A DNA stretch of 64,000 bases from Squalus acanthias (taxonomy: Eukaryota): the NCBI GenBank assembly GCA_030390025.1, contig CM059431.1:107634001-107698000 (forward strand), in the 5' to 3' direction. The notes under the pieces were generated by a model that worked only from the letters and a program-made list of their open reading frames with translations, had not been told where the DNA came from and searched no databases. The position numbers and the translations under genes are program-made. This document shows, one piece after another, positions 1-64,000 of this stretch (the first letter of the stretch is position 1; each line of letters starts with the position of its first letter).

Positions 1-260
1 TTTCGATGAAGAGCAGGGGAGTTATCCCCGATGTCCTGGCCAATATTTATCCCTCAATCAACATCACTAAAACAGATTATCTGGTCATTATCACATTGCT
101 GTTTGTGGGAGCTTGCTGTGTGCAAATTGGCTGCCGCGTTTCCCACATTACAACAGTGACTACACTCCAAAAAAGTACTTCAGTGGCTGTAAAGCGCTTT
201 GAGAGGTCCGGTGGTCGTGCAACGCGCTATATAAATGCAAGTCTTTCTTTCTTTTTCTTT
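1..260 (+). mobile_element. SINE, SacSINE1/DeuSINE-like, 3' part
   Basis: Core GAAGAGCAGGGGAG...CTGGCCAATATTTATCCCTCA...GCAAATTGGCTGCC and L2-like tail CTATATAAATGCAAGTCTTTCTTT; the same sequence recurs about 10 times in the window. Confidence 0.8.
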
Positions 261-1629
261 CCAATTGGATGGCCTCTGAATATTTTCTGTGCAGTTCTGC
301 TTTGGCAATCATCACAAATTAGAGGCTGCAGCAAATATACCATATTTATTGTAAATCATTCTTTTATGTGATTCACAAAAGAGCTCTGTGTGGCGGCCGT
401 TCCCAAATTGGTTTCCTGTGATTGCTTGTGGTGCGTTCCATCTATAAATTCCAGTGATAGTAACTAACCGTAATAAACAGGTTCCAACATCAGGGCTCAC
501 CCTTGACTTTGGAACATTTTGTGAATTCATTCTCAGGAGTCGACCTCGCCTCCACTCAGTCTCAGCGTGTGTGCACTGGCAAACGATCAGAAGCCTTCAT
601 CTTGTACAGAAATCCCACATGATCCTCACCCTGGCACACGCGCAAGGCGTATTAGCATTCCGAAAATACAGTTTCATTCAAAACTACCAGCAGTGAGAAA
701 ATTATCAATGATTAACACGGTATGACTACTTGCTGGAATATGCAGATCCCAGTGAGTATGATAGGGCAATGCACGGAAATGAGCCCGCTTGAATAATATA
801 CAGATTGTGCCCACATCTTTATGCAGGCATCAGGCACCATCTGTTTGTTATGCTTCCATTATATAAAAAAAAGTGGTGTTGCTTGGATCTGTCGCTTCTT
901 GCGGCTAATTGTCAGGCTCCAGCTATGCTGTAAATTGAAGTGGCCGTGTATGTGGAATCGCATCTTTATACCAAGATCAGGCGCAATAGGTTTTTCTCCA
1001 ACAAGGTCAACTCTACATATACTTTACACTCTACTCTTGCAATGTTAAATCTAAATTAATAAGGCTCATGTTAACAATATTCAAGCACAATTTCTTACGG
1101 TTTGTAGTTTAATTACTCACAGAATTAAATCACAAAGCCAGGGCTGTATATTATCATCAATCTGTCAGATTGTGGTGAAGGGCAAATCATATTTCGATTT
1201 ACCACACACAAAGGCATTTTCGGAATTTCATAGGTCCCAATCTGACGAGCTTTATTTTTCTAGGACAAATGTGCAAAACTTTTCAAAAAGGGAGAGTTTT
1301 TCCCTAATTCCGCAAGGTCACTTGAAAATATAATCCTCCTTGTGTGTTCTGAACACTCTATCTTGTGAAGAAATTCAGCTTCTGAGTATTAAGAACTAAT
1401 AGGGACAGCTTGGCATTGACATTCAAATGTCAATGTTATTCACAGCATCTCAAAGATGACTGTGCCCAAACCACAAAGAGATGACTAGACTCATTAGAGG
1501 ATCATTAACAGCACATTTGACGTGTTGGCTCATTTTGCCTCATCTGGCTAAACTGGGTGAACAGGGTCCCACACAATCACATGTGGATCCTACAAGAAAC
1601 ATCTTTTTGCTGTTGGGATCATAAACATT

Positions 1630-2387
1630 GGGCCGTATTTTCCGATCGGAGGCTTCCCGCGTGCGGAGGCCTCTGATGTGGAAAAAATCTACGCACTTAC
1701 CTGAGGGCTCCCGAGGTCCGGACACTTCCGCTCCTGGGCCTCTCCAACTCGAATTGCACAGGGCCCACGTATCCCAGGGGCGCAGGCAGTTCGCAAGCGA
1801 CCCTGGGATCACGTGGGCCATGGGGAGCCAATCAAAGAAGGGAATCTCCCTTCATACACTTGACAGATAGACCCGTCAAATATATGAATGGAGATCACCC
1901 CAAAAACACTGTAAAACATTAAATAATTTTTTTTTAATCACATTTTTAAAATTAGTTGAAATTACAATAAATTAAATATTTTAAACAAAAATTTAATTTT
2001 TTGAAAAAAATTATTAAAGTTTTTTACGGAGCTAAAAATAAACTTACCTTTTTTAAAGTATTTTTGAATGATAAATGAGTGAAAAAAAATTTTTAAACTT
2101 TTTTTTCAAATCTTATGCTGGTGAAAGCAGGCCTTACGCCTGCTTTTACCAGGCGTAAGATTTCTGAGGGTTTTCTGCGGGCGGAGGTTCTGCAGAAAGT
2201 GGAACTATCCACCCCCGCAGAGGCCCTTCTCCAGGGCAGGTGTCCGATCTGTCAAGCGCATTCTTAACAGATCGGAAATGCCGGTTTTCAGCGCAAGCGC
2301 TGTGCATGCCTGAAACCGGCATTTCCGATGTCCCTACGGGTGGGTACACAGCTCGTACACACCCGTAGGGATCGGAATATCCGGCCC
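1630..2387. mobile_element. Non-autonomous Harbinger-like MITE
   Basis: Imperfect TIR GGGCCGTATTTTCCGATC ... GATCGGAATATCCGGCCC; flanks att/aat; AT-rich core between GC-rich ends; related to 5747-6388 and 25451-26216. Confidence 0.7.
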
Positions 2388-2499
2388 AATATTCTGTATG
2401 TATCACGCAAATGATTCAACAGTTTTAGTGGAATACTGATCGGTTAAACAAGGACATGCAAGTTATGCAATAGAACCTAACAAAGCAGTTTGAGAAATA

Positions 2500-2586
2500 A
2501 CAACAGAAAACGCTGGAAAAACTCAGCAGGCCAGGCAACATCCGTGGAGAGAGAAAGAGAGTTAACGTTTTAGGTCGAAACCCTTT
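2500..2586. mobile_element. Penelope-like element terminal repeat fragment
   Basis: AACAGAAAACGCTGGAAAAACTCAGCAGG...GTTAACGTTTTAGGTCG matches the terminal repeat at 4003-4107. Confidence 0.55.
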
Positions 2587-4002
2587 TGTATATTATAGTC
2601 TTTCTGGAGCTCTACAATTTTTGAAAGAGATCATTGTGAGAGCGTGTAGAGTCTGGAAAAGGTCACCTTGTAAATAACTTGGCTACAGTCCAACGGAGTT
2701 GTAATTTATACACACTCCCTAACTGGATTGCATGCTTTACTGATAAATATTTAAATTCATTCTCTTTAGCTGTTATAATTAAATTAATTTAATTACAGAA
2801 CCCTTAGGGACCAAATAATTAATCGCACAGTTCATTTTTGATTTTCCCCTGATAACGTCTCAGATTTCAAAATTGTTCCTAAGTGTTTTTCGTCAAACTG
2901 GTTTTCACCCCCAAAGTGCAAATTTTTTCTGAAATATCACACTTTTTTGAATGCAATAAGATTGGGTTCTGTAAGCTGCTTTCATCTACATACGGGGATA
3001 GGGACTGGTGAGGTCATAATCGACAACGATTCTCTCCTCTCCAGTAACATGAGAGCTAGGTGATGCAAGTCTGGTTAAAATCTTAACATAATGGTCTGTT
3101 AAAATGAATTGTTTCTTTTGCGGTCATGGGGGACAGATTTGACTTTGTGAGATAGTGTAAAAGGGCTGATGGTAAATTGGCAGCTCGCTTTACATCTCTC
3201 CCGATTTTTATTTCATTTAAAGCTAAAATTAGCCCATAGAGGAGAACAGTTAACTAATAGAATGACGTAGGACGGATGTAAATGTAATTCTGAACGAAAG
3301 CAGACAATTCCAGAAATGCACATCAATCAGCAGATAAACGATAAAGATAGGTTAAAGCTTATAGTTTGGCCCTGCATCAAAATTCTCATCAGTTCTGGTC
3401 AAATGACACCCAAAACATGAAGGTCCCAAAATTCCCAGCAGGTCTGCTCCGCCAGTGCGTGTGAAGTGGAGCGGAGCTCGCACCCACCCTAGCCCCGGGC
3501 TGGAGACCCTGTCTTAAGTCTCAAGGGGTGGGGTTATTTGCAATGTCTGGGGCAAGCCACCGTCATTTACAAGGGTGAACCAGAGTCGCCCAGCATGATC
3601 GCCACTTGTACGGCAGAGTGATGGCCTGCTGCTCCACCTAAAGCACTTTGGGACGTCCTGAGGTCGCGAAAGGCGCTATATAAATGCAAGTCTTTCTTTT
3701 TTCTGAGGTCTAAGAAGATAATATATAATTTCTCAGTCTTTGACTCCTAGCGGAGCTATTCTGCCATAAGCAGTCTACTCTGGGATCAGCTGCCTTACTC
3801 CAGTGAATGTTTCGGGCCTGCAGAAGGCCTCAAAAGGGACTCACTCCCAGTCTCAGCTGGCATTCTGCTAAGGCCTTCCGAGGACATATAGGGCAGAAAT
3901 CCCCCCAACACCACCCCTTTCCATTGGATAAGCAGGTGGGAGATCTGACCACGTTCCACCCCACCCCACCCAACAAGTTAAAGCAAATGAGAAAGAATTT
4001 CG

Positions 4003-4663
4003 ACACAAAAACAGAAAATGCTGGAAACACTCAGCAGGTCAGGCAGCATCTGTGGAGAGAGAAACAGAGTTAACGTTTCAGGTCGACGACCTTTCGTCAG
4101 AACTGGAAAAAGTTAGAGATGTAACAGATTTTAAGCAAGTGTAGGGGCAGGGAAAGGCGGGGTGGGGAGGAAAGAACAAAAGGGAAGGTCTGTGATCGGG
4201 TGGAAGGCAGGAGAGATTAAATGACCAAAGGTATGATAGTAAAAAACAAAAGGAGATGGTAATGGGACAAGTAAAGAAACAAAAGATGAGCCTAGAAGAG
4301 GTGTAAATGGGAATGGCAGAATCATCAACAGCTGTCATGTGAAAAAATAGGGGCAGAAGTTATGGTCTGAAATCGTTGAGTCCAGAAGACTGTAAAGTGC
4401 TTAATCGAAAGCTTACGTTGAGCTTCGTTGGAACAGTGTAAGAGGTCGGGGTCAGAGTGGGAGTGGAGCAGAGAATTAAAGTGACAGGCGACCGGAAGCT
4501 TGGGGTCACGTTTCTCTAACTTTCTCCAGTTCTGACGCAAGGCCGTTGACCTGAAACGTTAACTCTGTTTTTCTCTCTCCACAGATGCTGCCTGAACTGC
4601 TGAGCATTTCCCACATTTCCTGTTTTTATCTCAGATTTCCAGCATCCGCAGTATTTTGCTTTT
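4003..4663 (-). mobile_element. Penelope-like retroelement 3' fragment with inverted pseudo-LTR
   Basis: About 4008-4107 is an inverted copy of about 4523-4627; the minus strand encodes LPVACHFNS..H...LLHCSNEAQRKL, resembling the C-terminal part of a PLE GIY-YIG endonuclease. Confidence 0.7.
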
Positions 4664-5746
4664 GTAGTAGAATTTTGGCATAAATGGGTTCCACCCCATG
4701 TTGCTGCTCCCCCAGACGAAAATTAATCATTCCACCTTTTCCACCCCCAGGAAACTCACAACCAATGTTTTTTTTTTCTCCCTTTCAGATGTTCATTATC
4801 TCCCTGTGAATCTGCATCTGTTTTTGTTGTTTATTTATTGCAGATTTCCAGCATGCAACTTTTTTTTTAACTCTCTATAAATATAATTTGCTGCCCTATT
4901 GTAGACTAACCTCCAACCTAACTGGTAACAAAAGTTTGGCTCCATCAAGAATGGCTGACCAAGGTTCTGAAAGGGTTCCAAGTCAAAAGGCACACTCATT
5001 ATATAACACATCCACCACTACAATGGGCTACAGTGTATGTGTATGTACTTGGCTCCAAGAGAACTGTGGCTCTTGTTCCAATTAAATGTGCTCATGCCAG
5101 CTGCACCCCAGCAATGTATTAACACAACAAGCTCAATTTATGCTGCATTTAGTCTGTCAGTGCCTATTTCGGCAGAACAGGTCAATGATAAAAGTTGCTC
5201 AAAAAACACACATAACAAATGACGAAGCCCAAGCTGTATAAATCAACAACTCCACAAGAAATAAAACTAGTCGACGGGCCTCATTAACAAAACTAGACAG
5301 AATCTTCTCCTTGCAAACACAGTATCACCTGTTCAATGCTCAGCCTATTTGGCCTAGAAATCAGTTGCTGCTGCTGTTTGTAAGTATCACTTAGCTCATT
5401 AACAAACGAGATTGATTTTCTCCTCCGAGCTTGTTACTTAGTTTAGTGGCCGTCATCTGGAGCATTGAGCTAGATGACAAACCGTGAGGTGCTATCCTTT
5501 TTGTTCTGCCATTCACACATCACACAATTGAATATCAGCACTATCTTATTCAGTGTCCATAGTTTTACCAAGGTCATTTAGTCGATGAATACTCTTCTCT
5601 TACATTTTTTGTTATAAAGGTAATGACAAAACTGTTGTCAACACAGCAAGTACATTTTCAGGACAGGATATCCGAAGTACTCAATTGTAACTGCGTAACT
5701 GAGTAACTTAGCGCCTTGGGACGTTTCACTACCTTTAAGACATAAT

Positions 5747-6388
5747 GGGCCGTAATTTGCGACCCCCACGAGTGCACACGAGGTGTGTACGTGACGGTAG
5801 GGGCCACGCAAGTTCCGGGTTTAGGCACTCTTGACAGATGATCCGCATCCCCGGGAGACGGGCCTCCGCGGGCAGAGAGTTGCGCTATTTGCCCAACTTC
5901 CGCCCGCTGAATGCCCGTCAAATTCTTACGCCCGGTAAAAGCAGGCGTAAGGCTTACTTTTACCGGCATAAGAGTTTTAAAAAACAGAAAAATAAAAGGT
6001 TATCACTCATTTATACATTAAAAACCCAGTCCAATAAGGTAAGTTTATTTTTAGCCCCATTAAAACATTTTAAAAATGTTTTCCAAAAATTAAATTTTTG
6101 TTTAAAATATTTAATTAAATGGCATTTTAATTAATTTTAAATATGTAATTAAAAATTTTTTATTTCATGCGTTGGTGCATTTTTTAAGTGATCCCCATTC
6201 ATACTTATTGGGATTCCGTTTGTACGGAACTTCCATAAGTATGAATGGGATCCCCCCTTCTTTCATTGGTTGGGCCGGCCCACGTGATCCCAGGGACAAT
6301 TGCGTGTGGCCCTGGGATACGTGGGCCTCTACCCGCGAGTACCCGGAGAGGCCTCCCGGGCCACCAGGTAAATTCGTAGATTTGGGCC
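5747..6388. mobile_element. Harbinger-like MITE, same group as 1630-2387 in opposite orientation, one end degraded
   Basis: Starts aat|GGGCCGTAATTT; shares GCAGGCGTAAGG..TTTTACC and CACGTGATCCCAGGG motifs with the reverse complement of 1630-2387. Confidence 0.6.
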
Positions 6389-6412
6389 GATATGATACAA
6401 GTTGTTGTTGTT

Positions 6413-6774
6413 GAGGTGTTTAAGATGATTAAAGGAGTTGATAGGGTAGATAGAGAGAAACTATTTCCACTGGTGGGGGGAGTCCAGAACAAGAGGGCAT
6501 AACCTTAAAATTAGAGCCAGGCCGTTCAGGGGTGATGTCCAGGAAGCATTTCTTCACACAATGGGTGGTGGAAATCTGGAACTCTCTCCCCCTCCAAAAA
6601 TCTGTTGAGGCTGGGGGTCAATTGAGAATTTCAAAACTGAGATTGATAGATTTTTGTTAATGGTTACGGAACCAAGGCAGGTAGATGGGGGTTAAGATAC
6701 AGATCAGCCATGATCCAATTAAATGGCAGTGCAGGCTCGAGGGGCTGAAGGGCCTCCTTCTGTTTCTATGTTCC
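6413..6774 (+). mobile_element. CR1 LINE 3' fragment
   Basis: Encodes EVFKMIKGVDRVDREKLFPL...WNSLP; 3' UTR GATCAGCCATGATC...GCAGGCTCGAGGGGC and TATGTTC tail. Confidence 0.85.
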
Positions 6775-7459
6775 TTGCTATGTACTTTGCAATCTCACTA
6801 ATTTATACCGATTCTGCTGGGAAACCTGACCACACTGAATTCATGGAATAAATAAGTAGAAGAAGTCTCACCACCAGTGTGAAGCAAATTTGCAATGCTA
6901 TCAAAGTGACTTCACAACACAGCAGCACACAGGGCACAGGGTTCTGCTTGTGAGTAACCTGCTGTAGTCTGTGTTTTTTTCTCTAAAAGGAGGTTAACAC
7001 TCTTCCTTAATGCATATCAAGCGACTGTTCTCTTCCCTTCTTTTGTTTATGCTGCTGTCAAAAAACTTTAAAATTCTATTCACTTAATTACTCTTAAAGG
7101 TTATGTTTTGTGTGCCCTGTGTTATATTTCCTGGCATTAGGAGCATGCCGGATAACAGACTGAGTTCTAATTACGACATCATCACAGTGACATTACAGGG
7201 TGAGTTAGTTAACCGAAATCAGTGATTATCTGTATTTCTGTCACAGTTGTGCGATAAAGCAAGAATTCTGCTTTTAATCCTGTGTACTGATACTGATTCC
7301 ATTTTAAACCAGCTTCCTAAGATGTTGATGAACGTTTTCACGGCTCAGTGGAGCCGAGTACCAGGAATCGTAATGCAGTCTGTACAAAACAGGGTAATGC
7401 AATTATACTCAGTAACTGCCTGAAAGGACTCTCACTGACTGAACCTGAGTATACAGCCT

Positions 7460-7985
7460 CAATAAGGAAGGACATACTTGCCTTAGATTCAGTGCGACAA
7501 AGGTTCACTACGTTGATCCCTGGGATGTGAGGGTTGTCCTATGAGGAGAGATTGAGTAGAATGGGCCTATACTCTCTGGAGTTTAGAAGAATGAGAGGTG
7601 ATCTCATTGAAACATATAAGGTACTAAGGGGGATTGACAGGGTAGATGCTGAGAGGTTGTTTCCCCTGGCTGGTGAGTCTAGAACTAGGGGGCATAGTCT
7701 CAGGATAGGGGTCGGCCATTTAAGATTGAGAGGAGGAGGAATTTCTTCACTCAGAGGGTTGTGAACCTTTGGAATTCTCTACCCCAAAGGGCTGTGGATG
7801 CTGAGTCATTGAGTATATTCAAGGCTGAGATCGATAGATTTTTGGACTCTCGGGGAATCAAGGAATATGGAGATCGGGCGGGAAAGTGGAACTGAGGTCG
7901 AAGATCAGCTATGATCTCATTGAATGGCGGAGCAGGCTCGAGGGGCCGTTTGGCCTACTCCTGCTCCTAATTCTTATGTTCTTAT
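7460..7985 (+). mobile_element. CR1 LINE 3' fragment
   Basis: RKDILAL...SYEERLSRMGLYSLEFRRMRGDLIETYK; canonical 3' stem-loop and TTCTTATG tail. Confidence 0.9.
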
Positions 7986-8429
7986 AATTTACTGCTACCG
8001 TGGGACATTTTGCTACATTAAAGGCACTATATAAATGCAAGCTGTTGAAGGGATAACCTGCCCTGTCCTGTTGGTAGCCTTTTCACACATTCTTTTTCAA
8101 TGAGTCCCCACCATTTATAGCGGATGCGTTCGTGCGAACTCGATTCGCCCGCGACACGCAGTATATGATGGGGCAGCGCTATGACAGTACTCTATTATAT
8201 ATTGTAGCTCACTATTGAAGAAACCAAACAAGACTGCATGCAATGCAATGAGCTATACTTAAACCTGTACAAACTGTAGTCCCACGCCACTTGTTGGAAG
8301 GGTTTAAGTAGACAAAATGTAATTGGACCTTAAAGAGGTGTTATTTACTTAGGATTGTTCTTGCATTCAGTGCACCTTAAAGAGGTGTGAGCTGATGAGT
8401 AAACTTGGAGATCTCCACACGAGCCTCCT

Positions 8430-8767
8430 CCCACCCGCCTTCATCTCACCCTATCAGCATATCCTTTTATTCCTTTCTCCCTCATGTGTTTATCTAGCTT
8501 CCCTTTAAATGCATCAATGCTATTCACCTCAACCACTCCCTGTGGTAGCAAGTGCCACATTCTAACCACTCTCTGAGTAAAGATGTTTCTCCTAAATTCC
8601 CTATTGGATTTATTTGTGATTATCTTATATTTATGACCCTTAGTTTTGGTCTCCCCCACAAGTGGAAATATCTTCTCTACATTAACCCATCAAACCCTTT
8701 CATAACCTTAAAGACCTATATCAGGTCACACCTCAGGCTTCTCTTTTCTAGAGAAAAGAGCCCCAGA
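8430..8767 (-). mobile_element. CR1 LINE 3' fragment
   Basis: Minus ORF GETKTKGHKYKI...FRRNIFTQRVVRMW..LP...FKGKLDKHM. Confidence 0.8.
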
Positions 8768-8889
8768 TAAGGCCACCAAGTATGTGGCTAACACAAGCTA
8801 CCAGCTTGCTACTTGTTCATGGACTCACATAAGGTGGCTGGTAGTCTAGGCACTTGGATGGCACTTTCACTGCACTTCTCAATGTCCCT

Positions 8890-9698
8890 CTTGTACCTGC
8901 TTACAGGAAAAGGCTGTATGTGACAGGGACAAGCAGTTTCAGACTAGAATGATGTCCTTCCAGCTTGTGGCCTTTGGCTTCATATGTGACTCAAACCCGA
9001 CAGATTCTAGGACTGGAGAAATTGGATGCCTTCCTGAAGCTCAGGGCTAGTAGCATCCTTTGCTTTTTGTAAGCTATTCTTGAAGCAGTATTTTCCTGCC
9101 AGCATTACTGAAATATATTTGTTCTTTTGATCCTAGCGGTGTCCTAGAGGGGAATAAGTGAATGTCAGCCTTCTCCCAGCACCTCCCAGAACCCTTCGTC
9201 CCTCACTCCAACAGTGGCGAGCACCAGCCCAGATACATCCACTTCAGGGAGGGGTGTTCATTTAATGAGTTCTGGGGGAACTTTACCCAGTGAATCACAG
9301 AGTACAGGTGAGGAGGAGCAAATTATGGTGGCATTGGAGGAGCTAGTAGCCAGAGAGCAGATGCCAATATTGCCTCAGCTGTTTAACCCAGTGATTGGAA
9401 CCTGATCAAACCTACCTACAATGCAGCTTTGTAGTTGAGCATCAGTGTTACATGCAGTCAGCTGAAAATGTGTCAAGCAGCTTGAAAGGTTTATGGGTGA
9501 GCAGATCGGAGTCCATTACCCACATCTGGGCAGCGCTGCATGATTGCCTAAGCAGGTCACCATGGAGATTATGGTCACTCCAGGGCACTCATTAATTGAG
9601 GTCCTAAGTGGATGGCTCCATTCCAGCGGCAATAACTCTGGCTGGACTCTGATATACAGCAACCTGCCTTGTTTGGATTTAACCTGCTGGGGGAATCG

Positions 9699-9731
<33 letters not shown>

Positions 9732-10000
9732 ATAATGCAGGGCTTCAGTGACTTGCTGAGGATGTGCACAGCAACAGGTGAATGGCAGGAATTGGAATGG
9801 ATGATGGAGCTGTGTCTCCGGGCCATGCCACACTCTACCTCCCAGCTTACCTGCGCAAATGGCTCCAGATGTGCAGGACAAGGCAGCCACCGTAACATTA
9901 CACGTGTCACCAGCAGTTACAGTGCCATCTACTGACCAGCACAAGCAGGCAATGCACCACCATCCTCTCAAGAGGCACACACTGACACCAAACAGATATT
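8890..10000 (+). pseudogene. Possible highly decayed Harbinger Myb/SANT-gene relic (exons 2-3)
   Basis: Acceptor-like TTACAG|GAAAAGGCT (EKA...DKQFQT) parallels exon 2 of the intact element; Ser/Thr/Glu-rich pieces (ASTSPDTSTS...STGEEEQ) resemble exon 3. Weak similarity judged by eye. Confidence 0.3.
9700..9729. repeat. (GA)n microsatellite
   Basis: About 15 GA units seen directly. Confidence 0.9.
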
Positions 10001-10206
10001 CACCGTACTTTGCTCTTTCATTCAGAAATAACTTAGAATAGCACAATGTCAGGTAGTAGGAGACGAGCATCATACACTTTTACAAAGGGAAAACAACAGG
10101 TTATGAAACGTTGACCAAAAGTGCATCACGCACTATGAGGAAAAATAAAAGTGGGTCAACTGTAATTCAAATATGTCCTGACAGTTCGTTTAGGATGAGA
10201 TGGCAT

Positions 10207-10559
10207 AACAACAACAACTTGCATTTATATAACGCCTTTAGATAGTAAAACGTCCCAAGATGCTTCACAGGAGCGTTATCAAACAAAATTTGACATCGAG
10301 CCACATTAGGGGATATTAGAACCGATGACCAAAAGCTTGGTTAAAGAGGGAAGTTTTAAGGAGTGTCTCAATGGAGGAGACAGAGGTAGAGAGGCGGAAA
10401 GGTTTAGGGAGGGAATTCCAGAGCTTAGGGCCCAGGCAACTGAAGGCACGGCCGCCAATGGTGGCTCAGTGTCAAATATTGTCTGATAATCGCTGCTGTG
10501 AAGCGCTTTGGGACGTTTTACTATGTTAATGGCGCTACATAAATGCAAGTTGTTGTTGT
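10207..10559. mobile_element. Two L2-type LINE 3' tails in inverted arrangement
   Basis: Minus tail ACAACAACTTGCATTTATA... (10207-~10463) abuts plus tail ...ATAAATGCAAGTTGTTGTTGT (~10463-10559). Confidence 0.65.
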
Positions 10560-10600
10560 CCCTGTCTTTAAATCTGTCAAGCATGTCCCTTGTATTTATT

Positions 10601-10764
10601 GTGAGAAGTCGCACAACACCAGGTTATAGTCCAACAGCTTTATCTGAAATCACAAGCTTTCGCAGCGCTGCTCCTTCATCAGGAGCTGTTGGACTATAAC
10701 CTGGTGTTGTGCGACTTCTCACATTTGTCCACCCCAGTCCAACACCGGCATCTCCACATCATGG
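10601..10764. mobile_element. Short Penelope-like insertion with perfect 40-bp inverted repeat and 12-bp TSD
   Basis: Arms 10600-10639 and 10684-10723 are exact reverse complements; CTTGTATTTATT is duplicated at 10589-10600 and 10765-10776. Confidence 0.7.
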
Positions 10765-11576
10765 CTTGTATTTATTAGTTGATGCTCATTACTTGAAATC
10801 TGAATCCTATTCTCTTCCTACAAACTCAGAGATTTAATGATAGTCGACGAAGGAAGACAGGAATCATAGTGCAAGCACCGGAGCCTTACGTTAGATCAGA
10901 GCCACAGTTCAGGGAGGCTTTAAGAATTCAGCACACTGGAATATATTCTGTCCTTGATGCTTTGCAAGAAGAAACAGAATGAATGAGAACTATTAAATGT
11001 ACTGAAAGTCCAAACTAAAAAAAGCACTTAGCAGCTCATGCACATAACTCACTGCTTTTTATGTGTATTTATTTTGTCTAATGCATGTTTAAACGGCATC
11101 CTGTCACCGACTGATTCATTAATGCCACAAGTTATCTGCACAGTGTAGTTTTATTACAGTGCCTTCAAGAACAGTGTGATTCAATATTCTTTTTTAAGGT
11201 GTCCTCATGCCTGCTTTTGTTAATGAAAAGGAAATTGAAAACAGAGCTTACCCAGCAATGTGCCTCTCATAATATTGTCCTCTAAACTGTTAAAATAGGC
11301 CTGAAACTTTCAGCAAGAGTCTTAGGGCCCGACAATGACCCAGAGCCGGGTAGAGAGCAGAGGATTTCCGGGCGTTAAGACTGGAAATAAGGGCTTCCCG
11401 CAGGTCTGCCGAATTTAACGGGGTCGGCCGATCACAGGGTGTTTAAAAGGTAAGGTTGGTGGGCCGGGGGAAAGCACTCCTGCTCCTCCTGGCCCACAAG
11501 CGGTGCAATAAAGGCACTTACCTCATGGATCCAGCCCTCCTCGCCTCCCTGCGTCTGCTGGGAATCCCGGCCTGCA

Positions 11577-12034
11577 GAAAGAAAGAAAGACTTGCATTTA
11601 TATTGCGCCTTTCCTGACCTCAGGACGCCCAATGATGTCCTTTTTTTGAAGTGTAGTCACTGTTGTAATGTAGGAAGTGCAGCAGCCAACTTGCACACAG
11701 CAAGCTCCCACAAGCAGCAATGTGATAATGAACAGAAAATCTTTTTTTTTTTAAGATGTTGATTGAGGGATAAATATTGGCCAGGACGCTAACGTGAACT
11801 CCCCTGCTTTTCTTTGAAATAGCGCCACGGGATCTTTTACGTCCACCTGAGAGAGCAGACGGGGCCTCAGTTTAACGCCTCATCCAAAAGACGGCACCTC
11901 TGACAGTGCTGCACTCCCTCAGTACTGCACTGGAGTGTCAGCCTAGATTTTTGTGCTCAGGTCTCTTGGAGTGGGACTATGAACCCACAACTTTCTGACT
12001 CAGAAGCAAGAATGCTACCAACTGAGCCATGGCT
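11577..12034 (-). mobile_element. SINE, SacSINE1/DeuSINE-like, near full length
   Basis: tRNA-like head (rc AGCCATGGCTCAGTTGGTAGC...GGTTCA), conserved core and (TTTC)n tail; interrupts a GC-rich MITE-like sequence at about 11297-12236. Confidence 0.85.
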
Positions 12035-12249
12035 TTAACAGAAGGTAAAAACAAAACATTAAATGGCGGCAGGCAGCCTCCTTAAAAGATTTTAGTGACC
12101 GACCTGCCTCCTGAGAGTGGTTTATTTCCTGCCCCCCAACTCGCCTCCGTTAAAACTGGAAGTGGGTGGGTTGGGGTTGAGATTCCCAATTTTTTTAAAC
12201 CCCGCCCCCCCACAGCCTGTGGGGCTAAAGTTAGTCTTCTTCGTCTAAT

Positions 12250-12546
12250 CACAGAATCCCCACAGTACAGATAGAGGCCATTTCGGCCCATCGAGCCTGC
12301 ACCGACACATATCCCACCCTATTCCCGTAACCCCACGTATTTAATCCCCCCTAACACTAAGGGTCAATTTTATCATAGCCAAATCAACCTAACCTGCACA
12401 TCTTTGGACTGTGGGAGGAAACCGGAGCACCCGGAGGAAACCCATGCAGACAATGTGCAAACTCCACACAGACAGTCACCTGAGGCCAGATTTGAACCCG
12501 GGTCCCTGGCGCTGTGAGGCAACAGTGCTAACCACTATGCCACCCT
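12250..12546 (-). mobile_element. HE1-type V-SINE (elasmobranch tRNA-derived SINE with CR1-derived tail)
   Basis: rc head GGTGGCATAGTGGTTAGCACTGTTGCCTCACAGCGCCAGGGACCCGGGTTCAAAT; V-domain GGGTTTCCTCCGGGTGCTCCGGTTTCCTCCCACAGTCCAAAGATGTGC; CR1-type tail GATGGGCCGAAATGGCCTCT. Confidence 0.85.
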
Positions 12547-12685
12547 GTTGCCTTGATAATCATGATAACACAATTCTTCTCAACTAGTACAAACAGTATT
12601 CTCACTTTTTTGTAAATGTTTCCTCACAGACAGTCTTGAGATAGGAAGTGGGACAAATTGGCATCTGGCATTTTGTAGGAACTAT

Positions 12686-13336
12686 GGGCTGGATTTTGAT
12701 ACTGGGACGGGTTGGGGTACTGTCACCCGCTTTTCATGTTATCCACCCGACTGCAATTGGATGTGGGAGATTGATGCGATTTTCACCTAATTGGGCAATT
12801 GAGTTCCAGCATGTGGGAACCCATGAACCAATTAGTGTTTTCAGTCTGAAAGTCGCCTCTGATGATGTCATCATTGCTGCTGCATTGAAGGTCTGCAAAG
12901 ACTGCCTGGTCTTTGCTGTGAGAGGACCTGGATGCAAAGGTCTGCTCCCAGATATTTTGAGAGAGAGAGAGAGATCCCAGATATTTTTCCTACTAATACT
13001 TCTCCATTGTAATAGTGGACCTGCAGCTTTCGAAATGTGCTCCCGCCAGGTTTCACAATCGTGGTTCAGAACAGGCGTGCTTCACATAGAACAAGGGTTA
13101 AAATCACAAAGGCCTTTCAAAATGGCATTATAGAGCCAATTTAGTGCTTGTTAAGGGCCTTAACAGCCTATCCCGCCTCTTAAAGGCGGGACGGAGTTGG
13201 GACCAGCAGACACGATTTAATGAAAATTGCGTGGAGGCGGGATGGAGGCGGACTTGTGCCCGCCCGCCAGTTTTCGCAATTTTAACCCCCCACACGACTC
13301 CAAACCCGCCTCCACGGGTCAATGAAAATCCAGCCC
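12686..13336. mobile_element. Harbinger-like MITE (GGGCTGGATTTT family)
   Basis: Perfect 12-bp TIR GGGCTGGATTTT/AAAATCCAGCCC and perfect 3-bp TSD TAT/TAT; homologous copies at 36404, 44595 and 52058. Confidence 0.85.
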
Positions 13337-14699
13337 TATCTCTTTTCTGGGGGTCTTGTTCACAATAACACTTATCATGCCATAATGAATCACTAAGAAG
13401 AGTGTGCGTCTCTAGAGGCCTATAAGGACCTTGAGCTTTCCTTAACAATTTGTAGAGTCATGATTAAATGGATTGATGAAGGTTATCTCTCTACCCAACT
13501 AAAAATGGGTATAATTGCATTTATTTCTCTGTATGTGTACTGCTTAATGACATTGCATGTGTCTGGACTTGGTCCAACACAATTAAAGGATTTTGTTGCA
13601 AGCATATATGCTGTTGGATTCGATTTCCTTACATAGGGGCTGAACTTTCTTCCATTATCCTAATCATAAAGGCGCAGGATACCAGCGGAAAAGGGGGGTA
13701 AATCGGGAAGAGAGGCCTCATCATGGCCCTGACCTCAATTTCCTTCCCCGTGCCTCCGCTGGCCGTCCCTTTCCTGCCTGCCCCATGCAAATGCTAGTGG
13801 GAGGACAAGGCCCAGGTATCTGGCCGATTTTGCCAGCGTTTCCCCGTGATGCCACCTCATCACGAGGCTGCCATTTGGAAAGTGGTGGTAGGCCCCAGGA
13901 AACACCAAAAACAGCCCTGAAGATCCTCAAAGGTGGGAGAAGGCCTTGTAGCAGCCTTTTCACTCATCAATATCTGCCCTCTCCTTTACCTAACTATGTG
14001 GGCTTCAGCCCCTGGTGCTAGCAACCGTGGTCTTGCTGATTCAGAGAACGTGCATGTGCAAGAAAATACAGAGTGAAAAATGGCCATTCTACCTATCAAA
14101 CCACTCCACTCAGAGATCATGTATGACTACTCGATCATCAACTTTCCTCCCTCCCCACCTATTGATCCCTGATTTTAGGGAACATTAATTTTCTTCCCCG
14201 AAAAAAACTGTGTTGAAGAGCATCTTTATAACCCTCAATCCCACTTTTGAACAGATATTTATCCAATTCCTTCTCAAAGGTGCAAGTTGACCCCTAATCA
14301 GTTGCTTTCCCTGGATCTTTGTCCCACATATCGACAATGCTGCAAGATCAAGGCCATGAAATTCCATCGGGATTCTCCGAGTCTCCCTTCACCACGCCAG
14401 CAGAAGCCTGACGGAACCCTCAAAAAATGACAGACACCCTGCATGGTCCTGATTATTTATTTTGGCGGAATTGGGGGATAGGGGGTCACCAGTCTCCTGC
14501 CTGATTAACAGCGCTCCATTTACAGAGTCGATCTCCTTTGGGCTTACCAGCGAAAAGAACCAGTGTCAATGTAGGCAATTCTTCCATTTGAAAAAGTAAT
14601 TTCCTTGACAATATATTTTGGAAAGAAATCGTAGCCATCGACCTGGGCAGTGAAATTCCTCTACATGCTATTGGCACGTAAAGACTGACAAGTCCCAAT

Positions 14700-15354
14700 G
14701 GGGGAGAAATTTGGTTGGTTAGCCCCTCCCGTTAGCTCCTCCGGGGGGCAATAACGGGACGCTAACGACTTACCGCCCGGGTGCGGCGGAAAATAACAAC
14801 TCCCGCGAAATTCACCTGGAGTTCTGCGACAGCGGTAACCGCTAGTGCCACGATCTCCTGCGCCCAGAGATCGTGACGTCATCATCCTGCGCATCGCCCT
14901 GGACCCACAATTTGGGCGACAACACCGACAGCTGCAGGAGGTGTTGCGTTGTTGGTGAGTCCGGGCGCTTGGGGGAACGCTGTTTAAAGGGGATGATGGT
15001 TGTGGCGGGGGGGGAATTTTTTTTTCGTGAAGCCTAACGTCCATTTTTCATTATTTTCTTGGGCCGCAATCGATCAGCCCTGCACTCTGCTAACGTGCTT
15101 GGGGCTGATCGTGTCAGATCGCGGCTGCCGTCGGCGACGAGGTACCTCTTTTCATTGCAGAGCCTACAGCGATGGCCCTTCCCTTTAAGGGAGGGAAGGA
15201 GCCTTCGTTCCCGACAGCGCTGCCCTCGACTTCCTTCCTTCCTGGAGCGTTAACAGCCAATTTTGTGCAACCGGAGAATCATAGGGCCTGGCGCTAATTT
15301 TTAAGGTTTTCAAAATTTACCGCCCCAAACGGGGCGATACCGAATTTCTCCCCC
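14700..15354. mobile_element. Harbinger MITE (GGGGGAGAAATT family)
   Basis: Perfect 12-bp TIR GGGGGAGAAATT; flanks aat/att; subterminal sequence resembles the ends of the autonomous element at 38933-43258. Confidence 0.8.
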
Positions 15355-15357
15355 ATT

Positions 15358-16040
15358 GCGTCAGCCTTGGCTCAGTTGGTAGCACTGAGTCAGAAGGTTG
15401 TGGGAGCACATCCCACTCCAGACACTTGAGCACCAAGTCTAGGCTGACACTCCCAGTGCAGTGCTGAGGGAGTGCTGCACTGTCAGAGGTGCCGTCTTTC
15501 GGATGAGACGTTAAACCGAGGCCCCGTCTGCTCTCTCAGGTGGACGTAAAAGATCCCATGGTACTTGACGTAAGAAAACTACTCGGCACTTGGTCTCAGC
15601 ATTAAACAAAGCTTTAATCAACTGTTTTTCAACATGGAGATCTAGTTGTGTCCTTCACTAGTTCCTGTTGAGGAATGTCCTGAGCAAGCTGGGCCCATGC
15701 CCGAGTATTTATACTCTCCCTGGACAGCGCCACCAGCAGGCCACCCAGTATTACTTCATACATGAATGACAAGATTCATGTCAGTACTGTTTTGAAAAAG
15801 AGCAGGGGAGTTGTCCCCAGTGTCCTGGGGCCAATATTCATCCCTCAACCAACATAACAAAAACAGATTATCCGGTCATTATCACATTGCTGTTTATGGA
15901 ACCTTGCTGTGAGCAAATTGGCTGCCGCGTTTCCTACATTACAACAGTGGTCACACTTCAAAAGTACTTCATTGGCTGTAAAGCACTTTGGGACGTCCCG
16001 AGGTCGTGAGTGGCGCTACATAAATGCAAGTCTTTCTTTA
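15358..16040 (+). mobile_element. SINE, SacSINE1/DeuSINE-like, interrupted by a solo LTR
   Basis: Head GTCAGCCTTGGCTCAGTTGGTAGC; body resumes after 15788; tail ATAAATGCAAGTCTTTCTTT. Confidence 0.85.
15566..15783. mobile_element. Solo LTR, 218 bp
   Basis: TGAC...GTCA ends and a perfect 5-bp TSD GTACT (15561-15565, 15784-15788) inside a SINE. Confidence 0.8.
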
Positions 16041-17039
16041 TTTGTAACAAATAGGTTAAGCCATTTTGATGAAATTCCTCTGCTTCTTTTGATAAAGTTG
16101 TTAGCCCGTTTAAAATAAATGCTTGACAACTATGTTAAAATGGTGCAGAATATCAGCCGGATGTGTTAATCAATTTGTTACAAATTTCATCTCATATGTG
16201 TAATATAGTGACATGCAAACATGGCCTATTCACATTGGCAGTGCCGAAATCCACTTCATACTGCTGGGTGAAAGATGTTTTTAACGTCATTGCTCTCGGG
16301 CTTATTTTTAGCGGCCGTGTTAGAGCCGGTATACATTCGGGAATAGAACCTGGCCTGTTCTGTACTCATGCAGTTAAAAAGAAAAATTCTAATTTTACAC
16401 GAACAACCTGTCTTTCTGATTTCAGTGACTCGACACAAACTTTTTGAGTGCTTACTGGCAAGTTGATATTGCGTATCTGTGATGAGACTCCTAATGACAC
16501 ACGGTGTCATGCATTTTCTGCAGATAATTCAAAGGCCGACCGTGTACCTTTCCTTTCCCATTGGAAGCGGTCATGGTTAGTCAAGTGCATTTCCTTCATA
16601 TTCTCCAGAGTATCAAAGCCAGTTATGAGAGCGAGAACTGGTTAAAACTGGGCTGTAAAAGAGCTTTAAGAGCTGCTGAAGTGAATATCTACTGTCGCAG
16701 GCATTTTCTTTTTTTATTGGTGAGGTAATTAAAGAAGTACAGTGTTTCATAACTTGTCAGTTTAAAAACACCTTGATGATGCAGTTTGTTATTGATTCTA
16801 CTCCATTGCTCTTTGCATGCCAGAACGCACTGAATAATCTGTTATTCAAAACAGAACTGAATTCAACTTTGAGTCTTCAATTAAGCAATTAGACATTTGC
16901 TGCCGATGACAAGGTTGAACTTTGCGAGTGCTATTTTCAAATCATTATGAGTGTGTAAACAGAGCCCGGAAGGTGGTGGTGTGCGGGAGGGCGGAGGGGA
17001 AGCGGGGAGGAGAGTGTCTCTGTGAACTGGAGTGGGGGT

Positions 17040-19157
17040 GGATGCCATTCAGGACAAAGCAGCCCGCTTGATTGGCACCCCATCCACCACCTTAAGCATT
17101 CATTCCCTCCACCACCGGCGCACCGTGGCTACAGTGTGTACCATCTACAAGATGCACTGCAGCAACTCGCCAAGGTTTCATCGACAACACCTTTCAAACC
17201 CGCGACCACTACCACCTAGAAGGACAAGGGCAGCAGGCACATGGGAACACCACCACCACCCTTCCTAATATTAACTGGGATAGAATCAGTGTAAAAGGTA
17301 TAGAGGGCGCAGAATTCTTAAAATGCAATTAGGAGAACTTTTTTAGCCAGTACATAGCAAGCGCAACAAGAAAGGGGGCAGTTCTGGACTTAGTTTTAGG
17401 GAATGATGCTGGGCAGATGGAAGGTATCAGTAGGAGAGCATTTTGGTGGTAGTGATCATAATTCAGTTAGATTTAGGGTAGTTATGGAAAAGGACAAAGA
17501 TAGACCAGGAGTAAAAGTTCTCAATTGGGGAAAGGCCGATTTTACTAAGCTGGGATGTGATTTAGCAAAAGTGGATTGGAAACAGCTACTTGAAGGTAAA
17601 TCAGTGTCAGAGCAGTGGGAGGCATTCAAGGAGGAGATAGTGAGGGGTCAGAGCAAATATGTTCCCACAAAGAAAAAGGGTGGGACTCCCAAATCTAGAG
17701 CCCCCTAGATGTTAAGGGTAGGATAAGGCAAAAAAGAGTAGCATGTTTGATGTAGTCTACATGGATTTTAGCAAAGCTTTTGACAAGGTCCCACATGGCA
17801 GACTGGCCAGAAAAGTAAAAGCCCATGGGATCCAAAGGGAAAGTGGCAAGTTGGATCCAAAACTGGAAAGTGGCAGGAAGCAAAGGGTACTGGTCAACGG
17901 GTGTTTGTGTGAATGAAAGGCTGTTTCCAGTGGGGTTCCGCAGGGCTCAGTACTAGGTCCCTTGCTTCTTGTGGTATATATCAATTATTTAGACTTCAAT
18001 GTAGAGGGCATGATTAAGAAGTTTGCAGATGATACAAAAATTAACCGTGTGGTTGATAGTGAGGAAGAAAGCTGTAGTCTGCAGGAAGATAGCGATGGAC
18101 TGGTCAGGTGGGCAGAAAAGTGGCAAATGTAATTCAATCTGGAGAAGTGTGAGGTAATGCATTTGAGGAGGGCCAACAAGGCAAGGGAATACACCATAAA
18201 TAGCAGGATACTGAGAAGTGTAGAGGAACAAAGGGACCTTGGAGTGCATGTCCACAGATTCTCTGAAGGTAGCAGGACAGGTAGATAGGTGGTTACGAAG
18301 GCATACTGGATACTTTCCTTTATTAGCCAAGGCATAGAATATAAGAGCAGGGAGGCTATGCTAGAACTGTATAAAACACTAGTTAGGCCACAGCTAGAGT
18401 ACTGCATACAGTTCTGGTCACCACATTACAGGAAAGATGTGATTGCACTGGAGATGGTATAGAGGAGATTTATGAGGATGTTTTCAGGACTGGAGAATTT
18501 TAGCTATGAGGAAAGACTGGATGGGCTGGGTTATTTTCTTTGGAACAGAGGAGGCTGAGGGGAGACTTAATTGAGGTATATAAAATTATGAGGGGCCTAG
18601 ATAGAATGGATAAGAAGGACCTATTTCCCTTAGCAGAGAGGTCAATAACCAGGGGACATAGAGTAATTGGTAGAAGGATTAGAGGGGAGTTGAGGAGATC
18701 TTTTTTCACCCAGAGGGTGGTGGGGGTCTGGAACTCACTGCCTGAAAAGGTGGTAGAGGCAGAAATCCTCATCACATTTAAAAAGTACTTGGAGATGCAC
18801 TTGAAGCGGCGTAACCTGCAAGGCTACGAACCAAGAACTGGAAAGTGGGATTAGGCTGGATAGCTCTTTTTCAGCCGGCAAAGACATGATGGGCCGAATG
18901 GCCTCCTCCTATGCCGTAAATTTCTATGATTCTATGATTCTATTATTCAAGTCACACATCATCCTGACTTGGAAATATATCGCCGTTCCTTCATTGTCGC
19001 TGGGTCAAAATCCTGGAACTCCCTACCTAACAGCACTCTGGTAGTACCTTCACCACACGGACTGCGGCGGCTCACCACCAGCTTCTCTATGACAATTAGG
19101 GATGGGCAATAAATGCTGGCCTTGCCAGCGACGCCCACATCCTGTGAATGAATAAGA
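17040..19157 (+). mobile_element. 3' end of a second non-LTR LINE family, split by a CR1 insertion
   Basis: DAIQDKAARLIG...LHHRRTVATVCTIYKMH at 17040-17262; continues at about 18946 (..WNSLP..) to a tail with AATAAA...GAATGAATAA. Confidence 0.65.
17262..18942 (+). mobile_element. CR1 LINE, 5'-truncated, internally deleted, decayed
   Basis: Endonuclease end (EHFGGSDHNSV), RT motifs (MDFSKAFDKV, SGVPQGSVLGP, KFADDTK), C-terminus and (TTCTATGA)n tail; stops and frameshifts present. Confidence 0.9.
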
Positions 19158-19608
19158 AAACTGTCAGAGAATACCTGGTCAGGTACCTTTTGGGGAAGTG
19201 GTAGTCTAGCTAGCTTGTCGAAAACCTAATTGTAACTTTGTTTTTCTTTTCATCTTAAGATTAAAGATCTGTTCATTGTGAAGTATTAAAGTGTGTAAAA
19301 TTGATCAGACTTGACCTTATTGTTAATGTAAAAAGTTCAACGCTGTCTGTGTGAGCTTGCCCCACCCCTCTAGATAAGCATCAATAATTGTGCGCCTACA
19401 ACCTTTGGGTTTCCTTGTTCGGGCATTCATGTACTTTTTCATGCGTTTTTTTCTCTCCAATACAACTGAAGGAATGTTGACTATGCCTGCAAATTAAGTT
19501 ACAAAGTTTGTGTTACCTACTTGTTTTCACACATCATACAACAACAACAACAACAACAGCTTGCACTTATATAGTGCTGTCATTCATAATCTGAAACATT
19601 CTGCATAG

Positions 19609-19810
19609 GCCCTCTTTAAAGCCTCTCTACCTCTCTCTCCCCTCCTTTAAGACGCTCCTTAAAACCTACCTCTTTGACCAAGCTTCTGGTCACCTGTCTT
19701 GATATCTCCTTATGTGTCTCGGTGCCAAATTTTGTCTGGTAACTCTCCTGTGAAGCACCTTGGGACGTTTTACTATGTTAAAGGCGCTATATCAATGCAA
19801 GTTGTTGTCG
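19609..19810 (+). mobile_element. L2-type LINE 3' tail
   Basis: CTCCTTTAAGACGCTCCTTAAAACCTACCTCTTTGACC...GGCGCTATATCAATGCAAGTTGTTG. Confidence 0.7.
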
Positions 19811-20425
19811 TTTGGGTGCAATGGAAAATTGCGCCCAAAATGCGCTTGAAATTGCTCTGGTTAGGTTACAGTTCAAGTTTCAATCAAATTCATTTGCATA
19901 ACCACAAACGTAAAGTCTTCCATGAACCAGTGCAATCAGGCAGCGTAATAAATGTAATTGTATCTTTTTCTTCCATTAAAAAGTATTCCTTGATGTATTT
20001 AAGTGTGGCAGCCTGATGCAGTTTTATTACAACAGCTGAAAATGGATTTATAAAAAAAAAATCAGCATTTTTAATAATAATATCCAGTCTGTGAGTAACC
20101 TGATTTAAAATCACTGAAAATGACATTAAAAAAACCAACTAGTCCATTTCTTAGTAAATTCAATGGTTTTTGATATGACAAACCTTTTAAAATGTGCCGA
20201 CTAGTGCCTGTGCGGCGAAGTAAATGAACATAATTTGATGAGCATTCCCGAACCAGCGCAATTGGTGCAATCTCGCAATTCCGGCCTGGGGGGGGTGGTG
20301 GGCGTGTCTAGTTGTGGGCAGAGCCTGATCCGGGCAAATCGAATCTTGAACCGGCGTAAAAGATCGTGGAAAACAAAAAGGCAAGTAGTTTTGGGCGTAA
20401 CTCACTTTTGTTTAAAATTCCCCAA

Positions 20426-20561
20426 TGTAATATACGTGGGTAGAACAAATGAAGGACAGAGACACGATGAGTTGCTCGTACATGGGCTTGTTTACTAGGC
20501 CAGAGCGAACTGAGCATGCTCGTACTAAACCATGTGACAAACCATGTGATAATACATTACA
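20426..20561 (-). repeat. 3' LTR
   Basis: TGTAAT...ATTACA; adjacent polypurine tract rc TAAGGGGAAAGCAG at 20562-20575. Confidence 0.9.
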
Positions 20562-20719
20562 CTGCTTTCCCCTTAAAAAAATTTACATATTCCACTCTCA
20601 AATACAACAAAACTATGGTTCCACCTTTCCCAGCATTACATGTACCGCATAACAAAAACTCCTGGCTTTTTTTTCTTTTAAATAAACTACAAATCCTACA
20701 AATGAACTACAAATGCATT

Positions 20720-23700
20720 TTAATAACAGGTTTGCAGAGCCTTCCTGATCCTTCCTGATCTCCTTACAGAAGGTTTTGGTGTTGAACCAATTTTTGGGCT
20801 GTTTTGTTTTGGTTCCGAACTCAAAGATGATCCTGTTTCTATCTCAGACTTGTTTGAACCTGGTACTTCAGTTTCTGAAGTCTGAATGGAGTAAAACTCA
20901 TGTATGTGTTCATGAGCAAGTGGTTCACGATCCTGCCTTGGTTCATCTGTTGCAGAGATCATTTGATCTACATGAACACTTCTGACGTTGTCACCAATTT
21001 CAACCAAATATCCCTTGGTTCCACCAACTTCTACTATGGTTCCTACATCCCACTTGTGTGAACTCGACTTGCCAGGGGGACTGAGAACACGAACACACTC
21101 ATTTTGTTTGAAACTGCGTTCTTTCTGACTCAACTGTTTCTGTTCAACTCTTAAGGCCAAATTTGGTTGAACAAATCTCAATCTCCTCTTCATCAAGAGT
21201 TCTGTACACTATATCCAGTTGTAGTGTGTGGAGTAGTTCGGTATTTCAGCAAGAAACTTGCCAAACATTGCTTCATGCTGAATCCCGAAAAACCCTGCAA
21301 CACTTGCTTTTTGAGAGCTTCTTTCACTATTTTGAAGCTGGATGATATGGTGGAATGAGAATGTGTTTGAGGTTCCATTTCATGAATTCTTGGAATAGAG
21401 CAGAACGGAGCTGAGGCCCATTGTCATAAACAAGCTCTTCGGGTAAGCCATGACATGCAAAGATAGACCTCAACTCATCTATGGTACGTTCAGTTGTAGT
21501 ATTTGAACCCATGTGTTTCACTTCAATCCACTTTGAGTGACTATCTAAAAGTACCAGGAAATAATTATTTGCTTTCTCACAGAAGTCTACATGTACTCTC
21601 TGAAAAAGGTCTACTTGGCCATGACCAAGGTTGTAGTGGAGTTTGGGTGGTTTGTTTCTGCAATTTTGGCAAACGCTACATTTGTGATTCAAGATCACTG
21701 TCCAATCTAGGTCAGTAAACAAAGCTTCTTGCAATTGATTTCATACTGACGATTCCTGGATGTTCAGTATGAAGTTTGGCCAGAATTCTATCTCGCAAAG
21801 AAGTAGGTACCACTACTCTGTTTCCCCACTTGATACAATCTTGCTCACAAGACAATTCAATACGACAGTTATGAAATGGTTTCAATTCTGCATCCATACA
21901 CTGATCAGTCCATCCATTCAAGGTGTTTCAATACGCTCTTTTCAATATTGAGTCCTTTTGAGTCTCATCTGCAATCTCAGTTGCATTCACGGGAAAGTCT
22001 TTGTCAACTGCACCTAGTGTGAAAATAGCACCTTCACTCCCAACACGAGTCCTCATGTGGCAACCTGGACAAGGCATCTGCGATTGTGTTTTGCTTTGAA
22101 GTGCGATATTCAATCGTGTAGTCAAATTGTGACAACAACACTGCCCAATGTTGCATTCTTGATGCGGCCATTGCAGGGATGGCAGATTGGGGCCCCAATA
22201 TTGCGAGGAGTGGTTTGTGATCGGTTATCAGGGTAAACTTTCTGCTGATCAGGAACTGTTAGAATTTCTTGATTCCAAACACTATGGCGAGTGCTTCCTT
22301 TTCAATTTGCCCAGAGTTTCTTTTGCTCCATGTGAGGGTTTGCGATGTGAACGCGATTGGTTTCTCTTGGCCATCATCCATTACATGGCTTATGACAGCT
22401 CCCACACCGTAACTGGAAGCATCACACGCTAACTTAAGCTCAAGCTTTGTGTCATAGTGCACAAGTAGAGCATCGCTAGAGAGACTTCTCTGACAAGCGT
22501 CGTAAGCTTCCTGTTGCGCTTTTGTCCACTTCCACTTGAGGAGCTCATGCAATGGAGCTAAGATGGTCGCTAACTCAGGTAAGAAACGTACGTAATACTG
22601 GACCATTCCAAGGAAAGATCTTAACTCAGACACGTTTTGTCATCACGTTTGGAGCATTGATGACAGCATCAAACTTTTCCTTCACTACAAAAGCACATTT
22701 GCTCCTTTTCAATTTGACATTGTGGGCATTCAACCTTTGAAGCACTAAATCTAACACTTCTAGATTTTCTTCCTCGCTGCTTGTTGTGATCAGCACATCG
22801 TCTTGATTGCATAAGCAATTTGGAACTCCTTGCAAAATCTTATCCATTGTAGCCTGGAAGATTTTGGGGGAGCACTTTACACCATATGACAGTTTGGTGT
22901 ATGAGTACAGTCCCTTGTGTGTGTTGATGGTGAGATACTGTTGACTCTCTTTATCAACATTCAGCTGAGCGTAAGCGTGCGACAGGTCAAGCTTAGAGAA
23001 AACCTTTGACCCAGAGAGTGCTGCATACAAATCTTGCGATGTATTTAACGGGTACTGTTCATCGTCAACTGCTTGGTTGATAGTAACTTTGTAGTCACCA
23101 CACAAGCGTACAGTTTTGTCTGCTTTGGGCACGACCACAATCTATGTAGTCCATTCACTTTTGTCAGTTTTTCCCAGCACTCCGTTCTCTAGGATTTCTC
23201 CGGAGTAGGTTTTTAACTCTACGGTACTCTTTGTAAGCGGAATTTAATTAAACTTACTCTCATGTGTGTCCTTACTCATAATAGAGCAGTCCGCCGCCGT
23301 GTCGATATACATATCAATATATTGCTCGTTGATCAAATGTTTTGTACGGAAGTCTTTCTCACGACTGCTGGCATTGCCACTAGTGACATAGATACTGTAG
23401 ATGCCGAGTTCTTCAACATCAGGTGTGTTCACTTCAATATTGTGAACTCCTCCCTTTTGTTGTCGCTGCTTTGCATTGCCACTAGAATGGTTCCTACTTC
23501 CTGCTTTAGATCTAGCTCTGCAAGCTGTTGAAATATGGCCTTGCTTCTGGCAGTGAAACACTTTGCATTTCTGTATTGACAGGACTGTGGTGAGTGATTT
23601 CCATTGCAGCGATAACAATTCACTGAACTGCTCTCACCAACAGGCTTTTGATTTGGTCTCACAGCTTTAGGTTTGGTGGTGGCTTTGTGACTGTAGACCT

Positions 23701-24763
23701 CAGCTGTACCAGTCACTTGAGATGGACGGAGCTCCCTAGCATTCTTAGACGCCATCTCCATAGATAGAGCAATTTTGCATGCTATGTCAAACGTTAGGTT
23801 CGGAGTGTTCAGTAACTTGGACTGTGTGCGCTCATCCACCAGTCCACACACAAACTTATCTCGCAATGCACGATCCAAAAATTGGGTTGCTTTGCACCTC
23901 CCATTAGCACCCCAGGGGGGCGCTGACGGGGCACAACGTCCCTAGCGCCCGGGCACAAAGCCCCTAGCGCCCAGGTGCGGCACCGCTAACACCTCCCGTG
24001 AAATTCAACGGGAGGTTAGTGGCAGCGGTAGCCAAAGTAGTGCCCCGTGGCGCTGCGCCGCCGGTGATGACGACATCGCCGTGCACAGCACCCCGCTCAC
24101 GCCCCAGCCGCAAACTTCAGTCACACCCCCTGACCTACCGCCGGACGATATGTCCGACAGGGTCAGGGGGCGTTTTTGCAGCCGTGGTGGCACAAGTTAA
24201 AGGGCAGGTGTCGGGCGGCCATTTTATTTTGGCCGACTGCCAGCACCTGCCCCTTTCCCCTTTTTCTTCGGGGTGCCGGCCGCGATCGCTCAGCCCGGCA
24301 CTCCTCTTGAGTGCCCGGCACCCCGCTCCCCGGTGGTCCAGCAGGGCCCCGGTGCACACAGCACTAGGCCCCTCCCCTTTAATCAGGGGAGGGAGGCCTG
24401 CAATTATGCGGCACTACGTGCCGATGCGCATGGCGCTGTTGCACATAGCACTGCGAAATTCACTGGTAGCGCCCCACGAAGGACAGGGAGGGCTTCCAGT
24501 AGTGCCCCGCCTCCTGCTTGGGGCATTACCACTGAATTAACGGCACAGGGGTGCTAACTTTTCGGGGCGCCACCGAATTTCTCCATTCCTGGTCCGATCT
24601 CTGTTAGAAAAATTCTCTGTTCACGAATTACATCTGCACCCTCAGTCACAATAATGTTATTGGCCCTAAAAAACATCTCCATCTGCTCAATGTAAGAACT
24701 GAATGGTTCATGAGCTCGGTCATACATGCCGACGCTTCCGATGAATCCCGTAGACGCGGCCAT
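20720..24763 (-). pseudogene. gag-pol pseudogene of the Gypsy element
   Basis: Fragmented ORFs 24554-24763 (gag N-term), 23429-23878, 23244-23618, 22626-23138 (RT), 22259-22633 (RNase H), 21327-21921 and 20720-21378 (integrase). Confidence 0.9.
23877..24584. mobile_element. Harbinger MITE-like insertion within gag
   Basis: GC-rich block with AAAATTGGGTTG... and ...CCGAATTTCTCC ends and repeated TAGCGCC motifs, similar to 14700-15354; gag homology stops at both edges. Confidence 0.7.
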
Positions 24764-24983
24764 GATTGTCCCGATCCCATCAAACAGTGACTCAGCACGC
24801 TACCTGTGTACCTGTGAGAATCAGCGCCGCTGTTGCTGTGTATACACACACAGACAATTCTGCATAAGCATTAACAGTAAACCATCGCAAAAAATCAGTT
24901 TAGGTGTCACAAATTCACCTTAAACTTTTCCACTCGAAGGTTGAACACTGTGTCCTTCCATGATCCTTAAAAATGGCTTTGGG

Positions 24984-25001
24984 ATCCCATCCTCGTCGCC
25001 A
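24984..25001 (-). promoter_or_regulatory. Primer-binding site complementary to tRNA-Ser(GCU) 3' end
   Basis: rc TGGCGACGAGGATGGGAT, 4 nt inside the 5' LTR; vertebrate tRNA-Ser(GCT) ends ...ATCCCATCCTCGTCGCCA. Confidence 0.85.
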
Positions 25002-25005
25002 AAAA

Positions 25006-25141
25006 TGCAGTATATGTGGGTAAAACAAATGAAGGACAGAGACAGGAGGAGTTGCTAGTCCAGGTGCTTGTTTATTAGGCCAGAGCGAACTGAGCATGCT
25101 CATACTAAACCATGTGACAAACCATGTGATAATACATTACA
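25006..25141 (-). repeat. 5' LTR
   Basis: TG...CA; 12 mismatches in 136 bp versus 20426-20561; contains minus-strand AATAAA. Confidence 0.9.
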
Positions 25142-25450
25142 CCCGTTCTTCTGCGCTGTTTCGGCCAATTCCGCCCGTGTTGCGCTGATATTAGATGACC
25201 GGAAACTCGACCCCACGGAGGGGAACTAGAGGGGAGGGTTTGACCAGGAGCTGGACCTGGACACTGGTCCAGGCCTGACCTTTAAGGATAGCAGCACCAA
25301 CCCAGGACTGGGAGCTGAGCAATGCACTGACTGCAACAGACTACCCTATACATCTCTTCCCATGCAGCTCACACTGCAGGCACTACACACATTGGCTACA
25401 TTTCAAACATTAAAAATAATTATATGCATAGAACAGTCATTATAGCTAAT

Positions 25451-26216
25451 GGCCCTGAAATTCGCCTCTCCGGCTTGCCGCGGGGGTAAGGATCGCGCGC
25501 GCACTTACCTACCGCGCCTGCCGTTGACCTCTGGGCCCACGGGAACTTCAGCTCCTGGGCCTGCTCCAAGTGCCGGCGCGCAGTGCTTGCGTGTCCCAGG
25601 GGCGTAGTTAGTGCGATGCGTCCCCTGGGATCACGTGGGCCATGGAGAGCCAATGGCAGCAGACCATCTTTCATTCATAGATTTGACAGGAAGACCTGTC
25701 AAATCTATGAATTGAAATCGGCCCCAAAAGAACAGCTAAACTTAAAATAAATTTTTAAAAAACCATCACATTTATAAAATAACTATAAGCTAAATAAATT
25801 AACTACTTTAAACAAAAATTTAAATTTTTGAAAAAATTAAAATACTTTTTAATGGTGCTAAAAATAAACTTACCTTTCTTTAAAGTATCTAAAAAAGATA
25901 AACCTGTTGAAAATTTTTTTAAATTATAATTAATTAACCACTTACCTTGTTGAAAACGGGTCCTGCGCCTCCTTTTTAAAAGCGTAGGTTCTTCAATACT
26001 TACCCTCCCGGAGAAACCTGAAAAAAAAACCTAAGTTTGCTGCATGCGCAGAGCCTCTACCGCGCACACGGTTCACCTCTGAACCGCCCCCTTCACCAGA
26101 CCGGAAGTTCCAGTTTCCCGCGCATGCGCAGTGCATGCAGGAAACCGGCACTTCGGGAGGCCTTACGGGTGAGTAGACAGTGCGTACTCACCCGGGAAGG
26201 GCCAAATTTTTGGCCC
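25451..26216. mobile_element. Harbinger-like MITE (1630-2387 group)
   Basis: Ends GGCCCTGAAATT / AATTTTTGGCCC with TSD AAT/AAT; shares CCCTGGGATCACGTGGGCCATGG and the AT-rich core with 1630-2387. Confidence 0.75.
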
Positions 26217-26592
26217 AATGTGAATAAAATAAGTGAATAATATTGGTGCTACTTATTAAATATGATTTCATATTTATTTTAAGTAACCACCTCTTCATTT
26301 GACTGGTTACACATGTAGTAAATTTATTTCTAGAACACAATTTAATTTTACTACCTTATTATTCTATCTTATAGCTGAATATCATATCTATTATTTAACA
26401 TTTTGCATCGCCTAAATGGAAAACTTATTTTAAACACATTACAAATCATTATATATGGAGTGCTAATTGTGCCTAAAGTGAAATACCTACATAATTTATG
26501 TTTTGTTCAGATAATCTTTGTCATATTTTATTTTAAAATGCTACAACCTTTAAATGGAACACTTATATTGCACGCAGAGTTTATGGTTCAAA

Positions 26593-26880
26593 AACAACAA
26601 CAACAATTGCATTTACACAGCACATTAAATGTAGAAAAATTGTCCCAAGGCGCTTCACAGGAGCACAACCAGACAAAAATCGATATCGAGCCAAAGAAGG
26701 AGCTATTAGGACGTGTGACTAAAACTCTGATCAAACAGATAGGTTATAAGCTGCGTCTTAAAGGAGGATAGGGAGGTGGAGAGATGGAGGTGTTTAGGGA
26801 GGGAATTCCAGAGCTTAGGGCCTAGATGGCTGAAGGCACAGCCGCCAATGGTGGGGCGAAGGAAGTGGGGGATGCTCAAA
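26593..26880 (-). mobile_element. L2-type LINE 3' fragment
   Basis: rc encodes TIGGCAFSHLGPKLWNSLP...SSFKTQLITYLF; (TTG)n tail. Confidence 0.75.
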
Positions 26881-27390
26881 TGGCCAAAGTTTTCATTTGT
26901 TGTGCAGGCCTTTGATGTCTTCGGTTGTTTATTACACACCTGAGTGCTCTGCAGTATTCGAAGTCTCATATAGCCATTGCAGAATGAGTACTAATATGTG
27001 GATGTATATTTTAAATGCTTACTACGGCTATTTTACCTGGTACACTTGTACTTACAGGCAGACCAGGTTTCAGTCTAATATTTCACCTGACAGACAGCAG
27101 CTCCAAAAGCACAGCACTCCTTCAGTACTAGCACTGCATTGCCAGCCTAGAATATGTGCTCACTTCTCATTTCAAGTGGTGCTTGAACCGACAAGCTGCT
27201 GACTCAGAGGTAAGCGTGCTACCACTGAGCCACAGCTGAAACAAAGGCTCAGTCAGGAAAGGTGAACATGTTAGCAGGGAGATATCTCTTGCAGTCGACT
27301 TGTGGCAGGTACCTGTTATGCACAATGTTGTGTTGGTTTACCTTGGCAGATTCCCTCAAGTCTGACATCTTCCTTCACTGACATTTTGGT

Positions 27391-27855
27391 AGCAGGGATG
27401 CGGGACTTCAGTTAATGTGGAGAGATGGAGAGAAGCTGGGATTGTTTTCCTTAGAGCAGCGAAGGATATGGGGATATTTAATAGTTACGGGGAAATTTAA
27501 TAGAGGTGTTCAAAATTATGAGTGTTTTTGATAGAGTACATAGGGAGAAACTGTTTCCATTGGCAACAGGGTCGGTAACCAGAGGACACAGATTTAACGT
27601 AATTGGGAAAAGAACTAGAGGCGACTTACAAAGCGAGATGTTGTGATCTGGAAGACATTACCTGAAAGGGCGGTGGAAGCAGATTCAATAGTAACTTTTG
27701 AAAGGGAGTTGGATAAATACTTGAAGGGGAAACAAATTGCAGGGCTATGGGGAAAGAGCAGGGGGAAGTGGGACTAATTGGAGAGCTCTTTCAAAGAGCC
27801 GGCACAGGCACGATGGGCTGAATGGCCTCCTTCTGTGCTGTATGATTCTATGATC
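27391..27855 (+). mobile_element. CR1 LINE 3' fragment
   Basis: EKLGLFSLEQRR...LIEVFKIM...TRGHRF; 3' UTR GATGGGCTGAATGGCCTCC and TATGATTC tail. Confidence 0.8.
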
Positions 27856-27967
27856 TTCCTCCGGTAGTCGTTGATTGTCTGGCATGGACTCTTTAAACTC
27901 CTTGTCCCCTGCCTGTCCCATCAGTGGGATGTTCCTCCTTTTCTTCAAGTAAGTTCTACAAAGCCCT

Positions 27968-28442
27968 ACAACAACAACTTGTATTTATATCGCGCCTTTA
28001 ACGTAGTAAAACATTCCTCGGCGCTTCACAGGAGCGTTATCAAACAAAATTTGACACCGAGCAACATAAGGAGATATTAGAGTAGATGGCCAAAAGGTTG
28101 GTCAAAGAGGTAGGTTTTAAGGAGCATCTTAAAGGAGGAGAGAGAGGTAGAAAGGTTGAGGGGGGGGGGGAATTCCAGAGCTTAGGGCCTTGGCAGCTGA
28201 AGCCATGGCTGCCAATGGTGGAGCGATGAAAATCGGGGATGCTCAAGGGGCCAGAATAGGAGGAGCGCAGATATCTCGGGGGGGTTGTGGGGCTGGAGGA
28301 GATGACAGAGATAGGGAGGGGGCGAGGCCATGGAGGGATTTGAAAACAAGGATGACAATTTTAAAATCGAGGCGTTGCTTAACCGAGAGTCAAAGGAGGT
28401 CAGCGAGCACAGGGGTGCTGGGTGAACGGGACCTGGTGCGAG
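27968..28442 (-). mobile_element. L2-type LINE 3' fragment
   Basis: rc SIPDFHRSTIGSHGFSCQGPKLWNS; same tail as the other L2 pieces. Confidence 0.75.
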
Positions 28443-30058
28443 TTATCCATGTATCTGGCTTTCCTCTGCCTCGGTCACTGCATTCTTCAGCAAATTGTAT
28501 CAAAATATATAAAATGCAACTTACTGAAAAATATATCATTGAGTTCTTCGCTTCACATAATTCATTTGCTGTTAGGAATCCGGCACATTTGCTTTATTTA
28601 TCACAGTCATGAAGAAAACTGTCAAAGCTCACTTGTAACTGTCACTCATCTGATAAAAGGCACCTATTCAGTATCTTCTATTTATTATCATTGTTGTTGT
28701 TGTACCCATTAGATGCATGTGCTTATTGTTCCCTTTAAATCTGCCATATAATAAAAGAGTCCACAAAACTACTGTAGCAAGAGTGTAGTTTATAGTTTTA
28801 TTGAAAATTGTAACAACAATAAAGGTTTTTCTGTTTCCCTGTGGGAAACTATAGAAACGGATCCTGTTACTTTCACTTCACATTTGCTGCATTATCAGCT
28901 GAAGCTTGCATTTCAAGGAATAAAGGATTGGGAGAACTCAAGTTTGATTGCACACACGTAATCATAGCCACTTAAACACTCTAATCATTGCAGTTTTAAG
29001 GAATAGCTCACATTTGTTGTTATTTCACCAGCTTGTCCAATCTCACACACCAGGTTTGGTTTGCTAATCCTCTCCCATTGCTCATCGAATCAACCATAGA
29101 ACAATTCCAGTGATCCTTTCTATCAGGAAAAGGAGAGATTTACCAAGCTTTCAGCATGGTCCAGAACGTGGGATCGCATGAAATTGGGAAATGGTTCCCT
29201 TCGAATGCTGCTAAGGATCTCATTGCTAGGGCAAATGTTAGAACACAACAGAAATAGGGAGGGATTTTGTCAGCAAGAGAATAGGTGGAAGGGCAGAAGG
29301 GAGAGATTTGTTTAATGGTACAAGATTTCAGGGTGACATCTGTTAGGCTGGCAGGAGAGGTGAGATACTGATAAGGGTGGATTTCAAAAGTGTCAAGGAG
29401 TGGGAAATATCGGACACAGAAGCTGAGATTTTCCAATGGGTGTTATTAAGAAACTGCAATAATCCCATTGAAATGGATGGATTAACACTGGTCAATAAAT
29501 CTAGGCCAAAGAATGTGAAGGGATTTCAGTGATATAGCGTATATAGAAAGTTTTTGCAGAAAAGTAAACAGTTGGAAAATCATGGGATCTTGATATATCA
29601 GGAGTGGGATTAACTTAGAACTACAGCTCACATGGTATGCTCACTACACAATCTTCTTAATGTTCACCATGGTACTGTTTGTTATCATTGCTTTAGCAAT
29701 AAAAACACAACACTACTTATGAAATTCAAGAAATACCAGTAACGTCCCTAAAATTGACCTAGAAAGCACATTCACAAAGGCAGCTTTTACATTTTTAGGT
29801 CTTTACTAACTTTCTTAAACTAAATTATTTCAACTGCTGTATCTTAGATCACGCTCACTCTGAGTCCCAGCTCCCTGTACTTTTAAGATTGTCCATCCTT
29901 GACCTGAGATCTAGGTCAACTTTCGGTGATGAGTGCAGCTGAGTGGTAGAGTGAATCCTCACTCTGTCCCAGCAGACAGGCCCAGACCCGGTCTAAAGTT
30001 ACGGGATTGAGATTATTTGAGCATCGCTCCAGCTAAGGTACTTTAGCAGTGCCCACCA

Positions 30059-30140
30059 GAACCACCAGCCAGAGTGTCAGAGTGGCACCATGCCACCTGG
30101 AACCACTAGCCAGAGTGTCAGAGTTGCACCATGCCACTCT
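30059..30140. repeat. ~41-bp tandem duplication (2 copies)
   Basis: GAACCAC(C/T)AGCCAGAGTGTCAGAGT(G/T)GCACCATGCCAC occurs twice. Confidence 0.8.
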
Positions 30141-30479
30141 GACTAAGAAGAACAGTTCTGGGAAAAGTGAGTCTTGTCTTATTTTGGCTCCCAATTAAGC
30201 CAATGGCCATTTTTTCTCAGCTGGTGAGAGTTCCCTTGAGGCCTTAGAAGGACAGAATGGGCAGAATCCCCTGGGTAGCTTGGGAACTCCCCAAGATATG
30301 CCTTTTTGATATGGGGGTGAGCAGAAGATCTAATCACAACCACCCTCCACATCCCTCATCGGAAACTGGCAGAATATAAAAAATGGGGTAGAATTCAGCT
30401 TCTGCCCTATTTTCTGCTTTCCGCTCTGGAGATCCACCAGGTTTATGCCTTGGAAGTGAGCTGACTAAGAAGGGCCCTC

Positions 30480-30745
30480 CAGAGGTATATAAAATATTAA
30501 ACAGTTTAGAAAAGGTAAATCTGGAATGCTACTTTCAGTTAAACCATGACAGTAGAACAAGGAGGCACAGGATAAAAAAGGTGAAAGGTAAATTTAGGAC
30601 TGATTGTGCGACAAAAGAGTGGTCAACACATGGAATGGACCTCTGCGAGGGTGGTAGATGCAAAGACCTTGCAATCATTCAGAAATAGCTGGATGCTGTG
30701 ATGGGGAACTGGTGGAGATGAGCTGGGATGTGTCAAATGGCCTTC
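30480..30745 (+). mobile_element. Old CR1 3' fragment
   Basis: EVYKILNSLEKVN...SRTRRHR...RVVNTWNG-like translation. Confidence 0.5.
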
Positions 30746-33124
30746 CCATATATTATATGAGCATTTCTGCATTTATAATGGAAAGATTCTAAATCTTCGA
30801 GTTTCGTAGGCTCCAGGCCCAACTGTTTGGCCGTCCCTATTTTATAATGCCCAGGGTGACGGTTAAAATATGACATAGCTGATCATACTCAGAAGTCGAT
30901 GTGGACACTGAAGTGCACAGATGCCTCATAGGCACCAAACAAAGTTAACATAATGTGAAGCAACTGGAATAGGTGCAAAACCATGCTCGATCTTAACAAC
31001 CCACTGAAGGAGTATCAGAGTAGAATTCTGTCTTGAATGGTAGCTTTGAATGTTTTAAATTCCGCCTGATTTTCATTTCCACATGTAAAATGAGCTGTCG
31101 ATTCACTATCACCCGTTTCATCCTACAGGCCAGGATGAATTTCTAGCCCATTATCTCGGATGACCAGCGGGGACAGGTAAACGTAGGGTCTGATTAAACA
31201 TCTGGCGGGATTGTCGATCTCCTACATCTTTGAAAATTGACATGCCTCTCTTGGTACTCGTAGACTGAACACCTGCTCCTTTGGAGCTCAGGATGGGTAC
31301 AACTGCGGGGTGGGGGGGGGGGGGGGGCGGGGGGTTAATTTCCATGGGAGTTCTCCCAATCATTGGCTGTGACTTCGGTGGAAGAACCGTGGAAATGCCT
31401 TGAAGATAAGGCATACATTGTGTCGTTCCTCCAGGGATTCCACAGATATTGCACTGAGGTTACAATGGACGATTAAGAGAACCCTTGTGGAAATTGAACC
31501 CCTGTGTTTCATGTGAGGAATAAAGAAGTTAAAAAAAAAACGAGACATGTTATTAGAAATCGGGTAATGTCAATACAGTTGTACTTCTGTTTACAGGTCA
31601 ATATGAACTGGCATTTTCTCTCTGTTTATCATTGGTACTCAGGTCGAACATTTTTATATTGGTAAAAATAATAGTTCCCAGAAGGTCTGACCAGTGGAAA
31701 TGCAAGAACCAGTCACATGCTGTTTTGGAGTATCAGCCATAGGCAGAGAATGAATTTGCTGTTTCAGGTGCCATATGTAAGACTTTAGTTTATACCTTTT
31801 TTTATTTTACAGGGGGAAATTCTTTCAGAAAATGTTTTGCTCTGTAGATCCTGTTATTTCAATTTTGTAAGTTTGACTAAATATTAAAAGTTTGTTTGTG
31901 TAGTTTATTCTGTAAAATAAGGTAGAATGGTTTGCATCTTCAGTTTCCAAATCAAAAAAAAAGTTTAATATGTAGCACCCACACCTTAATGTTTCAAGTG
32001 AATGGATAATAGTTTCTCAACAACGTTTGTAGTTATTCCTCAGACTCAGAACAACTGAATCTAATTGTTGCAATACTACACTTGGATACACGCCACAAAA
32101 AAACTATTCCATAAAGTCCTCTAGAAAATGATTTCCTAGAAATTGGAGTTCCGCAGCCATGCAAGAGATTGGAACAGAAATCTATGTGCTTTGGGACAAT
32201 GACAACAGTGCTTTTGGAGAATTGGAAAAGTAACCATAATTTTGGAATCACTTTGAAGGATGGTCCATCAGTAAAACATTGGAAGATCAATGAAATAAGC
32301 TTAATTATCAATGCACTTTACCATTGCCGCACAGCATTGTCTGTTCCAGGAACGCAAAGATCTGTTAACTCTGCTAGATGCAACTCCGTCCTTTATTGAA
32401 AGAAAACAGTGGAAATTATATAACTTATTTTCAGAGTGTTTGTTTTAAGCTCATCAGCTTGAGGTTTTGTTAGTACTAAGGAATAGAATTCTTCTCACTT
32501 TCAGGACCCACTGTCAGAAGCAAGTAGTCCTAGATCAACTATAGCACTGTCAGATACAGAGCTTAGAATAGTTCCCTCTACTCTGTCCTCAGCAATGTCT
32601 CTCAGTCCCATCCTCAGGAGAGCATCCTCTACTGTACCAGTGAACATTTGTCCCCCATTTGAGATTGCTAATTAGTAGTACGTTAGGCAAGGTATTGTGC
32701 TGTAAGTCCATGCCCACTAGGGATTGGACTGAGACTGCTCAAACTCATCATATATGGCCCTTATAGCTACGATGGCAATCATCATTCTGGATTTGAACAC
32801 TGCTCCAAGAGAAACAAAGATAAAAGAATGACTTGCTCATTTGACAACCTCATGAACACCCAAAGCGCTTTAGAACCAATGAAGTACATTTAAAGTGTAG
32901 TCACTGTTGTAATGTAGGAAAAGCGACAGCCAATTGTGCACAGCAAGCTCCCACGAATAAAAATGTGATATTGACCAGATCATCTTCTTTTTATGATGTT
33001 GATTGGGGTATAAGTATTGGCCAGGATGAAAGCTCAGTGTCTAACCCAATGCATTAGTTCTCCAAATAATTCTGAACCAAAGAAATTGGATCACCATACC
33101 TTAAGTACCTGGAGAAATATGATA

Positions 33125-34490
33125 AAAAGAAAGACTTGCAATTATATGGCGGATTTCACGACCACCGGCGGTCTCAAAGGGGGAAAAATTCAGTTGGTTG
33201 CGCCTCCCGTTAGCGCCTTAAGAGGGCGCTAATGGGGCACAAAGCATCTAGCGCCCGGGCGTGGCGATGTTTGCGCCGCTCGCGAAATTAACTAGACATT
33301 TTGCGGCGGCGCTAAGCACTACCGCCACGATCTCCTGCGCCGGCAGATCGTGACGTCAGTCGAGTGCGCAACGCCCCGGTAGTGCCCCGGAGCGGATATT
33401 GAGTGGCGCCCCCTGCCTTACCACCTGCCGCTAGCAACGACAGGTTGAGGGGAGCATTTTGCAGTCAGGAAGGGACTGGGGGAAGCGCTATTTAAAGGCG
33501 ACTGCTTCCTGCCTTTTATTGTTGGTGACATTTTTGAACCACGCATTCTGAGAGAGAGAGAGAGAGACTTCTGGAGAGATTCAACGCTGTGTGAAGGAGT
33601 TTTGGGGACTGAGCAGCACTTTGCAGGTTCATTTTGATTTGCCCTTCCTTGTATCGATTTAGAAGAGACTGTGGGGGCTGCACTCTGAGCTCTTTCCCTG
33701 GTACTCTCCATTGTTCTTTCCAGCAGATTTGATGTGCAGGTCTCTCCAGGCCGAGATTCAAGGCTGCAATGAGCAGGAGGTGGATGGAAAGCAAGATCAA
33801 CCCTCCCCTTTAAGAACTGGCCGGCGCCATTGTGTCTGTGTTCCATTGCTGACTGACATCACATGAGCTTCGTCAGCGCTCTGAGGTAGCGCCTCATTTC
33901 TCGGCCTTTGCGCCTTAAGACAGGTGTGAAGCACCTGATTTAGCGCTCCAATCACCTCCAGGGGCGATAAAAGTCAAGTTTGAAGTCGGTGGTGATAATT
34001 AGCGCCAGGCGCTAATCTTTGCGCCCGACCAATAATTGCGCCCCAAATGGGGCGATACTGAATTTCTCCCCAAAGTGCTTTACAGCCAATGAAGTACTTT
34101 TGAAGTGGAGTCACTGCTGTAATGTAGGAAATGCAGCCACCAATTTGCACGCACAAAGGTCCCACAAACAGCAATATGAGAATAACCAGATAATCTGTTT
34201 TTGTTATGTTGGTTGAGGGAAAATTATTGGCCAGGACATTGGGGATAACTCCCCTGCTCTTCTTCGAAATAGTGCCATGGGATCTTTTACGCCCACCTGA
34301 GAGAGCAAACGGGGCCTCAGTTTAATATCTCATCCGAAAGACGGTACTTCTGACAGTGCAGCACTCCCTCGGTACTGCACTGAAGTGTCAACCTAGCTTT
34401 ATGTGCTCAAGTCCCTGGCGTGGGACTTGAACCCACAACCTTCATAGACTCAGAGGCGAGTGTGCTACCCACTGAGCCACAGCTGACACT
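33125..34490 (-). mobile_element. SINE, SacSINE1-like, interrupted by a Harbinger derivative
   Basis: Uninterrupted paralog at 49650-50120. Confidence 0.85.
33179..34071. mobile_element. Non-autonomous derivative of the Harbinger at 38933-43258, opposite orientation
   Basis: The first ~250 bp match the reverse complement of the 43258 end and the last ~345 bp match the reverse complement of 38933-39267; TSD AAA/AAA is confirmed by the empty site near 49700. Confidence 0.9.
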
Positions 34491-34524
34491 AATGATGCAG
34501 GGAAATCTACATTTTAAATACATT

Positions 34525-35815
34525 AGCCCAAAAATTGCTCTCAAAATAATGGTGAGGCTAATGGCACTCGCCATTATTTAAGTGCAAATGCCACAGCAAT
34601 TTCAAACGAGGGCAGATGTGAGGTTGCTGTCTGGGAAATGCCGCTCCGCTGTTAGCTTCGCGAAAAAAGCATCTCGCTGTCTGGCTCCCCATTGAAATGC
34701 ATTGAACGGTGTGACGTTGCTGTATTTGCGGGGTGGATAAGAACTAAACTCGGCACGGAAAGTTAAGTCAAGTCATTTCAAGTCTAAGTACCCTTTTAAA
34801 AATGTGATAAGTGTTAATTACTGAAAGCGAACCTCTCTGGCACCGAAAATTAACTATTACAAGAGTGAAGTCTCATTTCTTCAGGTTTTAGTTGTTGTTC
34901 AAGAGTTTTTTTTTAATTAACTTTTTTTAAACTTTTTCTTTGTACCTTTTTTCTCTCTCCCTTAATCCAATCTTTCTTTACCTCTCTTTATTTCTCTTTC
35001 TGTACCTGATTTGACATTGAATTCATCACTCTATTTAAGGAAGGATATACTTGCATTGGAGGCAGTTCAGAGAAGGTTCATGAGGTTGATTCCGGAGATG
35101 AAGGGGTTGTCTTATGAAGAAAGGTTGAGCTGGTTGGGCCTATACTCATTGGAGTTTAGAAGAATGAGAGGGGATCTTATTGAAACATATAAGATTCTGA
35201 AGGAGCTTGACAGGGTAGATGCAGAGAGGATGTTTCCCCTCGTGGGGGAATCTAGAACTAGGGGGCATAATTTCAGAATAAGGGGGCACCCATTTAAAAT
35301 GGAAATGAGGAAGAATTTCTTCTCTCAGAGGGTCGTGAATCTTTGGAATTCTCTTCCCCCGAGAGCTGTGGAGGCTCGGTCATTGAATATATTTAAGGTG
35401 GAGATAGACAGATTTTTGAAAGGTAAGGGAATCAAGGGTTATGGGGAACGGGCAGGGAAGTGGAGTTGAGGCCAAGTTCAGATCAGACATGATCTTATTG
35501 AATGGCGGAGCAGGCTCGAGGGGCCAAATGACCTACTCCTGCTCCTACGTCTTATGTTCTATGTTCTAATTTACACTTCCTGGTTCAGACTCTAAGCTGT
35601 TAGTTAATGATTCTTCAGTCTGATTGGTTAAGGAGATGCACAGTTGCTTACCCTCTTCACTCAAGTCCCAGAGGCCCTGTAGAGGGCGCCGCTTTGTTTC
35701 CATCGCCCACTGACAGCAACTTGCAGCACAAAATACCATGGAGATTAACCAGGCAAGGGCAAGTCTAACTAACAGTGGGCGCCATTCGTTGACCGGTTAC
35801 AGGAATTTTTGAGCC
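34525..35815. mobile_element. Harbinger-like MITE containing a CR1 insertion
   Basis: Ends AGCCCAAAAATTGC / GGAATTTTTGAGCC, flanks att/aat; paralog at 50155-51469. Confidence 0.6.
35025..35566 (+). mobile_element. CR1 LINE 3' fragment
   Basis: ORF 35011-35469 YLRKDILALEAVQRRF...GERAGKWS plus 3' UTR and tail. Confidence 0.9.
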
Positions 35816-36403
35816 AATGAGTATCGTATTCTTTAAAATAAATCATATATGTGTTGGAAGTCTTATGTTCCTTTATGGTCATCCCAATATCCCAATTGTT
35901 GAACTGTTATCATATCCCAAAGAGCTGCAGGTAAGTCTGTTTTGCTGAGCAGACTGCCAGATCATGGTGTAACAAGAGTGCTGGTTGGAAAGGCAAATTC
36001 TTTGTTAAATTGCAGTAAGTTCATGACATTCATCAAATGTCTGTGCAAAGAACCACAAATGTTTCAACTGCAACCAGCATTACTAATGATGGCCCATAAC
36101 TGAGAGTACAATTAGCTAGTCAGAAGCTGCACCTAGTGTTGTCATAAAATCTAATAACTGAAAGCACTAAAAACCAAGATATTAGCAAATATTATGGTGT
36201 CACTCAGTAAAGTGAAACAGCAGAACATCTGCTGCAAAGTTACTTTGTGGAATAATATTTCAATCAGGCACAAGGGCCAGAAAGACTGTAATAAGTTTAG
36301 TCAATCATCAATGCCAAAGGCTATTTCTTCAATAACTCTAAGCCACTTATGTATATGGTTATAATCTTATCTGGTTACAACTCATTTGTTCTATAGCTAG
36401 TAT

Positions 36404-37175
36404 GGGCTGGATTTTCAATGACCTGTGGAGTCGGGTTTGGAGGCGTGTGGGGGGTTAAAGTTGCGGGGTCGGGGGTCCTGACCCCATCCCGACTCCATCC
36501 CGCCTCCACGCAATTTTGACAAAATCGGTCACGGAGTTCCCGACTCCGTCCCGCCTCCAAGAGGCGGGAGAGGCCATTAAAGTCCTTAACAAGCCCTAAA
36601 TTGGCTCTGTAATGTCATTTTGAAACATTTTAGCTAGTTTAACCCTTTTCCGACGTGAAGTACGCCTGATGTGAAACACGCCAGTGAAACCTGGCGGGAG
36701 CACAAGTGGATAGCTGACTATCAGCTGCAGGTCCACTATTACAGCGGAGATGTGATGAAGGTAGTAGTAGTATTGTGATGGGTAGTAGTATTAGATCGGA
36801 AAGTCGCCTCTGATGCTGCTGCATTGTCTTCAGAGACTGCCGCCTTGCTGTGAGAGGCCCTGGATGGAACAAAATTCTTTTTGTTTTTCTCTCTCTCCCT
36901 CTCTCTCTCTCTCCTCCCCCAGCTCATTTTGCATCCAGGTCCCCTCACAGCAAATGCCAAACAATCTGTGATACCAGGCAGCCTGCAATGATGACATCAT
37001 CAGAGGCGACTTTCCCACTGAAACCACTAATTGGTTCATGGGTTCCCACATGCTGGAACTCAATTGCCCAATTAAGTGAAAATTGCATCATTCATCCACA
37101 TTAATCTGGAGTCGGGGGACAACACGAAATGCAGGGTAACACGACCCCAACCCGACCCAAGACAAAATCGAGCCC
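36404..37175. mobile_element. Harbinger-like MITE (GGGCTGGATTTT family)
   Basis: tat|GGGCTGGATTTT ... AAAATCGAGCCC; reverse-complement homolog of 12686-13336 and 44595-45355. Confidence 0.8.
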
Positions 37176-39288
37176 ATGGGGGCTGATTGTCATCCTGGGC
37201 ACTATGCCTTTGGAACTTTGATGGGCTGGCTCTTCAATCCACCCTATCCCTTCGCCCTTGACCCTTGCCAATTTACCAGGGTCAGGGTCATTTGAATAGT
37301 TGGGTAGGTTTCATGGCAGTATTCCCGCCTGCCTTGGTGAGGCCAGTTTGGGGAAGGGAGGGAAATTATTGTTGTCAGCCTCAGGAGCCTATAGCAGCAT
37401 AGCTTGTCTGTCATCCATGGTTCAGTTGGTAGCAGTCTTGCCTCTGAAACATGGGCACAAAAATCTAGGCCGATACTCCAGCGCAGTATTGAGGGAGTGC
37501 TACATTGTTGGAGGTGCCGTCTTTCAGATGAGACATTAAACCGAGGTCTCATCTGCTCTTGAAGGGATAATTACAAGTCCTAGCCCTTTTCGGGCTACCC
37601 CAGATCAGGCGTATTCCCCAGACGTTCACCTTCAACTAAAGTTAGCGGTAGCCGAATCCTAGAGACACTTAATTGGGTCGAAAGGTTCAGACTATCTGTC
37701 GCTAAAGGAAAGAAACGGCCTGAAGTTGTTACCATCCTCCGGATAGCACTTTTAACAAGTTTAACTAGACTGTAACCTTCCGGAGATTATGAGGGTCCGG
37801 AAAACCCCCCAGAATTCTGCAACTCCTTACAAAAGAGTGCACAGTAATTGAGTTCGCGAGAGTGTAACAGAAATACTATTTGAGACTATTCTAAAAATAT
37901 ATAGATTTATTAAAGAACCAACATTTAGTTAACAGCTGGTATGGCAATCGCAACTTTAACCATTCAAAATACAAATAGCTTACATTTCTTATCAGAGATC
38001 CTTATTCTCAAATCTTAACTTCGTTACATTTCCACACTTCTACTTATTTCTTAATCCAGAATATCCACCAAAATCAAATACCTTGATTACCTGAGACTCA
38101 GAGTTGTAGGCCTACAGAATGGTTCTGAAGGCGAGAATTGCTCAGCCCCTTCCCAGTGACTTCTGTTTTCTCATTTGAAAAGCTCTTATTTTTATATTCT
38201 TTTTTAGTGGTATATTCTTTGAAGTTTTCTTTGATGTAAGCTAATTGTCTCTAGTGATACTCCATTGAATTCCTTTCTATTCTTACTGTCATTTCAGCTG
38301 CCAACTTTTAGAATTCTGTCTCTACTTTAGGTGTTTCAAAAGCTATCATAAAATGGTTATTAGAGATTTATCTTTTGATGCTATTCTTAGCAAGTCTTTC
38401 TATTGAATTCTTAATATCACTTAACTGCTTGTAAGCCAGAAGTTGTGACTCCGTGGTGTTCCAAGTTCAATACAAACACAATGTAATTGCTTGGTGTCAT
38501 CTATTGATATTATATCTTCAATGCCTCTCTGTAGGTATCTTTTACAATTTGTAAATTGAAAACACTTCTCTTTGGGTGTTTACTTGTTTTCTTGCTATCT
38601 CAATTGGTTGCATATTTAATCGTGTTTCCTGTCTTATTTGATGTTACTTTATGAAGGCATATGGTTGTTTAATGTTCTAAGTTTCTGTTTCCCTGAGTGT
38701 TAGCTTATAACACTTTACTTGGGTCATTCCATTGTGTTTCTCCCAAACTCCAGACCTTCTGGAAGCGCCAATGGTTTGCTTCAATAGGGGCATTGTTTTT
38801 GTGTTTACAACCATCTCCCACTTCAAAGCATGTGGTGTTTTACAGCTTTTGTCAACACTTCACCTTATCTCAGAAGCCTGTATTGTGTTTGCAGCATGTG
38901 TCGCCAAGGCTTTCCAGACTTTTAAACTCATTGGGGGAAAAATTAGGTCGCACCCCGTTTGGGGCGCAAATATCGTCTGGACGCAAATATTAGCGCCTGG
39001 CGCTAATTATCGCCACTGACTGGAAACTTCACTTTTACCGCCCGGGAGGTGAGTGGAGCGCTAAATCAGGCACTGCACACCTGTCTTAGGCGCAAAGGCC
39101 GAGCAGTGAGGCGCTAACTCAGCACGCGAGCGCAGCGCAGGTGCTGCCAGTTAGCGAGGGAACACAGACACACTGGCGCCGGCCAGTTCTTAAAGCGGGG
39201 GGGACCAACTTGCTCCCCAGCCACACCCTGCTCATTGCAGCCTTGAATCTCGGCCTGGAGAGACCTGTAATCCATTTTGCTGCCAAGG

Positions 39289-41270
39289 ATGGAGAGGGTG
39301 AGAGAACGAGCTCATCGCTTCACCGAGCGGGCCTTGGATGCTCTGGTTGGCGCGGTGGAGCGCAGAAGATGTATACTCTTCCCTGAGAGTGGCAGGAGGC
39401 CTTTGCCACGCGAGTACAGAAGAGTGTGGAGGGAGGTGGCTCAGAGCGTCTCCTCCAGGAGCATGGTGCCCAGGACCCATGTTCAATGCCGCAAAAAGTT
39501 CAACGACCTCACTCGGGTCGTCAGGGTGAGTGGCTTTTTCTCAATACCTCTCCATCCCTCCATCTCAACCTCACTCTATGTCCAGAGGGTCTTAAAACCC
39601 CAATGCACAACACTCATCCAACACCTATGGCCCTTTCATGAAACACACACACACATTCCACACTTTGCATACAGTAAGGGCTATTCACCTATGGGAGGCA
39701 CATCAGGCAAGACCATGGCTGTATAGAGTAAGGGCTATTCACCTATGGGAGGCACATCAGGCAAGACCATGGCTGTATACAGTAAGGGCTATTCACCTAT
39801 GGAAGGCACATCAGGCAAGACCATGGCTGTATACAGTAAGGGCTATTCACCTATGGGAGGCACATCAGGCAAGACCATGGCTGCATACAGTAAGGGCTAT
39901 TCACCTATGGGAGGCACATCAGGCAAGACCATGGCTGTATATTTACTCAGATGCTGTCCTTTTTCTTGCAGGCCAAGCTGGCGTATAATCGGAGACATCA
40001 GCAACGGACAGGTGGAGGGCGGCCTCAGCTGCAACCCCTCAGCGATCTTGAGGAGCGCGTCCACAGGATTGTGGCAAGCCGGGTGATCGGTCCCGTCACC
40101 ACTGGAGACGCCGACCCCGTTCTGGACAGCAATGGTAAGGTCATCACCTTTTTGTCCTCTGTCCTTCCACTTGTCCCTCACAACACCAGCCTTTGACACT
40201 TTCAATCCAACTTGCTAACTTGCTGCACTTATTCCTCCCTTACTGCCACCCTGTCCTCACGCTAAAGCCAATCTTGTACCTCCCTGCTTTCAGATGGTGA
40301 TTCACCAGCTGAGGAGACGGGCCCTGAAGCTGCCAGTGGGAGTGAAGCTGCAGCCGAGGAGGAAGAGGAAGCCGGAGCATCAGTGCCACCCTCTCCCGAG
40401 GAAGCCCATGCCCACACTGGGAACACGCCTTCCCTGGAGGGGAGCAGGGGGGAAGGGTCTGATGAGGGTGAAGCTCCAGGACCCAGCGGGCTGCAGCAAT
40501 GCCATGGGGGTAGGGAAGAACGGGGGCCTTCTCCACAGAGGGAGAGTAGGCCAGAGACTCCTACTGCAATGGACGGAGAGGAGGAGCGGCTGATATCAGA
40601 AATGAACACCCAGGCGGTGGGCATGCACACTGAGCTCATGGGTGCAGTGGGAAGGGTGCCCGAATGCATTGAGTCACTGGCAAGGAGTGTGGAGCACTTC
40701 GCTGTAGCACAGGCGGATGCCACACTAACGCTTAGTGCTGCAATTCAGTCACTGACTGCCGTGATCCCATCTCTGACTGCTCTCATGCAGACTCAGATTG
40801 AGGCCACGCGAGCACTGACTGCTGCCAACCTCGATGGTTCGTTCACATGTCCCCGGGGCTCTCACCGTGCCGCAGCAGGCCAGCAATCTGTGCTCCAGCA
40901 GATTGCTCCGGATGCTGAAGTGCTGCCCCGTGGGAGTGCCAGTGTGTCGGGCGAGCAGAGAGTTGCTGTCCTCTCTCACGATGACAGCATTCCTGCTGCC
41001 AACACTGTCACTTCTCCACTGCACTTGCCACCGCCTGTAGGACAGACTGCTGCCGCCCATGCAGAGTTGGTGCAGTCTGCAGCCGGGCCCTCCAGGCCCA
41101 GAACTGGTCGAGGCCGTCCTTCAGGGGCATCTGCAGTGTCAGGGTCTGACGATCAGCAGCCTTCCACCAGCCTTGCTGCAGCCACTGAGGTCCCATTACG
41201 GAGGAGCAGTAGGGTTAGAAGGGGGGAAGTGCGCAAGGGAAGGAGATCACCCTCGAAGGGCAAAAAGTAG
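39289..41270 (+). CDS. Harbinger Myb/SANT-like (trihelix) DNA-binding protein; exons 39289-39525, 39972-40134, 40294-41270; 458 aa
   Basis: Exon 1 RAHRFTERALDALVGAVERRRCILF...W.EVA..VS......RT..QCRKKFNDL is a Myb/SANT-like fold; donors GTGAGT (39526) and GTAAGG (40135); acceptors TTGCAG (39971) and TTTCAG (40293); phases 0 and 1 join in frame (1377 nt); exon 2 has RTGGG; basic NLS-like C-terminus. Confidence 0.85.
39668..39941. repeat. Minisatellite, 5 x 54 bp, in intron 1 of the Myb/SANT gene
   Basis: Unit ACAGTAAGGGCTATTCACCTATGGGAGGCACATCAGGCAAGACCATGGCTGTAT starts at 39671, 39725, 39779, 39833 and 39887. Confidence 0.92.
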
Positions 41271-41546
41271 GAGGTGTGACAAAATGCTGGTCATTTTTTT
41301 ATTAAATGCCGAGGTTCGTGGTCCAACTTTTGTCTAGTGTTTTGGACATTATCTCCAGGTTGTGAGAACCAGTTATGTTAATGACTGTTTTTTTGTGTTT
41401 ATTTCTATGAGTTTGTCATGAGGAAATGACACACACAGAGTTTGTAAAATAAATAAGTTTTTGTATTCAAAATATACATGTTTGGTGTTTGGAATCATTG
41501 GTGCCTTGGCCGGCTTAGGGGTTGCATGCTGGGTTCATTGATGTTG

Positions 41547-42743
41547 TTAGCAATGGCAGAAGCCATTTCCACAGCAGGGGTCCGAGAAGCGGCATGCTAT
41601 CAGCCGTTGACGGACGGCCCTTGCAGTTTCACCATTGTGGGCCGCCCTCCCGCCTTGGTGCTGCTGATGATCATCCTCCTCGTCCTCTTCCTCCTCTTCC
41701 TCCTCCTCCTCTGGTGGTGCTCCAAGGCCTGGTGGCATTGGCTGGGTCCTGACGATTGCCATGTTATGCAACATGCAGCACACAACTACGAAGTTGGATA
41801 CTCGCTCAGGCGAGTACTGCAGGGCTCCTCCAGAATGGTCGAGACAGCAGAACCGTTGCTTCAGCACGCCGATTGTGCACTCAATGATGTTCCTGGTAGC
41901 TTGATGGCTCTCATTGTACCGCAGCTCAGCAGGGGTGTTGGGCGTACGGAGCGGTGTCATCAGCCAGGTGCTCAATGGATACCCCTTGTCCCCGAGAAGC
42001 CAACCAACTGGCTGATGCGGTGCCTCGAAAAGTTCTGCCACAGTAGTCTGGCGCAGGATAAAAGCATCGTGGCAGCTGCCAGGATAGTGGGCATTGACAG
42101 CGAGTATCAGCTGTCTGTGGTCACAGTCCAACTGAACATTCAAAGAATGGAACCCCTTTCTGTTCCGGAATTCCTCAGCATTCTCATGTGGAGCACGCAA
42201 AGCCACATGCGTGCAGTCAATGGCGCCCTGCACCATGGGGAAGCCCGCTATCCTCGCAAAGCCCAGAGCGCGGTCACGCTGCTTGTCTGGGGTCATGGGG
42301 AAAGAGATGAACTCTCGTCTCCTTTTAAAGAGGGCATTTGTGACCTGCCGGATGCAGCAATGCACCGCGAACTGGGAGATATTGGCGAGGTCCCCAGCAG
42401 CAGCTTGAAATGAGCCAGTAGCATAGAAGTTGAGAGCCACTGTGACCTTCACTGCCACCGACAGAGACATCCTGGACCTCAGTTGAGGCTGCAGATCTGG
42501 CTGCAGCAGGTGACAGAGCTCAGTGACCACCTCCTTGCTGAATCGCAGCCTTCGCAAACACAGCTCCTCAGACATATGAATGTAGGAGAGCTGTTCACGA
42601 TATACCCTGGGAGGGTAAGCTCTCCTGTACATACGCCTGTTGGCCCTCCTCCGTCTGGCCATCATTGCCACTCTCTCTCTGCGTCTCTGTGTCCTCCGAT
42701 TCAGCTGGAGCAGGACGACGCCCCCAATCAGTGCAGCCCCCAT
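41547..42743 (-). CDS. Harbinger DDE transposase (HARBI1-like, DDE_Tnp_4 family), 398 aa from the first ATG
   Basis: Open, intronless; HTH region (VALNFYATGSFQ...ISQ), GAIDCTH, NRKGFHSLNVQ, YPGSCHD, LLGDKGYPL, YNESH..TRNIIE, CCMLHN; catalytic D-D-E present. Confidence 0.93.
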   Translation of the reverse strand: MGAALIGGVVLLQLNRRTQRRRERVAMMARRRRANRRMYRRAYPPRVYREQLSYIHMSEELCLRRLRFSKEVVTELCHLLQPDLQPQLRSRMSLSVAVKVTVALNFYATGSFQAAAGDLANISQFAVHCCIRQVTNALFKRRREFISFPMTPDKQRDRALGFARIAGFPMVQGAIDCTHVALRAPHENAEEFRNRKGFHSLNVQLDCDHRQLILAVNAHYPGSCHDAFILRQTTVAELFEAPHQPVGWLLGDKGYPLSTWLMTPLRTPNTPAELRYNESHQATRNIIECTIGVLKQRFCCLDHSGGALQYSPERVSNFVVVCCMLHNMAIVRTQPMPPGLGAPPEEEEEEEEEDEEDDHQQHQGGRAAHNGETARAVRQRLIACRFSDPCCGNGFCHC

Positions 42744-44594
42744 AGTCTCTTTGCAAGGAAAGTTATGAAGGACAGCAACCAAAGTACTAGCGAAGTTAGG
42801 ATCAGTAGGCAAAACTACCTCACACAGCGTTGACTCAATGCAGAAGTCTCTCTTTCTCTCTCTCCGAATCTCTCTCTCTCTCTCAGAACGAGTGGTGCAA
42901 AAATGTCAACCACAGAAAAAGACAGGAAGAGGCCCCCTTTAAATAGCGCCCCCCCCCCCCAGCCCCACAGCGATTGATAGCGTTCCAGTCTTCCGGTCGT
43001 TGGATGCGCCAGGCGGTAAGGCAGGGGGCGCCACTCAATTTCCGCTCCGGGGCGCCACAGGGGCGTTGCACCATGGAATGACGTCACAATCTGCGCGCAC
43101 AGGTGGTCGCAGCAGTAAGGTTTAGAGTCGCCGCACAATGTCTAGTTAAGTTCCCGAGCAGCGCAAACATCGCTGCGCCCGGGCACTAGCGGCTTTGCGC
43201 CCCATTAGCACCCTCTTAAGGCGCTAACGGGAGGCGCAACCAACTGAATTTTTACCCCAGTATGTCTTGTATTAATAATATCAAAATCTGTTCATAGGAT
43301 GATGTATTTCTTGGAATATGGCTATTTCCTTCACACGCTCTCAAGTGGATGTAAAAGATCCCATGGCACTATTTCAAAGAAGAGCAGGGGAGTTCTCCCC
43401 AGTGTCCTGGCCAATATTTATCCCTCAATTAACATCACTGAAACAGATTATCCGGTCATTATCACATTGCTCTTTGTGGGAGCTTGCTGTGCGCAAATTG
43501 GCTGTCACGTTTCCTACATTACAACAGTGACTCCACTTCAAAAAAAGTACTTCATTGGCTGTAAAGCACTTTGGGACATCCTGATGCCGTGAAAGGCGCT
43601 ATAGAAATGTAAATCTTTCTTTCTTTTAAAAAAAATGTGACATTGGTATTACAATCAATTACACTCCATTGGGCCCTTTACAATTTAAACCCCACTTTCC
43701 ATGCCATAGAAATGCGGAATGCCAGGATGACGTGGCATTCAGCGTTGCTATAGATCCAGTGATGAAAAATTCATCGTTGGACTATTGCAGTCATTTTTAC
43801 CTCATTATAATCAACGCATTAAAAAAAAATAATCTTCACACAGTTAAGTTGGTGGCAATGTTGAAGTGTGGATTTTCCCTGTAGCTGATTGACATGCATA
43901 CTGTTTTCTTCATGGACTGAGTCCATTTTATATCGGCACAGAGTCCAGTAGTAGAGTAATGGTGAAGTAACGTATACTACCCGTGTGACGACTAAACGGT
44001 GCAAACAACATTTTGTGACTTAACAGTAATGATAGAAAATATAGAAATTAGCCAATCAGTAATTTCTAACAGCAATAGTTTGATCGACACTACCCCTTAG
44101 GCACCATTTTTTAATTTTTTAAATCAACATATATAATCTTAAAATTAAACAAATGAGTGAATTCAATAATTTTTTATTGATGAAGATGGTCAAATGTTGA
44201 AAATCTCTTTTTTGGAAGAAAATATATGAACCCAAGTGCCATTCCTTTCCTTTAAGCCGTGGCATAGTGTATGGAAACACTGTTTTCACTTGGCTGTGAA
44301 TCCTGAACAGACAGAGAGGATGAATGGGATGTTAAGGCACCTAATGGCTTAAGCAGCCTCAATCTTGATGGCCATGACTCCATACCCATACAATGCCCAT
44401 AATTCTGTGTTGAATGATATTATTTAAGCATCCTCACTCAATCAGTGACAAGGAAGTAGACACAACACACTGAAGAATTTAGTAGTACTCCGTTGCCTGC
44501 AAAGCGCTTTGGGACGTCCTGAGGTCGAGAAAGGTGCTATATAAATGCAAGTTCTTTCTTTCTAGTGTGGCAGCAGGTAAGTTAATGACTTTAT

Positions 44595-45355
44595 GGCCTG
44601 GATTTTGTCTTGGGGTCGGGTTGGGGTCGTGTAATCCGCATTTTGTGTTTCCCCCCCGACTCCAGATTAATGTGGATGAATGATGCAATGTTCACTTAAT
44701 TGGGCAATTGAGTTCCAGCATGTGGGAACCCATGAACCAATTAGTGGTTTCAGTCTGAAAGTCGCCTCTGATGATGTCATCATTGCTGCTGCCTGGTCTC
44801 AGAGACTGTTGGTGAGAGAGGACCTGCCTGGCTTGCTTTTGATGTGAGTGGACCTGGATGCAAAATATGGGCGAGGGGGGTGGGGGGGGGAGAGGAGAGA
44901 GAGAGAGAGAATTTTTTTTGCATCCAAGTCCTCTCACGGCAAAGGCCAGGCAGTCTCTGAACACATTCAATGCAGCAGCGGCGACTTTCAGACCTAATAC
45001 TACTACTACCTTCATCACATCTCCGTTGTAATAGTGGACCTGCAGCTGATAGTCAGCTATCCACTTGTGCTCCCGCCAGGTTTCACTGGAGTGTTTCACA
45101 CCAGGCGTACTTCACGTCAGAAAAGGGTTAAACTAGCTAAAACGTTTCAAAATGGCATTACAGAGCCAGTTAAGGGCTTTAATGGCCTCTCCCGCCTCTT
45201 GGAGGCGGGACGGAGTCGGGAACCCCGTGACTGATTTTGTCAAAATTGCGTGGAGGCGGGATGGAGTCAGGATGGGGTCGGAAACCCCGACCCCGCAAAT
45301 TTAACCCCCCACACGCCTCCAAACCCGACTCCATGGGTCATTCAAAATCCAGCCC
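44595..45355. mobile_element. Harbinger-like MITE (GGGCTGGATTTT family), present only in duplication copy A
   Basis: tat|GGCCTGGATTTT...AAAATCCAGCCC|taa; empty site GACTT-TAT-ATCTCTGGG near 55944. Confidence 0.85.
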
Positions 45356-45569
45356 TAAATCTCTGGGATGTCAATTCAAATGGAGTCCAGAATGATGGGT
45401 TAAAAATTTCCTCAGCATGGCTGTGAAGATTTGTGGCACCCAATTTTCCATCTATTTAAATGAATGATTTACTCCTAAATTGGCAATGCTACTCGGAATA
45501 GTTTAGGAAATAGAAACAATGTCACACTGGGTCAAGAGCGAAGTTCCACATCTGATATTAGCAGGGGTC

Positions 45570-47780
45570 CATCTCACCCCTCCAAGTGCTGACCCTGTGG
45601 TTACTGGCAGTGGATCAGCCATCACCGACCCTCTCCGCATCTCCCTCCAGAATGTCCGTTCACTTGCGAACAAGGCCCTTGCCATCCATGAGCTTATCGT
45701 GGATGATTGGATCGACATCATGGCCATGATGGAAACTTGGCTGAGGGGTGATGACATCTTACCCTTAAATGAAGCCTTCTCGCCTACTACTTGCCCCGCC
45801 CAGACCGCCGTGGTGGCGGTGTGGCTCTCATCACCAAATCACACCTTAGTCTATTCCCCTACTCCTCTGGCACATTCTCCTCCTTTGCGTATCTCACCTT
45901 GTTACACCCCTTTCACCTCTCTTTTAAAATTTTCGTTCTCTACCTCCCACCCAAGTACGATAAAAATGTTATCACCGAGATATCTTCACTGCATTCCTCC
46001 CTCAGCCTCTGCACCGAGTGACTTCTCATCCTCGGTGATTTCAACCTCCATCTCAATTCATCATGCTCTCTCTCCTTTGAGTTCACTACCCTCCTATCCT
46101 TCCTTAATCTCTCTCTCCATGTGGACTCCCCAACCCATATTCATGGCCACCCCCTTGACCTTGCCATCTCTCGTGGCCTCGCTACTCCCAACATGTCAAT
46201 CGCAGATAAGGCCATCTCTGACCACTTCCTTGAATCGCGCTCCACCCACAAACCTCTTCCCCCACCCAACCCTACTTCTTTGTGTGTCTGCCCCTGGAAA
46301 AAACTCTCTCCCAACTCTCTTACAACCGCACTTGCAAAATCCCAACTGTCCAGCCTTTGGCCCTCCATTCACCATAACATTTCTGCAGCTTCCGATCTGC
46401 TCAACCACACCCTCTCCACCACCTTTGATGCCCTAGTCCCTATTAAAACGATTACTCTCTCTCACCCTGACTGTTCCCCCAGTACGGCCCTCATCTTCAT
46501 CCCCTTAAGTCCAAGGGACGCAGACTTGAACGGATATGATGGACAACTGGTTTAGCCATTCACCGCCAAATCTGGCTGGACCACATAAAGCATTATCGGG
46601 GCCTACTCTTGTCTGCCAAAATTGCTCACTATTCCAGGATCATTCTGGAATGCAAATCTAACCCCCGGCCTCTATTCTCTACTGCTAACCATCTTGTTAA
46701 ACCCCTCTCCCCTGTCTCCTCCACACTCACCTCCAAAAACTAGTGCGAAGAGTTCATGGACTTCTTTGTCTCTAAGATTGAGACCATCCGTTCAGCTGCC
46801 TCTGCCACTTCCCTTCCTTCCCCTAGCCCACCGGGCCAAAATTCCTCTAAGGCTCCCCCCTGCCCTAGCCCTGAATTCACATCAATCTCCAGTTTCTCTC
46901 TGATCTCCCCTGTTCATCTCTCCATGCTCATCTTGTCCATGAGACCCACTTCCTGCTCCCTCGATCCTATTCCTGCTAAACTGCTGACCACCCAACTTCC
47001 TTTTCTGGCTCCCATGTTAGCTGACATTGTTAACGGTTCTCTCACCTCAGGTACTGTCCTCTCCTTCAAATCTGCTGTCATCACCCCTCTCCTCAAAAAA
47101 ACAACCCTTAACCCCACCGTCCTTGCAAACTACCGCCCCACCTCCAACCTCCATTTCCTCTCCAAATCCTTGAATGTGTTGTAGCCTCCCAAATCTGTGC
47201 CCATCTTTACCGGAACTCCATGTTTGAATCCCTCCAATCCGGTTTCCGCCCTTGCCACAGTACTGAAACAGCTCTCATCAAAGTCACAAATGATATCTTT
47301 TGTGACTGTGACAAAGGTAAACTATCCCTCCTTGTCCTTCTTGACCTGTCTGCTGCCTTTGACATGGTTGACTACTCCATCCTCCTCCAACCCCTCTCCA
47401 CCATCGTCCAGCTGGGTGGGACTGCATTCGCCAGGTTCCATTCTTATCTATCTAATCGTAGCCAGAAAATCACCTGCAATGGCTTCTCTTCCCACTCCCG
47501 CATCATTACCTCTGGCATCTCCCAAGGATCTATCTTTGGCCTCCCTTCTATTTCTCATTGACATGCTGCCCCTTGGTGACATCATCTGAAAACACAGCGT
47601 CAGTTTCCACATGTACGCTGACGATACCCAGCTCTACCTCACTACCACTTCTCTCGACCCCTCCATGGTCTTCAAATTGTCAGACTGCTTGTCTGACATC
47701 CAGTACTGGATGAGCAGAAATTTTCTCCAATTAAATATTGGAAAGACTGAAGCCATTGTCTTCGGTCCCCGCCACAAACT
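45570..47780 (+). mobile_element. L2-clade LINE ORF2 (APE endonuclease + RT), decayed, 3' end cut by another element
   Basis: SLQNVRSL, ETWL, RRGGGVAL, PTHIHGHPLDL, ISDH; QSGFRPCHSTETAL, LLDLSAAFD, YADD; frameshifted. Confidence 0.88.
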
Positions 47781-49545
47781 CGGAGGGGGATTTTTTCGGG
47801 GGGTCAGTGGGCGTGATCGGAGGTGGGTTGGGTGAGAAAAAAATATTTTTGACAGTGGGTCAGGACCCTGCTCTCCACACGACTTTCCCAAATGTCGGGT
47901 CTGTCAATGCTGATCAGACCCGACACAGCGGCGGGGGAGGCAATTCAGGTCATTATGACCTTGTTAACAGACCATTAAGAATAATTTTGAGCTCACCTTC
48001 AGAGTTGAATAAGTCGCCCACGGGTTCTACGCTGCTCGGGGATCACGTCAAGTAATCAAGTCAGGAGTTGTATGACCATGGAATCATCTCGTTACTTGAC
48101 AGTTGCAAATGTGCTATAAAAGCTCCCATCTCACAGCTGTTCACTTTCAAAGCTCAGAAGCTGTTGCTTACTGCATTTGGAAGACAGATTGAGCTTTATG
48201 CAGGTTGCAAGTTTTTGCAGTAAACTCTCTATCCAGTGTCACCTGATTGGAACAACCTCTCTCACCATTGACAGATTGCTTCTGTCATCTCAAGTTCAAC
48301 TGTCATCTATTACATCTATTAAAGGGGCGATCGATAGCTCCGAAAGCTTGTGATTTCAAATAAAACTGTTGGACTATAACCTGGTGTTGTGCGACTTCTC
48401 ATCTATTACATCAGCATCGGTGCCCTTGAAACTATCACAAATTGGTCCTTAGAATTCCACCACGATCAGCCCCAACACCAGCATCACCAGGCACACCAGC
48501 AGCACCAACAACAACACCAAACTTCTCCGCAATCAACTGATGCTGCACAGGACAGAGGGTATAAGCACCCATGCATATTACTGCCCGGGATGCCAGGGAT
48601 GGCCTCACCATGGCCAGATTTACTTCACTTGACACTGCACACCCTGGCTGCCACATGATGTGCCAGGTTGGCACCACCCCACACCAACAGCATAAAGCAT
48701 CCCTACAATGCCCAAGCCATTCCATTCACACTCATCACCATTGCGGGGAGTACCGTTATGTCTCACCATTCACTGCAACTCACTAAGCCACTTACAAAGG
48801 TGCACACAGATCTGTCCAAGAACGCAAAGTGTTCAAAATAAAGGTTTCAATGCTTAACAGGATATTAACAGAAACTTCACATGAACATTGGCTAAAACAC
48901 ACAAGCGCCTACCCTTGTGTGTTGTTAGTTGGTATGATTGGACTAGAATGAGGGTGAGTGTGAGGGGTGGCTAGTGAGATGGGGAAGTGATAATGTAGAT
49001 AGAGAGGGATAGTTGGAGGTGCAAGGTAAGTTGGTGTGAGTAAAGATGTGCAGGAGTAGGGTAGGGAAGGCAGAGTGATGGGGATGTGATGAGTGGCACA
49101 GTAGGATGAGGTTGAGTGTGGCTTTGCAGTAACGCTTCGTGATCTAATGCGAACATTGAAAGGTTTGCGCCACTGCAGCCTGGTCCTCCTGATGACATCC
49201 CTGCTTCTGTCCTCCTGTGCAATGTGCAACCAGGCTGCGTTGATCTCCTGGGGAGGTCTCTTCCGCCCATTGGAAGGGACAAGTACCTCCCTGAGTGCTG
49301 TGACTCCCTCCATAAGCATATGGAGGGAGTCATGGGAGAGCCTTGTGCCGCCCTGCACATCTGTATAGTGCTTGTCAGTGTTTGCAGCATCTAAATGCTG
49401 TAGAACACTGACAGCACAAATGTCAAAATCAATTTGCGCATGGTCCCTTTAAGGAAACTGGCTGATGACTTCATCAAATGACTTCATCAAACCCGCTTCC
49501 TTCAATTGGCTTGCAAACACGCTGGGTGGGCTTAACATGTCCAAT
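47781..49545. mobile_element. Decayed, internally deleted Harbinger of a second family
   Basis: G-rich GGGGGATTTT start; minus-strand Myb/SANT exon at about 49135-49358 (RLSHDSLHMLMEGV..REVLVPSNGRKRP...AWLHIAQE...RRTRLQWRKPFN). Confidence 0.65.
48318..48400. mobile_element. Short Penelope-like fragment, same family as 10601-10764
   Basis: Shares CTGTTGGACTATAACCTGGTGTTGTGCGACTTCTC; flanked by duplicated ATCTATTACATC. Confidence 0.6.
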
Positions 49546-49649
49546 CAGGATGAAAGCTTAGTGTCTAACCCAATGCATTTGTTCTCCAAATAATTCTGAA
49601 CCAAAGAAATTGGATCACCATACCTTACGTACCTGGAGAAATATGATAA

Positions 49650-50120
49650 AAAGAAAGACTTGCATTTATATAGCGGATTTCACGACCACCGGAGGTCTTA
49701 AAGTGCTTTACAGCCAATGAAGTACTTTTGAAGTGGAGTCACTGTTGTAATGTAGGAAATGCAGCCGCCAATTTGCACGCACAAAGGTCCCACAAACAGC
49801 AATGTGATAATAACCAGATAATCTGTTTTTGTTATGTTGGTTGAAGGAAAATTATTGGCCAGGACACTGGGGAGAACTCCCCTGCTCTTCTTTGAAATAG
49901 TGCCATGGGATCTTTTACACCCACCTGAGAGAGCAAACGGGGCCTCGGTTTAACGTCTCATCCGAAAGACGGCACCTCCAACAGTGCAGCACTCCCTCAG
50001 TACTGCACTGAGACTGTCAGCCTAGCTTTATGTGCTCAAGTCCCTGGAGTGGGACTTGAACCCACAACCTTCATAGAACTCGGAGGCGAGTGTGCTACCA
50101 ACTGAGCCACAGCTGACACT
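49650..50120 (-). mobile_element. SINE, SacSINE1-like, full length
   Basis: Head rc GTGTCAGCTGTGGCTCAGTTGGTAGC..GGTTCAAGTCC, core and tail. Confidence 0.88.
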
Positions 50121-50675
50121 AATGATGCAGTGAAATCTACATTTTAAATACATTAGCCCAAAAATTGCTCTCAAAATAATGGTGAGGCTAATGGCACTCG
50201 CCATTATTTAAGTGCAAATGCCACAGCAATTTCAAACGAGGGCAGATGTGAGGTTAAACAAGGAAATCGGGAAGTTGCTGTCTGGGAAATGCCGCTCCGC
50301 TGTTAGCTTTGCGAACAAAGCATCTTGCTGTCTGGCTCCCCATTGAAATGCATTTAACGGTGTGACGTTGCTGTATTTGCGGGGTGGATACGAACTAAAC
50401 TCGGCACGGAAAGTTAAGTCAAGTCATTTCAAGTCTAAGTACCCTTTTAAAAATGTGATAAGTGTTAATTACTGAAAGTGAACCTTCCTGGCACCGAAAA
50501 TTAAGTATTACAAGAGTGGAGTCTCATTTCTTCAGGTTTTAGTTGTTGTTCAAGATTTATTTTTTTAATTAACTTTTTTTAACTTTTTCTTTGTACCTTT
50601 TTTCTCTCTCCCTTAATCCAATCTTTCTTTACCTCTCTTTATTTCTCTTTCTGTACCTGATTTGACATTGAATTC

Positions 50676-51220
50676 ATCACTCTATTTAAGGAAGGATATA
50701 CTTGCATTGGAGGCAGTACAGAGAAGGTTCATGAGGTTGATTCCGGAGATGAAGGGGTTGTCTTATGAAGAAAGGTTGAGCTGGTTGGGCCTATACTCAT
50801 TGGAGTTTAGAAGAATGAGAGGGGATCTTATTGAAACATATAAGATTCTGAAGGAACTTGACATGGTAGAGGATGCTGAGAGGATGTTTCCCCTCGTGGG
50901 GGAATCTAGAACTAGGGGGCATAATTTCAGAATAAGGGGGCACGCATTTAAACTAAAAATGAGGAGGAATTTCTTCTTTCAGAGGGTCGTGAATCTTTGG
51001 AATTCTCTTCCCCCGAGAGCTGTGGAGGCTGGGTCATTGAATATATTTAAGGTGGAGATAGACAGATTTTTGAATGGAAAGGGAGTCAAGGGTTATGGGG
51101 AGCGGGCAGGGAAGTGGAGTTGAGGCCAAGACCACAACAGCCATGATCTTATTGAATGGCGGAGCAGGCTCGAGGGGCCAAATGACCTACTCCTGCTCCT
51201 ACGTCTTATGTTCTATGTTC
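50676..51220 (+). mobile_element. CR1 LINE 3' fragment (paralog of 35025-35566)
   Basis: ORF 50662-51123 and identical insertion junctions. Confidence 0.9.
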
Positions 51221-52057
51221 TAATTTACACTTCCTGGTTCAGACTCTAAGCTGTTCGTTAATGATTCTTCAGTCTGATTGGTTAAGGAGATGCACAGTTG
51301 CTTACCCTCTTCACTCAAGTCCCAGAGGCCCTGTAGAGGGCGCCGCTTTGTTTCCATCGCCCAGTGACAGCAAATTGCAGCACAAAATACCATGGAGATT
51401 AACCAGGCAAGGGCAAGTCTAACTAACAGTGGGCGCCATTCGTTGACCGGTTACAGGAATTTTTGAGCCAATGAGTATCGTATTCTTTAAAATAAATCAT
51501 ATATGTGTTGGAAGTCTTATGTTCCTTTATGGTCATCCCAATATCCCAATTGTTGAACTGTTATCATATCCCAAAGAGCTGCAGGTAAGTCTGTTTTGCT
51601 GAGCAGACTGCCAGATCATGGTGTAACAAGAGTGCTGGTTGGAAAGGCAAATTCTTTGTTAAATTGCAGTAAGTTCATGACATTCATCAAATGTCTGTGC
51701 AAAGAACCACAAATGTTTCAACTGCAACCAGCATTACTAATGATGGGCCGGAACTGAGAGTACAATTAGCTAGTCAGAAGCTGCACCTAGTGTTGTCATA
51801 AAATCTAATAACTGAAAGCACTAAAAACCAAGATATTAGCAAATATTATGGTGTCACTCAGTAAAGTGAAACAGCAGAACATCTGCTGCAAAGTTACTTT
51901 GTGGAATAATATTTCAATCAGGCACAAGGGCCAGAAAGACTGTAATAAGTTTAGTCAATCATCAATGCCAAAGGCCATTTCTTCAATAACTCTAAACCAC
52001 TTATGTATATGGTTTTTATCTTATCTGGTTACAACTCATTTGTTCTATGGCTAGTAT

Positions 52058-52831
52058 GGACTGGATTTTCAATGACCCGTGGAGTCGGGTTTGGAGGCGT
52101 GTGGGGGGTTAAAGTTGCAGATTCGGGGGTCCCGACCCCATCCCGACTCCATCCCGCCTCCACGCAATTTTGACAAAATCGGTCACGGAGTTCCCGACTC
52201 CGTCCCGCCTCCAAGAGGCGGGAGAGGCCATTAAAGTTCTTAACAAAGCCTAAATTGGCTCTGTAATGCCATTTTGAAACGTTTTAGCTAGTTTAACCCT
52301 TTTCCGACGTGAAGTACGCTTGATGTGAAACACTCCAGTGAAACCTGGAGGGAGCACAAGTGGATAGCTGACTATCAGCTGCAGGTCCACTATTACAGCG
52401 GAGATGTGATGAAGGTAGTAGTCGTATTGTGATGGGTAGTAGTATTAGATCTGAAAGTCGCCTCTGATGCTGCTGCATTGTCTTCAGAGACTGCCGCCTT
52501 GCTGTGAGAGGCCCTGGATGGAACAAAATTCTTTTTTTTTTCTCTCTCTCTCCCTCTCTCTCTCTCTCCTCCCCCAGCTCATTTTGCATCCAGGTCCCCT
52601 CACAGCAAATGCCAAACAATCTGTGATACCAGGCAGCCTGCAATGATGACATCATCAGATGTGACTTTCCCACTGAAACCACTAATTGGTTCATGGGTTC
52701 CCACATGCTGGAACTCAATTACCCAATTAAGTGAAAATTGCATCATTCATCCACATTAATCTGGAGTCGGGGGGACAACACGAAATGCGGGTAACACGAA
52801 CCCAACCCGACCCCAAGACAAAATCGAGCCC
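52058..52831. mobile_element. Harbinger-like MITE (paralog of 36404-37175)
   Basis: GGACTGGATTTT...AAAATCGAGCCC. Confidence 0.8.
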
Positions 52832-53215
52832 ATAGGGGCTGATTGTCATCCTGGGCACTATGCCTTTGGAACTTTGATGGGCTGGCTCTTCAATCCACCC
52901 TATCCCTTCGCCCTTGACCCTTGCCAATTTACCAGGGTCAGGGTCATTTGAATAGTTGGGTAGGTTTCATGGCAGTATTCCCGCCTGCCTTGGTGAGGCC
53001 AGTTTGGGGAAGGGTGGGAAATTGTTGTTGTCAGCCTCAGGAGCCAATAGCAGCATAGCTTGTCTGTCATCCATGGTTCAGTTGGTAGCAGTCTTGCCTC
53101 TGAAACTTGGGCACAAAAATCTAGGCCGATACTCCAGCGCAATATTGAGGGAGTGCTACATTGTTGGAGGTGCCGTCTTTCAGATGAGACATTAAACCGA
53201 GGTCCCGTCTGCTCT

Positions 53216-54678
53216 TGAAGGGATAATTACAAGTCCTAGCCCTTTTCGGGCTACCCCAGATCAGGCGTATTCCCCAGACATTCACCTTCAACTAAAGTTA
53301 GCGCTAGCCGAATCCTAGAGATGCTTAATTGGGTCTAAAGGTCAGACTACCTCTCCCTAAAGGAAAGAAACGACCTGAAGATGTTACCGTCCTCTAGATA
53401 GCACTTTTAACAAGTTTAACTAGACTGTAACCTTCCGGAGATTATGAGGGTCCAGAAAATCCTCCAGAATTCTGCAACTCCTTACAAAAGAGTGTACAGA
53501 AATTGAGTTTGCGAGATTGATACAGAAATACTACTTGAGACTATTCTAAAAATATATAGATTTATTAAAGAACCAACATTTAGTTAATAGCTGGTATGGC
53601 AATCGCAACTTTAACCGTTCAAAATACAAATAGCTTACATTTCTTATCAGAGATCCTTATTCTCACATCTTAACTTCGTTACATTTCCACACTTCTACTT
53701 ATTTCTTAATCCAGAATATCCACCAAAATCAAATACCTTGATTATCCGAGACTCAGAGTTGTAGGCCTACAGAATGGTTCTGAAGACGAGAATTGCTCTG
53801 CCCTTTCCCAGCGACTCTGTTTTCTCATTTGAAAAGCTCTTATTTTTATACTCTTTTTTAGTGGTATATTTTTTGAAGTTTTCTTTTGATGTAAGCTAAT
53901 TGTCTCTCGTGATACTCCATTGAATTCCTTTCTATTCTTACTGTCATTTCAGCTGCCAACTTTTAGAATTCTGTCTCTACCTTTAGGTGTTTCAAAAACT
54001 ATCATAAAATGGTTATTAGAGATTTATCTTTTGATGCTATTCTTAGCAAGTCTTTCTATTGAATTCTTAATATCACTTAACTGCTTGTAAGCCTGACGTC
54101 GTGACTCCGTGTTCCAAGTTCAATACAAACACAATGTAATTGCTGTTAGAAATTACCGATTGGCTAATTTCTATTGATATTATATCTTCAAAGCCTCTCT
54201 GTAGGTATCTTTTACAATTTGTAAATTGAAAACACTTCTCTTAGGGTGTTTACTTGTTTTCTTGCTATCTCAATTGGTTGCATATTTAATGGTGTTTCCT
54301 GTCTGATTTGATGTTACTTTATGAAGGCATATGGTTGTTTAATGTTCTAAGTTTCTGTTTCCCTGAGTGTTAGCTTATAACACTTTACTTGGGTCATTCC
54401 ATTGTGTTTCTCCCAAACTCCAGACCTTCTGGAAGCGCCAATGGTTTGCTTCAATAGGGGCATTGTTTTTGTGTTTACAACCATCTCCCATTTCAAAGCT
54501 TGTGGTGTTTTACAGCTTTTGTGTTAACACTTCATCTTATCCCAGAAGCCTGTATTGTATTTGCAGCCTGTGTAGCCAAGGCTTTCCAGACTTTTAAACT
54601 CAGCATATCTTGTATTAATAATATCAAAATCTGTTCATAGGATGATGTATTTCTTGGAATATGGCTATTTCCTTCACA
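53216..54678 (-). mobile_element. Solo LTR, 1463 bp, 4-bp TSD CTCT, inside a SINE
   Basis: SINE ...CCGTCTG-CTCT|TGAAGG...CCTTCACA|CTCT-CTCAAG; minus-strand TATA box and AATAAA. Confidence 0.78.
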
Positions 54679-56159
54679 CTCTCTCAAGTAGATGTAAAAG
54701 ATCCCATGGCACTATTTCAAAGAAGAGCAGGGGAGATCTCCCCGGTGTCCTGGCCAATATCTATCCCTCAATTAACATCACTGAAACAGATTATCCGGTC
54801 ATTATCACATTGCTCTTTGTGGGAGCTTGCTGTGCGCAAATTGGCTGTCACGTTTCCTACATTACAACAGTGACTCCACTTCAAAAAAAGTACTTCATTG
54901 GCTGTAAAGCACTTTGGGACATCCTGATGCCGTGAAAGGCGCTATAGAAATGTAAATCTTTCTTTCTGTTAAAAAAAATGTGACATTGGTATTACAATCA
55001 ATTACACTCCATTGGGCACTTTACAATTTAAATCCCACTTTCCATGCCATAGAAATGCGGAATGCCAGGATGACGTGGCATTCAGCGTTGCTATTGATCC
55101 AGTGATGAAAAATTCATCGTTGGACTATTGCAGTCATTTTTACCTCATTATAATCAACGCATTAAAAAAAAATAATCTTCACACAGTTAAGTTGGTGGCA
55201 ATGTTGAAGTGTGGATTTTCCCTGTAGCTGATTGACATGCATACTGTTTTCTTCATGGACTGAGTCCATTTTATATCGGCACAGAGTCCAGTAGTAGAGT
55301 AATGGTGAAGTAACGTATACTACCCGTGTGACGACTAAACGGTGCAAATAACATTTTGTGACTTAACTGTAAGGATAGAAAATATAGAAATTAGCCAATC
55401 AGTAATTTCTAACAGCAATAGTTTGATCGACACTACCCCTTATGCACCATTTTTTAATTTTTTAAATCAACTTATATAATCTTAAAATTAAACAAATGAG
55501 TGAATTCAAAAATTTTTAAGAATGAAGATGGTCAAATGTTGAAAATCTCTTTTTTGGAAGAAAATATATGAACCCAAGTGCCATTCCTTTCCTTTAAGTC
55601 TAGAGTATGCTGTGGCATAGTGTATGGAAACACTGTTTTCACTTGGCTGTGAATCCTGAACAGACAGAGAGGATGAATGGGATGTTAAGGCACCTAATGG
55701 CTTAAGCAGCCTCAATCTTGATGGCCATGACTCCATACCCATACAATGCCCATAATTCTGTGTTGAATGATATTACTTAAGCATCCTCACTCAATCAGTG
55801 ACAAGGAAGTAGACACAACACACTGAAGAATTTAGTAGTACTCCGTTGCCTGCAAAGCGCTTTGGGACGTCCTGAGGTCGAGAAGGTGCTATATAAATGC
55901 AAGTTCTTTCTTTCTAGTGTGGCAGCAGGTAAGTTAATGACTTTATATCTCTGGGATGTCAATTCAAATGGAGTCCAGAATGATGGGTTAAAAATTTCCT
56001 CAGCATGGCTGTGAAGATTTGTGACACCCAATTTTCCATCTATTTAAATGAATGATTTACTCCTAAATTGGCAATGCTACTCGGAATAGTGTAGGAAATA
56101 GAAACAATGTCACACTGGGTCAAGAGCGAAGTTCCACATCTGATATTAGCAGGGGTCCA

Positions 56160-56520
56160 TCTCACCCCTCCAAGTGCTGAACCTGTGGATACTGGCAGTG
56201 GATCAGCCATCACCGACCCTCTCCGCATCTCCCTCCAGAATGTCCGTTCACTTGCGAACAAGGCCCTTGCCATCCATGAGCTTATCGTGGATGATTGGAT
56301 CGACATCATGGCCATGATGGAAACTTGGCTGAGGTTTGATGACACCTTACCCTTAAATGACGATACCCAGCTCTACCTCACCACCACTTCTCTCGACCCC
56401 TCCATGGTCTTCAAATTGTCAGACTGCTTGTCCGACATCCAGTACTGGATGAGCAGAAATTTTCTCCAATTAAATATTGGAAAGACTGAAGCCATTGTCT
56501 TCGGTCCCCGCCACAAACTC
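56160..56520 (+). mobile_element. Internally deleted L2 (paralog of 45570-47780)
   Basis: Junction CCTTAAATGA|CGATACCCAG at 56360/56361. Confidence 0.85.
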
Positions 56521-57191
56521 GGAGGGGAATTTTTTTGGGGGGTCAGTGGGCGTGATCGGAGGTGGATCGGGTGGGAAAATGTTTTTTTTGACAGCGGGTC
56601 AGGACCCTGCTCTCCACACGACTTTCCAAAATGTCGGGTCTGTCAATGCTGATCAGACCCGACACACAGCGGCGGGGGAGGCAATTCAGGTTATTATCAC
56701 CTTGTTAACAGACCATTAAGAATAATTTTGAGCTCATCTTCAGAGTTGAATAGGTTGCCCACGGGGTCTACGCTGCTCGGGGATCACGTCAGGTAAGCAG
56801 GTCAGAGTTGTATGACCATGGAATCATCTCGTTACTTGACAGTTGCAAATGACATCAAGCTGCTGAATTGGAAAGTGTTCCCTTCTCCAGCACTAACATC
56901 CCTCATCTTGTTGAGAACCAAATATTTGCTAGTCAAATATTAAAAAAAAATATACTGGTGGCACTCTTGAGTTACATTACTAATAGTGCATGCTCTAAAC
57001 TCCATCTACTTCCTTCTTTCTCTGCTTTGCACACTAAGACAGTATTCCATCCTCCAGGACTGTCACTGCTGGAGAATGAAATTCCTTAACAATAACAGAA
57101 GAAAAGATTGTTAGGATTCAGGATTAGAAATTGTTTTTTTAGTATTTCAACTTTGTATCTGTAATTACTTTGCAAGGAAGTACACCCATGG

Positions 57192-57255
57192 TTAATTATG
57201 ATTAGAAGTGTCAGAAATGCCATCATTAATTATGATTGGAAGTGCCAGAAATGCC
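57192..57255. repeat. ~34-bp tandem duplication
   Basis: TTAATTATGATT(A/G)GAAGTG(T/C)CAGAAATGCC occurs twice. Confidence 0.75.
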
Positions 57256-57894
57256 TAAAGTACTGCAGCACTTTTAAAAATTCCATGTAATTCACTTTAA
57301 TGTATTCATTTGGTTTCAGCACCGATGAGACTGTCATGATTATTCCAACATAACTGAGGATCAATTGGATCAAATCTAAGATGCTTCCCCTTGCTGCGTA
57401 ATGCATTGAACTTATTTCAGTATTGCTACTTTACGTTGAAATCTTGAGGTATAAATTACTGGCAGATATTGAAAGCAGTCCACAATTCAATTTTATGCCA
57501 AGCCTAAGTAAAATTAAGATGAATCTTGAGAGACGGAATCTGCTCCAATTCTTATTATAGAGCTGTATAAATGCAATTAAAAAGGTCATATCTGAATTCG
57601 ATTATTTATTGACTAGGACTGCTTTACAGGTATCCTAAAGACAATCATTTTCTACATCAGGAACATTTTGGAGAAAGAAAAAGAGCCGTCAGTTTATTAC
57701 AATCATGTATGAAGAAGCCCGTCCACATTTCATTGTCTAATATTTATCATGACACTTAACAATTCAAGCAAGTAATTAATGTGCAAGGAATCACTCAAGT
57801 GAAAAGTTGATGAAGAAGTAACTGCTATATTCACATTAGTCACCAAATACAAAACATTGTTGTTTCCTGGTAGTTATTTAAAATGGCAGTGCCT

Positions 57895-58006
57895 CATAGA
57901 ATCATAGAATTTTACTGCACAGCAGGAGGCCATTCGGCCCATCGTGCCTGTGTTGGCTCTTTGAAAGAGCTCTCCAATTAGTCCCACTCCCCTGCTCTTT
58001 CCCCAT
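57895..58006 (-). mobile_element. CR1 3' UTR/tail fragment
   Basis: CATAGAATCATAGAA tail and GGAGGCCATTCGGCCCATCGTGCC. Confidence 0.7.
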
Positions 58007-58257
58007 AGACATTTTCTATAGTACTCCTCATGTTGAAGAATGTCTGAGTGCACTTTACATGGCACAGAGTTGGGTGTTAGGCATGAAGCGAAGGATTTTT
58101 TTTCTGGGGCGGGTGGAGGAGACTGTCGGCAAAGTAAAGAGATGTTTTTGGAAGACGTTTGAAGGCAGGGGTAGAGGTAGCAAAGCAAAGTGATTTTGGA
58201 GAAGAATCCCAGAGAGAGCAGCGCATATTGTGGCATCCGTGTACAACTTGCATGCCC

Positions 58258-59758
58258 ATTATTAAGGAGACAGTAACGGGACATTTGGATAATCATAATT
58301 TAATAGGGCAAAGTCAGCATGGTTTTATGAAGGGGAAGTCATGTTTGACAAATTTGCTGGAGTTCTTTGAGGAAGTAACACACAGGGTGGATAAAGGGGA
58401 ACCAGTGGATGTAGTGTATTTAGACTTCCAAAAGGCATTTGACAAGGTGCCACACAAAAGATTATTGCTTAAGATAAAAAATCACGGGATTGGGGGTAAT
58501 ATTCTGGCATGGATAGAGGATTGGCTATCTAACAGAAGGCAGAGAGTTGGGATAAATGGTTCATTCTCAGACTGGCAATCAGTAGCTAGTGGTGTTCCGC
58601 AGGGGTCAGTGCTGGGTCCCCAACTCTTTACAATCTATATTAACGATTTGGAGGAGGGGACCGAGTATAACATATCAAAGTTTGCAGATGATACTAAGAT
58701 GGGAGGGAAAGTAGTGAGTGAGGAGGACATAAAAAATCTGCAAGGGGACATAGACAGACTAAGTAAGTGGGCAGAGATTTGGCAGATGGAATACAATACT
58801 GGAAAGTGTGAGGTTATGCACTTTGGCAGGAAAAATAGTAGAGCAAGTTATTATCTAAATGGCAAGAAACTGGGAAGTACTGAAGTACAAAGGGATCTGG
58901 GGGTCCTGGTGCACAAAACTCAAAAGGTTAGTATGCAGGTGCAGCAAGTGATTAAGAAGGCCAATGGAATGTTGGCTTTCATTGCTAAGGGGATAGAATA
59001 TAAAAATAGGGAGGTATTGCTTCAGTTGTACAAGGTATTGGTGAGACCGCACCTGGAATACTGCATACAGTTTTGGTGTCCATACTTAAGAAAAGACATA
59101 CTTGCTCTCGAGTCAGTACAAAGAAGGTTCACTCGGTTAATCCCGGGGATGAGGGGATGGACATATGAGGAGAGGTTGGGTAGATTGGGACTCTACTCAT
59201 TGGAGTTCAGAAGAATGAGAGGCGATCTTATTGAAACATATAAGATTGTGAAGGGGTTGGATCGGGTGGATGCGGGGAGGATGTTCCCGATGATGGGTGA
59301 AACTAGAACTAGGGGGCATAGTCTTAGAATAAGGGGCTGCTCTTTTAAAACTGAGATGAGAAGGAACTATTTCACTCAGAGGGTGGTAGGTCCATGGAAT
59401 ATGCTGCCCCAAAAAGCTGTAGAAGCTACATCATTACATAAATTTAAAACAGAAATAGACAGTTTCCTAGAAGTAAAGGGAATTAAGGGTTACGGGGAGC
59501 GGGCAGGAATTTGGACATGAGTCTAGGTTCGGATCGGTCATGGCCCTGTGGGTAGCGTAGCGGGCCCAGGGGCCGTGTAGCCTGATCCTGCTCCTATTTC
59601 GTGTGTCCAATTCTGTTGGGTTCAGGAGATGGTTCTGTGATAGTAGATTGGCGGTTAGGATCAGATCAGCCATGATCTTATTGAATGGCGGAGCAGGCTC
59701 GAGGGGCCAATTGGCCTACTCCTGCTCCTATTTCTTATGTTCTTATGTTCTTATGTTC
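58258..59758 (+). mobile_element. Young 5'-truncated CR1 LINE with uninterrupted RT ORF (to 59520)
   Basis: QHGFMKGKSCLTNL, YLDFQKAFDKV, SGVPQGSVLGP, KFADDTK, C-terminal WNMLP; (TTCTTATG)3 tail; the first ~33 codons of the tracked ORF are non-homologous flank. Confidence 0.93.
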
Positions 59759-60707
59759 AATGATTGCGCACCGCATATGCTAAAGTTGGAAATGAAAGTT
59801 TTTCAGAGCTAGTTTCTTGACCTGGTATCTATGTACACTAAAAATACAATTAGCTGTTATCGATGTGTTGAGTTAAACTAAAAATATTAAAAGCACAATT
59901 TTTAGTTATTTACCAAACTGTACAAACGCGCATGGATAATGAAGCGGGGTGGAGTGTGTGAATCATAGAATCAGAGAAATTTACGGCACAGAAGGAGGCC
60001 ATTCGTGTCTGTGTGGAGGATTATGGAAAATTCTATTTGGAATGAAGCATAGCTTAGGACATTGGGACAGTCATTCGTGGATGATACACTGGTCATATCC
60101 GATGATTTACAGTTGTTAAAGCCTCAGTTTCTTTATATATATATATATAAATGTGTTATGAAAATGCCTTCAGGCACAGAATTAGCTGCAGCACCAACTA
60201 CTGTGCTGGATCGTATGCTCCAAGTAGAGATAAAATAATATTAAGAGGCAATGCCATGTTGCTCCCCAAGGGCACAAATCCAAAAACCAATAATAAGAAC
60301 ACTTGGTGAAAGATTTAGATGTTGACATTAATAAGATTCCATAGAAACATCCCTGGATTAAGAGCCATGCAGGCTGCTTAAATGTACGAATGCAGCTAAT
60401 ACAATTTAAATCTTATATGGAGCCCACAGTACTCCCTCTAAACTTAAAACAAATTGAAAAAAGGCATAAACTGAAGCTGAGGGCAAAAGGTGCGGATGTT
60501 GTGGAGGGACCCAGTCATCACTTCACTCCAGCAAGAGGTCTTTCATGCGATGGAAAGAATGATTTCATACAGACTGCTGAGCAAAGGCAGTATTATGCAG
60601 ATTAGAACTGTGAGATAGAGAGGATCAAAAGGAACACTGATGCTCCTTTTACTTGGCTTACTATGAGGCACATGGATTATTCTGCAGCACTTGATTGAGA
60701 GAAAGTA

Positions 60708-61175
60708 ATACTTGCATTTATATAGCATCTTTCATGACCACCGGACACCCCAAAGCATTTTACAACCAATGAAGTACTGTTTTTGAAGTGCAGTCGCTAT
60801 TGCAATGTAGGAAATACAGCAGCTGATTTTTGCACAGCAAGCTCCCACAAACAGCAATGTGATAATGACCAGATGATCGTTTTTTGTTACATTGATTGAG
60901 GGTTAAATATCAGCCTGGACACCGGGGTAAACTCCCCCTGCTCTTCTTCGAAATAGTGCCATGGGATCTTTTACACCCACTTGAGGGAGCAGACGGGGCC
61001 TCGGTTTAACGTCTCATCCGAAAGACGGCATCTCCGACAGTGCCGCACTCCCTCAATACAGCACTGGAGTGTCAGCCTAGATTTATGTGCTCAAGGCTCT
61101 GGATTGGGGCTTAAACCTCACAAACCCTTCTTGACTCAGAGGTGAGGGTGCTGCCCACTGAGCCACGGCTGACAC
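60708..61175 (-). mobile_element. SINE, SacSINE1-like
   Basis: Head, core and tail as in the other copies. Confidence 0.85.
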
Positions 61176-61494
61176 TGATAAGATGCTGATAAGAATCTTC
61201 AAATTACAATGAAAAGCTCTTCCTCCTCGTAATTCGAGGCAGATCATAATTGGATTGTAGCCATTGACTTCATGATTCCCAAGCACATTTCTCTATCCGC
61301 TGTCAACATTTCCATCTGATTCATGAAACCTGTCACCATCGGCACATATGCATTTTGGGTGCAATATATTCTTTATTAAAGCTAATGTTATAACATTTAA
61401 GAGTTACGGTTAATCACTAATACAATTACAAAATGAAACTATGGTTCCTACTTGTATTGATAAATGAAGTTGAAGGTGAGATATAAAAAAAGGA

Positions 61495-61937
61495 AAAACT
61501 TGCATTTCTATAGCACCTTGCATGACTACAAAGTGCTTTACAGCCAATTAAGTACTTTTTTTTTTAAGTGTAATCACTGTTGTAATGTCAGAAATGCAGC
61601 AGCCAATTTGCACACAGCAAGGCCCCACAAACAGCAATGTGATAATGACCAGATAATCTGTTTTTGTTATGTTGGTTGAGGGATAAATATTGGCCAGGGA
61701 TACCAGGGATAACTCCCCTGCTCTTCTTTGAAAGATTACCATGGGATATTTTACGTCCACGTGAGAGAGCAGACAGGGGCTCGGTTTAAAGTCTCGTCTG
61801 AAAAACGGCACCTCCAACAGTGCAGCATTCGCTCAGCCTAGATTTATGTGCTCAATGTCCCTATCGTGGGACTTGAACCCACAACCTGTCTTGACTTAGA
61901 AGGCGAGCATGCTACCAACTGAGCCACAGCTGACACT
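61495..61937 (-). mobile_element. SINE, SacSINE1-like
   Basis: Head, core and tail as in the other copies. Confidence 0.85.
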
Positions 61938-62689
61938 TAGCGATATAAATCTGCTTGAACATGCTCTAATATATTTATATATAGATAATTTTAGAGAAAA
62001 AAAGAGCTGATATTGAGGAAAGATTTCCACTCTGTATTCCATGTAGCTAAATTGCAAACCTATTCTTTACAAATGGGTTTATGACTTTATTACACATAAT
62101 ATACAGTGAAAATCTTCCCTCGTTGTGAGTTAAAGATTTCATTATTCATTTTAGTATAACTTCATTTTAAATAGTATCCCTTTGCTACAATGTATAGCGT
62201 AATACATCCAATAGAAAAACAGAAGCATCTTAGATTACAATGTGATCTCAAAAGACTTACGAGTGGCATTATAAATGAGTTAGTAGAACATTCATACAAT
62301 TATTTAGAATGGATGGGAGACCAGTCTTGTCCCAGCTGTGTGGCCCTTCGTGGTTAATTCAAAAATGATATTGGCAGAGGCATCGGAGTTGGTTAGTTCA
62401 TGGCCAAGGAATAGTAGATGGGACTTAAAGGAAGCAAAGAGAAATGAGATCAAAATTTAGCAATACAGAAATAAGATTTATTGTATAGCATTGCCATTCC
62501 AATATTTCAATATTAGGCTTTTTGAGTGAGTCCTGATTACCCAATTTTTTTGTGAGTTCCTTTTGCATATTCAAGTACTTTTGAAGTCAAATAAAATCTA
62601 AGGCAGGACAAAGTGTTCTTTTTCTGAATATAGTATGAGAAAGAAAGGATGAGAGTAATTACAGGATATTAGACAGCAAACCTCCCAAA

Positions 62690-63012
62690 ACGCTATACAG
62701 CCAATGAAGTACTTTTTGGAAGTGTATTCACTGTTGTAATGTCGGAAACATGGCAGCCAATTCACGCACAGCAAGCTCCCACAAACAGCAATGTGCTAAT
62801 GCCCAGATAATCTGTTTTGAGTGATCTTTTACAGTTCACCTGAGAGGGTAAACAAGACATTAGTTTAACACCTCATACAAACGATGGCACCCTTAGTACT
62901 GTACTGGAGCGTCAGCCTAGATGCAACGTGCTCAAGTCCCTGTAGTGGGAGTTGAGCCCACAACCTTAGGACTCAGAGACAAGAAAGAGCAATACCAGTG
63001 AGCCACAGATGG
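62690..63012 (-). mobile_element. SINE, SacSINE1-like, decayed and deleted
   Basis: ACAGCCAATGAAGTACTTTT...GTGAGCCACAG. Confidence 0.7.
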
Positions 63013-63172
63013 CACCTGCTTTTCAGTGGATGTTTTTTAAAGGACAAATATTGGCCAGAGAAAAATATCCAATCAAAAGTGTCTTTAGTGGACCGGTTAA
63101 TGGTATTCATTTATTGCTTCGATGCTATCTTAAGGCACAATAATAAAGATTATGGGGAGAAGGAATATCTTG

Positions 63173-63324
63173 GAGGAGAAATTCAGTGCTAACTTTTGAA
63201 ACCTCAACGGGAATTTTGCGGGCATCGGTACTCTCGCCACGCCCGGTCGCAAAGCCGGCAGCGCCCCGTTATCACCCCCCGGAGGCTCTAACGGGAGGCG
63301 CAAAGGAGGCGCATTTCTAGCCCC
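63173..63324. mobile_element. Short Harbinger-MITE remnant
   Basis: GGAGGAGAAATTCAG ... CTAACGGGAGGCGCA...TTTCTAGCCCC resembles the end of the autonomous element. Confidence 0.45.
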
Positions 63325-63628
63325 TTGTGTTTTATGTTATGCAGCTGAAAAGAATGATATAACAAGGACAAATGCTTCAAAAATTTGACTCTGTTCATTG
63401 TTGAGCCTTAGACAGAGAGACTTAAACAAAGTTCCGTTTTTATATACATTTACAATGCAACAGGAAAGGGAATGTTGAAAAACACAATACAGTGATATTA
63501 ATGTCTAATAACTTAGCATAATCTGTGTACTAAAATTCAGTAACTGTGACAAATTAGGGAGATATCTGCGTTTTATATCACTGTTCTGAAATAGCTAGAG
63601 TTAGAAATGGAAGTTGCGCTTTCCTTAA

Positions 63629-64000
63629 CCGGGCCAAGTGTTTGATTTGTATGTGGGAGAGCACTTTGGAGATAGTGACCACAATTCGGTAACTTTCACT
63701 ATTGCAATGGAGAGGGATAGGGCCATACGGCAGGGCAGGGTTTATAATTGGGGGAGGGGTAATTATGATGCGATTAGGCAAGAATTAGGGAGTATAAGAT
63801 GGGAACAGAAACTATCAGGGAAAGGCACAAACGAGAAGTGGAGCTTTTTCATGGAGCAATTACTGCGTGTCCTTGATAGGTATGTCCCTGTCAGGCAGGG
63901 AGGAAATGGCCGAGTGAGAGAACCATGGTTCACAAAAGAGGTTGAATGTCTAGTCAAGAGGAAAAAGGAAGCGTATGTAAGGATGAGAAAACAAGGTTCA
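63629..64000 (+). mobile_element. CR1 LINE ORF2 (endonuclease end and linker), runs off the window
   Basis: Translates PGQVFDLYVGEHFGDSDHNSVTFTIAMERD...NWGRGNYDAIRQEL...PWFTKEVECLVKRKKEAY. Confidence 0.85.

What the first reader, a model, noticed from the sequence alone, without database searches (positions are those of the whole stretch)
38933..43258. Structurally complete two-gene Harbinger transposon with a hidden spliced Myb/SANT gene
Seen: TIRs, an open 398-aa DDE transposase, and three plus-strand ORF pieces that join through canonical GT-AG sites into one stop-free 458-aa protein (Myb/SANT N-terminus, RTGGG, acidic stretch, predicted coiled coil, basic tail). The duplicated block gives the pre-insertion site, fixing the boundaries. 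Established: PIF/Harbinger elements need both a transposase and a Myb-like partner, and HARBI1/NAIF1 are their domesticated vertebrate relatives. Inference: this is a relatively young shark family, possibly uncatalogued, from which an active consensus could be rebuilt.
Basis: partly seen in the sequence, partly recalled or inferred. Interest (0 to 1): 0.75.

Follow-up and report, generated by a model that had tools for sequence, protein, structure and literature searches.

The report
Worn full-length shark Harbinger transposon
This is a complete two-gene cut-and-paste jumping gene of a known kind, in what is likely a shark or ray genome; its family makes spliced RNA-type sequence, but this copy carries its own mutations that likely weaken the cutting enzyme, so it is an ordinary new family member rather than a new system.

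Summary
Confirmed and ordinary. 38933-43258 is a 4,326-bp PIF/Harbinger element: 12-bp GGGG termini, a minus-strand DDE_Tnp_4 transposase with D176/D252/E288 intact, and a convergent three-exon Myb/SANT gene (458 aa). An empty paralogous site at 54602-54604 fixes the ends. Junction 40134^40294 appears in 5 of 5 RNA-guess contig runs and 0 of 2 DNA runs. Junction 39525^39972 was not listed in any run but is supported by homologs (61 of 73 align across it). Corrections: the 398 aa is likely a stop-loss in this copy (other copies stop after F386). The copy also carries V206D in a core strand (D in 1 of 115 homologs), T92M, R289C and R299C, so it is probably impaired. It differs from the laid contigs at 0.5-0.65% or more of sites, so the family is young and multi-copy. 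Harbingers in sharks are already in print at superfamily level. The closest deposited transposase is 66% identical; Repbase and Dfam could not be searched. The scan found the same kind of element many times elsewhere in this genome. One lead remains: the target duplication differs at its centre (ATT/AGT, empty site AGC), which fits donor-base carry-over or a later mutation.

The parts
38933..43258 (.). Full-length PIF/Harbinger element (E1), 4,326 bp
   Evidence: TIRs and empty paralogous site
38933..38944 (+). Left terminal inverted repeat
   Evidence: 11 of 12 bases match the right end
43247..43258 (-). Right terminal inverted repeat
38930..38932 (+). Left copy of the 3-bp target duplication (ATT)
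   Evidence: differs from the right copy at the central base
43259..43261 (+). Right copy of the 3-bp target duplication (AGT)
54602..54604 (+). Empty paralogous site (AGC) in the second copy of the local duplication
   Evidence: a joint skipping the element is also seen in contigs of runs X12 and X15
38963..39116 (.). Five subterminal GGCGCWA motifs, candidate Myb binding sites (inferred)
43195..43239 (.). Three subterminal GGCGCWA motifs at the right end, candidate Myb binding sites (inferred)
39289..39525 (+). Myb gene exon 1 (Myb/SANT domain, 79 codons)
   Evidence: Myb_DNA-bind_5 E=7.9e-10; 73 homologs
39526..39971 (+). Intron 1, containing 5.1 copies of a 54-bp tandem repeat (39669-39941)
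   Evidence: GT-AG and homolog collinearity; spliced form not listed in RNA-guess contigs
39972..40134 (+). Myb gene exon 2 (contains RTGGG)
40135..40293 (+). Intron 2
   Evidence: spliced joint in 5 of 5 RNA-guess contig runs, 0 of 2 DNA runs
40294..41270 (+). Myb gene exon 3: acidic stretch, heptad-patterned helical segment, basic tail, stop
   Evidence: collinear with homolog P0125 over residues 5-455 at 38%
41271..41546 (.). Spacer between the convergent genes, with candidate poly(A) hexamers on both strands
   Evidence: not tested
41547..42743 (-). DDE transposase; 398 aa in this copy, 386 aa in other copies (stop codon at 41585-41583); D176, D252, E288
33179..34071 (-). E2: related 893-bp non-autonomous element (75-81% identical to both ends of E1), perfect AAA duplication, empty site at 49700-49702
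14700..15354 (-). E3: more distant 655-bp non-autonomous relative, flanks AAT/ATT

Best explanation
This is a full-length two-gene PIF/Harbinger DNA transposon with matching ends, a DDE transposase gene and a three-exon Myb/SANT gene, from a young multi-copy family in what is likely a shark or ray, and this copy is likely impaired and drifting. Shown: the anatomy, the boundaries, the intron-2 splice joint in family contigs, and the changes peculiar to this copy. Inferred from Harbinger3_DR and Ping/Pong: the Myb protein binds repeated subterminal motifs (candidate GGCGCWA), binds the transposase and brings it to the nucleus and the ends; the transposase cuts the 3-bp flanks in a stagger, the element is excised and inserted at a new site with a 3-bp duplication. 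The same proteins would mobilise deletion derivatives such as E2. Inferred history: it inserted into one copy of the local duplication after the duplication arose, and has since gathered unselected changes (stop-loss, V206D and others).
For: Pfam matches for both genes. TIRs and empty site. Intron-2 joint with GT..AG ends in X8, X12, X15, X11 and X16 (5 of 5 RNA-guess contig runs, two studies, two organism labels) and in neither DNA run X1 or X6. Junction 1: 61 of 73 Myb homologs align across it, 51 without a gap; only 2 of 73 extend along the unspliced frame. Multi-copy: 5,932 contigs of run X1 lie on a 1,241-bp part. Private changes: 22 sites where all depth in all three runs shows another letter and 6 more at 88% or above, among the 40 of 246 rows shown. 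Of those in coding sequence 14 change the protein and 2 are silent. D at position 206 in 1 of 115 homologs against V in 86, inside strand 199-207 of the model. 39 of 120 homologs end at position 387 and the last helix ends at 386. Duplicate copies differ at 189 of 6,753 sites (2.8%, about 1.4% per copy), more than the 0.5-0.65% minimum seen for the element. Mechanism by analogy: passages of PMC2836001, PMC9710019, PMC4561436.
Against: Against impairment: the catalytic triad is intact and the copy departs from consensus at 0 of 89 columns conserved in 80% or more of homologs, while all of the 40 top homologs depart at 1-17. No activity assay exists. The laid runs may be other species or individuals, so 'private' means absent from those contigs. 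Against the full gene model: junction 1 is not among the joints listed (complete table; 15 of 21 rows shown), and RNA-guess contigs read through donor 1 unspliced. Four of the five intron-2 joints have under 30 letters on the short side; only X15 has 41. The run type is a guess. The divergence figure is a lower bound, and precise excision from the paralog would leave the same empty site.
Confidence: 0.88

Rival explanations
1. This copy is itself a fully competent autonomous element; its private changes are tolerated.
For: Both frames open, triad intact, 0 of 89 highly conserved columns altered; model pLDDT 88.7.
Against: V206D in a core strand where 111 of 115 homologs have V, L, I, M or A; stop-loss adding 12 low-confidence residues; 14 protein-changing against 2 silent changes; imperfect TSD, which lowered mPing transposition in yeast (PMC4561436).
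Confidence: 0.3
2. The empty paralog is a precise excision site rather than a pre-insertion site, so the element is older than the duplication.
For: Harbinger excision is usually precise (PMC2836001); three TIR elements are present in copy 1 and absent from copy 2.
Against: The element's minimum divergence (0.5-0.65%) is below the 1.4% per copy since duplication; three separate precise excisions would be needed; the empty form also occurs in runs of two organism labels.
Confidence: 0.08
3. A domesticated gene pair of the HARBI1/NAIF1 type kept for a host function.
For: Both frames open; transcripts of the family appear to be spliced; database relatives are named HARBI1.
Against: TIRs and TSD retained, empty paralog, many divergent copies, mostly protein-changing private changes.
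Confidence: 0.02

Closest known systems
Harbinger3_DR of zebrafish (= NuwaI-2_DRer in PMC4482050, supplement row seen; Sinzelle et al. 2008 not read, known through passages of PMC2836001, PMC9710019, PMC9392472)
   Same: About 4.2 kb, 12-bp TIR, DDE_Tnp_4 transposase plus Myb_DNA-bind_5 partner; similar core motifs by eye; repeated subterminal motif.
   Different: TSD is CWG there and ATT/AGT, AAA, AAT/ATT here; proteins of 343 and 221 aa there against 386 and 458 aa here; no tree was built.
'Putative nuclease HARBI1' of Pristiophorus japonicus (P0001) and other shark and ray annotations
   Same: 66% identity over 88% of the transposase, E=4e-160.
   Different: Annotated as host proteins, not as a transposon family; at 66% it is a different family.
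Ping/Pong/mPing of rice (PMC2836001, PMC4561436, PMC11254759; passages read)
   Same: Two-protein system, 3-bp TSD, non-autonomous derivatives; staggered cut in the TSD with donor bases carried on the element.
   Different: TTA/TAA target, plant lineage, activity shown; none shown here.
HARBI1, NAIF1, MSANTD1-4 (PMC9392472, passages read)
   Same: Derived from Harbinger transposase or Myb genes; present in cartilaginous fishes.
   Different: Single-locus host genes; this element keeps TIRs, TSD and many copies.

Membership tests
PIF/Harbinger superfamily (broad sense) | DDE_Tnp_4-type transposase with DDE triad | tested here: met
   E=2.7e-37; D176, D252, E288 in conserved columns
PIF/Harbinger superfamily (broad sense) | Separate second gene with a Myb/SANT domain | tested here: met
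   intron-2 joint
PIF/Harbinger superfamily (broad sense) | Short terminal inverted repeats | tested here: met
   11 of 12 bases
PIF/Harbinger superfamily (broad sense) | 3-bp target-site duplication | tested here: met
   Three extra bases against the empty paralog for E1 (imperfect) and E2 (perfect AAA)
PIF/Harbinger superfamily (broad sense) | Both proteins needed for transposition; Myb binds ends and transposase | not testable with these tools
   Needs cell and binding assays
PIF/Harbinger group in the strict sense of Han et al. 2015 | TSD 5'-TWA-3' | tested here: not met
   ATT/AGT, AAA, AAT/ATT at three sites; definition
NuwaI group (Han et al. 2015) | TSD 5'-CWG-3' | tested here: not met
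   definition
NuwaI group (Han et al. 2015) | GGG termini, two ORFs with Myb/SANT, about 4.4 kb, animal host | tested here: met
NuwaI group (Han et al. 2015) | Transposase falls in the Nuwa clade | not tested
   No tree with reference transposases was built
Pangu group (Han et al. 2015) | TSD 5'-ANT-3' | tested here: inconclusive
   E1 and E3 flanks fit, E2 (AAA) does not; three sites only
Pangu group (Han et al. 2015) | Second ORF without a known motif | tested here: not met
   Second ORF has Myb/SANT
Domesticated HARBI1/NAIF1-type genes | Single copy, no TIRs, fixed locus | tested here: not met
An already catalogued Repbase or Dfam family | Near-identical consensus on record | not testable with these tools
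   No such library; best deposited protein 66%

The most novel reading that the evidence does not exclude
This shark Harbinger family carries its three donor-site bases along when it jumps and pastes them against a tolerant target, so a target duplication can be born mismatched at its centre. E1 would be a polarised case: the empty paralog shows G at the centre, the right copy keeps G, and the left copy has T from the previous site. Such mismatches would record donor-to-target jumps, and a young, spliced, multi-species family would allow this to be tested in a vertebrate.
Probability: 0.25. Interest if true: 0.5.

Novelty: new member of a known kind. Interest (0 to 1): 0.2.

Why it matters
PMC9179366 found no Harbingers in elephant shark and asked for other cartilaginous fishes to be examined. 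This element gives a worked anatomy for an elasmobranch family: ends, spliced Myb gene, candidate binding motif, non-TWA and non-CWG target. A young family is a practical starting point for a second vertebrate Harbinger transposition system beside the reconstructed zebrafish one, and no Harbinger transposase structure turned up in the PDB by sequence or fold. The gain is incremental: the superfamily, its mechanism and its presence in sharks are known.

Tried and rejected
No whole genome is held for this window, so copy number, a family alignment and TSD statistics could not be made. A scan of metagenome contigs for the right-end pattern found 0 matches. No listed holder run is on record as RNA; the one raw RNA run, X21 from another organism label, covered only a CT microsatellite and is uninformative. 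The complex prediction of transposase 1-386 with residues 85-215 of the exon-3 product gave no answer (score 0.00) and is not used either way. PDB searches by sequence and by fold gave nothing at E<=0.001; weak rows were integrases, piggyBac and TnsB. A search for longer Myb homologs by shared words gave only 1 hit; the HMMER library search gave 73. Look-ups of earlier findings by sequence returned nothing, so I could not confirm that the earlier 4.29-4.32-kb elements are this same family. A TIR extended by a terminal T/A was considered and rejected because E2 and the empty sites do not fit it. The 318-aa plus-strand frame at 41457-42413 is the antisense of the transposase and was not pursued. 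Horizontal transfer was considered because seven organism labels hold 48-77% of the words, but the labels are coded and their kinship is unknown, so no claim is made. Contig depth was not used to rank exons. Literature searches listed no paper describing an elasmobranch Harbinger family in detail or centre-mismatched Harbinger TSDs; subscription journals, Repbase Reports and unseen supplements may hold one.
Full report
Observation. The element spans 38933-43258. Its ends match at 11 of 12 and 13 of 16 terminal bases. The minus strand holds an open frame from ATG 42743 to stop 41547 (398 aa) that matches DDE_Tnp_4 at E=2.7e-37, with D176, D252 and E288 in conserved columns. On the plus strand three pieces (39289-39525, 39972-40134, 40294-41270) join through GT-AG sites into 458 aa without an internal stop; skipping exon 2 or retaining either intron stops early. 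Exon 1 matches Myb_DNA-bind_5 at E=7.9e-10. The tail holds 12 K/R in 25 residues, and residues 230-312 show a heptad pattern (79% hydrophobic at a/d in the best register). The genes are convergent.

Boundaries. The block 33022-45772 is duplicated at 49546-56360, with 189 mismatches in 6,753 aligned bases once the inserted elements are left out. The paralog has a single triplet (AGC, 54602-54604) where copy 1 has ATT, the element, then AGT. The duplication is therefore 3 bp and imperfect at the central base. A related 893-bp non-autonomous element (E2, 33179-34071, 75-81% identical to E1's ends) has a perfect AAA duplication and its own empty site at 49700-49702. A more distant relative (E3, 14700-15354) has AAT/ATT flanks.

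Gene model. The joint 40134^40294 with GT..AG ends occurs in contigs of 5 of 5 runs guessed to be RNA (X8, X12, X15; X11, X16; two studies, two organism labels) and in 0 of 2 DNA runs (X1, read to about 55%, and X6). The short side is 19-29 letters in four runs and 41 in X15. The raw RNA run X21, from another organism label, did not cover the element. The joint 39525^39972 was not listed: the table is complete, that shows 15 of 21 rows, and contigs reading through donor 1 unspliced are present. Its support is indirect. Of 73 Myb homologs, 61 align across it, 51 without a gap, and only 2 extend along the unspliced frame. Its donor is the best of 76 GT sites and its acceptor the best of 143 AG sites on a crude score. 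One homolog, P0125, aligns over residues 5-455 at 38%. Many of these homologs are themselves gene predictions.

Family and age. Twenty runs hold the element or part of it; seven organism labels hold 48-77% of its sampled words. Run X1 puts 5,932 contigs on a 1,241-bp part. Among the 40 of 246 difference rows shown, 22 inside the element have the other letter at full depth in all three runs and 6 more at 88% or above. That is 0.5-0.65% of 4,326 bases, a lower bound, and below the 1.4% per copy since the duplication. This fits insertion after the duplication. The 76 best transposase hits are all named from sharks and rays, the best at 66%, so the host is inferred to be an elasmobranch.

State of this copy. 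Of those differences 16 fall in coding sequence: 14 change the protein and 2 are silent. In the transposase they are T92M, V206D, R289C, R299C, S384C and loss of the stop at codon 387. Homologs agree on polarity: D at 206 in 1 of 115 (V in 86), M at 92 in 1 of 108, C at 289 in 0 of 116, C at 299 in 12 of 115; 39 of 120 end at position 387. In the model (pLDDT 88.7) residue 206 lies in strand 199-207 and the last long helix ends at 386. So the family transposase is likely 386 aa and the 398 aa is peculiar to this copy. Against impairment, the copy departs from consensus at 0 of 89 columns conserved in 80% or more of homologs. I put impairment at about 0.6. The runs may be other species, so 'private' means absent from their contigs.

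Mechanism. Shown here: anatomy, ends, one splice joint. Inferred from Harbinger3_DR and Ping/Pong (passages of PMC2836001, PMC9710019 and PMC9392472; Sinzelle et al. 2008 not read): the Myb protein binds subterminal motifs, binds the transposase and brings it to the nucleus, and both are needed. A candidate motif GGCGCWA occurs 8 times in the terminal 500 bases, once in the 3,826 internal bases and 12 times in E2. The motif was chosen after looking; a fairer null (most-shared 6-mer) was reached by 49 of 2,000 shuffles. Passages of PMC4561436 and PMC11254759 report a staggered cut in the TSD and donor bases travelling with mPing. That makes carry-over a possible cause of the ATT/AGT mismatch. 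Later mutation is the simpler cause: at 0.5-1.4% per site the chance of a change at either central base is about 1-3% (my arithmetic), but the paralog itself differs at two of the six bases from the triplet onward, and the window holds only three sites, two of them mismatched at the centre.

Comparison. It is a member of PIF/Harbinger in the broad sense. It fails the TSD tests of the strict PIF/Harbinger (TWA) and NuwaI (CWG) groups of PMC4482050 (passages, part 2 of 4 and supplement rows read), though it resembles NuwaI-2_DRer in size, termini and domains. PMC9179366 (passages) found none in elephant shark and asked for more cartilaginous fishes. PMC8455134 and PMC12498223 (one passage each) list PIF-Harbinger in whale shark and grey reef shark. 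Six searches of the held library listed no detailed description of an elasmobranch family; Repbase, Dfam and subscription papers were out of reach.

Earlier scan notes (unchecked, leads only) report several 4.29-4.32-kb two-gene Harbingers and centre-mismatched TSDs elsewhere in this genome. I could not match them by sequence.

Verdict. A real, well-delimited, ordinary new member of a known superfamily; the copy is probably worn. Interest 0.2. The boldest reading left open is donor-base carry-over at the TSD (probability 0.25, interest 0.5 if true).

Noticed in passing
window 33022-48111 versus 49546-56851: Local direct duplication (2.8% divergent). Copy 1 holds three TIR elements absent from copy 2 (E2, E1 and a 761-bp MITE at 44595-45355); copy 2 lacks 45773-47618 of a LINE-like stretch.
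   Followed up: partly
window 12686-13336, 36404-37175, 44595-45355, 52058-52831: A second MITE family with GGGCTGGATTTT-type ends and TAT flanks: TAT/TAT, TAT/TAA (empty paralog TAT near 55944), and one paralogous pair with TAT on the left and ATG or ATA on the right. Probably Harbinger-type.
   Followed up: partly
window 49155-49343, minus strand: Decayed Myb/SANT fragment, 37% identical to residues 10-72 of the E1 Myb protein, with stops and a frameshift; another Harbinger family.
   Followed up: partly
window 39669-39941: 5.1 copies of a 54-bp unit at 97% identity inside intron 1; copy number may vary among family members.
   Followed up: no
window 23877-23957 and 63261-63303: Short remnants resembling the right subterminal region of E1.
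   Followed up: no
protein P0008 (Pristiophorus japonicus annotation): A 523-aa prediction carrying both Myb_DNA-bind_5 and DDE_Tnp_4; a natural fusion or a gene-model artefact.
   Followed up: no
window 38929, 43262; 33175, 34075; 14696, 15358: In element orientation the base before the TSD is C at all three sites and the base after it is G at two of three, hinting at a palindromic target preference; three sites only.
   Followed up: no
window 45507-46433, 56095-56649, 58138-59517: Long plus-strand frames that look like LINE endonuclease and reverse-transcriptase pieces by eye.
   Followed up: no
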